Notes: a model not told the origin generated them from the letters alone. Shown: positions 1 to 64,000, numbered from the stretch's first letter. The stretch is 64,000 nt of DNA from Rhizodiscina lignyota (GCA_010015805.1 ML978122.1:186001-250000), one strand, 5' to 3'. Numbers and translations are program-made.

Positions 1-981
1 CCAGCTTCCGGTGCTCACGACAACGGACCTTGCCCGGCAAGCCACCCAACCCAGACCATCAGTTTGTTCTTTGAGGTTCTGTACGCTTCCTATCTTTTTG
101 CGGATGACTGGTATGGTGACAAGCAACCTTTTGTTTTCTCGAACGGCGATCCCACTGGATACGGCTTCCACGGTGATTTCCTCAATGGTTGGGAAGTCGA
201 GGCCTTGCAACAGGTGACCGACCAATGCAACAGCGACGCTGCTTTCGGCTCAACGGCCAAGAGCGACTGCCCCCCTATTGATGAGTTCACCAGCGACGAG
301 ATGATGAACTGCAAGGTACCATCTCAAGTCGACGAGCCTATTCGTGGTGTTCTTAGCAAGCTTCCCGGATGCAACCCTGTTCAATATGGACCTGCACCTG
401 CGAAGATGGCGACATGCTCTGGCGTTGTCACTACCATTTCTTCGGATACGCAAGTTGAAGATGCGACATTCACGGACGAGACAGGCAAAGGCTGGAGCTA
501 CGTTGGGTGTGCAACTGATAGCAGCACCACGCGTACTTTCGATGGCGCAACTACGATTTACTCAGCCGGCGTCGGAGACACAATGACCGTTGACTACTGC
601 CTCAACTTCTGCAAGGACTACACCTACGCTGGCATCGAATACGGCTCGCAATGCTACTGTGGTAACACGTTAGCATCCGCTGCGGCACCAAAGGCAGGTG
701 AGCTCGGAAGTTGCAACATGCCTTGCAACGGAAACAGCACGCAGTTCTGTGGCGGCAACTGGGCTCTCTCCTCGTACAAGAAGTGCAGTGGTAGCAGCTG
801 CAAGAACACCCCACCCACCGTGAACAAGATTAAGAAGAGGGCGTTGGATCACGAGACGGAGTATTGGTTCGAGGAGGATGAGTTCGAGGCGAGAGACACC
901 AGCATGGACGAGGTTGTGAAAGGGGCCGCACAGTACTTGAAGAGGCATGCGCAGCACAAGAGGCACGCAAGAGACTTCTAA
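1..981 (+). CDS. DUF1996 + WSC domain protein (3' part; gene starts upstream of window)
   Basis: Frame is open from base 1. DUF1996 C-terminal motifs CPASHP..LFFEV and FSNGDPTGYGFHGDFLNGW, followed by a WSC domain (WSYVGC..MTVDYC..YAGIEYGSQCYCG..CNMPCNGNSTQFCGG). Confidence 0.88.
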   Translation, partial: PASGAHDNGPCPASHPTQTISLFFEVLYASYLFADDWYGDKQPFVFSNGDPTGYGFHGDFLNGWEVEALQQVTDQCNSDAAFGSTAKSDCPPIDEFTSDEMMNCKVPSQVDEPIRGVLSKLPGCNPVQYGPAPAKMATCSGVVTTISSDTQVEDATFTDETGKGWSYVGCATDSSTTRTFDGATTIYSAGVGDTMTVDYCLNFCKDYTYAGIEYGSQCYCGNTLASAAAPKAGELGSCNMPCNGNSTQFCGGNWALSSYKKCSGSSCKNTPPTVNKIKKRALDHETEYWFEEDEFEARDTSMDEVVKGAAQYLKRHAQHKRHARDF

Positions 982-2033
982 GGCCCATACGAACACTTGA
1001 CCGTCAGGTGGGCATGTACAGTATTTTTTTCGACGGACGTTTCTTGTGAAGGTGGTGTCATGAACGTGGCCTTTACACTTCTTTCGCCTGGGTTCGCTCG
1101 TTCACGGAGACGAACGCCAGGCAGGTTTTATTCTTCAATCTGTACATATTGAGAATCAACATATCAATACTTGCATCTACTCTGGATACTTCAAGTATAT
1201 TCATCAGCTAAGGGATCACTCACGAGTGATCGAGAGAGCATTAAAAAGGCTAAGTCAACAAAAATTGGAAGCAGTTATTGTGTCAAGTCGTACCCTCAAA
1301 ATACTTTCCTCGAAACTATGTTGTATTTAAAATATAACGGGCTACAAACAGGAAATTTAGATGTTCAGATCTTGGTTCGGCTAAAGTGTTATGGGTGTGT
1401 TTCCGTGCTGGAACCATGGTGTGACTGCGCCGTCAGTCACGATGGGAGCCACCGCAATGCATTCTCTACGATGGGACCTTGCCCACTTATGTTAACCGTA
1501 TTTATTCAAAATCAGCTTTACATTAGACCATTACCCAAACCATCTAAACTTCCGGAGGAAAGGATAAGGAAGGCATTATGTAAGTTTAGTACCCACTATT
1601 CATCTCTTGGGGGCTATGAGAGCCGGACACTGCGGAAGTCGACGGATGAGACTCGACATATAAAATCATCCTCATTGCGCTCTTTTAACTATAATCGAAA
1701 GAGCCCTACTAAAACTTTTTCTTATGTTTTTAAGAGCCCTTCCGAGCCATTCGCGACGAAATACGCCACAAGTAACTTCACCTGCAGGTGACTCATATAT
1801 GCGGGATAGGCCCATCAATATCTTAGAGTCCCAGTCAAGTCATAGTTCTGTATAGCCTTCACCATGTAGGGATGGATTTCTTAGAGATGTGGTAGAAGAA
1901 CTTTTCTTTCAAAAGGAGGGATATCTTGATTTGCGTGTATCTTCGGTCCATTACCAAGCGAAGGCTATCCTCAAACCGCTACATTCCTTTTCCGTTTAAA
2001 TAACATCCTAAGCTTTCATCGCAATGCATTGCT

Positions 2034-4031
2034 TTAGTTAGAGACCTCGTCGTGGCTAGCCTCCCTATGCTTCTCCTCTGGCATCTTCTCATCCATCGCC
2101 GAAATGCTTCCTTGCCTGACAATCTCCTCGAGACCGACCTCGCGGTTGATCTCACGCATCCTCTCCGCATCAGCGGCTGCGACACCCTCGGAGCCGAAGA
2201 GGATATCCATCTCCTCGAGAGAAAGACCCTTGGTCTCTGGCACGAAGAAGAGAATGAAGAAGGCCCCGGTGAGAGTAATCAGGCCGAAGAAGATGTAGGT
2301 ACCGTACTTCATGCCCGTGAGCATGTCTGGCGTGACCTGACCAACGATGAAGTTGCTGGAAATAGTACGTTAGCATTTGATTTGCGCAGATGCATTAGGG
2401 AAGCTTACTTCATCCAGTTGGACGAGGCACCGAGAGCAACACCATATGGACGATTGGAGATGGGCCAAATCTCGGCAATGACGATCCACGCGCAGGGACC
2501 CCAGCTGTAACCGAAGTGGACGACGAACAGCCACACCATCACAACGGCTGCCCAGCCAGCACCGCGGTGATGGGGCCAGTCGTTCTCAAAGGCACCGGAG
2601 ATACCGGCAATGATGAGATGGCAGGAGGCCATGCCGATAGCGCCGGCGATCAGCACGGGCTTACGACCAAGCTTGTCGACGTATATGACTGCTGGGATAG
2701 TGGCGATGAACATGACAATACCGACAACACCGGTAGCAAGGAGGGACACCGTGTTGGACGACATGCCAAGCTTGTTGAAGATCTGAGGTGCGTAGTACAG
2801 CACAGCGCTATTCTCCGTCAGTCTCGCTGTCGCATCGATGGCGTAATTTTGGAGTACTTACTTGATACCAGTCCACTGCTGGAAGAACATAGTAATCGTG
2901 GCGACACAGACACGCCTGAACATGGACCTGCTCTTGAAAAGACTGCCAATGGCAACCCACTGGAGCTTGAACGTGTTCCAGGAACTTTGACGAACGAGAT
3001 GCGGGAAGTTCTCGGCGAGGGTGCGCTTCTCGAACAAGCTCTGAGCGCGAATTTCGGCGTACTCGAGTTCAATGAGCTCGTGGTCCTGAGGGAGGCTGCG
3101 CAGGTTGGCAAGAACTTTGCGGGCCTCGGCCTCGCGGCCGTGGTGGACAAGCCAACGAGGAGAGAATGGCATGAACATCATACCAGCGCCGAGGATGACA
3201 GCGGGAACGAGTTGCAGGCAGAGAGGCAAGAGCCACGAAGTGTCCTTCTGGCCAGCACCGGTGCCACCAATGAAGTTTGTGCCGTAGTCGATCCAGAAAG
3301 AAATCCTGATCAAACAGTCAGAAACCACATTGACTGGAGCGAAAAGTTGTGGCAACATACATGATACCGAGAGTAATGGCAAGCTGCTGGAGACCAACGA
3401 GCGCACCACGGACTTCTGGGGGAGCGACCTCTGCGTTGTACATGGGAACAATCATAGACAAGCTACCAACACCCATACCTGGAGATTTTGGTCAGCGCTG
3501 AACCGACGGAAGGTCATGGACACTCTGTTCAACATACCAGTGATGAATCGACCACCGAGGATGGAGCTGTGGCCCGTGCCAGTCACTGCGGTGGTCTGAA
3601 CAACAACACCAATGATGAAGATGGCCACGTTGATCAGGATAGCGTATTTACGGGAGAGGATTTCGGCGAGGAAACCGCTGTAGAGAGTTCCAACCCAAGC
3701 ACCCAACTCGAGAATTGAGGTGAGCCAACCCATCTTGGAAGAGTCGGCGGTCCAGCTTCCCATATCTAGCATCTTGTCAGGAATTCTCGAATTCTCATGG
3801 TTTCTTGGTGGGGAATATTTGCCACTTACGCTGGTCGAAGGAGTGCATCGTCAACAGACCGGAGAAGACACCTTGGTTGTAACCGTACAACAGACCACCC
3901 AAGCAGGCGAAGCAACCGATACCAAAGACTTTGGCATTGGCGACCAAGGCCATTGGGCCCGATTTGACACCAGCCAGTTCCTTACGGCGCTCGGCCGCGG
4001 CGCCCTCGAATTGGGCTTGCGTGGGAGCCAT
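2034..4031 (-). CDS. MFS sugar porter (multi-exon; probable pentose/hexose transporter)
   Basis: Exon ORFs give GGLLYGYNQG, LELGAW, FQQWTGIN, VDKLGRKP, SWGPCAW, PETKGLSLEEMD (sugar-porter signatures). ATG at 4031 (MAPTQAQ). Frame breaks coincide with GT-AG introns. Confidence 0.93.
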
Positions 4032-4265
4032 GATGCTGCGGTGATTAGTATCAAACTGACAATTAAAAGTGAAGGTGTGCAGAAACAAAGAGAGGCAGTG
4101 GAGGACAGCACTGCAGTGACCGCGATGAGGACGAGAAGAGGAATAGGAGATCGACGAGGAATCATCTGCTATTTAGATGGAAGCATGGCTTATCCTGCGC
4201 CCCGGGAGAATAGCACGAATAGTTACCATTCACCCTCTCGGATCCCAGATTTATGGATAAATCAA

Positions 4266-5020
4266 CGGGTAAAAGGGTGGACTAGCCAGGATCGTCCGGG
4301 GATTGCACATGGGGCTCCACTGTTCGCTTCCACTAGGGACGTGCGCGCGAGGTTGCAACTGGCAAAGCAACGATGACTGTGAGCCGCGAGTGGGAGAATG
4401 CATCGGCAAGGGACATTACTCCGGATGTATGACCCGAGCAGCACAGAGTTTTCTCAAATCTGTAAGTGGCGATACTCTCACATTGCGCCTGATCCCATTT
4501 GAGATAGCGTTGATTCAGGCAGAACGGGTTCATGTCCTCACGCTTTCGTAAGGCAGTTCAGTGCCGAGCGTCGTGCGATCGCAAATCTTGTGACCAGCTA
4601 GCGTGCTCGCTCTGCCGTACTCCGAATGGGGAGATGATGCTAGGTCTGTCAACGGTCAAAACCCCATGTACTGCATGGAGACGTTACCTGTACATCTGGC
4701 CTTGATTTTCGGCGCCAGCATCAGAGCACGCGCGCTCTCGCCGGGTCAAAGGCTGCCTGCGCGACGCTGCGGCTGACTTAGCAGACACGAGACGCTCCCC
4801 AGACTCACCTCCAGCTGCTCCAGCATTTCGCTGTTGTGGAGACTGGGGCGAACGATGGAGGAAGGGCAGGTGTTGTTTGGCGGGCCGATCGAGGATGATT
4901 GCATTTAGCCTGAACATCCCGGGAAAGGCTGAGCAGGGAATCCCACTCCACAACCCCGAGCAGCCTCCACCGACGTGTGCAAAAGCCAATATCGACCTCA
5001 TTCCACATCGAACGGTTAAA
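4266..5020. promoter_or_regulatory. Candidate XlnR/AraR-type and CreA-type sites upstream of the sugar porter
   Basis: CGGGTAAA 4266-4273, CTAGCC (=GGCTAG) 4282-4287, TTTAGCC (=GGCTAAA) 4904-4910, CGGTTAAA 5013-5020; SYGGRG matches such as CCGGGG 4296-4301. Short motifs, untested. Confidence 0.4.
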
Positions 5021-5529
5021 ATCGTCACTGGCCACTCCACGTGGAGAAGGTTGCGGCGAGACGACAAGACTCTGCCATCCCGGATGATGTGCTGGGGTGG
5101 CCAATCCTCGCCCAGATCGGCTGCAAGACATTAGTCGGGGTCGAGCCGCCCTGTTTTCTGCCTTCGTACCTAGCTGCAGCCCGAGTGTTGAGTGTTATAA
5201 TCATTCGAGACTATTCCAAGCGCCTGGATGAATGGGTTCAAGTCAGATTTACCAAGTCGTTGGGTTTTTCCAAAAGCTTCGCTCCTGCACCAGCGGACTC
5301 AGTCTCCACTCGTGCCGCCTTGGAGCGGTGATCACAAGGCGGGTGTTGACCCTGATGTTAAGGCGCCAGTCGCTCTCCAGTATTATGCTTGGGAGAATTT
5401 TGTTTCGGATGCAATGTTCTGCTGGCTCAAGCTGTTCTGCTTTCTGAACGCTCACTTTCCTATCAAGTCTCAGCTTTATTTTCTCACTGATCCGCCGGCC
5501 CATGTTGTATCAACGTTCGTTGCTTTTGA

Positions 5530-8500
5530 AATGCCTTCTCAATCCTCCCGCTACACCGCTAGACCTGTCACGAGTACCGCACCCCCTAGTGCCGTCGAAA
5601 TGATGCCAGCCGTTGTCTGAGCCAATAATGACGAGACTGTTGTGCCAACTCACTGTTGAGTCCAACATGCAATTGGATCCATCTCGATGGCCCTCGCTTC
5701 TTTCTCGCATTCTAGGCCATCAGCAGTGGCGGATCGGGTCACACGGCTCACCCCCCCTTTCCGAGGCCCACCTCAGCCCCCAGCGAAGACCCGATACTCC
5801 TTTACCGAACTCGATATGAGAGAAAGGCACGAAGTAGAGGAAGAAGGTTTAGAGGACTATTCTCACCTTGAATAGAGAGAGGCTGAGAACGAAGAATATT
5901 CTAGCGAGGACTGAAAGTGCTGATGTTGCTGCGAGTGGATAGGTTGAAGACCGATCGCAATATAGCGAACATGCCTTGCTTCCTTCTTCTCCTCACTTGA
6001 AATGGATTGTAGTCGTCCTACGATGCTTAATCCGAAGTTTACAATCGTTACCTCGCTCGCAGTCTCTCTGCTACAGTCTTTGTGCTCGACTTTGCGCCCG
6101 CGCTGGCCTGTCAGTCAGCATTGTGGAAGCTTCCCTGAGGGGAGTGGATCACAGTTGCATCAACCCGGGAAGTTCGCCGCCCTCAATCCAGCAGGCGCTG
6201 AGATGGTACCGGCATCACCTACGAACGCGGCCGTGACTGTGGAGAAGCTATCGATACCATGATAAGTGGTCATGATTGAGGCTGTCGAAATTCCAGGTTC
6301 GAATGACTTTCCCGACCGACGAGCAGCACTCGGGGCACTTCAGCAACAACGCTTGAGTCAGTAGAGACTTCGCAAACGTCAAATGCGTACCGGTTCAAGA
6401 TGAGCATTCCTCTAAGAGCGTTCCAATGTCCTCTGTGTACCGGGGCTTAGTATTGTCACTTGTGCCGCCGTGAATCTTCTTCAGAAAGCGAGGCTCCCTC
6501 AATCTGTAGCTCTTGGAGGTGTAACCCGCTCATCCTCTCGCAGAAAGACCGCTACACCAGTCAAATGCTGACCTCGAAGCGTTCTTTAGTCCCTTTACGA
6601 TAACAAGACATCTAACGATGATGTAATAGAGTACTGGCGACGTTGGCCGCATCTGGTAGCAGACTTGCTTCGCAGTCATGTCTGATCTGGCAAACGAACT
6701 CGGGATCTCACTCTGCTGTCGCACATATTCGCTCGCTCCCTCTTAGATCGCTCTCGCGGACCCGACAAAGAGTCAAAGATATTCGGTCCACAACATGCGG
6801 ACGGAGGAATCTGTTGATCTTGTCAGCCTTTGCATTCAGACCGAGTCGCAAGAGACGGGCGTAACGCAGCCACATCCAAAATGGATGCGATGACTTGATT
6901 GCAGATTCTGTCTTGTCAAGGCGACGATCGGAGAGACTGACCCGTATGCAGTGGATCATGCTATTGCGCATAGCGATGAAGGATCTTTGCCACACTTTTG
7001 CGCAGATGTAATGGCTGTATGGTACAACTGAGATTGCTACTACATACATAGCAGACTTCAACACAGCGATGGGATTGTACAACTATGGCCTGCCGGCACG
7101 GCTTAGAGTGTCAGCACATCGGTCTCAAGCACATTTGGTGGTTCGACACAAACTGAAGTCATGTTCTTGATGTCTTTGCTCTTCGTAAGCATTAAACTTG
7201 GTCTTTAATAGACCCATTCTATTGAGAGCTGATCAATCAGTAGGAGATACCCATGACGTGTTTGGAAGCCAAGATGTCCCTTGAGGAAGTCGCCAACATG
7301 CCGAATAACGGAGTAGGCTTGGACGCCAATGATGTTCAATCCAATATCCTAATTCTCAATGAGAGCACTTCTGCATCCGCCAAGTAGCTTGGACTCCGAT
7401 GAAGATTTACGGCGACCAACATCTGCACGACCGCCGAAGCGGCTGATGATGACGAAACGTCCCTGCATTTTGGGGCAAAAGTCGATCAGCGTGCTGCCAA
7501 TAAGCTCATACACAACTCGAAAATCCAAATGAATGCAAGGCGGTATGTATTCGGCAAATTTGCCTTTCGCAGAGCGCAATGGCATGCATGCGATCCATGA
7601 GCGAGGCTATTCGCAAAGCTTCGGAAAGGAAACGCAGTTAAACGCCAAGAATATATTGTGCAGAGCTGTTGTCAATTATAAACGCTGGTATAATGCCTGA
7701 CGCAAAGTCATTTCAATCAGAACTCGTTCCTCATTCCATCATCGAGACTGCGATGCTCGGGTACCACGAAAATCCAACTACCATCGACCGAGGGCGTCTC
7801 ATCATCGTTGGAGGTCTGTCGTCTGGCAGTACGACAATATACAACCAATGTCTCGGCTGATCTTTTCTCTCAAGAGTGGGACGTTGACGGCGCGGATACC
7901 GACGACCTTTCAGAGGTCCGAGTTGTTGTGTTCGAAAGCGTGCCTCGTTCACTGCGACTGTGATAGCTGTTAACCCTTGTTCTTTGCACAATTTCGACTA
8001 AACTACCTTTCTGAAGAATTGGATGTTCTTCTTGAGACCGGCAAGCCATACTTCTGTCCTTGCTCCGCCTTCACAGGTACCGGAGCGGGCCATGCGGCGT
8101 TGGAAAGGGAGGCGAACAGGACCTCGAATGGACGGGATTGAAAGTTGACCATTGTGACTGCGTTCTGTATCGATTGCGTTTGATATCAAGGATTTAACGA
8201 GGCGATGTCAACGAATATACAGAGTTGAACGGAGGCGATGTATAGAAATTTAACACATGAGGTTGAACCTACCAAACGCCTTTAAAAAGGAACGTCTTCC
8301 CCACATTGTCCCCGCATGACCACACTCGGCGCATCGAGTGCCTTGGACAGCCACAGAAAATGCCGCTACGTCAAGCGAACGGATATTGCTTCCCGTAGAG
8401 CCTCGCTATTGGTGTCGCGAGTCGTGCAGATGCTGGTTCTGCAGCTGCCATGATGAATGGCCCGGATTATCACCAATAGACGCTCACACAGAGGGTCATA

Positions 8501-8670
8501 GCTGCCGCACACAAAGTGATCGACTTCAAGCATGGCATCGTGAGTTGTTTGATACGCTCGGGGCTTTGGTGGCGATGCTTTTCAGTGGAAGTTCAGGGGA
8601 GCTCCATGCGCTGCCCCACGCGAGGCTCTCAAGAATAAGGTTAGCGTGCGGAGAAGGCCAAGCTTAATCG
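5530..8670 (+). pseudogene. Possible heavily decayed coding remnant(s)
   Basis: Protein-like fragments broken by stops and frameshifts (e.g. DMRERHEVEEEGLEDYSHLE*REAENEEYSSED*; NYLSEELDVLLETGKPYFC); no family recognised. Confidence 0.25.
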
Positions 8671-9401
8671 GACGACCATGCAGTTGGTACCTTAGTACAT
8701 ACCTATTGTTAAGTAGGTTCTGCAAAAGTCTTCACACCACATGCACGGAGGCGTCTTGTTCGTCCAAGAGCAATCCAGTACTCAACTTCATACATAGGTG
8801 GTATTGACACAGATATGAGGATAGAAGAGCTCCAGTGAAGTTGATTCATCTCAACAAGAAATTAAATATACACCCAGATAAGATACAAGGGTTCTAGGAT
8901 CCACGTAAAAGAGTAGAGCATTGAGAATCTGTGCGAATTCTCAAAACCATCGTGTCCTAAACAATTTTGGGATCCTCAATCGTCTTAACCTCCTCGACAT
9001 ATCACCACCCCGTGTCAAGATCAAGCACTTCCCCGCGGATCGTCCTTCATATAAATTCCAGATGAGAGGGAGATCAGTAGACCGCGATTCTCAATTATAT
9101 CGGCGAGGACACAATGACTCGGCACATCGGGATAAGATACAACCGGTTAAATGGAATTCGTGACGTTGATGTCCGCCGACTTTGATTAAGATATTATATA
9201 GTATTCAAGGAGAATCTGAATTAAAGCCGTGTCTCTAGCGTGTCGTCTCCTTGGAACCCCATCCACCTCATTACATTACTGCTCCTTCCGGCTACATCAT
9301 TAGGGGCAAAAAAGGGCACCGCAGCATCGAGGTACAACAAGTCTGTAGTGAGTTACACCACCCTCTCGTCCGTAACCTGTCTCGACCCTATTAGAATGTA
9401 C

Positions 9402-10893
9402 TCAGTACTCATGCTCCGCAAATTTCATCTGCGCCTTATCAACGTCAAACACAGCCACGACATTCTGGAGAAACGTCACCCCCAGAACATACGGACCCAT
9501 CTGCCCATCATCGACACCCGTATTGCATAGGTTCTCTTGGCGGTCAGCTATCTCCTGGAGTATCATATCCGCAGGGTCGAAGAAGAAGTCCTCGTCGCCA
9601 ATGGTGACTGCGAAGCTCGGGGGCGTAGCGTTGCAGGCGACAACCCAGGTTCCCATATCTTTGCGGAAGTGCGCAGGGGGGTCGTACATGCCGAGCACGT
9701 CTTCGGCAATCTTCGTCGGGAGATACGTCACGCTCGTGCCGCTGTCCACGAGAAATGGCAGGTCCTGGTCTTTCGCGTTGTAGGAGTGGCGGTTGTACTT
9801 GAAGCCGTCCGGGTAGATGGTGTAGAATGAGCGTTGGGATGCGGTTCGGTTGAGTGATGCCACATCGACAACTCTGATCGGAGTTTGGACAAAGCCGCTT
9901 TTCACATTGACCTGGGAGGGGATGCCGCCGATGGAGAACGAGCCAGCGGATTCGCCGCGCTGAATGGCAAGGCTGAAAAGCGGGTCCACGAGGCCTTGGT
10001 CTTTCATGTTTGTGAACAGTGGGTTATACTCGATTGTGTCATTCATGTTGTCGTTGTTTGAGGCATCCGCGCCGTCATATGCGGAGGTGAGCGACTTGTA
10101 TGCGAGACCGATCAGACCAGATGATTTGCCGTCGCCGTCCCAATAGCCTTTCTCAACAAGTGCAATCTGCGACACGTGTCAGCACAGCTTGCACCAATTT
10201 TGGGGCTTAGTTGAGACGCACTTCCTGACGTTTGACTGTAACGCCTGCAACAGTCACGTCGCTATAGCCCAGTTTACCGTAGAGCCATTCGTTGCTTTCA
10301 TAGCTGATGTAGAAATGCTCGTCCTTGATCTCATCAAGCTCGATGTGGACCGCAGGGCCGAATTTGCAATTCTCGTACGCCTGTGGCTTGTTGTTTGCGT
10401 CACGACAGTCGAAGCCTTCGGTGACAACCCAGGTGTCGCTGCTTGCTGTGTCCACTGTTGCCTTTACCGTATCCGAGCCGATGGTGAGGTCCACTGAGAA
10501 TTCCATGCCGTGACTCATGGCGACGAGCTGCGCATCTTTGCCAGCGCCTCGCTTCCTTGACTTCTTGGCGGACCTCAGCTCAGGTCCTATGAAGGGTGCT
10601 TGATCAGGGTTCTGGAGAGGCTTCAGGAAGTGAAGATTGCGGTGCTTCCCAGCGACCTTGTTAAGAGGGCCATGAGTTGGAGCTTCTTCTAGAGTCCTTG
10701 TCACCGCTGGAAGGCCGGGGAGAGAAGAGAAAGTCGACGCTGTCATAGACTCATATTGGGGTGTAGCTTCGCGCGGAGTAAAGACGACCTGCTGCATCCG
10801 CGGGTCTGAATCTCCGAGGGGATTGGACTGTCCGAGGAATAGCAGCAATGCAAGGATAAGAAGATAGTTGATGACTGCAAAGCGTTGAGCCAT
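9402..10893 (-). CDS. Secreted pepsin-like (A1) aspartic protease, 2 exons
   Basis: Signal peptide (MAQRFAVINYLLILALLLFLGQS), basic pro-cleavage site KKSRKR, motifs VDTASSDTWV and LVDSGTS, SGLIGLAY, VLGVTFLQNVVAVFD. Intron about 10167-10221. Confidence 0.92.
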
Positions 10894-12038
10894 TGTGGTT
10901 AGATAGGCACTGGTTGGAATTTGAGAAATTGATGAGAGAAAAATTGAAAGAACTTCCACAGATATTCGTTTGTTATATAGATGCTCATTGAGGCGAAACC
11001 CCGTTGTCCAGCTGTCCAGCTGTTGCGTCAGTTGCTACACAGCATCAAAAGCAGCGGCCGTGCATGCTATGTGACGCTGATGGCAACGGGATTTCCAATC
11101 GTCTGTGGTACCGAACTTGATAGCTGTCTCCCCCAAATGGACTGTGGTGGGCACAGCCCTGTGGATGATAGGATCTGCAGCCCAGAGTGACACTGATACT
11201 GAGAGGTGGCCCTTCTGAATGGCGATGGCAATGGCGATGCAGACATTCTGCGCTGTGACGCGGTCTTACACTGTCGATCCGTTCCGCGGACACTCTTGGG
11301 GCGTACACAACGACGTAATTGATGTCATCTTTGAGAAGCAACGGTAGCTATCTGGCCAGAGGCTCCCACCGCTCCAACGGAAAGGCTCTGTGACCACGAC
11401 AGAGGCGCAGCTATTTCATTGTTCCTGTTCGGCTGTCGGCTTATCGGTACGTTCTGAGCACCTCAATGTTGTCAGCGGCGAGACCATGTGTACGACAGTT
11501 TCAGAGAAAGTTTTAATAGCTTTGAGGTAAGTGAAGATTAGCTGAAGGCTTCGTCATAACTCACAATGAGCAGTTAGCCGACGAGGGCCACTAAACTACT
11601 GGAAGGTCAGATAGAAAGACCGAATGATAAACGGAAACCGAAAGAGATCACGTTAGAGAAATGATTGTTATCAGAGGTAACAAAATAGAGACAGTGAGTG
11701 TTCTTGATGCTGTCTATGAGCAGCTACATCAAACATATTCCAACTCTGCCGACTGTCCAATGCTAAAAGAAGAAGGGGAGCCAGTCCCTTGGTCGCCCAG
11801 CTCTTCTTCGATACAACTCCAGTTCTGGAGGTCCTCCAACGTCCATAGACGTGGTTCTAGTTCTCTCTAAGATATATAAATCATGCCCCTCGTGGGTGTG
11901 GGGCGTCTTATGTTGTCGAGCTCTTCCACAACATCTGTTCGATATCACATGCGCCGTCTAGATCACTTCTCATATCCACATCTATACTCCATCCCATGCA
12001 TATGTCCCGGTTAAATCTGCACCAGGTCAAGTCCTAAA

Positions 12039-13952
12039 TCATAAGCCAGTCATCGTCCCCTTGCGCACGGGACTCGCGCCGCCAGTGGTGCTGCTCTCAG
12101 CAGAATAGCCAGAATCTCGATCCTCCGGCTCATCAAAATCAATATCGAACTCTTCTGGCTTCGCAGCACCAGCTCCTTCTGTCTCTGCGTCTCCGTCGGC
12201 GCTACCACTCCAAGCTTTCTGTGTAGCGCCCCTAGTGTTCCATCGCAATGTCCTCGAAATGGAGTCGAACCACTCCATCGAATTGGAGAGGACTGTAGGG
12301 AACGGATACTGACTCGCAGCGATTGTCACAGCATCGCCAGGTCGGAGTTCCACGCGGTTCTTGCCGTCGAAGGAACACCATGCACCACCACGAGAGCCCT
12401 TGGGGACAGCAATGCGGAGCGACATTGTGTCGTTGAGTAGCATTGGCCTGAAGGACAAGGTGTGTGGACAAATGGGCGTGAGTAGAAGCGCCGGAATATC
12501 TGGATGCACGAGGCTGCCACCTGCTGAGAGCGAATACGCGGTCGAACCGGTAGGCGTCGAGAAGATGCATCCGTCGGCTTGGATAATGGTGAGCAGATTG
12601 CCGTCACCATACAATTCCAAATTTGACACGTAAGGACTGGGCCCACGGTCGATGACCAGCTCGTTGAGAACCTCGAACTGCTCCCCTTCAATGCTTTCCG
12701 GTTGTGCTTCGTTGCTACCCGGGATGGAAGCCAGCCGGTTTGCTCTGTACACGGTGCATGTAAAGCGCATGCGGAGATTGACGCGCATTCCCATATCGCC
12801 CATTATATTGGTCAAGCTATGTCGGAACTCTTGGTACGAAAAGTTTGTGAGGAATCCGAGGCTTCCGAGGCTAAAGGACAGGATAGGGGGAACGATGCGC
12901 TGGAACAGCCAGGATGTGAAGAGCACAGTGCCGTCTCCGCCGAGGGTGAGCACCAGATCGAATTTCTCCGGCGACGTCCAGCAGAGGTCTGGCGTCCAGT
13001 AGCGAAGCATCGTCTCGAACCGAGGATCGCGAGAGGTGAGGCTAGCAGCATCGAAGCGCTTCGAGCGGCGCAATTTGGCATCTACGTATACGTTGACACC
13101 AACGTCAGAACCGTAACGAGGTGTGGTGAGTAGCCACTCTGCCAATTCGCGGGTCAGGAGAACAAGCTCATTGTCGCGTGCTTTGGTCACGATGAGCACG
13201 CTACGGACAGCGCGCTTGATCGGACGACGCTGAAGCTGACGAGACACCTCCCTCACACCATGAGCGGTCTGCATCAGGCGCGAATGTGACATGCCCTCAT
13301 CATCTTGTATCTCCTCCAGGACCTTCTCGAAATTGACCGCGTCATCGAAGCGCTTGTGGAAGAAGCAGGGTGATGCTAGAGCAGCAAGCTTAGCCGTTGC
13401 CATTGTGTTCCCGTCAAGCTGTAGGTCGGACAGGGCTTGTGACAATCGACGAGCGGTAGCTGATTCGCGACGAGACTGGTCGTTGTCGCTCTTGACGGAC
13501 AGCGCGCTATGGATGGTAGGTGGCGCACGAGAGTTGAGCGCCTTCATGATGGTTTGCCTTGGAGTTGAGTCGATTGAGAATGCGTTCTTGCGATGTTGCA
13601 TGTGATTTCTGTGTTGGAGGAATGATTTGGTCGGTTGACCAAGGGAAGACGGAGATTGCGCTTGTGCAAGTTTTGTATCTAACGATGCGAATTCGAGGTA
13701 CGGTGAGGACGTCGAGACGGAGGCGTGGGGAACCAGCGGGTCGAAGTCTACGAGTGTGCGGGAGAGGCTGGAGTGGCGGGAGGTGGTACTTGAGGCTTCA
13801 TCGCTTGCGAGCTCTCCATCGGACTGAATAGAAGAAGTCCGTGACGAGTCGGTGGTGAGGGTTGCGGTCAGTCCGGGGTAACTCTGGGGGGGAGAAGGGT
13901 GAGGGATATTTCGAGAAGCAAGAGCGGGCGTATCGGAGACAACGTCCGCCAT
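12039..13952 (-). CDS. ATP-NAD kinase (Utr1/Yef1 family) with long Ser-rich N-terminal extension
   Basis: LGGDGT, GSLGFL, VLNELVIDRG and ADGCIFSTPTGSTAYSLSAGG motifs; single intronless 637-aa ORF. Confidence 0.95.
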   Translation of the reverse strand: MADVVSDTPALASRNIPHPSPPQSYPGLTATLTTDSSRTSSIQSDGELASDEASSTTSRHSSLSRTLVDFDPLVPHASVSTSSPYLEFASLDTKLAQAQSPSSLGQPTKSFLQHRNHMQHRKNAFSIDSTPRQTIMKALNSRAPPTIHSALSVKSDNDQSRRESATARRLSQALSDLQLDGNTMATAKLAALASPCFFHKRFDDAVNFEKVLEEIQDDEGMSHSRLMQTAHGVREVSRQLQRRPIKRAVRSVLIVTKARDNELVLLTRELAEWLLTTPRYGSDVGVNVYVDAKLRRSKRFDAASLTSRDPRFETMLRYWTPDLCWTSPEKFDLVLTLGGDGTVLFTSWLFQRIVPPILSFSLGSLGFLTNFSYQEFRHSLTNIMGDMGMRVNLRMRFTCTVYRANRLASIPGSNEAQPESIEGEQFEVLNELVIDRGPSPYVSNLELYGDGNLLTIIQADGCIFSTPTGSTAYSLSAGGSLVHPDIPALLLTPICPHTLSFRPMLLNDTMSLRIAVPKGSRGGAWCSFDGKNRVELRPGDAVTIAASQYPFPTVLSNSMEWFDSISRTLRWNTRGATQKAWSGSADGDAETEGAGAAKPEEFDIDFDEPEDRDSGYSAESSTTGGASPVRKGTMTGL

Positions 13953-15375
13953 GATTAATGATTGCCGAGAACGGGATAAACGGTTGCAGCGATCCGGACG
14001 AAAACGTCGATGCGATAATCAAAAAAGTCTTTCCGGGACGAAGCTCAGCTTCTATACATGCTGAGGATATCAATGTCTGTACAGGAATGGAAATCGCGGC
14101 GTGCTGGACGTGTTTTCGGAGGTCCAGAATGTGACGGGCGTTAAGCGCGGACACCCCCAAGCCGACGGTGGTGACGAATGCAGCGAGGTGATAGCGTGAA
14201 CAATAAGTGACGGGCGTGCAGGCAGCAGGTCGATGGGCTTCCAGAGGCCTGCTCGATGCGGAATACAACGAACGAGGGTCTATACAATTCTATACGAAAT
14301 GGTGGTGATAAAGAGTGACGAGAAGCGAGGTGCAGAGATGTGATGGCGATATCGACCGCACAGCGGGGGCAAGGAGAGGATGCAGGTCAAGCCTTGCTTT
14401 CCCTTCTCAACTCCTCTGGGCACAAGTGTGTAGCCGCTGTCTGCGAGATGGAGCATTTTAAACCCTTTCTCCTATCTTCTGAGCCTTTGATATGGCCGTC
14501 GACCGCTTGCTTGGGGCTGCAACGTAGGCTAATGTTACCGTTTGAGGGCTGACACTATTCGTGCTTCACAACCCACGTATCAACTCGAGCACCAGCAACA
14601 ACGGCCCAATCGAGCCAGTTTAAGGGTGATTCTCTTCACAACCACCAGACACGCAGCGGGGGCCTGCCATCCCACGGTCCTCCAGAGCAGACAGTCTCAT
14701 CTCACTCCCAAGCTGCTCTTGCACCGTTAGCCGCCCGCCTCTGGACGTCAGCACCGTAGCCAAGGCACAGATCTCTGAAAACCGTCTCAATCTCTCTCTC
14801 TGTGAACGAAACACCAAACTTTCGAATCCTTTAATATGTTCCGAGACCATGGCACATCGCGGCCCTTATCTGCACGATTTTGAGCCTCACCATACGCCGT
14901 GGCCCTAGCGGGTTAATGCAGTCACGACGCAGGACATGGAGTACGTACCTCTGCCGCACAGAATGCTGCAACAGCACTGTTCTGGACTCGACCCCGTGAC
15001 AATCTCACCGAGCTTGTCTCCGTTGCTTTTCATATTTATCTGCGAGTCATACCGTCGCGTTACGGACCCTGGTGGGTGGTACCTTTGAAACTCCACCCCT
15101 TCGCTTCCGCGGGAGCGCCTGCACAGAAGGCTCGGACCGCTCTGCAGATACCTATCCAGTCGCTGTGAAGAGCTTGAGCACGCTTTTTGGGCACCCTGGA
15201 GTGGAAGCATAAATCCTCAGCCGAAATGGGACTTATTGGGACCTTGACACTGTCAAAATTGCAGGAACTGTATAAGACGGCGAATCAGGACAAGATTTCA
15301 TAGCTATGAACTGCTAATACGAGCATTTCCGATACAGTTGTGGCCTTCAACGCCTTATCCAAGACCGAATCATCT

Positions 15376-15862
15376 TTACTCAGAGGTGATTTCGACCTTG
15401 TTCTTGGCTGGTTCTCATTGTCAGTATCATGATAGCAGACGACTTGGATTGAAGATGTTCCTTACAGAAGGCTACATGGTCCTTGATATGCGTTGCCTTC
15501 TCGAATGGCTGCGGGTAAAACCAAGCGACGTCCTTCAATTCAGTGCCATCGACGTTGAGGCTGTAGTACGAAGCGTTGCCCTTCCAGGGACACGCAGTGT
15601 GCGTCTGGGTCTCCGTGAAGTACTCCTTCTTGATAGATTCCGGCGGGAACTACCGCATACTGTTAGCATCTTAAGTCGCATGAGAGAAGACATCGGCTGG
15701 GCATACGTAGATGTTTCCCTCTACAACGGCGTAGTGATCCGCATCCGCAATTACGGTGCCGTTGACCTTTGCAGTGGCATGCATCTTCTTTGGTTCTGCT
15801 GATTCGCCTTCGTTGCTGGTGTGTTTGTGCTTTAAGCGGTCAAAAATATGGAGATTGACCAT
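15376..15862 (-). CDS. DUF427 family protein (3 exons; start 15862 or 15784)
   Basis: Spliced translation MHATAKVNGTVIADADHYAVVEGNIY/FPPESIKKEYFTETQTHTACPWKGNASYYSLNVDGTELKDVAWFYPQP..IKDHVAF/SKNKVEITSE*; CPWKG-ASYY and AWxYP are DUF427 hallmarks. Confidence 0.9.
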
Positions 15863-16728
15863 TTGAAGATTGTGAAAGATTCGTGAAAGGTGCTCGCTGA
15901 TGCGTCTGAGACAGCAGATCGCCTGTAATTATTTATATGCACAGCAGCACGGCTACAGCAACGCTAATTATCAGAGCCGTTCTTGATTCGGCTGCTGTTC
16001 GCTCTGTTCGTCGACTTGCTCGTCATGCTGTTGTTTAGGAATCAGAGCACAGCCGTTTCGCGTTGATATGAATCCCTGAGGCTGAGCGACCCTTAGTAAC
16101 GGATGTGAGCGGGGTGTCATCGCACGTCATTTGAAGCGGTACATTTGGGGGCTCGATGGCTCTGGATTTGAACTCAGCGCATTGGAAACTGTCCAATTGC
16201 TTCCAAAACAATGGGTTCGACATGGATATAGCGTTATCTAAGTCATCGCTGCATACAGCAAGTGTGCCCATGCAATCGCTTGTTCTGTCTGAGTCTACAC
16301 CGATAGTCGAAACCTGGCCCAGCAAATCGTCTGATAATCTATTATTCTATCATGCTCCCGATGACAGTGGCCAGATAGCATTCACTTGGAGTTTGCCCAA
16401 AGATGTGTTTCTCCCCGCACAGGACCCTGGCGAACTATAACATGTATATCTGGATCCGGAGATCAAGCAATACCTCCATGAACTCGCCTGAGCGGGATAA
16501 GGAGATTGATATAACTGTTGAAGTGGCTCTCTGGACTGGGTTGATAGCCTTAAAGAAAATATCGAATCCGGAGCAGCTAACGAGTCTTCATCCTTTCACC
16601 GAAGCTATCCATCCCTTGAGGAGGTTGAAAGGCCGCTGCTATTGCAATCGTACACATACAATCATATACTCTCCTCGAACCTCACCCGTGCTCCTTTACC
16701 CGACTTGCGTTCTCAAGGTTTAAAGCCC

Positions 16729-18446
16729 TCAGTCAATGTCGAATATTTTATCCACCTCGGAGAACTTTTCGAAGAACAGGTGCATATATCTTGTAGCATG
16801 CTCCACGTCCCAAGTGCCCGCTTGTTCGCGGATGCTGTGCATGCTCAACTGAGCATTTCCCATGTCCACTGTGCGCACTCCGAGCTGTGTACTCAGAATA
16901 GGGCCCAACGTGGAGCCGCAGTTGACGTTGTTCGGACGAGTGAAGAGTTGGAATTCGAAGGGCATCCCGCTCTCTGTGTACCGTGCAATCTCGAGGATGA
17001 GTGCCGTGCCTGGCGTATTCTTCACGAGGTGGCGTCCATTGTCGGAGGAGATTGCAAGCCCTCCATTCGGCCAAATGGAATGGTTCGTCTCATGCAATCC
17101 GTGGTGATGGGGGTGTGTCCCATGAATCATGTCCGCAGATATAAGGAACGATTTTGCCATCGATCTTTCGAAGGCTGATTTCTGTGGGGCTCCGATTTCA
17201 CATTCATTAGTTATTCTCCGGAGGGTATTGATTAGGAAATTGGATCGCCCGCCATGTTGTGTCCCGGAGCTGATTTCTTCATTGTCGAACATAGCTACAA
17301 GGCGAACAGAGCTCTCATCGTTGAGAGCTCGCCAATCAGAGAGCGACCTTGTGAACCCTTCGAGAGCGCAGTATGTCATCATCAGATTGTCAATACGACT
17401 TGAGAAGATGAATTCAGTGAACCCTCCCCCAAGAGATGCCCTCTGGGTATCGTATAGACTGAGGTCGAAATCAACAATCTCTTCAGGATGCACCGACAGG
17501 ACCCCGGCAACGAGATCCGCCACCCCTCCGTGCCTCTTTTGTGTGGGAGTAGATCTTTTGCTTGAGTGTGAAGTTGGCTTTGGAGCTGAGTCCAGTATTT
17601 CGCCCTGGCCGTCGTACTCGTCGTCAACCATTCGCTGCATCAGTGGTATGTCAGGCGACATTCCTGTCACAGGAAGTAGGTCAAGCTCAGTGTTGAATTT
17701 GAACGGATTCTGCTTCTCGTAGTGTACGGCAAGCGTGGGTATTCGGAACATGGCTAGGCCAATATCGACAAGCCTGCTCTCAATTGTCCCAGCTGGAGTT
17801 CGTATCATTACTCGGCCGGCAGCAGACAGATCACGGTCAAACCAGGTATGCCAAAGCCCCCCGCCGTACGTTTGGACGCCAGCTAAGTAGAATGGCGATC
17901 GGTAACGTTTGCTAACAGGTTTGATCTTCAGACATGGGGAGTCCACGTGAGTTGCAACCATCGCAAACGGATTTCCGGGCTTCCACAGCTTGCCAACGGC
18001 GAATGCTATGACAGATGCTCCTGACATGTCATTGCGCACAACATAATATTTGCCGCCCGGCTGAAGCTGGCTCGACCACGAGTCTTGTTCACGCAGCTTC
18101 TGGAACCCTTGGAGTCGGAGTCTCTCATTGACTTGTTCGACTGCATGGTACACTGTAATAGATTGTTAGTCTGAAATATACACAACGGAGGGACATGGGC
18201 GTTCAGACCCGACGGCGATCGATCCAGAAAGCCACAGAAATCAAGTGCAGATTGGTAGAACCTATGTCTTTCGCTCTCTCTTGGTGGTAGTGGGGCTTCT
18301 TCTGTCTCTGGCTCAGAAGATCCTTTGACATAACTCAATTTGGAAGCGTCAATTGTGGATTTGGAGTCACGTGACAATGCGTGCGAGGTGGCGATCGCGG
18401 AGGTCATTGCCATGAACGGCAAGATTTTGGACGTGAATGATGCCAT
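16729..18446 (-). CDS. M18 metallo-aminopeptidase, aspartyl aminopeptidase (Ape4/DNPEP)-type, divergent
   Basis: HVDSP, WFDRDLS, RIDN, FDNEE, SADMIH and LSMHSIRE metal-ligand motifs; one intron about 18156-18209; N-terminal extension. Confidence 0.9.
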
Positions 18447-18663
18447 CAGGCTGATGAATCGCCAGGAACCAGTCGACGTGCTTCACTGAAGGTTTTGGTG
18501 GTATTGATGGAGGCTTCGAAGCCAAGCTCAATCGAAAGGGCTACGACCTATATCGTGAATCTAGGCGCGCTGGACGCGAAGGATATAAGAGCAATATATT
18601 CATCCAGGAACTCTCGCTAAAGCGTAGGGAGATTGCAATGAGTGAATAGTGAGGAGAAAAGCC

Positions 18664-18969
18664 ATGCGACCAACGCCTTCGACGCCAAAACAGCAAACAC
18701 AACGTATGGGATAGAGATAGCCCTCAATGCAAACAAATGGGAGCGGGGAGATTGATGGGAACCTGTTGCGAACCTCAACCTAATTCTTATCAGTGTGGAT
18801 TTGGGACGACGTCGTGACCAAGGCACGAGCTTTACAACCTCTGAGAGCTGCAGCTGCCTTGAAGATGACCAGGCAAAAACCAAGGACAGGAGGGAAGCCG
18901 GTGAAGCTGGACTTAGTAAGGGATCCAATTAAAAATAGGCACGGACAAACATATATTCCATATCCGTGA
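18664..18969 (+). CDS. Possible small two-exon orphan protein (71 aa)
   Basis: ATG 18664, donor GTATGG 18704, CTAAT branch, CAG acceptor 18793; splicing gives an open 72-codon frame ending TGA at 18969. TATA-like sequence about 80 bp upstream. No family recognised. Confidence 0.3.
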
Positions 18970-19226
18970 TAACGGTGCCTGCGGGTGGCTCCCGTAGTTA
19001 TCAAACCGGCTTCTTAACAATGCCTGCAGTTGTAAACAAAGTCGGGTCTCTAATGGCGTAGCTAATGTCTACTGTTTCCCTATAAATGCAAGGAATGCTG
19101 AGTGGGTCACCAACTCTATTTCTATCCCAGAGCGTCTACACTGTTACAGAAAGATGTATCTAAGGGTTGGAAGGAAGCTCAATGAGCCAACTGGCGTAGA
19201 AGCAGAAGCGTATAAATCGTCAACGT

Positions 19227-20525
19227 TCATGACGACCACAACGTATTTCCACGGTCCGAGAAAAGGGGGTCCTCCCTGATCTCCTTAACCCAAACGTATC
19301 GCATACCCAACTCCAAAAGCTCGAAATTAATCATGTCGACCGTAAGGAAGTCCTTCTGCAGTAAATTGCGGATGAAAAGATGTAGGAGCTTCACTGCCCG
19401 CGCCTGCTCCTCCGCACGAGCAGAATTCCCTCCAAGTGCCCCCAATTGTTCTGGTGCCATAGCTTCTATCTGACGCAGCCCATGTTGTATATAATTCATC
19501 ACCATACCGGTTGCATCCACGCCGAAGTTGTACAATAATTGATTTTCCTCGGTGAGCTCGATGAGCTTGTTTACGAGGTCTAGGCATTTTATATCGTCGA
19601 TCGGCATGTGAGCAATAGCCGTTGCTGTATGTTCCGGCTCGGCCTTGAACGCTGCGAAAAGTTCATCAAGAGTGAGACGCTCTGGTGACTTCAGGTCGGG
19701 CGGATCATCGTTGGCACCAATGGCTCCATCGGTATCGCCCTTGTTGTCTCTTGATAACATGACCTCGAGGTCAGGGTAAGCTCCGCTTATCGAAAATTTA
19801 AAGAGTGCCAAGGAATCTGGATTATCGAAAACTGGAGACGACTTTGGAAAGGTCTTGATCCAGTCTTTGGGGCTGAAGTGTGGGCTCTCTGGAATATGTG
19901 CCAAAAGCTGCCTCGGAGACAAGGTTTTGAGGTCCCTCTATTGGATTGTATCATTAGACATGCTCCATAGAGTTCGAAACGCTCTTTGCCAAAGAGCTTA
20001 CCGGTGGGTACACCTCCATCAAGAGCTTCTTCGACATATATAGCCTCGCTTTTTGTATCGCAGATATCTTCCCACCGCTTTCACTGGATGCTGCTTCCTT
20101 CTCCCATCGCGCAATGTTGTCCACCCAGTGTGATAGAAAAGGGTTGAGAGGGAGTAGAGTAGTCGCAGTCATGTGGAACAGAGTGTATTCCGCGTTCAAA
20201 AGGGTCACGTAGTTGGTCTCTGACGCATCGGCTCTCACTGTTCTGTATCAGTATCCCTCATTATACAACCTATCGCTGAATGTGCGGGTTGGGCTGGATA
20301 TGGCTTACCCTTTGCTTCGAGCTCGTCAATGAAGACCTTCAGGCTCATCGCATCTTTAAAGTCCTTCGCCGCATCTTTCCGACCCTTCAAAAGAAGCTGT
20401 CGCGCTTCCAAGTATGCTCCGGCCGTTAGGGGAAAACTGCGGTTAGGAAAGCTGTTCAATTGAGACTGGAGAGATTGCGGTATATCTTCTGGCTGTGAAT
20501 CTTCTGGAGACGCAAACGTGGCCAT
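19227..20525 (-). CDS. CCR4-NOT subunit 11 (CNOT11/DUF2363)-like protein, 3 exons
   Basis: Introns about 20238-20308 and 19938-20001 (both GTAAGC donors) join three ORFs. C-terminus VMNYIQHGLRQIE..QARAVKLLHLFIRNLLQKDFL..FELLELGMRYVWVKEIR resembles the CNOT11 C-terminal domain as recalled. Confidence 0.7.
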
Positions 20526-21229
20526 CTGTCGTAACCTTCGGGTTATTTTATGGATGTATCAGATAATATTTGTGCACATCTCTGCCTTGCCATCGTGTTT
20601 TGGTGTCTTCTAGTCGAACGGGAAGCTGCGGTGGTGGTGTATGTCAGTGGGAAGAGGCTTCGCTTTCGGACGGAGTTGCACTTGTCAAGCAGCCACCCTC
20701 ATCAGCGGGAAGGCATACAGATGTCCCGCCGGGTTCCTGCCTACAGCCTCATATTCAACGTTACCTGACATTTCGTTGGTCTAATGACCATAGAATAAAT
20801 CACCTTGAGATGCTACATTAATTATTCGTTTGTCTTAGGCCGTCTTCAGCTCAGGCGCCAAGAGGAATGCACATTCCACTACTACAACTTTCATTTCAAA
20901 CAGATTGTGCACACATGAAGGGTTAGAAAATTAAATTGTCATTAATGCAGCTGTCTACCAGCAGTGCCAACTAGGATCGAATAGCTTCCAAACCATGTCT
21001 GATTATAGTGTTGGTGGTGTGACCAGCCGACCTCAGACCGGAAAGCCGCGGGTATGCAATAAGATCCATCGCCATGAAGTAGAGTACAAGCGACCTGAAA
21101 ACCCCATGAAAGCCATCAAGCCCTCCACAGCTGACAAACTGAAATGCATATTCGGCTATAGGGAAAAACGGAAGGAGCGGGTATCTTGACGGGGTTTCGT
21201 TGTATGCAGTTCATCGCGTGTTCATGCGA

Positions 21230-21524
21230 TCAGAACTTCAAGATGATGTAGAGAGCATGGATGATCTATAGCACACGGCAATGTCAGTGTACTGCAAGGC
21301 GACGGAATAGAGAATGGGGAAACTCACTCCAGGTATGTAACCAAGGATGGTGAGCAGGATGTTGATGAGGAAGTCGGCATTGCATCCGCGCTCAAGGAAG
21401 ACACCAAGAGGTGGCAGGATGATGGCGAAGATGATCTTGATGATGTCGCTGCGCTCAGTTAATATCAACTCAAATTCGAACAGGTTGAAAGGCGGAAGTG
21501 TTATTACCTTCCGGTGAAAGGCAT
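21230..21524 (-). CDS. PMP3: Plasma membrane proteolipid Pmp3/RCI2 family, 3 exons
   Basis: Spliced MPFTGSDIIKIIFAIILPPLGVFLERGCNADFLINILLTILGYIPGIIHALYIILKF*. Confidence 0.95.
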
Positions 21525-23129
21525 TCTTGCGGTTGTTTACTGTTCAGACCTGTTTGGGAATGAAGTTCCAGTCAAAGACTGCGTTGTTGTTCTTGGAAAG
21601 TTTGGTTGTTTTCGGGAGTGGATGAGGAGTGGGATCAGAGGGAAGACTGTGGAGTTTAAATGCAGGAAAGGCCGGAGGAGGTTCTTGTCTTTTATGCGTC
21701 AGGTGCTGCTGCAAGAGCCAGCCCAGTCGGGCGGTCACCACAAACGTCATCAATGCGAATTATCAAGCTTGCCAATTGATCCGAGCTTTCGACAATCTCG
21801 CCTCAGGGCCTCTGCCTTGGATAGCTCCCGCCAGCATATGCATGCCTTCTCCCACAGCCACTGCTCCATCACTCGGTGATTCGCCAACTTTATTGAGCCA
21901 TGTGTTCATGTTTACGTGCCTCTTCGCAAGCAGAGGCTCAACGCGACCCACTTCAAGGTTGCGGGGAGAGCTCCAACGCCACAATCGTCATTTCGATGGC
22001 GGTGCAAGTGTGGCGCTGCGCTGCCGGCCCATTCTCGGTGTCCGGGTAGGGCTGGAAAGAGTCGGCGGAGCGGTGAGTCGTCTATCGTCCCGTCATCCAA
22101 TCTCCTCAGCTGCTTTCTAAATGCATCACTCATGACTTCACTTGATTACCATATCCTGCTTGCTCGCTTCGTCAAGCGGCGTGCGGCCTATCTTCGTCGT
22201 CGAGGCTACGAAGGAACTAGTTTCCGTAAGCGAACAATCTCTGGAGTTACTCTATTGCAGGCGCCTTCAGCACTTCTAAGAAACTCCCGCATATTAGTGA
22301 GTTTACATTCGAGGTTATCAGGGAGTAGCTTGCCAGGCTTGCTTTAGAAGATTTACTTCTTGTTGCCACGGAAAGGAGATGCTGTTGTAAGTCTCATACG
22401 CTTATGAGAAGCTGGCTCCCTCGTTGTAAAGACCTGTCTTCCGCCGTCGTCGTACATGCTGCTCAGTTGTTGGTGTGTTTTGCATACCACACCCTCTTGT
22501 CGTGGCACAGGCAGCATGCAATGCTCGTTCAGGCAGTGTACAATTACTCAACAAGGCAGCATGTCCTTGTGTCATTGGATTTCCCTCCGTCTTGTCTTTT
22601 TCCAGCTCTTCATCTGCCTTGAGCAAGTGGTTGTGGGAGAAAGCTGAGATTTCTCGTGTTCTGCATCCTTTTCAAGAGAGTTCAGAGCAAAAGTGAAGCT
22701 CCGCAATTGTTTATGGCTGGCATTTACAACTTTCAATACACCGAACAGCAATAGTCTTCTTCGCCGTCGCCGCTATCTCACGGCACGATGGTCTAGATCT
22801 CGTAAGAGTGTTATCTTGTATCTTACAATCTTGTCTAATGTGGAAACAGCTCCATGGTGATTTTGATAATGCTCCGACGGGCTGAACAACGCCAAGTTTC
22901 TCGTTCTCGCCGTCAACCCTTTCAGGAGATGTGCCACTACCACTTCTCTTACCTGACACTCAATTTGGGCGAATAATCTCGAACGAAACCAAATATGCAT
23001 AAAGGACCAGCCGACACCCGCTCTCCGGATTGCATGCCGCTAGAAGTCAGATTCTTGACATATTGTTCCCCCGACGATGTCCCCAAACACGCCGTTCCAT
23101 GAACTTCTGCTCCAACGAGCCAGTTCTCA

Positions 23130-24919
23130 CTATAGCATAACAACCCCAATACCGCTCATGAAGCGCTCATCGACCTGGTTCTTCGGGTTCACTCCGCCGA
23201 CGATTGGCGCAGCTCTGTAGTTGTAAAGGTAGTAGTGCAGCTGTCCATCTCCTGCACCAAACTTCTGCTCTTCCAAAAAGAGGGGGTTATCTAAGAGCGT
23301 CAGCGCGTTGAAGACGTCGAAGTTGTTCTAAGCGTCGAAGTTAGCAAGGCCATTCTTAAAGTAAGGATCCTATAAGGTAGATAACGGACCTGCTTTGCTA
23401 CGATGAGGGCATCCTTGATCAACAGATTCAACCTCGTCTTCAGCGCGTTCTTGTCTGGATCCCACGCGGCCTCTGTCGCATAATAGTACAGATACGCAGC
23501 GTTCACGATCCTGCCTTTAGTGTCCCCAATCACACTGCTAGCCAGGCGGTAGAAACTGAAGAAGTCCGTGATCTTCTTGGTCTTTGGGTCCTCTGCAACA
23601 TATGTCCAGACAACTCTGTCATCATCTTGCAATTTCTCATCATGGAGAAGCCAGTGCTCCACCTCGGCCTTCGTGAAGATCTGTGCCATGTCCATGCGGT
23701 CAAGATATCTCTTCAACAGATTAAGAACGGCGTTGACGTCTTTGCGCTGCATGGGGCGGAGACCGGGCGTTGCAGTTTCGGTGGGGAGTTTGAACTTTGA
23801 CACCTGGCGGAGCTTGGTAGAACCAGGTGGAAGTGGTGAGAAGCCCACGTCGTAAAGCTTCTCCCAATCCAAGCTTCGGTGGAAGTACCGGCAAGTAGCG
23901 ACTGGTGTCGGAAGAACAACGCCAGCGGTGTATATGGCCTGGAAGATCCCATTGAGGTAGCACCGTCGGGTTACCTCTTTGATGAGAACAGGTGCAAGAC
24001 GCTTGGAGCGAAGCTTCTTGTGGATGCAAAGGAAGTTGATCTCGGAGCAATGGAGCACGTTCTTGCGGACACGGAGATCTACGGGTATACCGGAGATGAA
24101 TGCAACTAGTTTGCGCGACTGGGTGGCACGTACTCCGATGTGCCATTCTTTGCGCCAGCCAGGTGCCATCAGAGCCCTTGATAAATGTGAGTATATTCAC
24201 GTGACTCCAACATGCAGAAGCTATAGAGATGTAACATACCAATGCAAGAATGAAGCCGAGTACTGGAATCTGAACATAGCTTCATGATCTTCCACGTAGT
24301 GATTGCTCAGCAGGTCGAACACTTCCTCAAGCTCATGTTGGTCGGTCAAATCCATCAATACCCACTCGAAGCCCTCTACCAGTTCCCCCGGCTCTTTCCT
24401 CACCCTGGATATATCAATCTCCTTGATTGGGCCGTCCTCCAGCTCTTTGTTGCCTTTCTCGTCGAACTTGACCACTGGCTGGGTCTGCCAGAACTTGTAG
24501 CTAGCCATATCCTTCTGGTTTTTTCCCCCCACACTCAGCCCAGTAAGTAAATCTGCCATCGATAGCTTGGACATCATCTCGGAGAGCTGAGAGGGAGGCA
24601 TGTTTGCGACTTCGGCTTTGAGGGAAGGGTTGGCTTCGAGGAGGAGGTTAAGTTGCTCCTCAGTGAGCTTCTTTTCGGATGGAGCTGAGCTTGACGATCC
24701 ACCGGTGAGTGCATCCTTTATCTTCTTCCTCTTGCTCTTCTTCTTCTTCTTTGCAGGTGCTGCTTCACCTTCTGCTGCATCGCCTCCATTTGTAGACGCT
24801 GGTTCTGCCTCATCTGCGGAGCTGTCTGCCTCTGCTTCGACATCGGGTTGAGCTTCTGGAGCTTCATTTGAGGGCTTAGAGCCCGTTTCAGGTTCTGCTA
24901 TCTTCGACTCTTCCGGCAT
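23130..24919 (-). CDS. NMT1: Glycylpeptide N-tetradecanoyltransferase (N-myristoyltransferase)
   Basis: [53 protein letters not shown]-terminal GIGVVML*; 2 introns. Confidence 0.97.
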
Positions 24920-25356
24920 TGTGACGTGCTAAGAGCTCCCATGCTCCGTGGAAGTTGGTCCTGTGCAAGTAAAAGTAGTGTTGAAGGAGCCTTATAAATA
25001 TGGCCGCCTCGTGGGAGCTGGTGGGGTCGGCGTCAAGCTCGGAAGGGGGCCAGTGTCGTACATCACGCGCATGGCGATTATGACGGTACTTACATAGAAA
25101 AACGTCATTGGAAATTATGATATTTACTGTAGAACTGCGTAAAGAGCACGGTTTGAAGCCAAAGATTGAGCTCACAATTAATCCGACTTGTCTTGGATAT
25201 CTGCCAGAAGCCGTGGATCAATCTCGACCTTTGGCACGCTGTGGCGCAGGCCGACTCCACAAAATTTTCTGCAGCCTCACCAGCCACATCTGAAAGTTTG
25301 AATATTGGACCTTGGGTTTAATAAAGTTTCCTGCTTGACAGCCAAAACATACGCAA

Positions 25357-28300
25357 ATGGCGAAACGACACGTTGCTGCTGATGATACAGCTAGCCATAA
25401 TCGAGATCATAAGCGCCAGAAGTTTGTCTCCTCTGGGAAGAGTCCAGCAGGCCCGGAAACTGTAACATCGGCGCGGCATCTTCAATTCTTGTTGAGTTTC
25501 CAGCAAGATGCGCCGCAGCAATTGACAGTCGGTAAGCTTATATAGCCTGTTTGACCAGTCTCACTTGCTAAACCTTCTTTCCTAGGTATCCAGAGCTTCC
25601 GGAATTTCCTCAATTCCATCCTCTACCCTCCCGAGTCAGACGATGATATCGGCGCGAGAAAAGCGATCCTTGTGGAATTCCTACAATCACAGAAACCCCG
25701 AAATGCAGACGACGAGCATATATTCCTTGAGAGCCTGATACAAACATGGAGCTATGCTTCACAAACGAATAACAGTGGCCTTGTGGGCGCTGCAACTGCT
25801 GTGCTAGCTCTGCTACTGAAGCTCTTGTCTAGCCAACTGGATCTGCACGAACATGGCGTGAACCTATGTCGCACCATACTTCAGATACCCCAGCTTAAGC
25901 TTCTGTCACGCAGTTTGACTGCCCCGAAACATAATGAATTCGTCATCTCTCCGGCCCTGAGACTTCTTACCGAAGTTGTGTCGTTCGACGGTGGGATATT
26001 TGCAAAGAGGCTGTACTCACATCGCGAGTTCGCCTTTGACCCGCAAGTAATTGCTCGCAACATTAGTAACAAAGGCGCATCAGAGGACCGCGATCCGGCG
26101 AAACCATCACTAAGATCAAATACCATCAAGTATCTCCTCGCCAACTTCAAATATCAGAATGAAGGCGCGAAGGCCGATATTATCAAGAATGGCAACATTA
26201 GCAGGTCTCTCTTTGCCCACCTTGTTGAAGATGCGCCTGAACTCGTCAAGAACATACTCCAAGTGCTCAAGACTAACGTAATCCTCGATGAGGACGTCCC
26301 GCGCTCGAGCAAATCGTATCTCTTCGACGATCGTAACCTTGCCAGTATTGCAGGGGTGCTTAGAAAGCGACACGCCGAAGACCAATCTGACGATTCAGGC
26401 AAGTCTGTTCAACAGGTTACTTACGAGTTCCTTATTTTGGTTTGCACGACACCAAACTTGGGTGTGCTTCGCAACAGCCAAGGGTGGTATCCGCCTAGCA
26501 CTGTCCAGTCACATCAATCGGAGGATGAGACAAATGGTGCTTCCGTCGACCTTGGCTTGGACGGTATCGATTGGTATAGCAATTTCATCGGCCGTGTGCC
26601 TGTTCGAAATACGGCATTGGCTTCCTTCCTGCAAGTACTACGGCCATACTCCAACGAGCTCGAACAGCAACTTCTCCTTGAGATCTTCAAAGCCTCCCCA
26701 GAACTAGTCGCGGACTACTTCTTCAAGAAGGCGACTTTCTCCTTCGATCCAAAGCTTACCGCGACCTGGATTGGTTACTCGTCATTCCTGTTCTCGACAG
26801 TTCAGCTCCCAATTCCTCTCCATTTTGGACTACCCGATGGCTTCGCAGCAGCTCCGCCTCCGGCATCAATTGTCGTCGAGAGTATCCTGCCGCAACCCCT
26901 CACTCAGAAGGTCCTCACAAGATGCCTAAATCAAACGTCCGAATTGATATCTTTCTTTGCAACACGGATTTTAGTAGTAGCGCTCCAGAAATTAAAGCGT
27001 GTGCTCAAAATGTTTGATAAAGCAGCTTCAGCAAAAGGGGCCCTCTGGGCTGAAGCAACAAAGAGACTTCAGTCAGAAGTTGCCCAGAGATGTGTACCAA
27101 TGAAAGACTTGATGATGCTCTTTCGAAAGACATCACCGGAGAAAATCATGCAATATGAGGCTACCACGAGATTACTTTCCCTGTATTATGATGTCCTGCC
27201 TCTGGTTGCACTAGAAGAGAAGCTCGATGCCTCAATTTCCCTCACCAGCGCCTTGGAGGACATTGAAAAACAGACGGAGGAAGGCGAGCTTGTTCAGATG
27301 CGCATGATAACTCTAGGACACTTATTGCATATCGCTCGGCATACGCAGGGTATGCAGTGGTGGAAGAAGCCTGATACCCTGCAGTACTCACCTTTCACAA
27401 CTTTGTTGAAGTTGGCTTCCAATTCGAAAACGTACTCCTCGGAAGTAGCCGCTATCCTGGAGTCGATCGTTGACGAGACCGCGATATTGCAGACAAAGTC
27501 GAATCCGTCAGCTCTGATGGCACTTCTCGCGAGTCTGAGGCCGAGGGACGATGTTGAAACCTCCGCAGAGGTCATTGGATTCTTGGACTCCTGTCTGACG
27601 AGATTTATGAAGAGGCCGATCAAATATGAAGATGACTTGGACGCTCTAATAGCGGACGAGATCCCAGGGAAGAAGAGAAAGTCCGACCCGATTATCCTTA
27701 GTGTCTCTCTGCTAGCAATTGTGGAACAAATCTCCTTCGTTGAAAAGGCTAAGCCTAAAGCCATTAACGATGTAGTGGAATGGCTGGCTAAGTTTCTAAA
27801 CTTTCTGACGCAGTGCGGCGAGAACACAACCGCGTTAAAGGCAGTTCGTGATCGAATCGTAGAGTCTGCGTTGTCATCAAAGAGCGCGATTCGAACATTG
27901 AATGATGCTTTCAAAAGAGAAGAACAACTGGGAGACTTTCTGGTTGGTCTCAAGCACGATGTTGCTGTTCCGGAAATAGACAAGATGGAGGTGGAGCATG
28001 CTGCCCTGGATTTTTCCCAGTATTGGAAAGAAACACGAGTACCTCAAGAGGATGAGAAGCACAATGGCCTCAACCGATGGACGCAGAAAGACGTCGAAGA
28101 AGCCATCGAAGATGGTCACATTGAAGCACTACTCTTATGCCTCAGTTCCCGTGACGAAAGCATCAGCCGCCAAGCTCTCACGAACGTGCGAAAGTTCATA
28201 GTGAAATTGGACGCATCAACTTACGAAGAGCGGGAGCAACTCTCTCTCCTTCTCAACGAATTCGTCGAAACAATCTCGCAGCGTTCAGAAAGTATGCCTG

Positions 28301-28857
28301 TACCCTATCTTGCGACGACATTCACAAGCGCCACTCTCCGCGTCTTGACTGACCCAACGCACTGCATGTATGCGAAGATCAACAAATTCCTCAACCGTGG
28401 GCCTGCGTGGACGATTTCGAAACTTCCATCGTACTGGGCCCAGCACATCCTGCTCGAGCCGCCGGAGCTGGATGACGCGCACTATCAGGAAGTGTCTTGG
28501 ATGCTCGACTGGCTTTTCGATGGACTCCGGACTCCAGAGGACATGAACAGGCTGAGGATATGCGGCACGTTTGAGCGGATTCTGTCTCTTTATTCCGCTG
28601 CTTGCGTGACGAAGTCTGTGAAGGAGAGTATCCTGAAGATTGTGAGTAGAGCGACGAGTGTAGAGGGCGGGAGCACGACCTTGGTGACGAGGACGGGCAT
28701 TTTGAGTTGGCTTGATGGTATGGTCGCTGTTCAGAATGGGGATGAGAGCTTGCTGAAGGCGCTAAAGCAGAGGATCTGGGACACGTGTGATCAGGGGAAG
28801 GTCATGGAATGGAGTGGTGGGGAGGTGCGCAAGTTGGTGCAAAAGGATATAGTGTAG
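25357..28857 (+). CDS. URB1: Nucleolar pre-ribosomal-associated protein 1 (Urb1/Npa1)
   Basis: Large helical protein with LRLLTEVVSFDGG, PELVADYF, FDPKLTATWIGYS, ESILPQPL, HCMYAKINKFL and TLVTRTGILSWL; intron 25532-25585; RRPE-like AAAATTTT at 25261 upstream. Confidence 0.88.
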
Positions 28858-29416
28858 TAGATATGGTGGAGAGAATGCAGATGACCCCTGAGGATTCGCG
28901 GTTCACTTACATGGTGCAATCTATGCTATAGATGTCTGCTTATCCGTGCACGGTCGATGAAAACATCCCTCGAATAACTGAGAGAAAGAAACTTTGTGTG
29001 TGTTAAAGATTTTCGATGCGAGTTTCATTGCTGTTGGAGAGCATTCATGTTCTTACTGATCATCCTTCAGCAAGTGTTGTACAACGGCGGGAGCAGGACT
29101 CCTGGAGCGATCCATGTCTTCAACATACGTCGCTAGGTCACGGCAAAGCATCCAAAGTACGATATAAGGTAAACTTGTCAATCAATGTGGTTTGCCTTTG
29201 AGGGCGGCTCTTTACAAGAATGCAGTCTTTGAATTTTGCAGCTAAGTCCTCCAGGTGTAGCTTGCATTACAATCGATGCGCCAGTATGCGCCCTCACACC
29301 AAGTCTCATGCCGGTTCTATCGTACCTTGCCTTCTGAAAACATTTATGTCAGCATCTATGAAGTTCATCACTATACTCCCCACAAAGAAATGCTTGAGTC
29401 TTTATGAGCTTAGTCT

Positions 29417-30310
29417 TTACTGCTCCCACTGTGTTCCATCTAGACGCTGCAAGAGGTAGTCAACTTCCACCTCCTTCGTCAAAGGGATGACGAAGTCCTG
29501 GGTAAATTAGCATGTCTTTTCAAGCACTTCTCACCAATTACATACCTTATACATCGCCACCACCGCATCTGCATCCACCTTCCCACCATCCCCACTCGCT
29601 CCATCCGGATCCGTGCCATACGTCTTAGCCTTCAACTTCAGCCTCTCAAGCACCTTCTTCTCGACCTGACTGTTCGTGATCGCATCTCCAATGGCCTCCG
29701 TATCCTTCTTCCGTATCAACTCAACAAACCGCTCCGTCTCCGTGCGGAACTTCACTTCAGCGACAAACTTGCCAAAGTGTATCCTCCTGCTCAGCGCTTG
29801 CAGCAGATACACGTCACACGTTGCGCTGCTACCAAACGTCTCCTGCGCCTCTTTGCGCGCGCTCGTGCATGCGGCCGGCAGGATCTTGTGGATGTAGTAC
29901 TGCTTCAGCTTCGCGTTGACGTTGACGTCGTTGGGGTGCAGGGTCTTGACGTAGTTGAGCGGCGGGAGGATCGGAGTTTCGAGCACTTCAGGGAAGAATG
30001 GGTACTCATCGGGAGACTGGTAGCGGCGCACGCGGGAGTGCACGCGCTCTTGCTCGCTGAGCATCCAGTCGAAGAGTGATAGCTTGGAGTCGGGTATGGG
30101 GAGGGCGGAGGCGTCATAAATGGGGGTGTTGAGAGGGAATTGGACGCGCTCGATGAGATGGAAGGTTATGGTATCTTCCAGGCGGCTGTGAGGCCTGTTA
30201 GTTGTTCTCGTATATGATCATGATGGTCAAAGAGCGTACATAAGTTGGAAGCGGATGTTGGACAGGTCCAACGCCTTGCCGGGGTCGAGAAGGTCAATTG
30301 CGTGATCCAT
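29417..30310 (-). CDS. ARO7: Chorismate mutase (AroQ-gamma eukaryotic type), 3 exons
   Basis: ALDLSNIRFQL, RLEDTITFHLIERVQFP, RVRRYQSPDEYPFFP, LQALSRRIHFGKFVAE, VIPLTKEVEVDYLLQRL. Confidence 0.97.
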
Positions 30311-30844
30311 GGTTGTACAGTGATATCTGAATGCAAATTCGCCTTTCCCAGAGTCTTCCGGCGTGCGGTGAGGATGATATGAAGAAAGTACGAGAGTGAG
30401 GTCAGGCTTATAGTTGCGAGTTGACCGGGACCGAAAGAAGCCGCAGGGCACGCGACGGGCGTTGAAGGTGAGATATGCTTGACGATGAGATTGAACAAGG
30501 CACAGAAAATTCGGAATGGAGCAGCAATCGTATAGTTACCTGCGCAGGAATTTGTTTCTAGTTATGGGAATATTTGAATTCGAGGTGAGAAAGCGGCGTC
30601 GGAAGGCGCTCGGCGGGGCATCATTGAGCACAAGCTCCAAGCCACCATCGCCAATCACGTCCGGCCTCGCTATGGGGAAGCTGTGAATGTGCTACACCAA
30701 AGATCCAGCTTCGAGAAATCGTACTTTCTGTTTCCTGCAGCAGCGCAACACCTTCGGTTCTCCTGTAATTGGAAATGAACTCTCAAACATCATAGCACGC
30801 GACCAGTAGAGCGGCTGCGCAAATTCTTGCGTCGCCATTGACGT

Positions 30845-33040
30845 ATGGCGAGTTCTCGAAGCCGCAATGGCAGTCCCTCGAAAAGACAGAGCATCATGTC
30901 CAACGACGATCAGGATGTAATACCAGTGTGTTGGACCTTCTCTAACCTGCTACTGTAAAAAGCAGCACCACACAGCCATCTAACACGTTTGCTTAGACGC
31001 GTCAAATCGAAGCTTTCTCCCGTAAGGTCACCGCGACCGCGAACCACCTCATAGGACCCCTAGGAGACGCAGGCGTGAGCCAGCATTACCAGAATGCCCT
31101 GAGCGACATACACCGCGAGCTACGGCGGCCGAACCTGCAGCGCTCCATACTCAGCTTCACGCAGACCTCCCCCCGTGACCTCATCCGCTCCAACATATCC
31201 ATACCAGAAATACAGCACCGTGCGTTGAGCTATGTACCTGACGAGCTACTTGCCAACATTCCGGAGAACAGTAGCACGTACAGCCTGTTTCAGGGGTTTC
31301 AGGCGACGCAGCCAGAGGACGAGAAGAGACATCACCACCACAAGCATTCGAGGCGTCATTCAAGGGGGAGAAAGCTGTTGACGGAAGCAGACGAGGAGCA
31401 GAAAGGACCACCCGAACTTACACATCTGAAGAATGAGAAGAGGAGTCTAAATCACAGATTGGAGATGCTGGGGATTCGGAAGAATATGTGCAGCACGGAG
31501 ATTCGAGAGATTGACACGAAGATCGCCAATCTTAATACCATGCGTAAAATTGTGCTGGATCGACTTGCGGGGCTGGAACAGGAAGAGATGGATCTAGAGC
31601 AGGACATACTTGGCGTGGACAATAAACTCGAGGATCTAGAAGAAGAGCTGGAGGACGCTGCAGCGCTGGCGCAGAAGATGCCGACAACGCCAACAAAGAG
31701 CGCCGTAGAGGAAGAGGAGGGGACGGACGAATTCATGTCGGAGTCAATATACCAGAAACTACCGTCATCTGCAACCTCATCACCAAAGTCAAGACGAAAA
31801 CGACCCGTTCGAAGAATATCAATGCCCATCCTCCACGAACATCTCGAAGCGGGCTCGAAAATAAAAGAACTCCAAGCCCACAACGACACCATCACAGCAC
31901 TCGACTTCGACGCTCCCTTTGGAACAATGGTCACCTCCGCCCTCGACGACACCGTTCGAGTGTGGGATTTAAACGCAGGCCGCTGCATGGGCTTGCTCGA
32001 AGGCCACCTCTCCTCCGTTCGCTGCCTACAGGTCGAGGACAACATCGTCGCAACCGGCTCCATGGACGCCTCCATCCGCCTCTGGGATCTCAGCCGTGCG
32101 GAATACAATCCCCAAGACCAGCCCGCAGCCCACAGCAACAAAGACGGCACAACCAACGACGACGACGATGGCCTCGCCTTCGAAGGCAATCCCGAAGATG
32201 CGCCTCCTCCACCTCCACCGAGCAGCATGCAAGACTGCCCGCTCTTCACCTTGGAAGCGCACGTCGCCGAAGTCACAGCGCTACATTTCCGCGGCGACAC
32301 CCTCGTCTCCGGATCGGCGGACAAAACGCTGCGCCAATGGGATCTTCAAAAGGGCCGCTGCGTGCAGACGCTCGACGTCCTCTGGGCTGCGGCACAGGCA
32401 AGTACGCTTGCGCCATCCACGGTTTCTACTTCCGATAGCGCGGCTGCTACTGCTGGGAGTGGGTGGGCGAAGACCGGGCGCTACATGGACGCGGAGGCAG
32501 ACTTTGTCGGCGCGCTACAGGTCTTTGACGCGGCGCTCGCATGTGGCACTGCGGATGGGATGGTTAGGCTATGGGATTTGAGGAGTGGGCAGGTGCACCG
32601 CAGCTTGGTTGGACATACCGGGCCGGTGACGAGTCTGCAGTTCGACGATGTATTTCTAGTTACTGGAAGTGCGGATCGGAGTGTTAGGGTGAGATGCTTT
32701 CACTATTCCCATTTCTACGTTTGAATGATGCTAACATTGAAAACAGATATGGGACCTCCGCACAGGCTCCATCTTCGACGCCTACGCTTACGCTCTCCCT
32801 ATCACATCCATGATGTTCGACGCACGCCGTATCGTCTGCGCTGCCGGCGAAGACGTCGTCAAAGTATACGACAAGACTGACGGCCGGCACTGGGACTGCG
32901 GTGCCGGCACGGTGGTCCACCCGGGCGAGGAGGTCGGGTTTGAGGGCGTGAAGGCGAGCGTCGTGGAGAGAGTGAGGATTAAAGAGGGCTACTTGGTCGA
33001 AGGGAGGAAAGATGGCATGGTCGGTGTGTGGAGCTGTTGA
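30845..33040 (+). CDS. MDV1: Mitochondrial division protein Mdv1/Caf4 (N-terminal extension, coiled coil, WD40)
   Basis: YSLFQGF Fis1-binding segment, coiled coil, WD repeats ([49 protein letters not shown]), ends GVWSC*. Introns about 30917-30996 and 32689-32746; start tentative. Confidence 0.92.
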
Positions 33041-34142
33041 GGCTTGCAAGGGATATAGAGGCGTAGCTAGGAATTGTAACATATGTTCGCGTTACCTGAG
33101 AGTTGCATAGGTTCAGTGTGAATACCAAAATTCCTTTTTTGTTTTATTTTGATATGAAGGGGCTTTCTTTTCTTTCGCCGTATGCATGCAGGATCCGATG
33201 TACGCGGGTCGAGGGTGACAGAACAACTAAACTCTAACTCTGGTGGACGTCGAACCGGCTCAGCATATACAGGTTTTGCACTTCAACTTGGGGCGAGAGC
33301 ATTGGAGAAAGTTTAGTACGACATATCAGCCAGTATTTATGAAGACAACACGACTCAGAGCAAAGTCTGACCGCACTACACTGACAATGCGTTTGAAATT
33401 TAAAAGAGTTCAACTTCTCGTTGCCTTTGGTAACGTTGGAACGGACTTCGTTGCAGGTGCTGTTGTCAACGGGATGCAAAATTCACGCATTGAACAGTGG
33501 TGCATGGAGACATCTTTTCATTTGAATTCCTTTCGTAATGCATATTGGACGAATTCAGAGGGTTGGGGAGTCCCTTCGCAATGCTCTGGTGTCCGCTCCA
33601 TCAGAGACACTTCCAGTTGAAAAGGAGAGATCCCTTCCTGGAAGTATTCCCGATGTCCGCAAACTCGTATCATATCTTGCCTCCGCACCCATCGAAATAC
33701 CCTCGTTTAGAATCAACCCTCTTTCAAAATCAGCTACTTGCTGAACTTCGCCATTTTAATCCAGAATGTCTCGATCATCGCGCTCAGCTTCCATTGAACC
33801 ATTCCCTGATGCAGACTCTCGCAACCTAAAGCTAAGTTAGCGGGGAACAAACCTGTGATGTATCGTCTATCGGAAGGATTGGAGCAAGGAAATAGTAAGA
33901 AGGAACGCTGTATATGAGATGTTTGCAGCTCGGAAGAGCAACATACCCAGAATGGTGACACATAAGGCATGGCCGAAGGTGTGTATCGCAGTCCCAGTTC
34001 ATTTGATCGTTCGATTACCTGTATCGAACACACTGACCCTCATCTGCTGCGGTTGAAAGAAATGGCGAATGCAACCGCAGCTCAGACATGATGAGAACGA
34101 TCAGGAAAAGTGATTGGTTGATACGAGAAATGAAAGAGAGGT

Positions 34143-36667
34143 TCAGCGATAGACGTAATGTGGCTCTTGCCGAACAAGATGATCAGAGTGTCGAATAGGC
34201 TCGACAATCTCTTCACGTCGATATGGGATTCCCAATGCGGGTAGGTCAGAACGAGAAGCGAGTGCAGTGACCGTCTTGTAGGAAGACAGTGCAGGCTCGA
34301 GGCCCGGATCACGAGGATCGTAAGCCTCAATGTGGGCTTGCTTCTCGCGAGCCTGCGAAGCATAGTAACGATCAAGATCATGGGGTCGGCCATGAGCGAG
34401 AGAACGAGGGTCTGGACGACGCTCGAACTCCGGAACACGATCAGTCACGTTGTACATGACACGCTTGTCCGTGGCAGATCGCTCAATGGCACGGTCAAAC
34501 CCGACCGGCACATCAAGTGGCTGATGATGCCGTCTTGTCGGCGACTCAGCCAGTGGCTCAAGGCCGAGGAACACCGGTTGTTTGCCACGCTGGGTAGGGT
34601 AATAGGCTGTCTCTGCAACGTCCTGAAAGTGGGACTGGCGAATCTGGCCTCTGTGTGCAGGTGGGCTCCCCGATAAGTCGATCACTTCAACACCTCGTGT
34701 AATGCGGGCATTGGGTGCCTCTGCGAAGGCAGCAATATGCCGTTTACGGGATCGCTCTCCTTCCCGGTATTGTGGATAATCCTGTTCGGGCCATGATTTC
34801 CTCTTCGTCACCATAGGTCGGACTTGATTTGTCCTAGGGATACGATCATCTCTATCGCGTGGTGGCTCAGGCATGTCAGCATCCGAGGATATCACAATAG
34901 TTTGACCATTCTGATCCCTGGCAAGGCGCATCCTTGGGACAGGCAGTTCGTCGCCTTGATGTCGTCGGCCAGATGTTTGATGCTCCACAGATGGCAAGGC
35001 AATATCTGGGGAAGCCCGTACAATCATTTCAGGACGTTCCGGGTCATAAGCCTGTGGGTTAAGTCCTCCCGTCTGCCGTGGATAACGGATATGGTCATAA
35101 ACTGGTTGAACTAGATGGACCTGTGGACGATTGGAATGACGGTAACGGTCCTCTTCACGTAAGTAGTAATCACGAACGTAAGGCTCCGCGGCGCGGGGCT
35201 CAGCATAAAAGGGCCTGGTTTCCGTGTAGATGTTGCCCTGCCTGGCGGTGTGTTGCTTCTGTTCAATGGTAAGCCTATATTCCAACTTGACATCCACTAC
35301 CGCAGCGAATGAAGTGGCAGTCAAACATTAGAACTCGCCTGAGTAAATAGAGGCTCTCCGTAGATCACTCTATGATGATCGAGATCGTCGCCCCTGTATC
35401 GTGTCAATTTGTCCATCTCAGATTGTCCAGGGAGGACAGACGCGTTGTCGATAACGTAACCCCCCCGCAACATTGGCTCTTCCAGTTTGCGGCGAGTTGG
35501 AACAAGCTGGGCTCGCTCATCATAAGAATCCTTGGTTTGCGGAAGATGCCGAATACGTTGGCGCCGAGATGGATAAAGATAGACACGATGGGATGCCGAA
35601 CCCGCAGAGCCATGCTCAGCAAGCTGATCATCCCCTTGCGCAGCATGAGAAACGAATTCAATGCTTGTATGAGATTCGTTGTCGGCCTGGATGGACCCTT
35701 CGTTTTCATCATCGCTCTCATCATCCGAGTCAATGACGATGAATTCGCGAAAGACTTCCTCCATTTCCCCGTGTTTAGAGTCTTCTCCTCGCCAAGCTTT
35801 TAGTTGCTTCAGCGTATGAGGCTCGACAATTGCTCTCGCCTCTTTATAGCCCACGCTCTTGAGGAGATTGTCATAATCGGTATACTTATGTCTAACAAAT
35901 GCGCATACGGCGAGCTGCACCTGGCGAGTGAGAGGCATGTTTGCGGTACCGACTCGGTTTGAGCCCTGGATGAAGGTGTTAGAATAAAGTGCGATGGAGG
36001 TTGTGATGAGTAGATACCTCTTTCCACGCATGCGTTACAATGTTTTCTAAATCCGCCTCGGGAATCCTAGGGAAAAGCTCCTGGATGGCTGTGCGAATTT
36101 GCGCTTTCTCCCCCTTGGCGCTGTGCCGCTTGAGACTCCGATCCAGTGCAAGATCGTATTTCGAAAACTTCCCTCCACCAAGCGCATGGTAGCCCAGCCA
36201 AACGCAGGACTCTCTGACTACATCGACGGGAAAGTGATTTCCAATGCGGTGTATATGGTAAGAGACTTTGCCGGGGTCCAAATGCGCTTTATTCACTGGT
36301 TCCGTCTGCAGAATGTTTAGCATTCAGTTTGCGTACGTCGGTGGAGTAACGTACGCTGACAGTCTGAAACTGTAGATTTTTCTCTTGGCACTTCTTTTTG
36401 CAGCGCTCGGTGAGGTCAGGAAAACCGACTGGGACAAACTCGTAACCGGCTGGAGGAACTTTGTCGTAAGAGGCCTTTCTGATGGTTAGAATGCTTTCGC
36501 CTAGGAAAAGAGTAGAGGGGAGTACGAACAATATAGCGCAGTGTTTTCTTCTCTTGCGTGACGGTTTCGAACACGATCTTCAGTGGCTTTTTTTTGCGGT
36601 GGTTAGTACGAGCGCTCATGGAGCGCTTGTGGCGCGCCACTCGGGCGCTGCTGTGAACTCGGGTCAT
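34143..36667 (-). CDS. DUF2293 domain protein with low-complexity C-terminus (multi-exon)
   Basis: PPAGYEFVPVGFPDLTERCK and AIQELFPRIP..IVTHAW..GSNRVG..VQLAVCAFVRHKYTDYDNLL match DUF2293; ATG 36667 (MTRVHSS). 3' exon structure less certain. Confidence 0.8.
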
Positions 36668-37117
36668 TTGAGAACGCAGCAAGTAGCATCTCAGACAGCA
36701 AGACAAGAAGAGACCGAGAAGTAAGCCCCTCAGCGACACTGCAAGCCCTGAGCGCAAAGGTGAGTCCAAGGAAGACGACAACCAGAGGTGCACACAAGCA
36801 GGACGCGGTACGATAACCTGGGTCTTACCAAGCTTCCACTGGAAGCTGCTTGTCGTAGAATCTACAGAATAAGCACAACCAGTTCGCAGATCAGACAGCG
36901 CACATAGATGGCGCTGTTCTGCGACACGGCGTTTTTGGCGATTTGCTTGGAGAAGGAATTGGAGGTGCGAAAGAGAAAAGAAGAGGTCGGGTGCAGTGTT
37001 TCGGTCTAGAAGGTCTTGGCTGCCGGCTATACTTCGGCGTCGATCTCAGAAACTCGGGCAAGATGTCGAGAGACCGCAAGAGGAATTCGGATTGCTCTCT
37101 CCCACCATTTGTTGGAC

Positions 37118-37572
37118 ATGTGTGCTGCATCCAGCAAGGACATTCTTACAGCCTACCGGAACTTATATCGCCAAGGTCTGCGAGCCGTGCAATACTCGCT
37201 ACCGGCGCGAATCACGCTCAGGGACCGTATCAGACGCGCTTTTCGAAGAGGAGACCCGGCGGACTTCGATCAGAACAGAGTGAACAACACTCTGGTGTTT
37301 CTGTCAGCTGCCACAGTAGTAGCAGGGGTTGAGCATCATGTCCTGCGGAACCTTTTACTTACGTGGTTCTACGAGCCGGAGTACTTGAAAGGATTTCAAA
37401 GGTACTACGCAGCCAGTCCGGAACGCAGTTGGGGAACGACATAGCTAATTTATTGCACCTTTCCAGGGATCCTCAGTCTATAAACTACAGAACCAACACC
37501 TACGACTCATTCAACCACACAATCAGGATGCTGAATGAGAGTATGGAGCTATGTCTCCCCACAGGCGATTAA
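37118..37572 (+). CDS. Small LYR-motif-like (DUF1763-type) probable mitochondrial protein, 2 exons
   Basis: ILTAYRNLYRQGLRAVQYS.PAR..LRDRIRRAFR, EHHVLRNLL, C-terminal TIRMLNESMELCL; intron about 37402-37467. Confidence 0.75.
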
Positions 37573-37590
37573 GCAGGCAAACGCGGCCGA

Positions 37591-38485
37591 TTACATGAAG
37601 TCATCTTCGTCGAACCCTTGCTGGTTATTCGACTCCCCCATGGCTTCCGTCGAATGAAGATCATCGTAAGCATGATCTCGCTGCCATGCCTTCTCCCTCC
37701 GCTCCCGAGCCAAGCGCAGTTCTTCTTTTTGCTGCCATACCTAGTCAGCGCAAGGCGGACGCACGGTAGGGTAGAGAGACATCTCATGAACAAACGAAGA
37801 ATGGAAAAGGGATCAAAAATAAAAGCGGATGCTCACTCTGACTTGTTGATCAGCGCGATCCTTTTGTCTCAGCTCTTTCTGCCGGTCTTCCTTCTCTTGA
37901 TGCAGGTTAGGGAATTTCTCGACCTTTGTCTTGTTGAGACGGTTGACGATAGGATTTTCCCGTTGCGCAACGTGAATCTTTTTAACCTTCAAGGTGTGAG
38001 GATTTCGGTCAGAGGCGTTGAAGTGGATATATAATACCTTCTTGGGATCTTTGAAGCCAACCTGCCCTACGGCCATGCTCCCATCCTTTTTCAGATTTGA
38101 CCATGGCGTGTAGATAACTGTAATGTTATCTTTCTTGTTCCCTTCAGTGAAAGTTAGATTCCAGATCAACTTAACAATTAGAAGCTCGATACCTTCTATT
38201 GAGTTTGCCTTAGTAAGCTGTGCGCAGTCTTCGAGTAACGGCTGTGGTATGGAGTCCCATGTCTCGCCTTCTCTTAACCGAACATATATGTGTGCACTCG
38301 ATAGGTTATCAACGTGGAACCAGACGTCCTCATCAAAACCGTACTTAATAAGCTCCTCGTCTAGAGCACATTTTAGCGCTACGCCTTGAACTCCTCAGCT
38401 TGACCAACCGACTTTCGACCTTGTCTTTCCCTACGTAAATGAACGCTGACGGCGTGACGACACTGCTCGTGAAGTAGTACACCAT
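37591..38485 (-). CDS. CCDC25/Jlp2 homolog (NFACT-R/DUF814 domain), multi-exon
   Basis: MVYYFTSSVV.P...IYVGKDKVENEELIKYG..DVWFHVDNLSSAHIY, AQLTKANSIEGNK, YTPWSNLKK, C-terminal EDDFM*. Confidence 0.93.
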
Positions 38486-38995
38486 GTTGATAGTTGAATT
38501 CCCCGGGTGCTTATCTTGTTAAGGCTGGAAGAAAACGAGACATACCCTAGCAAGGCATATTTAGAAGTTCAGCTAAACACCGCCGGTAGATCTTCGGCGT
38601 GCGTTTCGAGAGTCTTTTCAAGCATATCACGAGACCAGAGCCAGGCTATGAAGATCAAAGACGAGATGATACCTATGGCACTAAGCTCCGGCCATTAAGA
38701 ACTGTAATCAATTCATCTATGTGGTTCGAGCTGCACAACGATATCGTTGGCTTCTTACACAATGCTAGTCGCACTTCCTGCACATCTCCTGGTCTTTGGT
38801 AAAGGACCTTTAAATCGTAGTTTGCGCAATGGATGGCAACTTTCCCCAGACACTGACAGCATCGTCTTTCCTGATGAACTCAATCGTTCGTGCGACTCGG
38901 ATCGGCCGTGCCGTAGACGATGGCCTGACGTTTATACTATTCGCAGCTTCGCTGGTCCTCGAATAATTCACCAATGCCTTAGGAGAATACACCGC

Positions 38996-39334
38996 TCAGC
39001 CTTGCTCTTCATCCTCAACGAGCTCAGGCTCTGGATACTGGGCGCGTAGGTCTTTGATGACATTCTGCGTTACGTCAGTTAGCCGAGCCTCATATCTCCT
39101 GAATTTGAACCCCTCACTGCCAGAGCCTCTGGATTCACTCCGTTCTCGATGAGTGAAATACAAAGAGAGATTTGATGTCGCGTGAGGTTGCAGTTCTGGT
39201 CCACTAATGAGCTTCAATGCCAAAGACGGATCCAAAGGTTAATGATGAAGGCATACGAGTAAGGTCGCTATCTCCTCCAAGATATCGACGACGTCTTTCG
39301 CAGCTTGCTTCTTGTCCTTTGTTTGGGTCGCCAT
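38996..39334 (-). CDS. MZT1: Mitotic-spindle organizing protein 1 (MOZART1), 3 exons
   Basis: Spliced MATQTKDKKQAAKDVVDILEEIATLL/NCNLTRHQISLCISLIENGVNPEALA/NVIKDLRAQ; GVNPEALA.VI..LR is the MOZART1 signature. Confidence 0.93.
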
Positions 39335-39375
39335 ATCGAAAGTTGTGTGTTTTGAGCTTAGATTCGTAGGAAGTA

Positions 39376-39381
39376 ACGCGT
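39376..39381. promoter_or_regulatory. MCB element ACGCGT in the 200-bp MZT1/TRAX divergent promoter
   Basis: Exact ACGCGT about 40 bp upstream of the MZT1 ATG; a single 6-mer. Confidence 0.35.
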
Positions 39382-39534
39382 CGCAGTCACGTCTGAGTAT
39401 CCCCCAGGTCCCCTCGGCTTGGCGGAGGCCATGTTCTGAAACACTCACTATAAGCAGTCTAGCGCATACTTCAGCGCATTTCACAGGTGAAAGCCTCATT
39501 TCAGATTCACAGCAACACAACGGGAAACGCTTTC

Positions 39535-40456
39535 ATGGGTACGAAACGCAGTCGCACGGAGAGCATGGATGCCTCCACAGCATCCGGCGGTTCTCCATTC
39601 ATGCCAATGTTTGAGAAGTTTCGCCTCGAGCTCGACGAACATCATGATCGACGAGAGCGAGTCATCAAAGCGTCCCGAGACGTGACAGCGGCAAGCAAGA
39701 AGATGTGAGATTTGCGCTCACTTCCATTAAATCACATTGTGCTAAGTATAGTTAGCATCTTCGCGTTACAGCGGTACGTCTGTCCAGTTGCAATATTCCG
39801 ACTCTCCTTCCAACAAAACCGATTCTAGGATACGCACCGTTGGCAAACCGATTCCTCCAGGAGTGCGAAAGGGATTCACCCAGCATGAGGAAGTGATCAG
39901 ATCCCAATACACAAATATATCTAAGGACATGCAAGGGCTTAACTCGTTTCGATACCAACGCCAAATATCTGGCGGAAACCAGGAGTTGCTCGAAGCCCTC
40001 ACCTTTCAGCATTACCTAGAAACTGAGCAGCTCCTCTCTTATCTAGAGGCTAATGACCGGGTGGCAGGACTGGGTGGCCCGGAGTCTCCTATACTGCTTA
40101 CTCCAGATGATTACCTCCTGGGCGTTTTTGATATGGTTGGTGAACTCATGAGACACGCTGTGACGGCAATGGCAACCGGAGAATTGAGTGGTGCTGCTTC
40201 CTCTACTGGGAATGAAAATATAGCGAGTCGTGGCATTTTAGCAGATATGCGTGATCTTCGCAGCTCTCTAGAAAGACTTGAAGTCGATGATGGTTTTCTA
40301 TCGAGGGACATCGAAAAGAAGATGCCGGTTATGAAGCAATGCGTCGAAAAGGTCGAAAATGCAGCTTATGGACTTATTGTCCGCGGAAGCGAACGTCCAA
40401 AGGGCTGGATGCCTGATACCGACCATGTTGGAAAGGGAGAAGTCGAGGGGTATTGA
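39535..40456 (+). CDS. Translin-associated factor X (TRAX), with 18-nt micro-exon
   Basis: ELDEHHDRRERVIKASRDVTAASKK-IIFALQR, SGGNQELLEA, DYLLGVFDMVGELMR, KVENAAYGLIVRGSE; micro-exon 39756-39773. Confidence 0.92.
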
Positions 40457-41077
40457 AGCTCATTCACGGTGAATGCCACTATTATCTATTGGCAGCCGAT
40501 GCATGTGATTGGAGCTACGACAGAAGGGGAGTGAAGCTGAGAGATCTCTTGCATGGATTTGAATGATTACTGTCAATACTTTAAGTGCTCTTTCCGCGTA
40601 CTGTTACTGTGTGAGACCTTTGAACAGCGACTATGGAAGCGACGCAATACAATTCGACTTTAGCCACACGTTGATTGGCAGGTGTAGTTGCGACTCGACA
40701 TTTTAAGCATCACAACGACGCCAAGACCACGGCAATTGTGGGCGCATATGACCACCGTTCCCTTCCTATTCAACGACACAATAGACGCCCACAATGCGAT
40801 TGCCTTTTGTCACTGGACCCCAACCCCCCGCCGCTCATATATATCCAGCTATGCGTTCAGCCACTTCCGCTCCGTCAAATACTGCGCGCTTTCCTGCTCC
40901 TCGAAGCAAACCCTGAGGGACATGCACCCCTCTCGATATCAACCGCATTGAAACCGGTACCGCGCCTTCCATCAGCGTTCCGCAACCTCTCTTGACAGGC
41001 GCTGCTGCGGGCTGCTCTATTCATACGATATTGGAACACTCGTTAACAGTTCCTTCAAGAATGCGACTGTCGCTGCA

Positions 41078-42485
41078 ATGAGCGAATCCAACAATCTCAC
41101 CGCAGACCCCACCGCGCCGACGGAGGATCAAAGCGACCACACTGCCATGCCAATGGCTGGTGTCCCCAAACGCAAGGTGTTCAATGTCATCGTTGATGCG
41201 ACTGCGCTCATCTCTGGCGTCAGGAGGAATACTCGTGATGGAATTAAGAAATGGGTAAACAATGGCGCCATCCGCCTCTTCGTTCCGCTACATAGTACGA
41301 TTAGCCCCGATTCATGATATTGATCATGCTAATAGCATCTTAGCGCTACAACAGTTGACGAATATCTCGACCACCCGATCTGATCGCTTCGGAGAAGATG
41401 CAAAGGAAACGCTTGACTGGCTCGACAATATTACCTCAGATCCGCGGATCATGAAAAATGGAATCGTACAGCTACAGGAGAGCTTCGAGGCCTATAACAC
41501 TTGGGCGGAGGTGGAGGAGTTCCTCTTGCCAAAGACTCTGCTCTCACACGAGTCGGAGACTCCGGTGGACGGAAATATCACTGATGCGATGTCTAAAATG
41601 CAACTTGACGATGGCCTGGAACTGGCATCAATGAGCTCAAAGGATAGCAATGACTTGCGTCCGACGACACCTTCGTCTCCAGAATCAGCTTATTCGTCGA
41701 CTAGCCCCAACGTTCTGCTCTCGAGTCCTCTTAAGCAGGTTGACCGCAACGGAACCACAAGTGGACGCAAGGGTGCGGGCCATAAGAAAAATGCCAGCCT
41801 GACCAACTCGGAAGTTTCTGTTCAAAGCAATACAAACGAACCGCGCTTTCCGAAATCGCTTCAGCCATTCTTCAATCACATCCTGTGGCGCATTCACCAC
41901 ACTCAAGCAACCGATCCGGACCAGGACCTTGGCTCGTATATTCTACTCACCAATGATGCTCTGAAACAGTCGATTGCGCACCGGTTTGGCATTCGAGTCA
42001 AGCGCATTGAGCAGCTGAGGGATATCATAATGCGCGAAGACAAGGACGTCAAGAATCGGCTCGCAATGATGAAACGAGAAAATGAAAATACCGTTGCAGG
42101 AGCAACACAAAATACAAATGACATACGACCAACCAGTAAGGGTGGATTGCAGCGCGGGCTTCCGGCGTCACAGCATGTCTGGGATCCAAACACCTTTGGA
42201 CGAGCAACCAGCCCTTCCATTGGCAAGGTGCAACCTGCACCTATCGCTCCGCCTTCTGGCCCTAGTGGGCGCGGGTCACTGAGAGGTCGAGGTGGTCGAG
42301 GAGCGCTCAATGCTCCCCGTGGATCCGCAACTGTCCAGCGTCCGATACCTACCGGCCCAGCACGCCTTTCACAGCCGCAGCATGACCCTAGCAAGCCTAT
42401 CGATCCTGACTCTTTCGACCGACCGAGACCACGTCCAGGATTTGTCCGGGGCGCTGGACGGAGGAAGCTATGGGAGCCCGCCTGA
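41078..42485 (+). CDS. PIN-domain protein, Nmd4-like (start 41078 or 41147), 2 exons
   Basis: FNVIVDATAL..G..IKKW..IRLFVPLHTLQQL..AKETLDWLD, ILLTND, RGG-rich tail and terminal RGAGRRKLWEP; intron 41295-41343. Confidence 0.8.
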
Positions 42486-43277
42486 GGAAGCGATATGCGA
42501 TACGGGACGAATTATTCCCGTTTCTCACAATATCCGATTGAATATTTTGGAGTTCTCTACGAACCCTGGACGACAGGCTTCCTATTCTGAACGCTCGATG
42601 ACGGTTCACTTCGTTTACCTACGACTTGAAATGCGATGCGCACGTCACCACGTTTCAGTATTACCCCATGCCACTAATTGGTGGATGACTGGCTTCATGG
42701 GGAACGATTAGAATGATTGCCAAAGCGCCGGATAATGACATGCCGAATGCATTGGACATGGATTGGATCACTTTGAACGAATATGGCTGAGATTGTTGCG
42801 TTATGGTTCTGGGAGTTTTGCTTGTAGCAATCGACTTTTGCTTAAGTTGGCTGGCTGATGCTACTTTTGAGATGTATACTTGGGAGTGGCCGTCTTTCTT
42901 CAATAAGTCTTGCGATTTCAATGAAAGGAGTTGTACTAGATTGTTCTTGGAGGCAAATAACATAATTTGGTGGCTTAGTTTTCTCCAGAGGGTCAGGTCA
43001 ATAGGAGAGGTTAAAATCAACGAAGTGATGTCTCTCATAGCTTTCAACACCCACCAAACCGGCTTGCTAAGAGTTGTGTACACATAGTGGTGTGTGGTGT
43101 GACGTCGACATCTCACCTACGAAAATGCGGCTCGAACGTGATTGGCTGACAGGGGTCCCTCACTTAGCCAACGCAGCTTGTTGTTGTTAAACAAAAGAAA
43201 GCTCTGAACAATCACCTCCATGGCACACTCCCGCAGAATAATTACAGAGTATTCTGAGAAAAGAACATGCGATATCA

Positions 43278-46200
43278 ATGCCTACAGCAATATCCCAGGC
43301 TCGTCGAGAAAGTCCGACTAAAGCAAAGCCAAGTCGCTTAATCGCCTCGGCCGACTTTGCGTTTCCGAGCGATCACCATCTTCTCGTTATCACCGAGAAG
43401 CATGTTTGCTGCTGGAACAGACGAGGACTCACCGCGATCTTCAAGTCTGGCTCTGCTGGAATACTGGCTGCAAAGGAAGCAAAAGATGGAAGTGGACGAT
43501 TGGCGATTGCGGATAGCCAGAATGTGCTTCTTCACAATGTCTCGAGGGGCATGGATCGTAGCTATAGGCTGAAAGGAACAGAGGTACGCGCAAAGACGAG
43601 GCGCTCAATTGGAGTCCTGGAGTTAATTATGGATCACAGGGTCAGATTCGTCTCGTCGAGTTCTCTGCCGATTCGAAAACCCTCTTCTTCAGTACAACGC
43701 TGCAAAACGCCGTTCAATCGTATTGCTTTCGAGAAGGCCGTCTTCTCCCTCCCCTTGACGCCCACGAGTCGCCTCCAACGGCCATAGCAGTCTCTGCGAC
43801 TTCACAGCTTCTCGTGTCTACCTCAGAAAGCCCACCAACGGTACAAATACAGAATCTGACGCTGCACACTCCTGCGATCAGGCTACAACCACGCGCATCC
43901 AGCTTTCCCGTCGCAGTAGTGTCGTTCCATCCAGAGCGGCCGGGTATCTTTCTACTGGCCTTCAAGGACGGCACTGTTGCTGCGTACGATGCGACTCGCA
44001 TCCAGCGTGCAAATGTGCACATTACCGCGCGCCAACCTATGGGCAGAACCGGCAGCGATGGAGAAATTGGACACTTCATTCACCTTTGGACTGTAGCGAA
44101 CCGAGGAGAAAGGTATCCTGAAAATGTCCTTGATGCTGCTGTTCTGGGAGAATACGATCCGGGTACGAAGACCGCAAGCATCGGCGCTCATGCTGTTGGC
44201 ATTACGGCGGCGGCGTTCGTACCTGGTTACCGTACTCGCGCCGTTTGTGCGGGTGCAGATGGAAAGAGCAGATTGATAGACTTCGCCGAGGGTGGAAAGG
44301 TGCTCCGAACATGGCATGTACGAGGGCCGGCAACGAGTCTGAGTATCCTACCATTAGAAGCATCCACCCTCGGGAGCCGGGTAGATGGGACTGAGGAGGG
44401 CTTGGACGTTGGTAGAGCAAGGCGATCAAGACCATCATTAACTGGAGAATCGACCGAAGACAAGACTGCGAACAACATCATCGCAATCGGAAGATTGGAT
44501 GGCAAAGTTTTATTATATGACTCTATCGGACTCCTGCTCTGCGAAAAGACCGTGGCTCTAGCTGCTGGGCGTGTCGTCTCAATCGAATGGATGAAAGGCC
44601 GAGGTCCCAGACCATCGAAGGGGTCTGAGCATGTTCACTTCTCGGATGAAAGCAACGTAATCGATCTAACCTCTGTCCAAAATGAGATAATTGGACACTC
44701 TAGTCATGTCTCCGGTCGCCGGTCATCTGTGGTCAAGAATCAGCGTACAAGCAAAATGGACGGTCTTGAGCGGAACCCCTCCACGAAGTCCAAAGATACA
44801 CTAATCAGCTTGGATGGCTCAGACAGAGTACTTAGAGGCCAGCACCATCGCCACTCAACTGACAATACAAGTGACGAGGCGAGTACTTTGCTAGATGATA
44901 TGGACGCGACCGTTCGGCATGACCCTAGGCACAACGGAGTTAGCAATGCTCCTTCAGCAGCAAATGCGAACTATATGGATCTCTTCTCTCCAATAAAATC
45001 CGTTCGCACACCAACACGTCCATCACCACAACGTGTTATCACAGGATCGCGTTCACGGAACAGACCACGCATCTCGAGCTCGACCTTTATGGACAGTGCA
45101 ATCGGAACGATATCAAGACATGGTTCCTCGCCAATCGTTGACTTAAGTCCAACAGCGGTGCCGACGGCACCAGGACCTGCAAGGCCATCCTCACCTTTTG
45201 TTCAAACAAGTTGGTCTTCTATACAAGAGGCAACCAATCATCCCGATTCTCCACCGCCGCAAAGTGCTACGCGCTATGCAGCTCAAGGGGTAACTAGGCG
45301 ACAGTCCAATCGCAAAGCGTCTGTTGTGCGTTTCTCCAATGGTAAAGGACAGCCCGCCACGGTTCCTGCTCCTCTACCTGCGGCCCGTACGCATAGGAGA
45401 AAATCAGGCCGCGCCTCACTCCAAAAGAACATGCCTAAGGGCGTACAAATGCCTGGCAAGTTTCCAAGTTCCAGCACCTTCGAGCTGACAAAGCTCACAC
45501 CGCCCAGCTCTTCCAGTGCCAGCACAGATAAGATCAACGAGAGTGCTCGTATACTGGCAGACCTTAAACGAGTTGAAAGGATGGGTACTAATGGAGCAGA
45601 CCCTGGTAACTCTCGCCGTCGGACTGGACTCGCACTCTTCGCACCTTACTTGCCGCAGCGCCGCTCGAAAACCAAGGTGGAGCCTTCGCTATCACAGTCA
45701 ACATCTCTGCAACCACCATATCAGGGTGCGACCAACAGTGACGTATCATCTTCGGACTTTACTCTGGACGACTCTTCAATGAGTGAGGATATTTGGTTGA
45801 CTTCAGAGTCTGAGGTAGACGTGGATCAGAGCAATAAATACAGCAGTCGCAAACCGCGAAATAGGCGTGAGGCACACAGCTCTAACACAGCGAGACCAGT
45901 ACGCTTTCGGAGAGTGTCCAATGACTTATCACGAGCACCATCCTCCCAAGCAACATCAACTTCAAGAATGCCGAGCGCGTCCTCAATTTATTCAAGCCTT
46001 GAGACTGATGGCGACGTTTCTGAATCGGATCTCACGGTCACAGCCACATACCAAACTGCACCGACCTCTCAAGTTGCCCTTCCAGAAACCTACTCAAGTA
46101 CCTCGGACGTGTCGCCACGGAGCAAGGCCTCAGTGGCAGAAAGTGAAGTCCGAACCCCTTTACGACGGAGGCCTTCACTAGCAGCAGAACTGCCTCCTGG

Positions 46201-46780
46201 CACCGCAGATTCCCCAGAAGGTCCTGTCGTCGTGGAATCATTCTTTCCAAGAAGAAGTAGCCTGGTCAACTTGAAGGCGCATCAGTCCGACGGTAGCCCA
46301 ACAAAGCCGAGCGCAAGGAAATCCAGGGCAGTGCTAGGCGAAATCTCCGGAAACGCCGATCGCATCTCGGAAGGAACGGAGCCCAGCTCGCGTTCTTCTC
46401 CAACACGCAGGCGGAAACGGGGAGATCACAAGAAGCACGTGCGGCTGGACCTCTGGGAGGACCTTGAAGACGGCGCGGAAGCTCGGCGGAAGATGGAGTC
46501 GGACACATCCTCGACAGCGACGAAGTACGAGATTAAGCATGACCAGCACAATATTCCTGATGAGGACTTCGATATTCCATCCATTCCGTCCATTCCTAGT
46601 AATTACAAGGCGCAAGGCTATGGCAACGATCGTGCGGATAGCAATCGTTCAAGGTGTGCTTGTAATGGAGTTTGTTGCAATGAATTGAGAAAGGAGGTGC
46701 GGGATTTGAAAGAAGAAGTCAGGGTACTGAGAGGTCTCATGCAGGGCTTGATCATTACAAGTCCTGGGAAGAGGAGGTAA
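43278..46780 (+). CDS. N-terminal WD40 propeller + Ser/Pro-rich linker + C-terminal coiled coil (NEDD1/GCP-WD-like)
   Basis: Intron 43584-43639 joins exon 1 in frame to the 988-aa ORF. WD-like blades (LDAHESPPTAIAVS, VSFHPERPGIFLLAFKDGTVAAYD, IAIGRLDGKVLLYD); terminal ELRKEVRDLKEEVRVLR. CDS is secure, NEDD1 identity is inferred. Confidence 0.75.
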
Positions 46781-47207
46781 AGGCGGGCGCGAGATAACAT
46801 GAACTTGTGTTTTCAAAGCATGGCATGGGCCGCACGGCGTTTAATGTATTGATACGACGCATCACAATGAATAGTGACTTAAGGTATGAAAAATGGGTAG
46901 TGAGAGCATAACATACGGCATTGGATAGGCATTGAATGAACTTCTGAGTATTTCATGTTCCATTTCAGGTAATTGGTCTATTACTGAATAAATCGTCGGA
47001 GCCCCAGCCACGCTTTGCGTGTAAATTCTTGACCAGTGCCACATACAACTTTGGGAGTCTCTGAGCTATTGAGATTTGCACGTCTTCAGAGTAACTCCAT
47101 CGGTTTAGCAATCTCTAAGTTGAGAACACAGCCTCAAACCGACTTCTAGCTCTAGCCAGAAATCGCAGCTCCAAACTCTCAGTTACAACAGTACAGTTAT
47201 GAAGATT

Positions 47208-49879
47208 TTACTTCTTCTTCCTAAACCTGAACTTCAAGTCATCGCCACTCCCATCGCCATCATCATCGTCATCCCTCCTGCTCTTTCCAATCGTACGGCG
47301 CTTGGTCGCTTGCTTCTCTGCTCCCTGAGGAGGACCAGCAGCCTTTCGCTTGCTTGCGAAGGTAAGGTCGTCATCCACTGGCTCCTCGTCATCCTCCTCT
47401 TGCACCACCCTGCTCTTTCCTGCTGAACCTCTCTTCCTTCCCTGCTCTCCGCTGGCCTGGCTCCGCCCGGTATTGCCACGCTGCGTGACATTCTGGCTTG
47501 TACGTTGGGTCGTCCTTTGAGTTGTGTTGAAGAAGAGGTCTGGACTCCTGCTTTCACGACTCGTGTTGTTGGGCTCGAGCCAGTACTCGTCACCGGTACC
47601 GTTGTCGTTCGTCTTCGCCACCTCCAAACCAACGATGACTGTACTTGGCCGCGGTAGCGGATCGTCCTGGTTATCTCCTTTCCTGATCTTCCTGAAACGC
47701 TTGAAGTTCTTGCGTCCATTCCAGCGTTCGTCCCATCGCTCACTCTGTTCACCCGCTTTCGCACCGACCACGGAATCGCGCTCACGCTGGGGTAGCACAT
47801 CCATCTCTTCAATGACAGCGCACTCTTTCATCTGACTCACTGTCATACCTGCCATCCCCGCCATTGCTTCCTGAAGTTGCTCCTCTTTACGGTCAGCTTC
47901 TTCCTCCTGCTTTACCCGTCTGTTCCTGGCTATGCCGAGGATGTCCAATTCGCCCTTCTCTTCCAACTTCTTTCGGACCTTCTGGACCTTCTCTGTCGCT
48001 TTCGCCAATTCGCTCTTGGGCTTTGGTGGAGGCGCATTGGCCACTGGTCCCACTTCAGCTCCTGCACCAGTGCGGCGCTGCTGCTCTAGTTTTCGACGTT
48101 TCAGTTCTGTGGCAGCAGGAACTATCTCGTCAAGAAACGCTTCTTCATCAATGGGATCTGGCGATGCAGGTCGTTTCCTTGAGTTGCTAGTTGCCGGCTG
48201 ATTAGGTCGGGCTCGCTGCGACACAATCTGTGATGCGCCGCTTGCTGCGACAGACTCCTGAATTGGTGGGTCGTTAACAGGCATTGACTCGTCGATGTCG
48301 TCTGCATCAGCATTTGCCTTGGGAAGCCGTGAAGGGTCAAAATCATCAAAGCCTGCAAACCGGCTCTTGTATGGCGCACGATACGTTTTGCGACGCGCTG
48401 CAGGCGATTCTGGTTTGGTGGCAGCATCAGCAGAAGTACCCACAAGAGCAGATGCCGCGGATGTTGTTTGCCGTTCTCGTTGGGGCACTTGAGATTCTTG
48501 TATGCTTCTCTGCAACCTTGTAGAAGCTACGAAATTTAGTAATGCTTTTCCAAAAACATAGTTCAATGTGAAACATACCCGAAAGCTCTGGACGGGGAGG
48601 AGCGCTTGAATCAATGACTATTTCTTCCTGTAGAGGCGTTTTGAGAGGTTTCGCGTCGTTCATTAAGATAGCATCGAGAAATTCGTTCTGCTCAATGGAG
48701 CGTTGATCAAGAGCAAGCTCAATGTCACGGCCGATATTGACTTTCCATGCGTCGTCGCCATCTTTACCTCTTGGAGCTCTAACAACGACAAGCTTTCCTC
48801 CAAGTCCTTTTGCATAGGTCACGAAATCGTTGACGGTAGTTTGTGCTTCTTGAAACTCGTACAATTGGGCTTTGCCGCTGCCGCCATTCACAATGTCGCG
48901 GAGCGTTTCGAATTGTGCTTGATCGCAGAAGATGAAAGTGTAACCAGAAAAGACATCCATTCTGCCGGGATTCGGCGCAATGAATGAGTCAGGTCGCGGG
49001 TTCGGTTCTTTTCCTGCTGGAGGCACGAATTTTGCGGTGTCTGGGAAATTGTTCTCAAAGTCCTCTTCGAGTGCTGACGTTGATGCTGCTTGCGCTAAAG
49101 CATCCACAAAGCCTTCTGTGACGAGGTGTTTTGCGGCAACAAGTGCTTGAAGGCATCTTGGCAAGTTGCGTTTGGCCGCAATGACATGTGTTGTTTGAGT
49201 TGTGTCGTAGTCGAGACTAATTTTGATGTCAAAACGCTCAACCCGCTCGCGTAAGACTTCATCGCTGTTCTTCCGCAGACTCGCCGGTGTCAGAACCACC
49301 GGAAGCCATTTGATACTGACAGGAGTTAGTTCACATGTGTACTATTGTCGCGAATGGAGAAATACCGAAGTTTTTGCTGATAGTTGCCTAACTGAACAAC
49401 ATGTTCGTGCTTGGCGAGTTCCACACTCGCATCCTTGAACTTTTGGCCATCGAGAGTCGTTCCGATCTTGGATTGATCCGTAAGCAGAATCTTTGCCCGA
49501 GCATCTAACTCCGTCTGCATATAGAACATGTTAATGCTCAACCCATAAAAGTATACGAAGGATCCATACCGCAGAGCCTCCCTCAACCTCCGAAATGGAA
49601 ATGATGAGATGCTTGCGCGAGACAGTCTTATCCTCGATGACATATGAGTCTAAGACTATGTTAATAACATAAAGCACGCTTCCTTTCCGAGGTTTAACTG
49701 GCACGTACGGTCTTTGGCTGTAACGCTGGCATCTGGCGGTTTCGTCCTCCCAAATAAGTAGGTCGAGCCCGGTTTGAGCCAGCGTTTCTTGCCTACACAA
49801 AGTTAATGTTCCGCTGGGAACTCGGAGAGGGTATGTTTATACCTCTGAACAAATCTCCGTCGCATTCTAGAATCCACAT
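47208..49879 (-). CDS. NBS1: Nibrin/Nbs1 (Xrs2; ScaA/RcaA): FHA + BRCT, MRN complex subunit
   Basis: MWILEC..WLKPGSTYLFGRT, VSRKH and SKIGT (FHA); TTHVIA..CLQALV (BRCT); Mre11-binding KNFKRFRK; acidic C-terminal DDLKFRF (Tel1/ATM-binding type); several introns. Confidence 0.93.
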
Positions 49880-50243
49880 GGTGGATGCAAGTGCGGAGTG
49901 AAAGGTTGTACTTGGTGACGCTGATTTATGAGACGGAAACGCGCAGGTGTCGCGAAGGCATGTGATCGAATGCCAAGACCGGAAAACGTGGCGTTCGGGC
50001 GTGGATGAGAACGAGCATGGGGCACCAGATGTATCATGACTGGTTATTTCCAGGTAAAGAGCATATAAATGGCCTGCTAGATTGCTGTAATTTGCCCTAT
50101 TGAAAATGGTATTGCATGTTTTTCATTTCATTTCTTCTTGTCTCTGCGAAGAGAAGCCATGCGTCTATTAATAGTTCTATTTGGGGTATCTCAAGTATGG
50201 AAAGCATATGTATGTATTTGAGCCTCCGCATCTGACAGATGCT

Positions 50244-51296
50244 CTAGTCCATATCCTCTAAGCTTGAATGTGTGGCCTCTCGCGTGTCGATTTCACCAAC
50301 CATGATCCCGACCAGACACTCTCCCAGCATATTCTCCCAGTTTACCCACGGATGCACCTCCATGAATAGCTTTTCCCCATCCTTACCGGCCGCTCTTCGA
50401 ATCTCTCCTTCTCCTCCAGGGTGGTAGGGGACGTATGGGGTCAAGTTGTAGACCTTGCCCTGGTAGCTCGCCCACACAGGCCTTCCTTTGCGCCCGTTGT
50501 ATTGCTTCAGGAGAGATGGTGTCACACGTTGAAGAGAGTTCACGCCTGAGAGGTTCGCTGAGGTCCGCTGAAGATTCGCCCAGTCTAGCGGCGAATGGCC
50601 GGGAGAAAGGAGCACCCTTTTACGCGGATTCGGTATTTGAGTGGCGGCTGAGGGTGGCGGCGCAAGCGAATTAGTGGGAGGACCACGGTTAGGTAGAGGA
50701 CCAGTGCTTGGGACTCGGAGAGAGTTTGAAATTGTGGGTGGGTGTCGGTTCGGCTGAGGGAGTCGTGGCGGTGGTGGAGGAGGCATGAGTTTCGTATCGA
50801 TGAGCTTATTGCCATTAGCAAGAGCAGCAGGTCCTAATGGCAGTCGCTGTTGTAAGGTAGATGGTGCGGATGCGCGCTGTGCAGAATTCATTGCTGGGAA
50901 AGATGGTGGAGGAAGCTCATCGATATCGTCTTCGCTATGACTGCTCTTGGAATCATCTTCCTCGAGTGTGAAGGTTGGTACTGATATTGGCGGGCCATTT
51001 GCGGCTTTGGCCTTCGGAGTCGACGCTGGTGAACTCGGCGGCATCTCGTCTGTCTCAACAGAAGCAGTTGGTGGTGTTTGAAGTGCTCCATTTGGAGCCT
51101 TATCGCCTTGTGTGTCGCGAACGTCAACATCTTTGGGGTCGCCATCCTCGTCTTGAACTGCCTGGGGGTAATCTGCGCCTGCGCTGGCGACCGCACCTGG
51201 CGTCCGCTGAGCTAAGGTCCGCAGCCATCCTGGATGGCGATAGCGATATGCACATACGGCGAAGGCAATAATGAGAGCTGAGAACGCGACAAGCAT
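50244..51296 (-). CDS. Cytochrome b5-like heme/steroid-binding protein (Irc21-like), N-terminal hydrophobic anchor
   Basis: RKRVLLSPGHSPLDWANL, VYNLTPYVPYHPGG, AGKDG..LFMEVHPWVN; both heme-ligand histidines present. Confidence 0.9.
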   Translation of the reverse strand: MLVAFSALIIAFAVCAYRYRHPGWLRTLAQRTPGAVASAGADYPQAVQDEDGDPKDVDVRDTQGDKAPNGALQTPPTASVETDEMPPSSPASTPKAKAANGPPISVPTFTLEEDDSKSSHSEDDIDELPPPSFPAMNSAQRASAPSTLQQRLPLGPAALANGNKLIDTKLMPPPPPPRLPQPNRHPPTISNSLRVPSTGPLPNRGPPTNSLAPPPSAATQIPNPRKRVLLSPGHSPLDWANLQRTSANLSGVNSLQRVTPSLLKQYNGRKGRPVWASYQGKVYNLTPYVPYHPGGEGEIRRAAGKDGEKLFMEVHPWVNWENMLGECLVGIMVGEIDTREATHSSLEDMD

Positions 51297-51504
51297 TGAA
51301 AGCGAATGTGGAGACTGTCGAAGTTGAGAGCGGCAGGGCTGAGATGCGACTGCGGATGTGGCGTCACCAATTCAAGGGTCTCGCTCAATTTGCGGCTCTT
51401 CGGTGCATGGACACCTGTAACCCACCGCCGCAATAAGCCGCCATTGCGTTGTATACTATTGTTTGTAATTTTCAGAATCAATCATTAGACAAAATCATTT
51501 AAGA

Positions 51505-52015
51505 ATGATCTCTCGCCGAGCCCTGTTTGTGTGCGCGCGGCACGCGACCTCCACATCGAGAAGAACCCTCATCACTCCTCGAACTACTTCTTTCGCAAGA
51601 CCAGCTACACATTTCAACGCACGAGCACCAAGAAGAATACGACCTTTTTCCACTTCTCCGAAGGTGCAAGCGTCCGAGCAGACCGCGGACGAAATTGTTG
51701 ACGAGCTGCAAGAGCTGTACGAAACCTTGATCCACCTCTGGGCTGCGTTCACCACTGACAAGAAACAGCTACGCCACTGCCAAAGACGAATTCGAAATCG
51801 CGGCCGAAGAGACGGAGAAAATGACGGTATATGCCCAAGATGACAGAGACGCTGCGCGAGAAGAACTCACAAAGCTACAAAATGCGTACAAGGCAGTCGT
51901 AGAAGGGCAGGACACACAGCTAGCTGCAAGTATTCAGAGCAGGGTTGGTCAGCGCATAAGAGAACTTGAGAATGCCGTCGCAGCAATGGAAGAGATGGCG
52001 CAGAATCAAGACTGA
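51505..52015 (+). CDS. Hypothetical helical protein with mitochondrial-type presequence, 2 exons
   Basis: Arg/Ser/Thr-rich acid-free N-terminus (..RPFSTSP); spliced LQELYATAKDEFEIAAEETEKMTVYAQDDRDAAREEL..RVGQRIRELENAV. Confidence 0.75.
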
Positions 52016-52481
52016 GTAGGATAATGAATGAGACTGGCAAGTCACCGACTTCTTGAGCGGGACGAGCAGGAATCGATAATGTCCAACAATGTGGGCAGTT
52101 GCATTACTATGCAAAAAACGACAGACCTAGCCATTCCTCTCCGGTCGTGCTTGTGGTGACTATGCAGGATATACCGGTATAGTATCGCCCAATGAAAGCA
52201 TTGTAGGAAAGCGCAAAAGCTGTCTCTGAACAGTCGTCCATACCCCAAATGGAACCAACGTCTACAACCAAGGCCCGTACCTTCTATGTCCAACGAAAAG
52301 TTGCGGCAAATAAACAGTCCACTCTCAATTAGCACCTTCCCTTGTACTGCCTGGTGATGAGCTCCCTTATTTATTCTGCTCTTCTCCCTCCCGCATTTCT
52401 TCTTTTCTTTTATTCACATCTCTTCGATCCGAATCCCATTATCTCAACAGCTTACACCCCAACATCAATTCTAAATTCACA

Positions 52482-53432
52482 ATGGCAACCAAGAAGATGA
52501 CCCTGACAACTCTTGCCTTCGCCGCCGGCGTTTCGGCACTCAGCGCACGAGGCTACGGCTGGTACGTCCCTCCCCTCTCCGCTGATTGACATGACACTGA
52601 CTTCGACAGCTGTTTCTATCTTACTGCCTCTGGCGGTCCTGGTGGTCCTGTCGGCGAGATCGGTGATGGCCAAATTCGCATCGGTCAAGCTGGCGTTTCG
52701 CAGACCGAGTACTGCCTGGGCCCCGATGGAGGTTGCATTGCCCTCTTACCGTTTCTTGGCCATCACTAACCATGCCCAGGCTTGATCGATGACCACGGCC
52801 GCGGCTGCATCATCACTGAGAGTGCACAGTTCCAATGCGATGCGGGCAAGGCTCCCTTTGGAGGATTCTCAGTCGGCTGCGATGGCACGCTGTCCTACCT
52901 GCAAGACTCGGTCTTCTACGCCTGTCCGACCGGTGACAACGGCGGTTACAACCTCTACACCGTGCCTGTCCCACATCAGGCCTTCTGCGTCCAGGTAACT
53001 CTGTCAAGTGACGAGTACCCATGCAAGGTGCAGTGCGTCCCTCCGCCACCTCCACCACAGCCAGTCTCAGAGCAAGTCTGTGAGACGGACTTTGAAGACT
53101 GCACGCCTCCACAGCCGACCGATTCGTGCGACGTGGAGGCAGACTATGAATATGACAGCAACTGCACGCCACCGTCATCGACAACAACCCCAGAGCCAGA
53201 ACATTACGACTACGATAGCTGCCCAATCTATGAAGAGGAGGAGGACGCTGACTGCTCATCACCGCCACCACCGCCAAGTTGGACGTCAGCTTCAACACCA
53301 ACTTCATGGGCAAGTTCATGGACAAGCTCATGGGAAACCTCGACGCCTGCTTCAACAGCGTGCTACACGACCGATGACGAATGCACAGTGTCGTCATCGA
53401 CACCAACTTGGAGTGCATCATACAGCAAGTAG
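52482..53432 (+). CDS. Secreted cell-wall protein with PIR/Cwp1-like Cys domain and Cys/Pro/acidic/Ser-Thr tail, 3 exons
   Basis: Signal-like MTLTTLAFAAGVSA; CCFYLTASGG..VGEIGDGQIRIG, GRGCII..QFQCD, FYACPTGDNGGYNLY..CVQVTL; introns with CTGAC and CTAAC branch points. Confidence 0.8.
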
Positions 53433-54373
53433 AGCACTACTCGAAGACACAGCTCAGCGAAGGGCGCTCTGTCTCATGCGCTTCAGTGTTTGATGTCGAC
53501 ATCCTGCATGGTTTGTTGAGCATGTCATGGACAGCATCAGGGTTATGATGTTGCAGGAAAACAGGCTGTGTCCTTTGTTTGTTCCGTTATTACAGAAGTA
53601 GTCTTTTCAATGCATCTGTCCCGCCACTTGTGCAATTGCACATCCGCATCTATTCATCGTCCAATACTGTGAAGGCAAGATATCGCATTGGATGAGAGGC
53701 TACTTCTCAATATGGAGAGCTTCGCGAATACGACATGTGGCGTACAAGCGTCTAGGAGATATCCAATGTCCGGAATTGAAACGGAAAGGTAATGCCTTGT
53801 GATTAGTTCTGAGTTCATTTTCGAAATCTGAGGATGCACCCTTGCAGCTTGTTGAACGTACGAGGCTTACGTGATAGGACTCTGCAAGATGATGAAAACA
53901 CGCATACATCGTAGTCGAAGATGTTTCGGGACGCCTGACGGCGCAGCAGAGTGAGCCAGAACGAAGATCGACGGAGAATTTCTTCGATGAATGGCCAAGC
54001 TACTATGCGCAGCCGCTAAAAATGCTTAGCCAAAGCTTGTCGGGCTGAATCGATGTACATCATTTCCAGGAGGAGGCATCCAGAAATCGCTCAAGGGTCT
54101 TTTAGTGTCGGTTTCCAAACCGCCTTACCACCGTCACAGCCCTGCGAGTTTTCGTCTCATTACAGCGGACGTGAACTCCATTGGCCTTTCCCGAATCCTT
54201 CTCGAAAACCTGCTGGAATGGAAATTGCTGGTCAGTAAGTATATGAACTGCTTCAAATTTCTCCTTGAAGTTGAACCATTGCATATCAGACAAGAACAAA
54301 GTCTTCGGTTGCCCAATAACATCTCGAGTGTCTCTGCGCCTTCATCTTCATTTCAGTCTATCAAAGTCAATCC

Positions 54374-54826
54374 ATGTCTTCAAGCAACATGAACAACTCG
54401 GGGGCAGAGCAAGTCCTCCCCGACTATGCCAGCGAAGCCAGCGTTCCACTTCCAACATACAACGCTCCAGGCTCGTTAACGGTCCAGGGCGCACAGCATC
54501 TCAAGCCCAAAGCATCTCACAAACCGTCCCATCAAACGACACCGGAAGAACGGCTAAAGATGCTTCAAGAATTCGCAGACGAGAAGATCTACGCGAACGA
54601 CAACTACGGCGGCCACAAGGGCGCTGCCAGCCAATGGCAGGTCCACGACCCTTCATTAATGTTTCAACGCGTCGGGCAGATTCTTAGGCGCGGCGACAAA
54701 CACGGCGAGCAGAAGGTCGATTGGCACACGCACAGGCAGTCGGATGATGGCGATAGGAATTGGACTGTCGATGGATATAAGCAGGAGGTCGCCAGGGGTG
54801 ATAACGAAGGCAGGAAGGTCGTATGA
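54374..54826 (+). CDS. Hypothetical hydrophilic protein (150 aa)
   Basis: ATG-initiated ORF with C/G-ending codon bias, pyrimidine-rich leader and T-rich 3' flank; no family recognised. Confidence 0.55.
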   Translation: MSSSNMNNSGAEQVLPDYASEASVPLPTYNAPGSLTVQGAQHLKPKASHKPSHQTTPEERLKMLQEFADEKIYANDNYGGHKGAASQWQVHDPSLMFQRVGQILRRGDKHGEQKVDWHTHRQSDDGDRNWTVDGYKQEVARGDNEGRKVV

Positions 54827-55440
54827 ATAGAGTGCTACGTTTTGTTCGTCTGAGCGGACGAGGAGTTTACGATGATTTTATGATACCGGTAGCTATTGGT
54901 CTTCTACGCGTATACCTTCTCTTTTTTGTTCCTTTGCGCGTTTGGCGAAAGTAGTGGCGGATTCCCACATTTTGAGTACGAACTTTCATAAGTAATGAGA
55001 CACACCCCAAGGATGCAATGAGATTGGCTTAAAAGACAAAATCTGTGTCGATCACAGCATCTTTCGCGCGTTCTATTAATCACATGCAGAAAAGCTCAGG
55101 ACGCGAATCCCTAGGTATTTTCTATGACTAGTTTTACGCCCTCTAAAGGCATTATTCGATATGGAAGTTAAAGCGAAACGGAAGCGACGCATTCATGGGA
55201 AATAGACCAGCTTCAGCATAGCGAGATGCAAAATGTGTCATCTGATAATAACCAGCTTACGACACCGGCTAGCCGGTGAGTTATCGACGACTAGTTGGCT
55301 GAGTCTGCCAAACATGAGCTGGAAGTAGATTATGGCTCCGACGGTGTGACCGATTGGTTGTCCGCCTGCCAATACAATACCTCTCCACACTCTGACATTC
55401 ATTTCCTACATGAAATTTCTCGAGCTTTACATGGCCACCT

Positions 55441-56735
55441 TTACAACTTCGCGTGACCATTTGCATTGGTAGCTTCCCTTTCAGTTTCTTCCAGAAATTC
55501 ATCGAGAAGCTGCAGTCCTTTCTGCAGATTCCCGGTCGTAGTTGTGAAATGCATACGAACTCTTCCCCTGAATGCGTCCTTCAGCTCTCCAAACTCAAAG
55601 CAGAGAGTGGCGGGTGCCAGAAGCACATTCCTACTCTCGAAAAGCTGCTTGCAGAATTCAACGTCGTCGACAGCCGCACCTGTATGCGGGTCTTTAAACC
55701 TAACAAAGCCCACAGCGCCAGCGGTCGGTGGCACCCAGTCGCATGAATCTTTATGCTTATCGACAAATGCTTGAATGAGGCTGATGTTCTTCCTTGCCAG
55801 AGCGAGATGCTTGTCGAGTATACCCGATCGGCATCGCGGACTAAGCGCTTCTGTGGCAATAGCCTCATCAATCAACGACACAGATGAACAAGACATGACT
55901 CGATAAGACATGAAAGCCTTTCGCAGATGTGCGGAACGAGTTGCAATCCAACCAATACGGACACCCGAAAGCCCGTACGATTTCGAGAGTGAGGAGGTCA
56001 CCACAACCTTTTCGTAGTCCAAGTCATGACGTTCGATGAACGAGTTCGGTACATCGGAGGTGTGGAATAGTGGATGGAATATTTCGTCACAATGTAGTAC
56101 GACATCGTTCTTCTTGCAGAGCTTGATGAGGTCCTCCTGAACCTCGGTGCTGAAATGAGTTCCGGTTGGGTTCACTGGATTGTTCAGCATAATAAGTTTG
56201 GTTTTGCCAGGGCGCATCAAAGCTTCCAGCTGCTTTAGATCCAAGTGCCAGTTATTCTCAGGGTCAAGATGAATGTACGAGATGTCGCAACCAATGTGCT
56301 CTGGCTCTTCGATACATGGTCCATAAATTGGATATTGGCAGATTATATGGTCGCCGGGTTTAAGGAAGGATTGATGAACGATGTGATTCGCTCCAGTGGT
56401 CCCATTGGTGACAATGACCTCGGCAGGTGAAAGATGTGAGAGCTCATGGGTGTACGTGGCGGCAATCGTTTCTCGCAGCTTCGGATTGCCTTGCGCAGAG
56501 CCAAGGTTGAATTTGATGTCATTGAATTGGAAGGCGGCTTGGGTACTTTCCGGAGACTTAGACAGCTCGACCAATTCGTTCAGGGACAAGCCAGGCGTTG
56601 CACTACCGCCGATGACGGTCGTCGTGTCGGGATCAGCAGAATGTAGCCACTATATTCACATCGTAAGTCAAGCATTTCATCAACTGGAAACAAACATACA
56701 TAATAAAGTTTATTGAATCCGACGTCGCCGTCCAT
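55441..56735 (-). CDS. PLP-dependent class I/II aminotransferase-fold enzyme, 2 exons
   Basis: GNPKLRETIA, VIVTNGTTGAN, LNNPVNPTG, CDEIF, SSLSKSYGLSGVRIGW (PLP lysine), terminal RVRM; exon 1 MDGDVGFNKLYY then GTATGT intron. Confidence 0.92.
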
Positions 56736-56798
56736 CTTGATTTGAAAAAAAGGGTTTTTTTTTTTGGAGATTAGAAGTGCCCATGCAGGAAAGAGATA

Positions 56799-57019
56799 CA
56801 TATATATAAATGCCAATGAGTCACGGATGTCGCACTAGCGTGCTCAATATAATGGCCCTTGTCGAAGCAGGAACATTTTTATTGTACTGTAACTGATGAG
56901 TGCAGCTATAATTCCGGCTATTTGAAGGATTGAAATGGGATTCGCTTGTGAGATAGATTGAACTCTTTGGAGACAGATCGGGCTTCTGGAGTCAGAACTC
57001 ACGAGAGGAAAATCACGTG
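56799..57019. promoter_or_regulatory. Aminotransferase promoter: TATA, Gcn4/CpcA site, Cbf1-type E-box
   Basis: TATATATAAA 56801-56810, perfect TGAGTCA (=TGACTCA) 56817-56823, ATCACGTG 57012-57019. Confidence 0.5.
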
Positions 57020-57240
57020 TATGTTAGAACAGGGGTGCAACTGAAAGGAGGTTGTGTTATGAAAAGCCCCGCATGAGATTTTTTCAGTCAGGAACTATAT
57101 CCTAAATAGGTAGTCAATTCTGTCTTATTTATAAGTTCAAAATATACCACAAACGCCTGCCGCTCCAATATCCGCGTTGCTTGCCGAAGACTTGTCGAAT
57201 TCGTCTCCACTGGAATGCGGCATGATTTTCTCTGAACCTT

Positions 57241-59127
57241 CTAGGCATTACGCTTAACCAACACAACAGGTCCGGTATATTGATGCCTCGCTTTTACAAC
57301 GTAGTAAAACGCCGCGATAAGCAGAACACCAACAAACATAACCGGCGACCAGTTCAGATTCTCCCTATAAGCTGCAATTAGCACATACCAATCTTAGACG
57401 GAAGAGCACACATACGCGGTGACATCCCTATAGAGCGGCCACGTATCGAAGAAAAGTAGGGGCGTGATGAACAACAAGGCGACAATGTTGATGCCCAGGC
57501 CATACTTTCCGAGGGACCAGCGTCGCTGTGGCAACGGTGCACCAAAGAGTCGCCTCCAGACCAAGCATCCGATCGTGATATAATAGGAGGCGAGGATGGA
57601 TAGCACACCGAGCGAATTGATGGCGTTGAGAGCAACGCTCGAACCGATGTTAATCAGCGATAGTAGGGTGCTGATGATCAGGGAGACGGTGACGGCGCGA
57701 ATCGGAATGTTCATATGAGGAGAGACGTGCGAAAGCCAGCCAGAGAAGGGCACACCTCTGCAGAGCCATTGTCAATACTGACAGAGTGTAATAGGAGTGT
57801 AAGTATGGACTTACCGGTCGCGAGCAAACGACCATAGCTGGCGGGAGGCAGTTGCAACTTCGCTAATGCAAGCAAAGATGAGCATAATGACGATGATGGC
57901 CGCCATTGTATTTGTGCCGGACAAGCTGTTCGTTGCATTGTAGAAAACGGCGAGAAATGGCTCGTATGTTGGCGTGGCAAGTACATCGTCGAGGTTGCCT
58001 AGGCAGAACACGAAGGTAGTACCCATGATGAAGGCCATCAAGCCGTTCAAAACGGTGGACCACATGATTGATTTTGGTAGGACACGAGACGCATCTTGCG
58101 TCTCTTCAGCTGTTGAATCCCATTTGTGAGCTCTCTAGAGAAATCAATGAGAAAGGGGCTACATCGCAAAACTTACACATATGGACGGAACAGTCGTATC
58201 CAATGAGTAGACCAACAGGTGTGACGACACCAATCATGCATGCCAGTCCTGTGCTTTGCCATCCTCCTGTGTTCGTGAATGTCAGGAGCACGTCGTGAGC
58301 ATTACCACGATCAGCCGTAACCCAAAGAGGGATGATGATTCCGAAGAGGCCCAAGAAGTGGATGGCGACAGCGACAATCTCAATGTATGGCAGACGGTCG
58401 GCAAGAATTGTGTTGAAGGCGATGGAGAAGACAATCACCGCGATTGTCAAGAGAGTGCCGTGCCAGCTATGCCACACATAGCTGTCGTCGTTGAGCACAA
58501 TCAAGCCCTGGAGTACGCTGCCGACCATGAAGCAGATGCCAGCGAGATAGACCTGCCAGCCCATCGCACAGAGCCAGCCCACAGTGTAGCTGAGTTCTTT
58601 TTGAATTGATGGTGGTGCAAATTCGGAGACCCAATGGTATTGCTTTCAAGAATCAGCTTGTATATCCACGTAATATGCTTCAGCGAGGCTTACTCCGCCA
58701 GCAGTTGGACACCTTTGAGGAATCGTTTGGTCAGTGACAGCTCTTGTGTGTAGGTCTTCGTCTGGTTCACTTACATCGACGCCATCTCAGCCAAGCTAGC
58801 ATAAACGAATGTCATGCCGATACAACCAGCAACGAGGGCCCAGAAGAGGATGGCAGTGCCACCGTCAGTCAATGCGAACACTGAGATGACAGGTAGAATC
58901 TCCCACGCGACCATAACGGTGCTCGAGAAGCCAAAGATGGCATTGAATGAGAAGTTTCGTCGCAGCACCTGCGTCTTGCCCAGTACCGCCATGTCGTGCA
59001 CATCAGTCGATGTGCCTCTGAACCTCTCCGGCACAGTGCTGCCCTCGAACACCTTCTCATCGTCTCCCTCCGGTGGGTCTGCCATAATCTCAGCAATCTC
59101 GAGATCTGTCGGATCGTGCTTCGTCAT
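57241..59127 (-). CDS. APC-superfamily amino acid/choline (GABA-permease-like) transporter, multi-exon
   Basis: LGKTQVLRRNFS, SLAEMASM, PTAGG, GWLCAMGWQ, GYDCSVHM, ASRQLWSFARD, WSLGKYGLGIN, C-terminal YTGPVVLVKRNA*. Confidence 0.93.
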
Positions 59128-59231
59128 GATGTCGATTGAACTGTATCGCAGCAGAGATCTGGACGCTACACAGTGGGGAAATACCAGATTTTGTCCTCGG
59201 GGCGATCAGCAGCATTATGCGATGCTGTCCT

Positions 59232-59273
59232 GACCCAGACCAGAACCCGACCCAGACCAGAACCCGACCCAGA
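59232..59273 (+). repeat. 17-bp tandem repeat GACCCAGACCAGAACCC x about 2.5
   Basis: Two exact copies (59232-59248, 59249-59265) plus partial GACCCAGA. Confidence 0.9.
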
Positions 59274-59909
59274 GGAACGGTCTCGGCAGTGTACAAACTC
59301 AATGCAGTCATGAACCTTCCCCTGGCGAACGGCGGCTTACGAGCAATCAAACTCGTCGAAAGCCACCGCCCTCGCTCCTTGTGCGACCGCTGGTTGGATG
59401 TCTCCAGTACCATGTATTCCAGACCTCGCAGATCCACGGCCTTGGGATTGATGTTGTGATAAGGAAGCTCATGCACGCACGTATGGGGAAAGGGTTCGAA
59501 CTGACTCGACCATCCAGCTCGGAAGCATGGGACCGCTAGGCCGCGCGGAAGCCATGAGAGGCGCGGACCAATTATGATAGAGCACCATGCATCGGGGACG
59601 GCGGCGCGGAAGATCACTGGCTCGCACGGCCCCAAAAGTGGAGGGGGGTAGCTTTTCCGCTAGATTAAAATTTTAACCTTTGAACCGGGGCGGATGGACA
59701 GCTAGCTCCCGTGCATAGCATGCAGCGAATAAGATCGACAATGCCCTGGTATGGCGGATCTCCATCCACGACATGGCTAGCTAGTAGATACTTGGCCGTT
59801 CCTGCTCCTTCCGCTTTATCTCGCTCACCAGAGCTGCGACGATTTTCATCCCTTCTGTTAGGTATTGGGGGTTCTACGGCCAGAAGAAGGACCAAGCTCT
59901 ACCTTCGCG

Positions 59910-60629
59910 ATGGCAACAGAGCACGACACAGAGAAGGAGATGTGGGATGATCTCAACATTGACTACGAAGTAGCATACCAACGCAATCCTCTCAAAATCG
60001 CATGTGTGGAAAAGGCGATTTCTCTGCTCCAATCCGGCTCACGGGTGCTTGATGTGGGCTGCGGCACCGGCATACCGGTCTCACAGATGCTTGCGGACGC
60101 CGGTATGGAGGTCAGTGGCTGTGATGTCGCGCCCAATATGGTAGAGCTTGCTCAAAAAAGAATTGCGGGAAGCTTCGTTACGGCAAACATGATCGAATTT
60201 CAGCCTCAGGGAGAATTCGCCGCCATCTTCATCATCTACTCCCAGCTCGGTCTTCGCTACTCGGAGTTTCACGCTGCCGCGTTCAAGCTTGCGAAGGCGC
60301 TGCAACCTGGAGGATTGCTAGTAATTGGCCAGTCACCGAGCGATGAAAAGGTCCCAGAAAACGACCCTGCGTTTGATGAAACAAGGACCTACGCCGACAA
60401 CTTCAATCTTCCGTTCTGGGGCAAGCCGTTCTACACCTTGCTGTTCAGTCGGCAAGGACAGCTTGATTTCCTGCGCTCGATGGGATTGGAAACTGTGTAC
60501 GACAACGTAGACTGGTTCAAGCCGGACCACCCGAAATGCGATGCGGAGCATCAGCAATATGTAATTGCTCGCTGGTCGGGTGATAGGCCATTGTCGGAAC
60601 CGAAGCCTCTGCCAAAGGCGATGGAATGA
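59910..60629 (+). CDS. Class I SAM-dependent methyltransferase
   Basis: VLDVGCGTG motif I, GCDVAPNMVELA, LQPGGLLVI; first ATG at 59910. Confidence 0.92.
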   Translation: MATEHDTEKEMWDDLNIDYEVAYQRNPLKIACVEKAISLLQSGSRVLDVGCGTGIPVSQMLADAGMEVSGCDVAPNMVELAQKRIAGSFVTANMIEFQPQGEFAAIFIIYSQLGLRYSEFHAAAFKLAKALQPGGLLVIGQSPSDEKVPENDPAFDETRTYADNFNLPFWGKPFYTLLFSRQGQLDFLRSMGLETVYDNVDWFKPDHPKCDAEHQQYVIARWSGDRPLSEPKPLPKAME

Positions 60630-61192
60630 TTGGATTTCCTTTCTTTTGGATGTTGTATCTTGGGCGTGCTTCATCGCCTCGTGGTCCAATTCCTTGGGTT
60701 CGTTTAGATAAATTTTCAAGGCTGAAGAACGCAGCGATCATTGTATTGCTTGTGAAGCACTAAACATCAGCAAGTAGAATGCAGAAGATATGACTGGGAA
60801 TCGCCGTGCAGCAGATCAATGGCGCACAAGAGTCTGTCGATAGTGTGTGTACAGATGACCGAGTAATTCAATACTAACTTATATCCAAGTTAAAGGTCTG
60901 TACACAAGAAGATTCTGACTTAATGAAGCCCACGGCGGGAAGCCCGTCAGATGTCTGTAGGAGAGCCCAGAATCGAGGTACCTAGAACGATTGACCAGAC
61001 CCGGGCGCAAGGTTCCGAGTGACACTGGTGTTGCAATCGACACGGCGTTGGACGGACACCGCGGACGAGCATCCTCGAAGCTGCCAAGCCGACGGCTGAG
61101 AGGCTAGACTCCTAGAGCAAGCTTGAAGCTCTTCAGGGGCAGGTACGTCGGCTTGGCACTGTTGCATGACCAACTCAACCTATCTCCCTCAT

Positions 61193-63364
61193 TCAACCGC
61201 CACCAAAGTCTCCAAACCAGATACTATCATCTGGTCCTTTGCCGCTCGTGACATTCTTTTTACTGCACATGTCGCGCATTTCTTGGGGCACTTCCCACTT
61301 CTCCATCTCATCTGTCCTAACCGCGAACTGCATTAGCAAACCTGCTTCTGCGTGCCACGTGATGTGGCAATGGAACGCCCAAACACCAGCATTATCAGCT
61401 ACAAATCTCAGCAGAGCCCAGCCGAAGCCATTCACTGTCGCAGTATCGCGATATAATGGGTTCTTCAGATTTACTCCTGTCGCAGTGCCCGCATCCACAG
61501 CGCCGGTACTGGGAAAGGATGACGCTGCTCCATAGTTTAGATTTGAGACATGGTTAGGTGGATAACCCTTGCCCGAAGCCAGGATCCAGAATTTGTGGCC
61601 GTGTAGATGAAACGGGTGTGCGCCGTCATCGAAATTGGAGATAAGGATGTCAATGGTCTGGATGCCTTTGGTCTGATAAACCAACTCGGTCTTGGTATGG
61701 AAGGCGTGGGAATTGATGCCTGCATTGAGAGCTCCTGGTGATGATGACAGCGCGGGGGTGTCACGACCAGAGGGGGGAAGAGAGGGAGGTCGAAAACTGC
61801 CAAATGGATTCACAAAGGAGATATTATGATCGCGAATGCCATCGACGAAGCGGTTTAGAGATGGTGAGGTGACGGGAGCGCGCCAGCTGGAGGTGTTGAA
61901 GAAGCCACGACTAAGCCGCCAAGCGCCGATTTCGAAGTTCGAGCGGAAGTAGAGTTGCTGATCTGCTTTGGCCGGAGGGGGAATCGGAATCACAGGCTCA
62001 AGCTCTGTCGTATTAAGGTCGTGACATTGAAGTTCAACGATATCAGGCCAATCGCGGCTTTTTGGGGTAGGCGGAGGGGAGTCCAGGGCGGTGCTAGAAT
62101 TAGTATAGCGGACAACTGCACGGATTTCAGGAGAAAGTTCCTTGTTGCCTTGTTTAAAACACCCTGTTACCATCCGTGCCCTGAGCCAGTAAGATTCTTG
62201 ATCCGTGTGGTTGGTGGAGATGACAATGCTGTAGCGCTGCGCAGGCAGGATGAGCAGACGGTGATAGAATTTTGGGATAAGATCTGTGCCATCCGCTTCC
62301 GTCACAGCAAACTCGTGCTCGTCTAGTTGGACTTGAAACTCTGCAAAAGCACCAGTGTTGATGAATCGTAACCGATGACTCTGACCAGCTTCGAGGTCTA
62401 GACGTGGCATCTCTACTCCAGCGGTGGAATTGTCACATTTTCGGTTCGGCAGATCATCGCAATTCCTTATGCCTTGACCGTTAATCAGAGCCGACCCTGG
62501 GATAGGCTCTTTATTCTCACGATCGGGCTGGAGATATTGGTACAAGAGATCACCGGATAGATCGTAGTAATGATCGCTGACCATTACGATACGGTCGGTG
62601 GCATATTGGATCTTCTGTAATTTCCGCTCGTCTTTCGAATGGACGACGAGAGGGCCATAAACGCCGTCGGATGACTGTGCAGCATGATGTGCGTGATACC
62701 AATATGTCCCGGATTGGCCGTCAACTTTGAACTTGTACGTAAACTGGGTCCCGGGTGCGATGGGACACTGTGTAACACCGACGGTGCCATCCATGAAGTT
62801 GCTGCCATTCTGGTACATTCCATGCCAATGAATTGAAGTTGAATTGACTGCTTGATTGTCGATATGCACGACAATGGTGTCGCCTTCGTTTACTTCGACC
62901 AACGGACCTGGAAACTGCTCGTTGATGATGATCATGGGCCGATAGACACCATCCGGGTTCCTCTCTTGGTCCCTAATTGTCCAAGAATATTCTCTCGTCT
63001 GCGATGGGGCATCGAAGTCCCAGTTCATATCGAGAAGGTAGCCATCGTTTGACGTGTCGCTCTCAGATGCAGTCGGAGTTGCCAGCTTTGTAGCATGACG
63101 AGAAAATGCGGAATATGCTGCGGCGAAGGACAGTACTGAGAATATGACCAGCAGAGCCAAAGATACGACAAACTTAAGGGAGAACCAGGAATCTTTGTAT
63201 CGCGAGAACGAATCGTCGAGGAGAAGCTGCTTTGGTGTGGACTTCAGCGGACTGGCATCGCGGGAAGCCGCCACGACGGTCTCCTCGTCGCCATCATCGC
63301 TGCTGTTCAACAGATGCTGTGCAGCTTCCACGTCTTCGGCCTCGTTCCTCGCATTTTCGTGCAT
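61193..63364 (-). CDS. Multicopper oxidase (AA1, laccase-like) with N-terminal membrane anchor
   Basis: All four Cu motifs: HWHG, WYHAH, HPFHLHGH, HCHITWHAEAGL (axial Leu); hydrophobic segment FVVSLALLVIFSVLSFAAAY after an acidic N-terminal tail. Confidence 0.95.
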   Translation of the reverse strand: MHENARNEAEDVEAAQHLLNSSDDGDEETVVAASRDASPLKSTPKQLLLDDSFSRYKDSWFSLKFVVSLALLVIFSVLSFAAAYSAFSRHATKLATPTASESDTSNDGYLLDMNWDFDAPSQTREYSWTIRDQERNPDGVYRPMIIINEQFPGPLVEVNEGDTIVVHIDNQAVNSTSIHWHGMYQNGSNFMDGTVGVTQCPIAPGTQFTYKFKVDGQSGTYWYHAHHAAQSSDGVYGPLVVHSKDERKLQKIQYATDRIVMVSDHYYDLSGDLLYQYLQPDRENKEPIPGSALINGQGIRNCDDLPNRKCDNSTAGVEMPRLDLEAGQSHRLRFINTGAFAEFQVQLDEHEFAVTEADGTDLIPKFYHRLLILPAQRYSIVISTNHTDQESYWLRARMVTGCFKQGNKELSPEIRAVVRYTNSSTALDSPPPTPKSRDWPDIVELQCHDLNTTELEPVIPIPPPAKADQQLYFRSNFEIGAWRLSRGFFNTSSWRAPVTSPSLNRFVDGIRDHNISFVNPFGSFRPPSLPPSGRDTPALSSSPGALNAGINSHAFHTKTELVYQTKGIQTIDILISNFDDGAHPFHLHGHKFWILASGKGYPPNHVSNLNYGAASSFPSTGAVDAGTATGVNLKNPLYRDTATVNGFGWALLRFVADNAGVWAFHCHITWHAEAGLLMQFAVRTDEMEKWEVPQEMRDMCSKKNVTSGKGPDDSIWFGDFGGG

Positions 63365-64000
63365 TTCGCAGCGAACGAAGCGGGTGTCAAGTCATCCGAA
63401 GGGAGGAGACGTTGTCAGTGTAAAGTTTGGACGAGTTTTAGCTCTCAGCCGTATCCGATCTAGATCTGGTATGCAGAGGCCCCAGCTCAGACGGAAACTA
63501 CTGCGTAATGTGTCCCCCGCGGGTACAGGCCACCGTTCGACAAATGGCCGTTTATCTAATTCACATTACACACGACATTTCCTGAGCAGGGTTTGGTCCG
63601 CGTTTTCCGGCACGTCATGGCGTTGGTGCACCTTTGCAGTGCGAGGCAGGCCAGTGGGTGGGTCTGAGGCTGAAAGGGCAAAACCTCTCTACCAAGCGTT
63701 CGCCTGATTAGAGTTCCGCTTGTCAGACCTTAACGAGACGTACACTTCCTCCTTTAGGTTTAAGCTCGACTCGAGAACAGGCGGAAATGACAAATATACT
63801 ACAACGTCATACTGTAAAGGCGGACTGTGTATTGATTCCAATGCACAGCAGGGGCCGGCGAGCGTGGGATTGGCGGCGATGCGCGTAAAGTACAGCGCTC
63901 GGGCGCCGTGTACCTGCGCCGCTCTCCTACAGCACGCGCCAATTAAATAGGCCCTCGTCGCCCATGTGCTCTCCAGCCTCCTCAACTTCTGCTCGCCGAC

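What the first reader, a model, noticed from the sequence alone, without database searches (positions are those of the whole stretch)
43278..46780. Candidate NEDD1/GCP-WD ortholog (gamma-TuRC targeting factor) in a filamentous ascomycete
Seen: WD40 propeller at the N-terminus, long Ser/Pro-rich disordered linker, and a short terminal coiled coil (ELRKEVRDLKEEVRVLRG). Known: this is the NEDD1 architecture, in which the C-terminal coil binds gamma-TuRC. NEDD1 is generally described as lacking in yeasts, and as I recall it was not identified when Aspergillus augmin was described. Inference: consecutive blades align in order with my recollection of human NEDD1 (LDAHESPPTAIAVS..LLVSTSES vs LKDHKDQVTCVTYN..YIASGSLS; HAVGITAAAFVP..VCAGADGK vs HKAPASGICFSP..VTIGLDKR; IAIGRLDGKVLLYD vs LAIGSSRGKIYQYD; C-terminus vs ELVAEIERLREENKRLR). 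If real, it could be the missing augmin to gamma-TuRC link in these fungi.
Basis: partly seen in the sequence, partly recalled or inferred. Interest (0 to 1): 0.85.

Follow-up and report, generated by a model that had tools for sequence, protein, structure and literature searches.

The report
Divergent fungal NEDD1 (GCP-WD) ortholog
This gene encodes a highly diverged fungal relative of NEDD1, the adaptor that brings the microtubule-nucleating gamma-tubulin complex to its sites of action, a protein that the literature describes as missing from fungi; here its usual gamma-tubulin-binding tail is replaced by a shorter one.

Summary
A two-exon gene (43278-46780, +) encodes an 1148-aa protein with a 7-bladed WD40 propeller, a 671-aa Ser/Arg/Pro-rich disordered linker and one terminal helix. 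It is identical to the annotated 'WD40 repeat-like protein' of Rhizodiscina lignyota.

It belongs to a large family found only in Pezizomycotina, and no member is named NEDD1. Three collinear features link the family to NEDD1.

1. A profile of the C-terminal ~70 aa of Pezizo-, Orbilio- and Lecanoromycete members ranks Xenopus and human NEDD1 first and second of 177,635 PDB sequences (E 4e-8 and 7e-8; next hit 4e-3). The match covers the gamma-TuRC-binding helices.
2. The propeller aligns in register over about 300 columns with basidiomycete proteins whose own best PDB hits are NEDD1 (HHalign P 1e-16 and 2e-12; a canonical WD40 decoy gives 0.7-0.84).
3. The best-conserved linker motif, LFSP[VI]K, matches the human CDK1 site S411 (MFSPIR).

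The window's own (Dothideomycete) C-terminus no longer matches NEDD1. A Cys cluster plus one self-associating helix replaces the helical bundle. Orthology is therefore well supported, but gamma-TuRC binding by this copy is only inferred. No Eurotio-, Sordario- or Leotiomycete member was seen.

The parts
43278..46780 (+). Whole gene: 2 exons encoding an 1148-aa NEDD1-like protein
   Evidence: The spliced translation equals P0003, NCBI's protein for Rhizodiscina lignyota.
43278..43583 (+). Exon 1 (aa 1-102): N-terminal tail plus blades 1-2 of the propeller
43584..43639 (+). Intron, 56 nt, GTACGC...TCACAG
   Evidence: Removing it restores the frame and gives the annotated protein.
43640..46780 (+). 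Exon 2 (aa 103-1148 plus the TAA stop)
43374..44596 (+). Seven-bladed WD40 propeller, aa 33-421 (spans the intron). Disordered loops at aa 255-287 and 344-376.
   Evidence: The AF2 model has 28 strands. BLASTP against the Pezizomycete member P0241 gives 2e-70 and 37% identity over the whole propeller. HHalign against the basidiomycete NEDD1 propeller gives P 2.3e-12 over 303 columns, against 0.7 for the decoy.
44642..46654 (+). Disordered Ser/Arg/Pro/Thr-rich linker, aa 437-1107, carrying conserved short motifs
   Evidence: pLDDT under 50, composition, conserved motifs in alignment A1.
44972..44998 (+). YMDLFSPIK, aa 547-555: a putative CDK (Ser-Pro) site that matches human NEDD1 S411 (MFSPIR)
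   Evidence: L550, F551, S552, P553 and K555 are at least 90% conserved in A1. The motif is present in 193 of 252 stored family proteins of 650 aa or more, and in 24 of 20000 shuffles of this linker. HMMER places it on the human GDMFSPIRD stretch, though that segment scores only 2.4 bits. Basidiomycete NEDD1s have TFSPPK and AFSPPK.
45539..45655 (+). Conserved linker motifs, aa 736-774: ARILADLKRVER (predicted short helix) and GLALFAPYLP
   Evidence: A collinear BLASTP segment with the Pezizomycete member has E 0.007. The function is unknown.
45785..45799 (+). EDIWL motif, aa 818-822 (family consensus DIWLTS; W821 is at least 90% conserved)
   Evidence: The function is unknown.
46655..46756 (+). 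Cys cluster (C1108, C1110, C1114, C1115) running straight into the terminal amphipathic helix, aa 1113-1141
   Evidence: The 4-copy fold supports parallel in-register self-association: score 0.46, best of 3 controls 0.00. It does not match the NEDD1-type tail model (0.4 bits). All 14 Dothideomycete tree rows with an intact end carry the Cys type.

Best explanation
The gene encodes the Rhizodiscina lignyota (Dothideomycetes) member of a single-copy family found across Pezizomycotina. This family is the strongly diverged ortholog of NEDD1/GCP-WD.

Shown:
- It has the NEDD1 architecture: an N-terminal 7-blade WD40 propeller, a long phospho-regulatable disordered linker, and a helix at the very C-terminus.
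- The propeller is specifically like that of basidiomycete NEDD1.
- The linker keeps the FSP[IV][KR] motif that corresponds to the human CDK1 site S411.
- In the early-branching classes (Pezizomycetes, Orbiliomycetes) and in Lecanoromycetes, the last ~70 residues are homologous to the NEDD1 helices that bind gamma-TuRC through MZT1:GCP3.

Inferred:
- The ancestral fungal protein works like NEDD1. The tail oligomerises and docks on MZT1:GCP3-NHD modules of gamma-tubulin complexes. The propeller attaches the complex to augmin, microtubules or the spindle pole body. CDK phosphorylation of the FSP site (Ser552 here) gates this in mitosis.
- In Dothideomycetes, including this copy, the two-helix bundle part of the tail was lost. 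A Cys cluster (CxCx3CC here, CxxC in others) now precedes a single parallel coiled-coil helix. This copy is thus a derived variant. It probably still oligomerises. Its binding to gamma-tubulin complexes is plausible but unproven.
For: 1. Gene and fold.

2. The window protein belongs to the family. BLASTP of P0003 against the Pezizomycete P0241 gives 2e-70 over the whole propeller, plus collinear segments at YMDLFSP and ILADLK..LFAPYLP. The WD-domain tree of 48 named rows follows the class phylogeny, and the window protein sits in a Dothideomycete clade of 15 rows (SH-aLRT 99).

3. Tail homology.
- Profile A3 (41 full-length Pezizo-, Orbilio- and Lecanoromycete members) against 177,635 PDB sequences gives human NEDD1 9qvm_W (E 1.1e-6) and Xenopus NEDD1 9i8m_U (E 2e-5) as the best natural hits. 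The next natural hit has E 0.0099. Only four designed consensus WD40 proteins score higher.
- The tail-only profile A4 (23 sequences, 90 positions) gives Xenopus NEDD1 at E 3.9e-8 and human NEDD1 at E 7.1e-8 as ranks 1 and 2. The match covers human residues 592-658. The next hit has E 0.0036.
- Human F622, a core residue of the tetramer (passages of PMC12094035), aligns with the nearly invariant Phe of the fungal EMxxQF.

4. Bridge through Basidiomycota.
- A4 against the 5.8-billion-protein collection (8000 candidates scored) gave 27 family proteins. The first hit outside the family was a 196-aa fragment that JGI names 'protein NEDD1' (E 0.25). Among the six weaker hits that followed were two basidiomycete WD40 proteins of 746 and 793 aa (E 3.3 and 7.3).
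- The best PDB hits of those two proteins are NEDD1. P0287 hits human NEDD1 at E 8.2e-9, with propeller 41-390 aligned to 41-390 and the tail as a second stretch. For P0288, three of the top four hits are NEDD1 chains.
- The family model A3 scores P0287 at 52.5 bits (E 3.5e-13 at the PDB's search size) and P0288 at 35.9 bits, each with a propeller stretch and a linker/tail stretch. No natural PDB WD40 protein exceeds 13.5 bits.

5. Propeller. HHalign of the WD-only family profiles against the basidiomycete NEDD1 propellers gives P 1.1e-16 (304 columns) for A3. For A1, whose first row is the window protein, it gives P 2.3e-12 (303 columns). A canonical WD40 protein from the same window gives P 0.84 and 0.7 in global mode and 0.005-0.009 in local mode. 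That decoy scores 0.3 and -4.5 bits against the family models.

6. FSP motif. S411 is phosphorylated by Cdk1 for microtubule-dependent amplification (passages of PMC9836086).

7. Terminal helix. The 4-copy fold of aa 1090-1148 gave score 0.46, best of 3 controls 0.00. That mark was reached by 21 of 30 proteins solved as pairs of one chain and by 0 of 23 solved as single chains. On eukaryotes the counts are 17 of 29 and 0 of 30. The counts hold only roughly, because this job had four copies and the calibration had two. The runs agree in at least 69% of contacts, and the partner's pLDDT is at least 54. My alignment was not used.
Against: - The Dothideomycete-dominated profile A1 finds no NEDD1 in the PDB at E<=10.
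- The window's last 100 aa find no NEDD1 at E<=10 and score 0.4 bits against the tail model A4.
- The propellers of A1 and A3 do not detectably match the human NEDD1 chain. They score 2.8 bits or less on 9qvm_W. The 310-aa NEDD1 propeller chain 9pzm_I is absent from the listings at E<=10, although both chains are in the library. The propeller link therefore rests on two uncharacterised basidiomycete proteins.
- P0003 against P0287 by BLASTP is not significant (best E 0.38).
- Only one WD40 decoy was available for the profile-profile control.
- P0287's propeller alone scores about the same against WDR61 (28 bits over 100 aa) as against human NEDD1 (27 bits over 350 aa).
- Helical, coiled-coil-like tails can attract spurious matches.
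- Only the best 150 of 610 hits of the large search were visible. I therefore could not see which family comes next.
- No genome is held, so I could not check for augmin, MZT1, GCP3-6 or a second, canonical NEDD1 gene.
Confidence: 0.75

Rival explanations
1. It is a NEDD1 ortholog by descent that has changed its job in Dothideomycetes. With the MZT1:GCP3-binding helices gone, the protein no longer binds gamma-tubulin complexes. It uses its propeller, its linker motifs and a Cys-stapled coiled coil as a scaffold for other partners.
For: The tail model scores 0.4 bits on the window protein, against 60-90 bits on Pezizo- and Orbiliomycete members. All 14 Dothideomycete tree rows with an intact end have the Cys-type tail. 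Several linker motifs that are strongly conserved in the family (ILADLR, LFAPYM, DIWLTS, FPRxSSLSP) were not aligned to human NEDD1 or to the basidiomycete proteins in any call. No member was seen in three large classes, which fits relaxed need for the ancestral role.
Against: The propeller and the FSP motif stay strongly conserved. The terminal helix keeps its position at the very end and aligns weakly with the last NEDD1-type helix (HHalign P 5.5e-4 over 23 columns). It is also predicted to self-associate, as the NEDD1 tail does.
Confidence: 0.17
2. It is a fungus-specific WD40 scaffold unrelated to NEDD1. The tail match would be coiled-coil convergence, and the propeller match would be generic WD40 likeness.
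For: Pfam gives only sub-threshold generic WD40 matches. Foldseek gives WDR5 and other generic propellers. The Atlas gives DUF2415 and generic WD40 clusters at 0.89-0.91. There is no direct propeller match to vertebrate NEDD1.
Against: - NEDD1 takes ranks 1 and 2 of 177,635 sequences, five orders of magnitude ahead of the next coiled coil.
- The match lies at the extreme C-terminus in both proteins.
- Three features occur in the same order as in NEDD1.
- The in-register 300-column propeller alignment to basidiomycete NEDD1 contrasts with P 0.7-0.84 for a canonical WD40 decoy.
Confidence: 0.06

Closest known systems
NEDD1 / GCP-WD (human 9QVM/9QVN, Xenopus 9I8M/9I8N; Drosophila Grip71; Arabidopsis NEDD1)
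   Same: It has the same order of parts: an N-terminal WD40 propeller, a disordered phospho-regulated linker and helices at the extreme C-terminus. In family members of other classes the tail is homologous to human residues 592-658, including the Phe that matches F622 and the REENxxLR end. The FSP[IV][KR] motif matches the CDK1 site S411.
   Different: - The propeller is too diverged for a direct match.
- The propeller carries two disordered loop inserts.
- The linker is 671 aa. In human NEDD1 (660 aa in all) I estimate about 250 aa, from the propeller and tail ranges.
- The window copy lacks the helices that hold F603 and F622 and the acidic GCP3 contacts E598/D602/E605. It has a 4-Cys cluster plus one helix instead.
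Basidiomycete NEDD1-like proteins (P0287 Sphaerobolus stellatus, 746 aa; P0288 Gautieria morchelliformis, 793 aa; both deposited as 'WD40 repeat' proteins)
   Same: These are the closest relatives outside Pezizomycotina that I could fetch. The whole propeller aligns in register. They share the FHP..R blade motif, an FSPPK motif and a NEDD1-type tail.
   Different: They are about 21% identical in the propeller. Pairwise BLASTP to the window protein is not significant. They are much shorter. Their own best PDB hits are NEDD1, which is not true of the window protein.
Generic 7-bladed WD40 propellers (WDR5, WDR61, UTP4 and others)
   Same: The fold is the same. Foldseek E is about 1e-14, and TM normalised by target length is 0.7-0.8.
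   Different: There is no family-level sequence likeness: no natural PDB WD40 exceeds 13.5 bits against A3. They have no linker motifs and no C-terminal helix. The window's own canonical WD40 gene scores about 0 bits.

Membership tests
NEDD1/GCP-WD | N-terminal seven-bladed WD40 propeller | tested here: met
   The AF2 model has 7 blades of 4 strands over aa 33-421, mostly at pLDDT 80-94.
NEDD1/GCP-WD | Propeller closer to NEDD1 propellers than to other WD40 families (through fungal NEDD1) | tested here: met
   HHalign of A1wd (window protein first) against the basidiomycete NEDD1 propellers gives P 2.3e-12 over 303 columns. A3wd gives P 1.1e-16. The single decoy gives P 0.7-0.84. The A3 model scores 52.5 and 35.9 bits on P0287 and P0288, against 13.5 bits or less on natural PDB WD40s. 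P0287 and P0288 themselves hit NEDD1 first in the PDB.
NEDD1/GCP-WD | Direct sequence likeness of the propeller to animal or plant NEDD1 | tested here: not met
   Profiles A1 and A3 give at most 2.8 bits on the propeller of 9qvm_W. The chain 9pzm_I does not appear at E<=10.
NEDD1/GCP-WD | Disordered linker with the mitotic CDK1 Ser-Pro site (human S411, MFSPIR) | tested here: met
   DLFSPIK lies at aa 549-555. The motif is at least 90% conserved in A1. It is present in 193 of 252 family proteins and in 24 of 20000 shuffles. The human sequence context is, and the site's role is. Phosphorylation itself was not tested.
NEDD1/GCP-WD | C-terminal helical gamma-TuRC-binding domain (human 571-660), in the family | tested here: met
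   A4 against the PDB ranks NEDD1 first and second, at E 3.9e-8 and 7.1e-8. Of the 267 stored family proteins, 90 score 20 bits or more. So do all 17 Pezizo- and Orbiliomycete tree rows.
NEDD1/GCP-WD | C-terminal helical gamma-TuRC-binding domain, in the window's own protein | tested here: not met
   It scores 0.4 bits against A4. Its last 100 aa find no NEDD1 at E<=10. Only a 23-column HHalign match of the Cys-type tails to the last helix of A4 was found (probability 30%, P 5.5e-4). For this reason I file this copy as a derived variant of the orthogroup, not as a canonical NEDD1.
NEDD1/GCP-WD | Self-association of the tail (a tetramer in human) | tested here: inconclusive
   The 4-copy fold gave score 0.46, best of 3 controls 0.00. 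The mark was reached by 21 of 30 solved one-chain pairs and 0 of 23 single chains. The calibration used two copies, so the counts hold only roughly. At least 69% of contacts were shared between runs, and pLDDT was at least 54. This is a prediction only, and the stoichiometry is not established.
NEDD1/GCP-WD | Binding to MZT1:GCP3 N-terminal modules; co-purification with gamma-tubulin | not testable with these tools
   No genome is held for the window.
NEDD1/GCP-WD | Propeller binds the augmin V-junction and microtubules; localisation to spindle or MTOC | not testable with these tools
   This needs the augmin subunits of the same species and experiments.
Coronin, POC1, Nup159/Nup82 (other proteins recalled as 'propeller + linker + C-terminal coil') | Their own Pfam-defined domains or FG repeats | tested here: not met
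   The Pfam scan at E<=10 lists only generic WD40 models and one unrelated weak hit. Phe is not among the eight commonest residues of the linker. The architectures of these families are recalled and come from no call.

The most novel reading that the evidence does not exclude
Dikarya did not lose NEDD1. It survives, unrecognised, in Basidiomycota and in most Pezizomycotina classes. It was lost in Eurotio-, Sordario- and Leotiomycetes, the classes that hold Aspergillus and Neurospora, which would explain why fungal augmin looked unconnected to gamma-TuRC and dispensable there. In Dothideomycetes the MZT1:GCP3-binding helical bundle was replaced by a new oligomerisation device. This is a Cys cluster, perhaps an intermolecular zinc 'hook' or a lipidation site, fused to a parallel coiled coil. 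It would give a different way of coupling the NEDD1 propeller to microtubule nucleators or to another cargo.
Probability: 0.2. Interest if true: 0.75.

Novelty: new variant of a known kind. Interest (0 to 1): 0.62.

Why it matters
Papers in the field state the following:
- NEDD1 'is not conserved in fungi' (Masuda 2013, PMC3771951, passages read).
[quoted passage not shown] - Only chytrids are reported to have it (bioRxiv 10.1101/2025.01.03.631223, passage).

My searches for NEDD1 with 'ascomyc' and with 'basidiomyc' returned the same single 2010 review. The part of its text that is held does not contain the word.

A recognisable ortholog in many ascomycete classes and in basidiomycetes has three consequences.
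- It gives a concrete candidate for the gamma-TuRC adaptor in filamentous fungi.
- It dates the losses inside Pezizomycotina.
- It offers a natural experiment: the same propeller and CDK motif carried with two different tails.

Tried and rejected
- **Pfam** on both exons gave only generic WD40 matches below their cut-offs.
- **phmmer of exon 2 against the PDB** gave designed and generic WD40 proteins and no NEDD1.
- **Profile A1 against the PDB** gave no NEDD1.
- **ESM Atlas, N-terminal 470 aa**: DUF2415 and generic WD40 clusters at 0.89-0.91, uninformative.
- **ESM Atlas, Pezizomycete tail**: best feature hit 0.77, an unnamed 182-aa cluster seen mostly in Basidiomycota. The structure hits were unrelated helical proteins. 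This is a lead at most.
- **Foldseek of the model against the PDB** gave WDR5 and similar proteins, which does not discriminate.
- **Word-indexed search with A2** reached only Pezizo- and Orbiliomycetes.
- **The large profile search** showed only its best 150 of 610 hits, all from this family, so the next-nearest family stayed unseen.
- **The window's own genome** is not held, so I could not look for augmin, MZT1, GCPs or a second NEDD1.
- **Earlier findings of the scan**: nothing by sequence or by words.
- **Sequencing runs**: no RNA holder is listed and there is one DNA holder. No reads were laid.
- **One paper search was badly posed.** It used min_terms 2 without requiring NEDD1 and gave nothing useful.
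- **Papers that added nothing on fungal NEDD1**: PMC12932783, 10.64898/2026.08.03.742184, PMC6070874 and PMC6281477 (passages only).
- **Supplements not opened**: those of PMC12748588 (species occurrence tables). They may list fungal hits.
- **Look-alike architectures** (coronin, POC1, Nup159/Nup82, HAM-5/HamE) came from recall. I dropped them because no such domain appears in Pfam and because of the NEDD1 hits.
- **The neighbouring genes** are unrelated housekeeping genes.
Full report
**What is there**

The region holds a long open frame, 43568-46780 on the + strand, of 1070 codons. Upstream lies an ATG at 43278 in another frame. A 56-nt intron (43584-43639, GTACGC...TCACAG) joins the two frames. 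The product is 102 + 1046 = 1148 aa. It is letter for letter the protein that NCBI holds as 'WD40 repeat-like protein [Rhizodiscina lignyota]'. That species is a Dothideomycete of the order Aulographales.

An AlphaFold2 model built on 26 homologues shows the following:
- seven four-stranded blades over aa 33-421, mostly at pLDDT 80-94;
- two disordered loop inserts, at 255-287 and 344-376;
- a linker (437-1108) without structure apart from a short helix at 737-748;
- a terminal helix at 1113-1141.

The linker (671 aa counted, 437-1107) is 17.3% Ser, 9.8% Arg, 8.3% Pro and 7.6% Thr.

**First-pass searches said only 'WD40'**

Pfam gave generic propeller models far below their cut-offs. The PDB by phmmer gave designed and generic WD40 proteins. 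The Atlas gave DUF2415 and WD40 clusters. Foldseek gave WDR5 and similar proteins.

The word-indexed protein search found 113 homologues, none named NEDD1. The profile search of 1.84 billion representatives found 610 at E<=1e-3 and 514 at E<=1e-10, of which only the best 150 are shown.

Source names place the family as follows. The class assignments are mine, except for three lineages looked up.
- Dothideomycetes: Macrophomina, Phyllosticta, Aureobasidium, Venturia, Zasmidium, Teratosphaeria and others.
- Lecanoromycetes and allied lichen-forming classes: Lecanora, Lasallia, Xylographa, Candelaria, Sclerophora and others.
- Xylona and Sarea.
- Pezizomycetes: Tuber, Morchella, Pyronema, Ascobolus, Wilcoxina and others.
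- Orbiliomycetes: Arthrobotrys, Orbilia, Drechslerella, Dactylellina.

I saw no Aspergillus, Penicillium, Neurospora, Fusarium, Botrytis or yeast name in any listing. That is not proof of absence.

**Anatomy of the family**

Alignment A1 (26 full-length members) shows a well-conserved propeller. It also shows short conserved islands in the otherwise unalignable linker:
- YMDLFSPVK;
- RPRxSSxTF;
- NxKILADLR;
- GLALFAPYM;
- DIWLTS;
- FPRxSSLSP.

The tails are of two kinds. Pezizo-, Orbilio- and Lecanoromycete members end in about 70 helical residues with the pattern EMxxQFxxQ...(V/L)REENxxLR. Dothideomycete members, including the window protein, end in a Cys cluster followed by a single helix. 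Here the cluster is C1108, C1110, C1114 and C1115. In Mycosphaerellales-type members it is CxxC.

**The tail is a NEDD1 tail**

A full-length profile of 41 Pezizo-, Orbilio- and Lecanoromycete members (A3) was searched against all 177,635 distinct PDB sequences. Human NEDD1 (9qvm_W, E 1.1e-6, 31 bits) and Xenopus NEDD1 (9i8m_U, E 2e-5) were the best natural hits. The next natural hit had E 0.0099. Only four designed consensus WD40 proteins scored higher, by adding up many weak repeat matches.

A profile of the tails alone (A4, 23 sequences, 90 positions) ranked Xenopus NEDD1 (E 3.9e-8) and human NEDD1 (E 7.1e-8) first and second. The match covers human 592-658, at the extreme C-terminus in both proteins. 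The third hit had E 0.0036.

The matched stretch lies inside residues 571-660. These form the tetrameric bundle that docks on four MZT1:GCP3-NHD modules of the gamma-TuRC (PMC12094035, passages read). The bundle's core residue F622 aligns with the nearly invariant Phe of the fungal EMxxQF. F603 aligns with Met, and D602 aligns with Glu.

**A bridge for the propeller**

A4 was also searched against the 5.8-billion-protein collection, among longer proteins, with 8000 candidates scored at E<=10. It returned 27 family members. The first hit outside the family was a 196-aa fragment that JGI calls 'protein NEDD1' (E 0.25). Among the six weaker hits that followed were two basidiomycete WD40 proteins: P0287 (Sphaerobolus stellatus, 746 aa, E 3.3) and P0288 (Gautieria morchelliformis, 793 aa, E 7.3).

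Both basidiomycete proteins are NEDD1 orthologs by their own PDB searches.
- P0287 hits human NEDD1 first (E 8.2e-9). Its propeller 41-390 aligns to 41-390, and its tail 667-744 aligns to 580-657.
- P0288 has Xenopus NEDD1, human NEDD1 and the 310-aa NEDD1 propeller chain 9pzm_I among its top four hits.

The family model A3 scores P0287 at 52.5 bits (E 3.5e-13 at the PDB's search size) and P0288 at 35.9 bits, each with a propeller stretch and a linker/tail stretch. No natural WD40 protein in the PDB exceeds 13.5 bits.

Profile-profile comparison of the propellers alone gave the following:

| Query profile | Against basidiomycete NEDD1 propellers | Against the window's canonical WD40 (30997-32724) |
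|---|---|---|
| A3 | P 1.1e-16, 304 columns | P 0.84 global, 0.005 local |
| A1 (window protein as first row) | P 2.3e-12, 303 columns | P 0.7 global, 0.009 local |

That decoy scores about 0 bits against the family models. It is a single decoy, which is a weakness.

I read the printed alignments in series.
- The window's LDAHESPPTAIAVS...STSES blade falls on human LKDHKDQVTCVTYN...SGSLS.
- Its AAAFVP...CAGADGK blade falls on the human ICFSP...TIGLDKR blade.
- Its IAIGRLDGKVLLYD falls on human LAIGSSRGKIYQYD.

**The linker motif**

The best-conserved island of the linker is DLFSPIK, aa 549-555 in the window protein. It is present as [LMIFV]F[ST]P[VICLP][KR] in 193 of 252 stored family proteins of 650 aa or more. 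It appears in only 24 of 20000 shuffles of this linker.

HMMER's weak third segment laid it on human GDMFSPIRD, whose Ser is residue 411. The basidiomycete NEDD1s have TFSPPK and AFSPPK at the same relative place. S411 is the Cdk1 site needed for microtubule-dependent microtubule amplification (PMC9836086, passages).

**The window's own tail is derived**

The tail model A4 scores 60-90 bits on Pezizo- and Orbiliomycete members and 20-65 bits on most Lecanoromycete members. It scores 0.4 bits on the window protein. In all, 90 of the 267 stored proteins searched reach 20 bits. The window's last 100 aa find no NEDD1 in the PDB at E<=10.

An alignment of 122 Cys-type tails matches A4 only over 23 columns, at the last helix (HHalign probability 30%, P 5.5e-4).

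I built a WD-domain tree of 48 rows: the 46 family members for which I had an organism name, plus the two basidiomycete proteins as outgroup. The roughly 230 unnamed proteins were left out. The tree follows the class phylogeny.
- All 17 Orbilio- and Pezizomycete rows, and the outgroup, carry the NEDD1-type tail.
- The window protein sits in a Dothideomycete clade of 15 rows (SH-aLRT 99). Fourteen of these have the Cys type, and one lacks a recognisable tail.

The NEDD1-type tail is thus ancestral, and the Cys type is a later replacement.

Four copies of aa 1090-1148 were folded together. The verdict was that the model supports binding but does not show it.
- Score 0.46, best of 3 controls 0.00.
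- The mark was reached by 21 of 30 proteins solved as pairs of one chain and by 0 of 23 solved as single chains. On eukaryotes the counts are 17 of 29 and 0 of 30. The counts hold only roughly, because the calibration used two copies.
- The runs share at least 69% of contacts, and the pLDDT is at least 54.
- My alignment was not used.
- The contacts are parallel and in register (1118, 1122, 1125, 1129, 1132, 1136) and include the Cys positions.

**Reading**

The family is the Pezizomycotina ortholog of NEDD1. It has the same three parts in the same order, two of them with statistical support, and a gene tree that behaves like a single-copy vertically inherited gene.

How it works is inferred from NEDD1.
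- The tail oligomerises and binds MZT1:GCP3 modules.
- The propeller binds augmin or microtubules (PMC12748588, passages).
- CDK phosphorylation of the FSP serine gates spindle recruitment.

For the window's copy, the gamma-TuRC-binding step is the weak link, because the helices that carry the known contacts are gone. The Cys cluster at the mouth of a parallel coiled coil suggests a metal- or lipid-dependent replacement. That is speculation.

**Against what is known**

Papers in the held library say the following:
- NEDD1 'is not conserved in fungi' (PMC3771951).
[quoted passage not shown] - Chytrids are said to have it.

My searches for NEDD1 with 'ascomyc' or with 'basidiomyc' returned one review. 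Its held text lacks the word. A search for 'GCP-WD' with 'fungi' gave nothing on fungal orthologs in the two hits whose passages I read, PMC3771951 and PMC6070874.

No source names any family member NEDD1. Orthology databases that I could not consult may already group them.

I rate this a new variant of a known kind. It is a real but not revolutionary finding, made less immediately useful by the apparent absence of the gene from the main model moulds.

Noticed in passing
window 47208-49341 (-): Two overlapping-frame ORFs lie on the minus strand, convergent with the NEDD1-like gene. Their 3' ends are about 430 bp apart. The upstream ORF carries a nibrin (Nbs1) second BRCT domain (PF16508, E 1.9e-30). 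The downstream ORF is Lys/Glu-rich and matches no Pfam family. They are probably one spliced Nbs1-like gene.
   Followed up: partly
window 30997-32724 (+): This is a canonical WD40-repeat protein (PF00400, E 3.8e-33) in the same window, unrelated to the NEDD1-like family. It scores about 0 bits against the family models. I used it as the negative control.
   Followed up: yes
window 1-64000: The other neighbours are ordinary housekeeping genes by Pfam. They are: DUF1996/WSC (1-981), aspartyl protease (9402-11034), NAD kinase (12039-14018), M18 aminopeptidase (16729-18165), N-myristoyltransferase (23300-24196), Npa1/Urb1 (25555-28857), DUF2293 (35321-36034), translin (39752-40456), cytochrome b5 domain (50244-51371), aminotransferase (55441-56649), methyltransferase (59862-60629) and multicopper oxidase (61193-63391). 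None is related to microtubule nucleation.
   Followed up: partly
protein P0040: A 973-aa member of this Pezizomycotina-only family is deposited as 'hypothetical protein CFP56_58217 [Quercus suber]'. This looks like fungal contamination of a plant assembly.
   Followed up: no
protein P0222: The Clohesyomyces aquaticus member (1025 aa) matches the family only from its residue 280 onward. UniRef names it 'Transglycosylase SLT domain-containing protein'. It is probably a merged gene model.
   Followed up: no
window 45539-45655, 45785-45799 and family alignment A1: Several linker motifs are conserved across classes: ILADLR (a predicted short helix), LFAPYM, DIWLTS, FPRxSSLSP, and a basophilic RPRxSS site about 25 residues after the FSP motif. 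None was aligned to human or basidiomycete NEDD1 in any call. They are candidate docking or kinase sites of unknown partner.
   Followed up: partly
proteins P0153, P0172, P0175, P0238, P0239: A subgroup of 1150-1200-aa members from unnamed ENA and Logan records has a third tail type, CKNCRxLLKxKRxLQxEV, and lacks the strict FSP motif. Their taxon is unknown.
   Followed up: no
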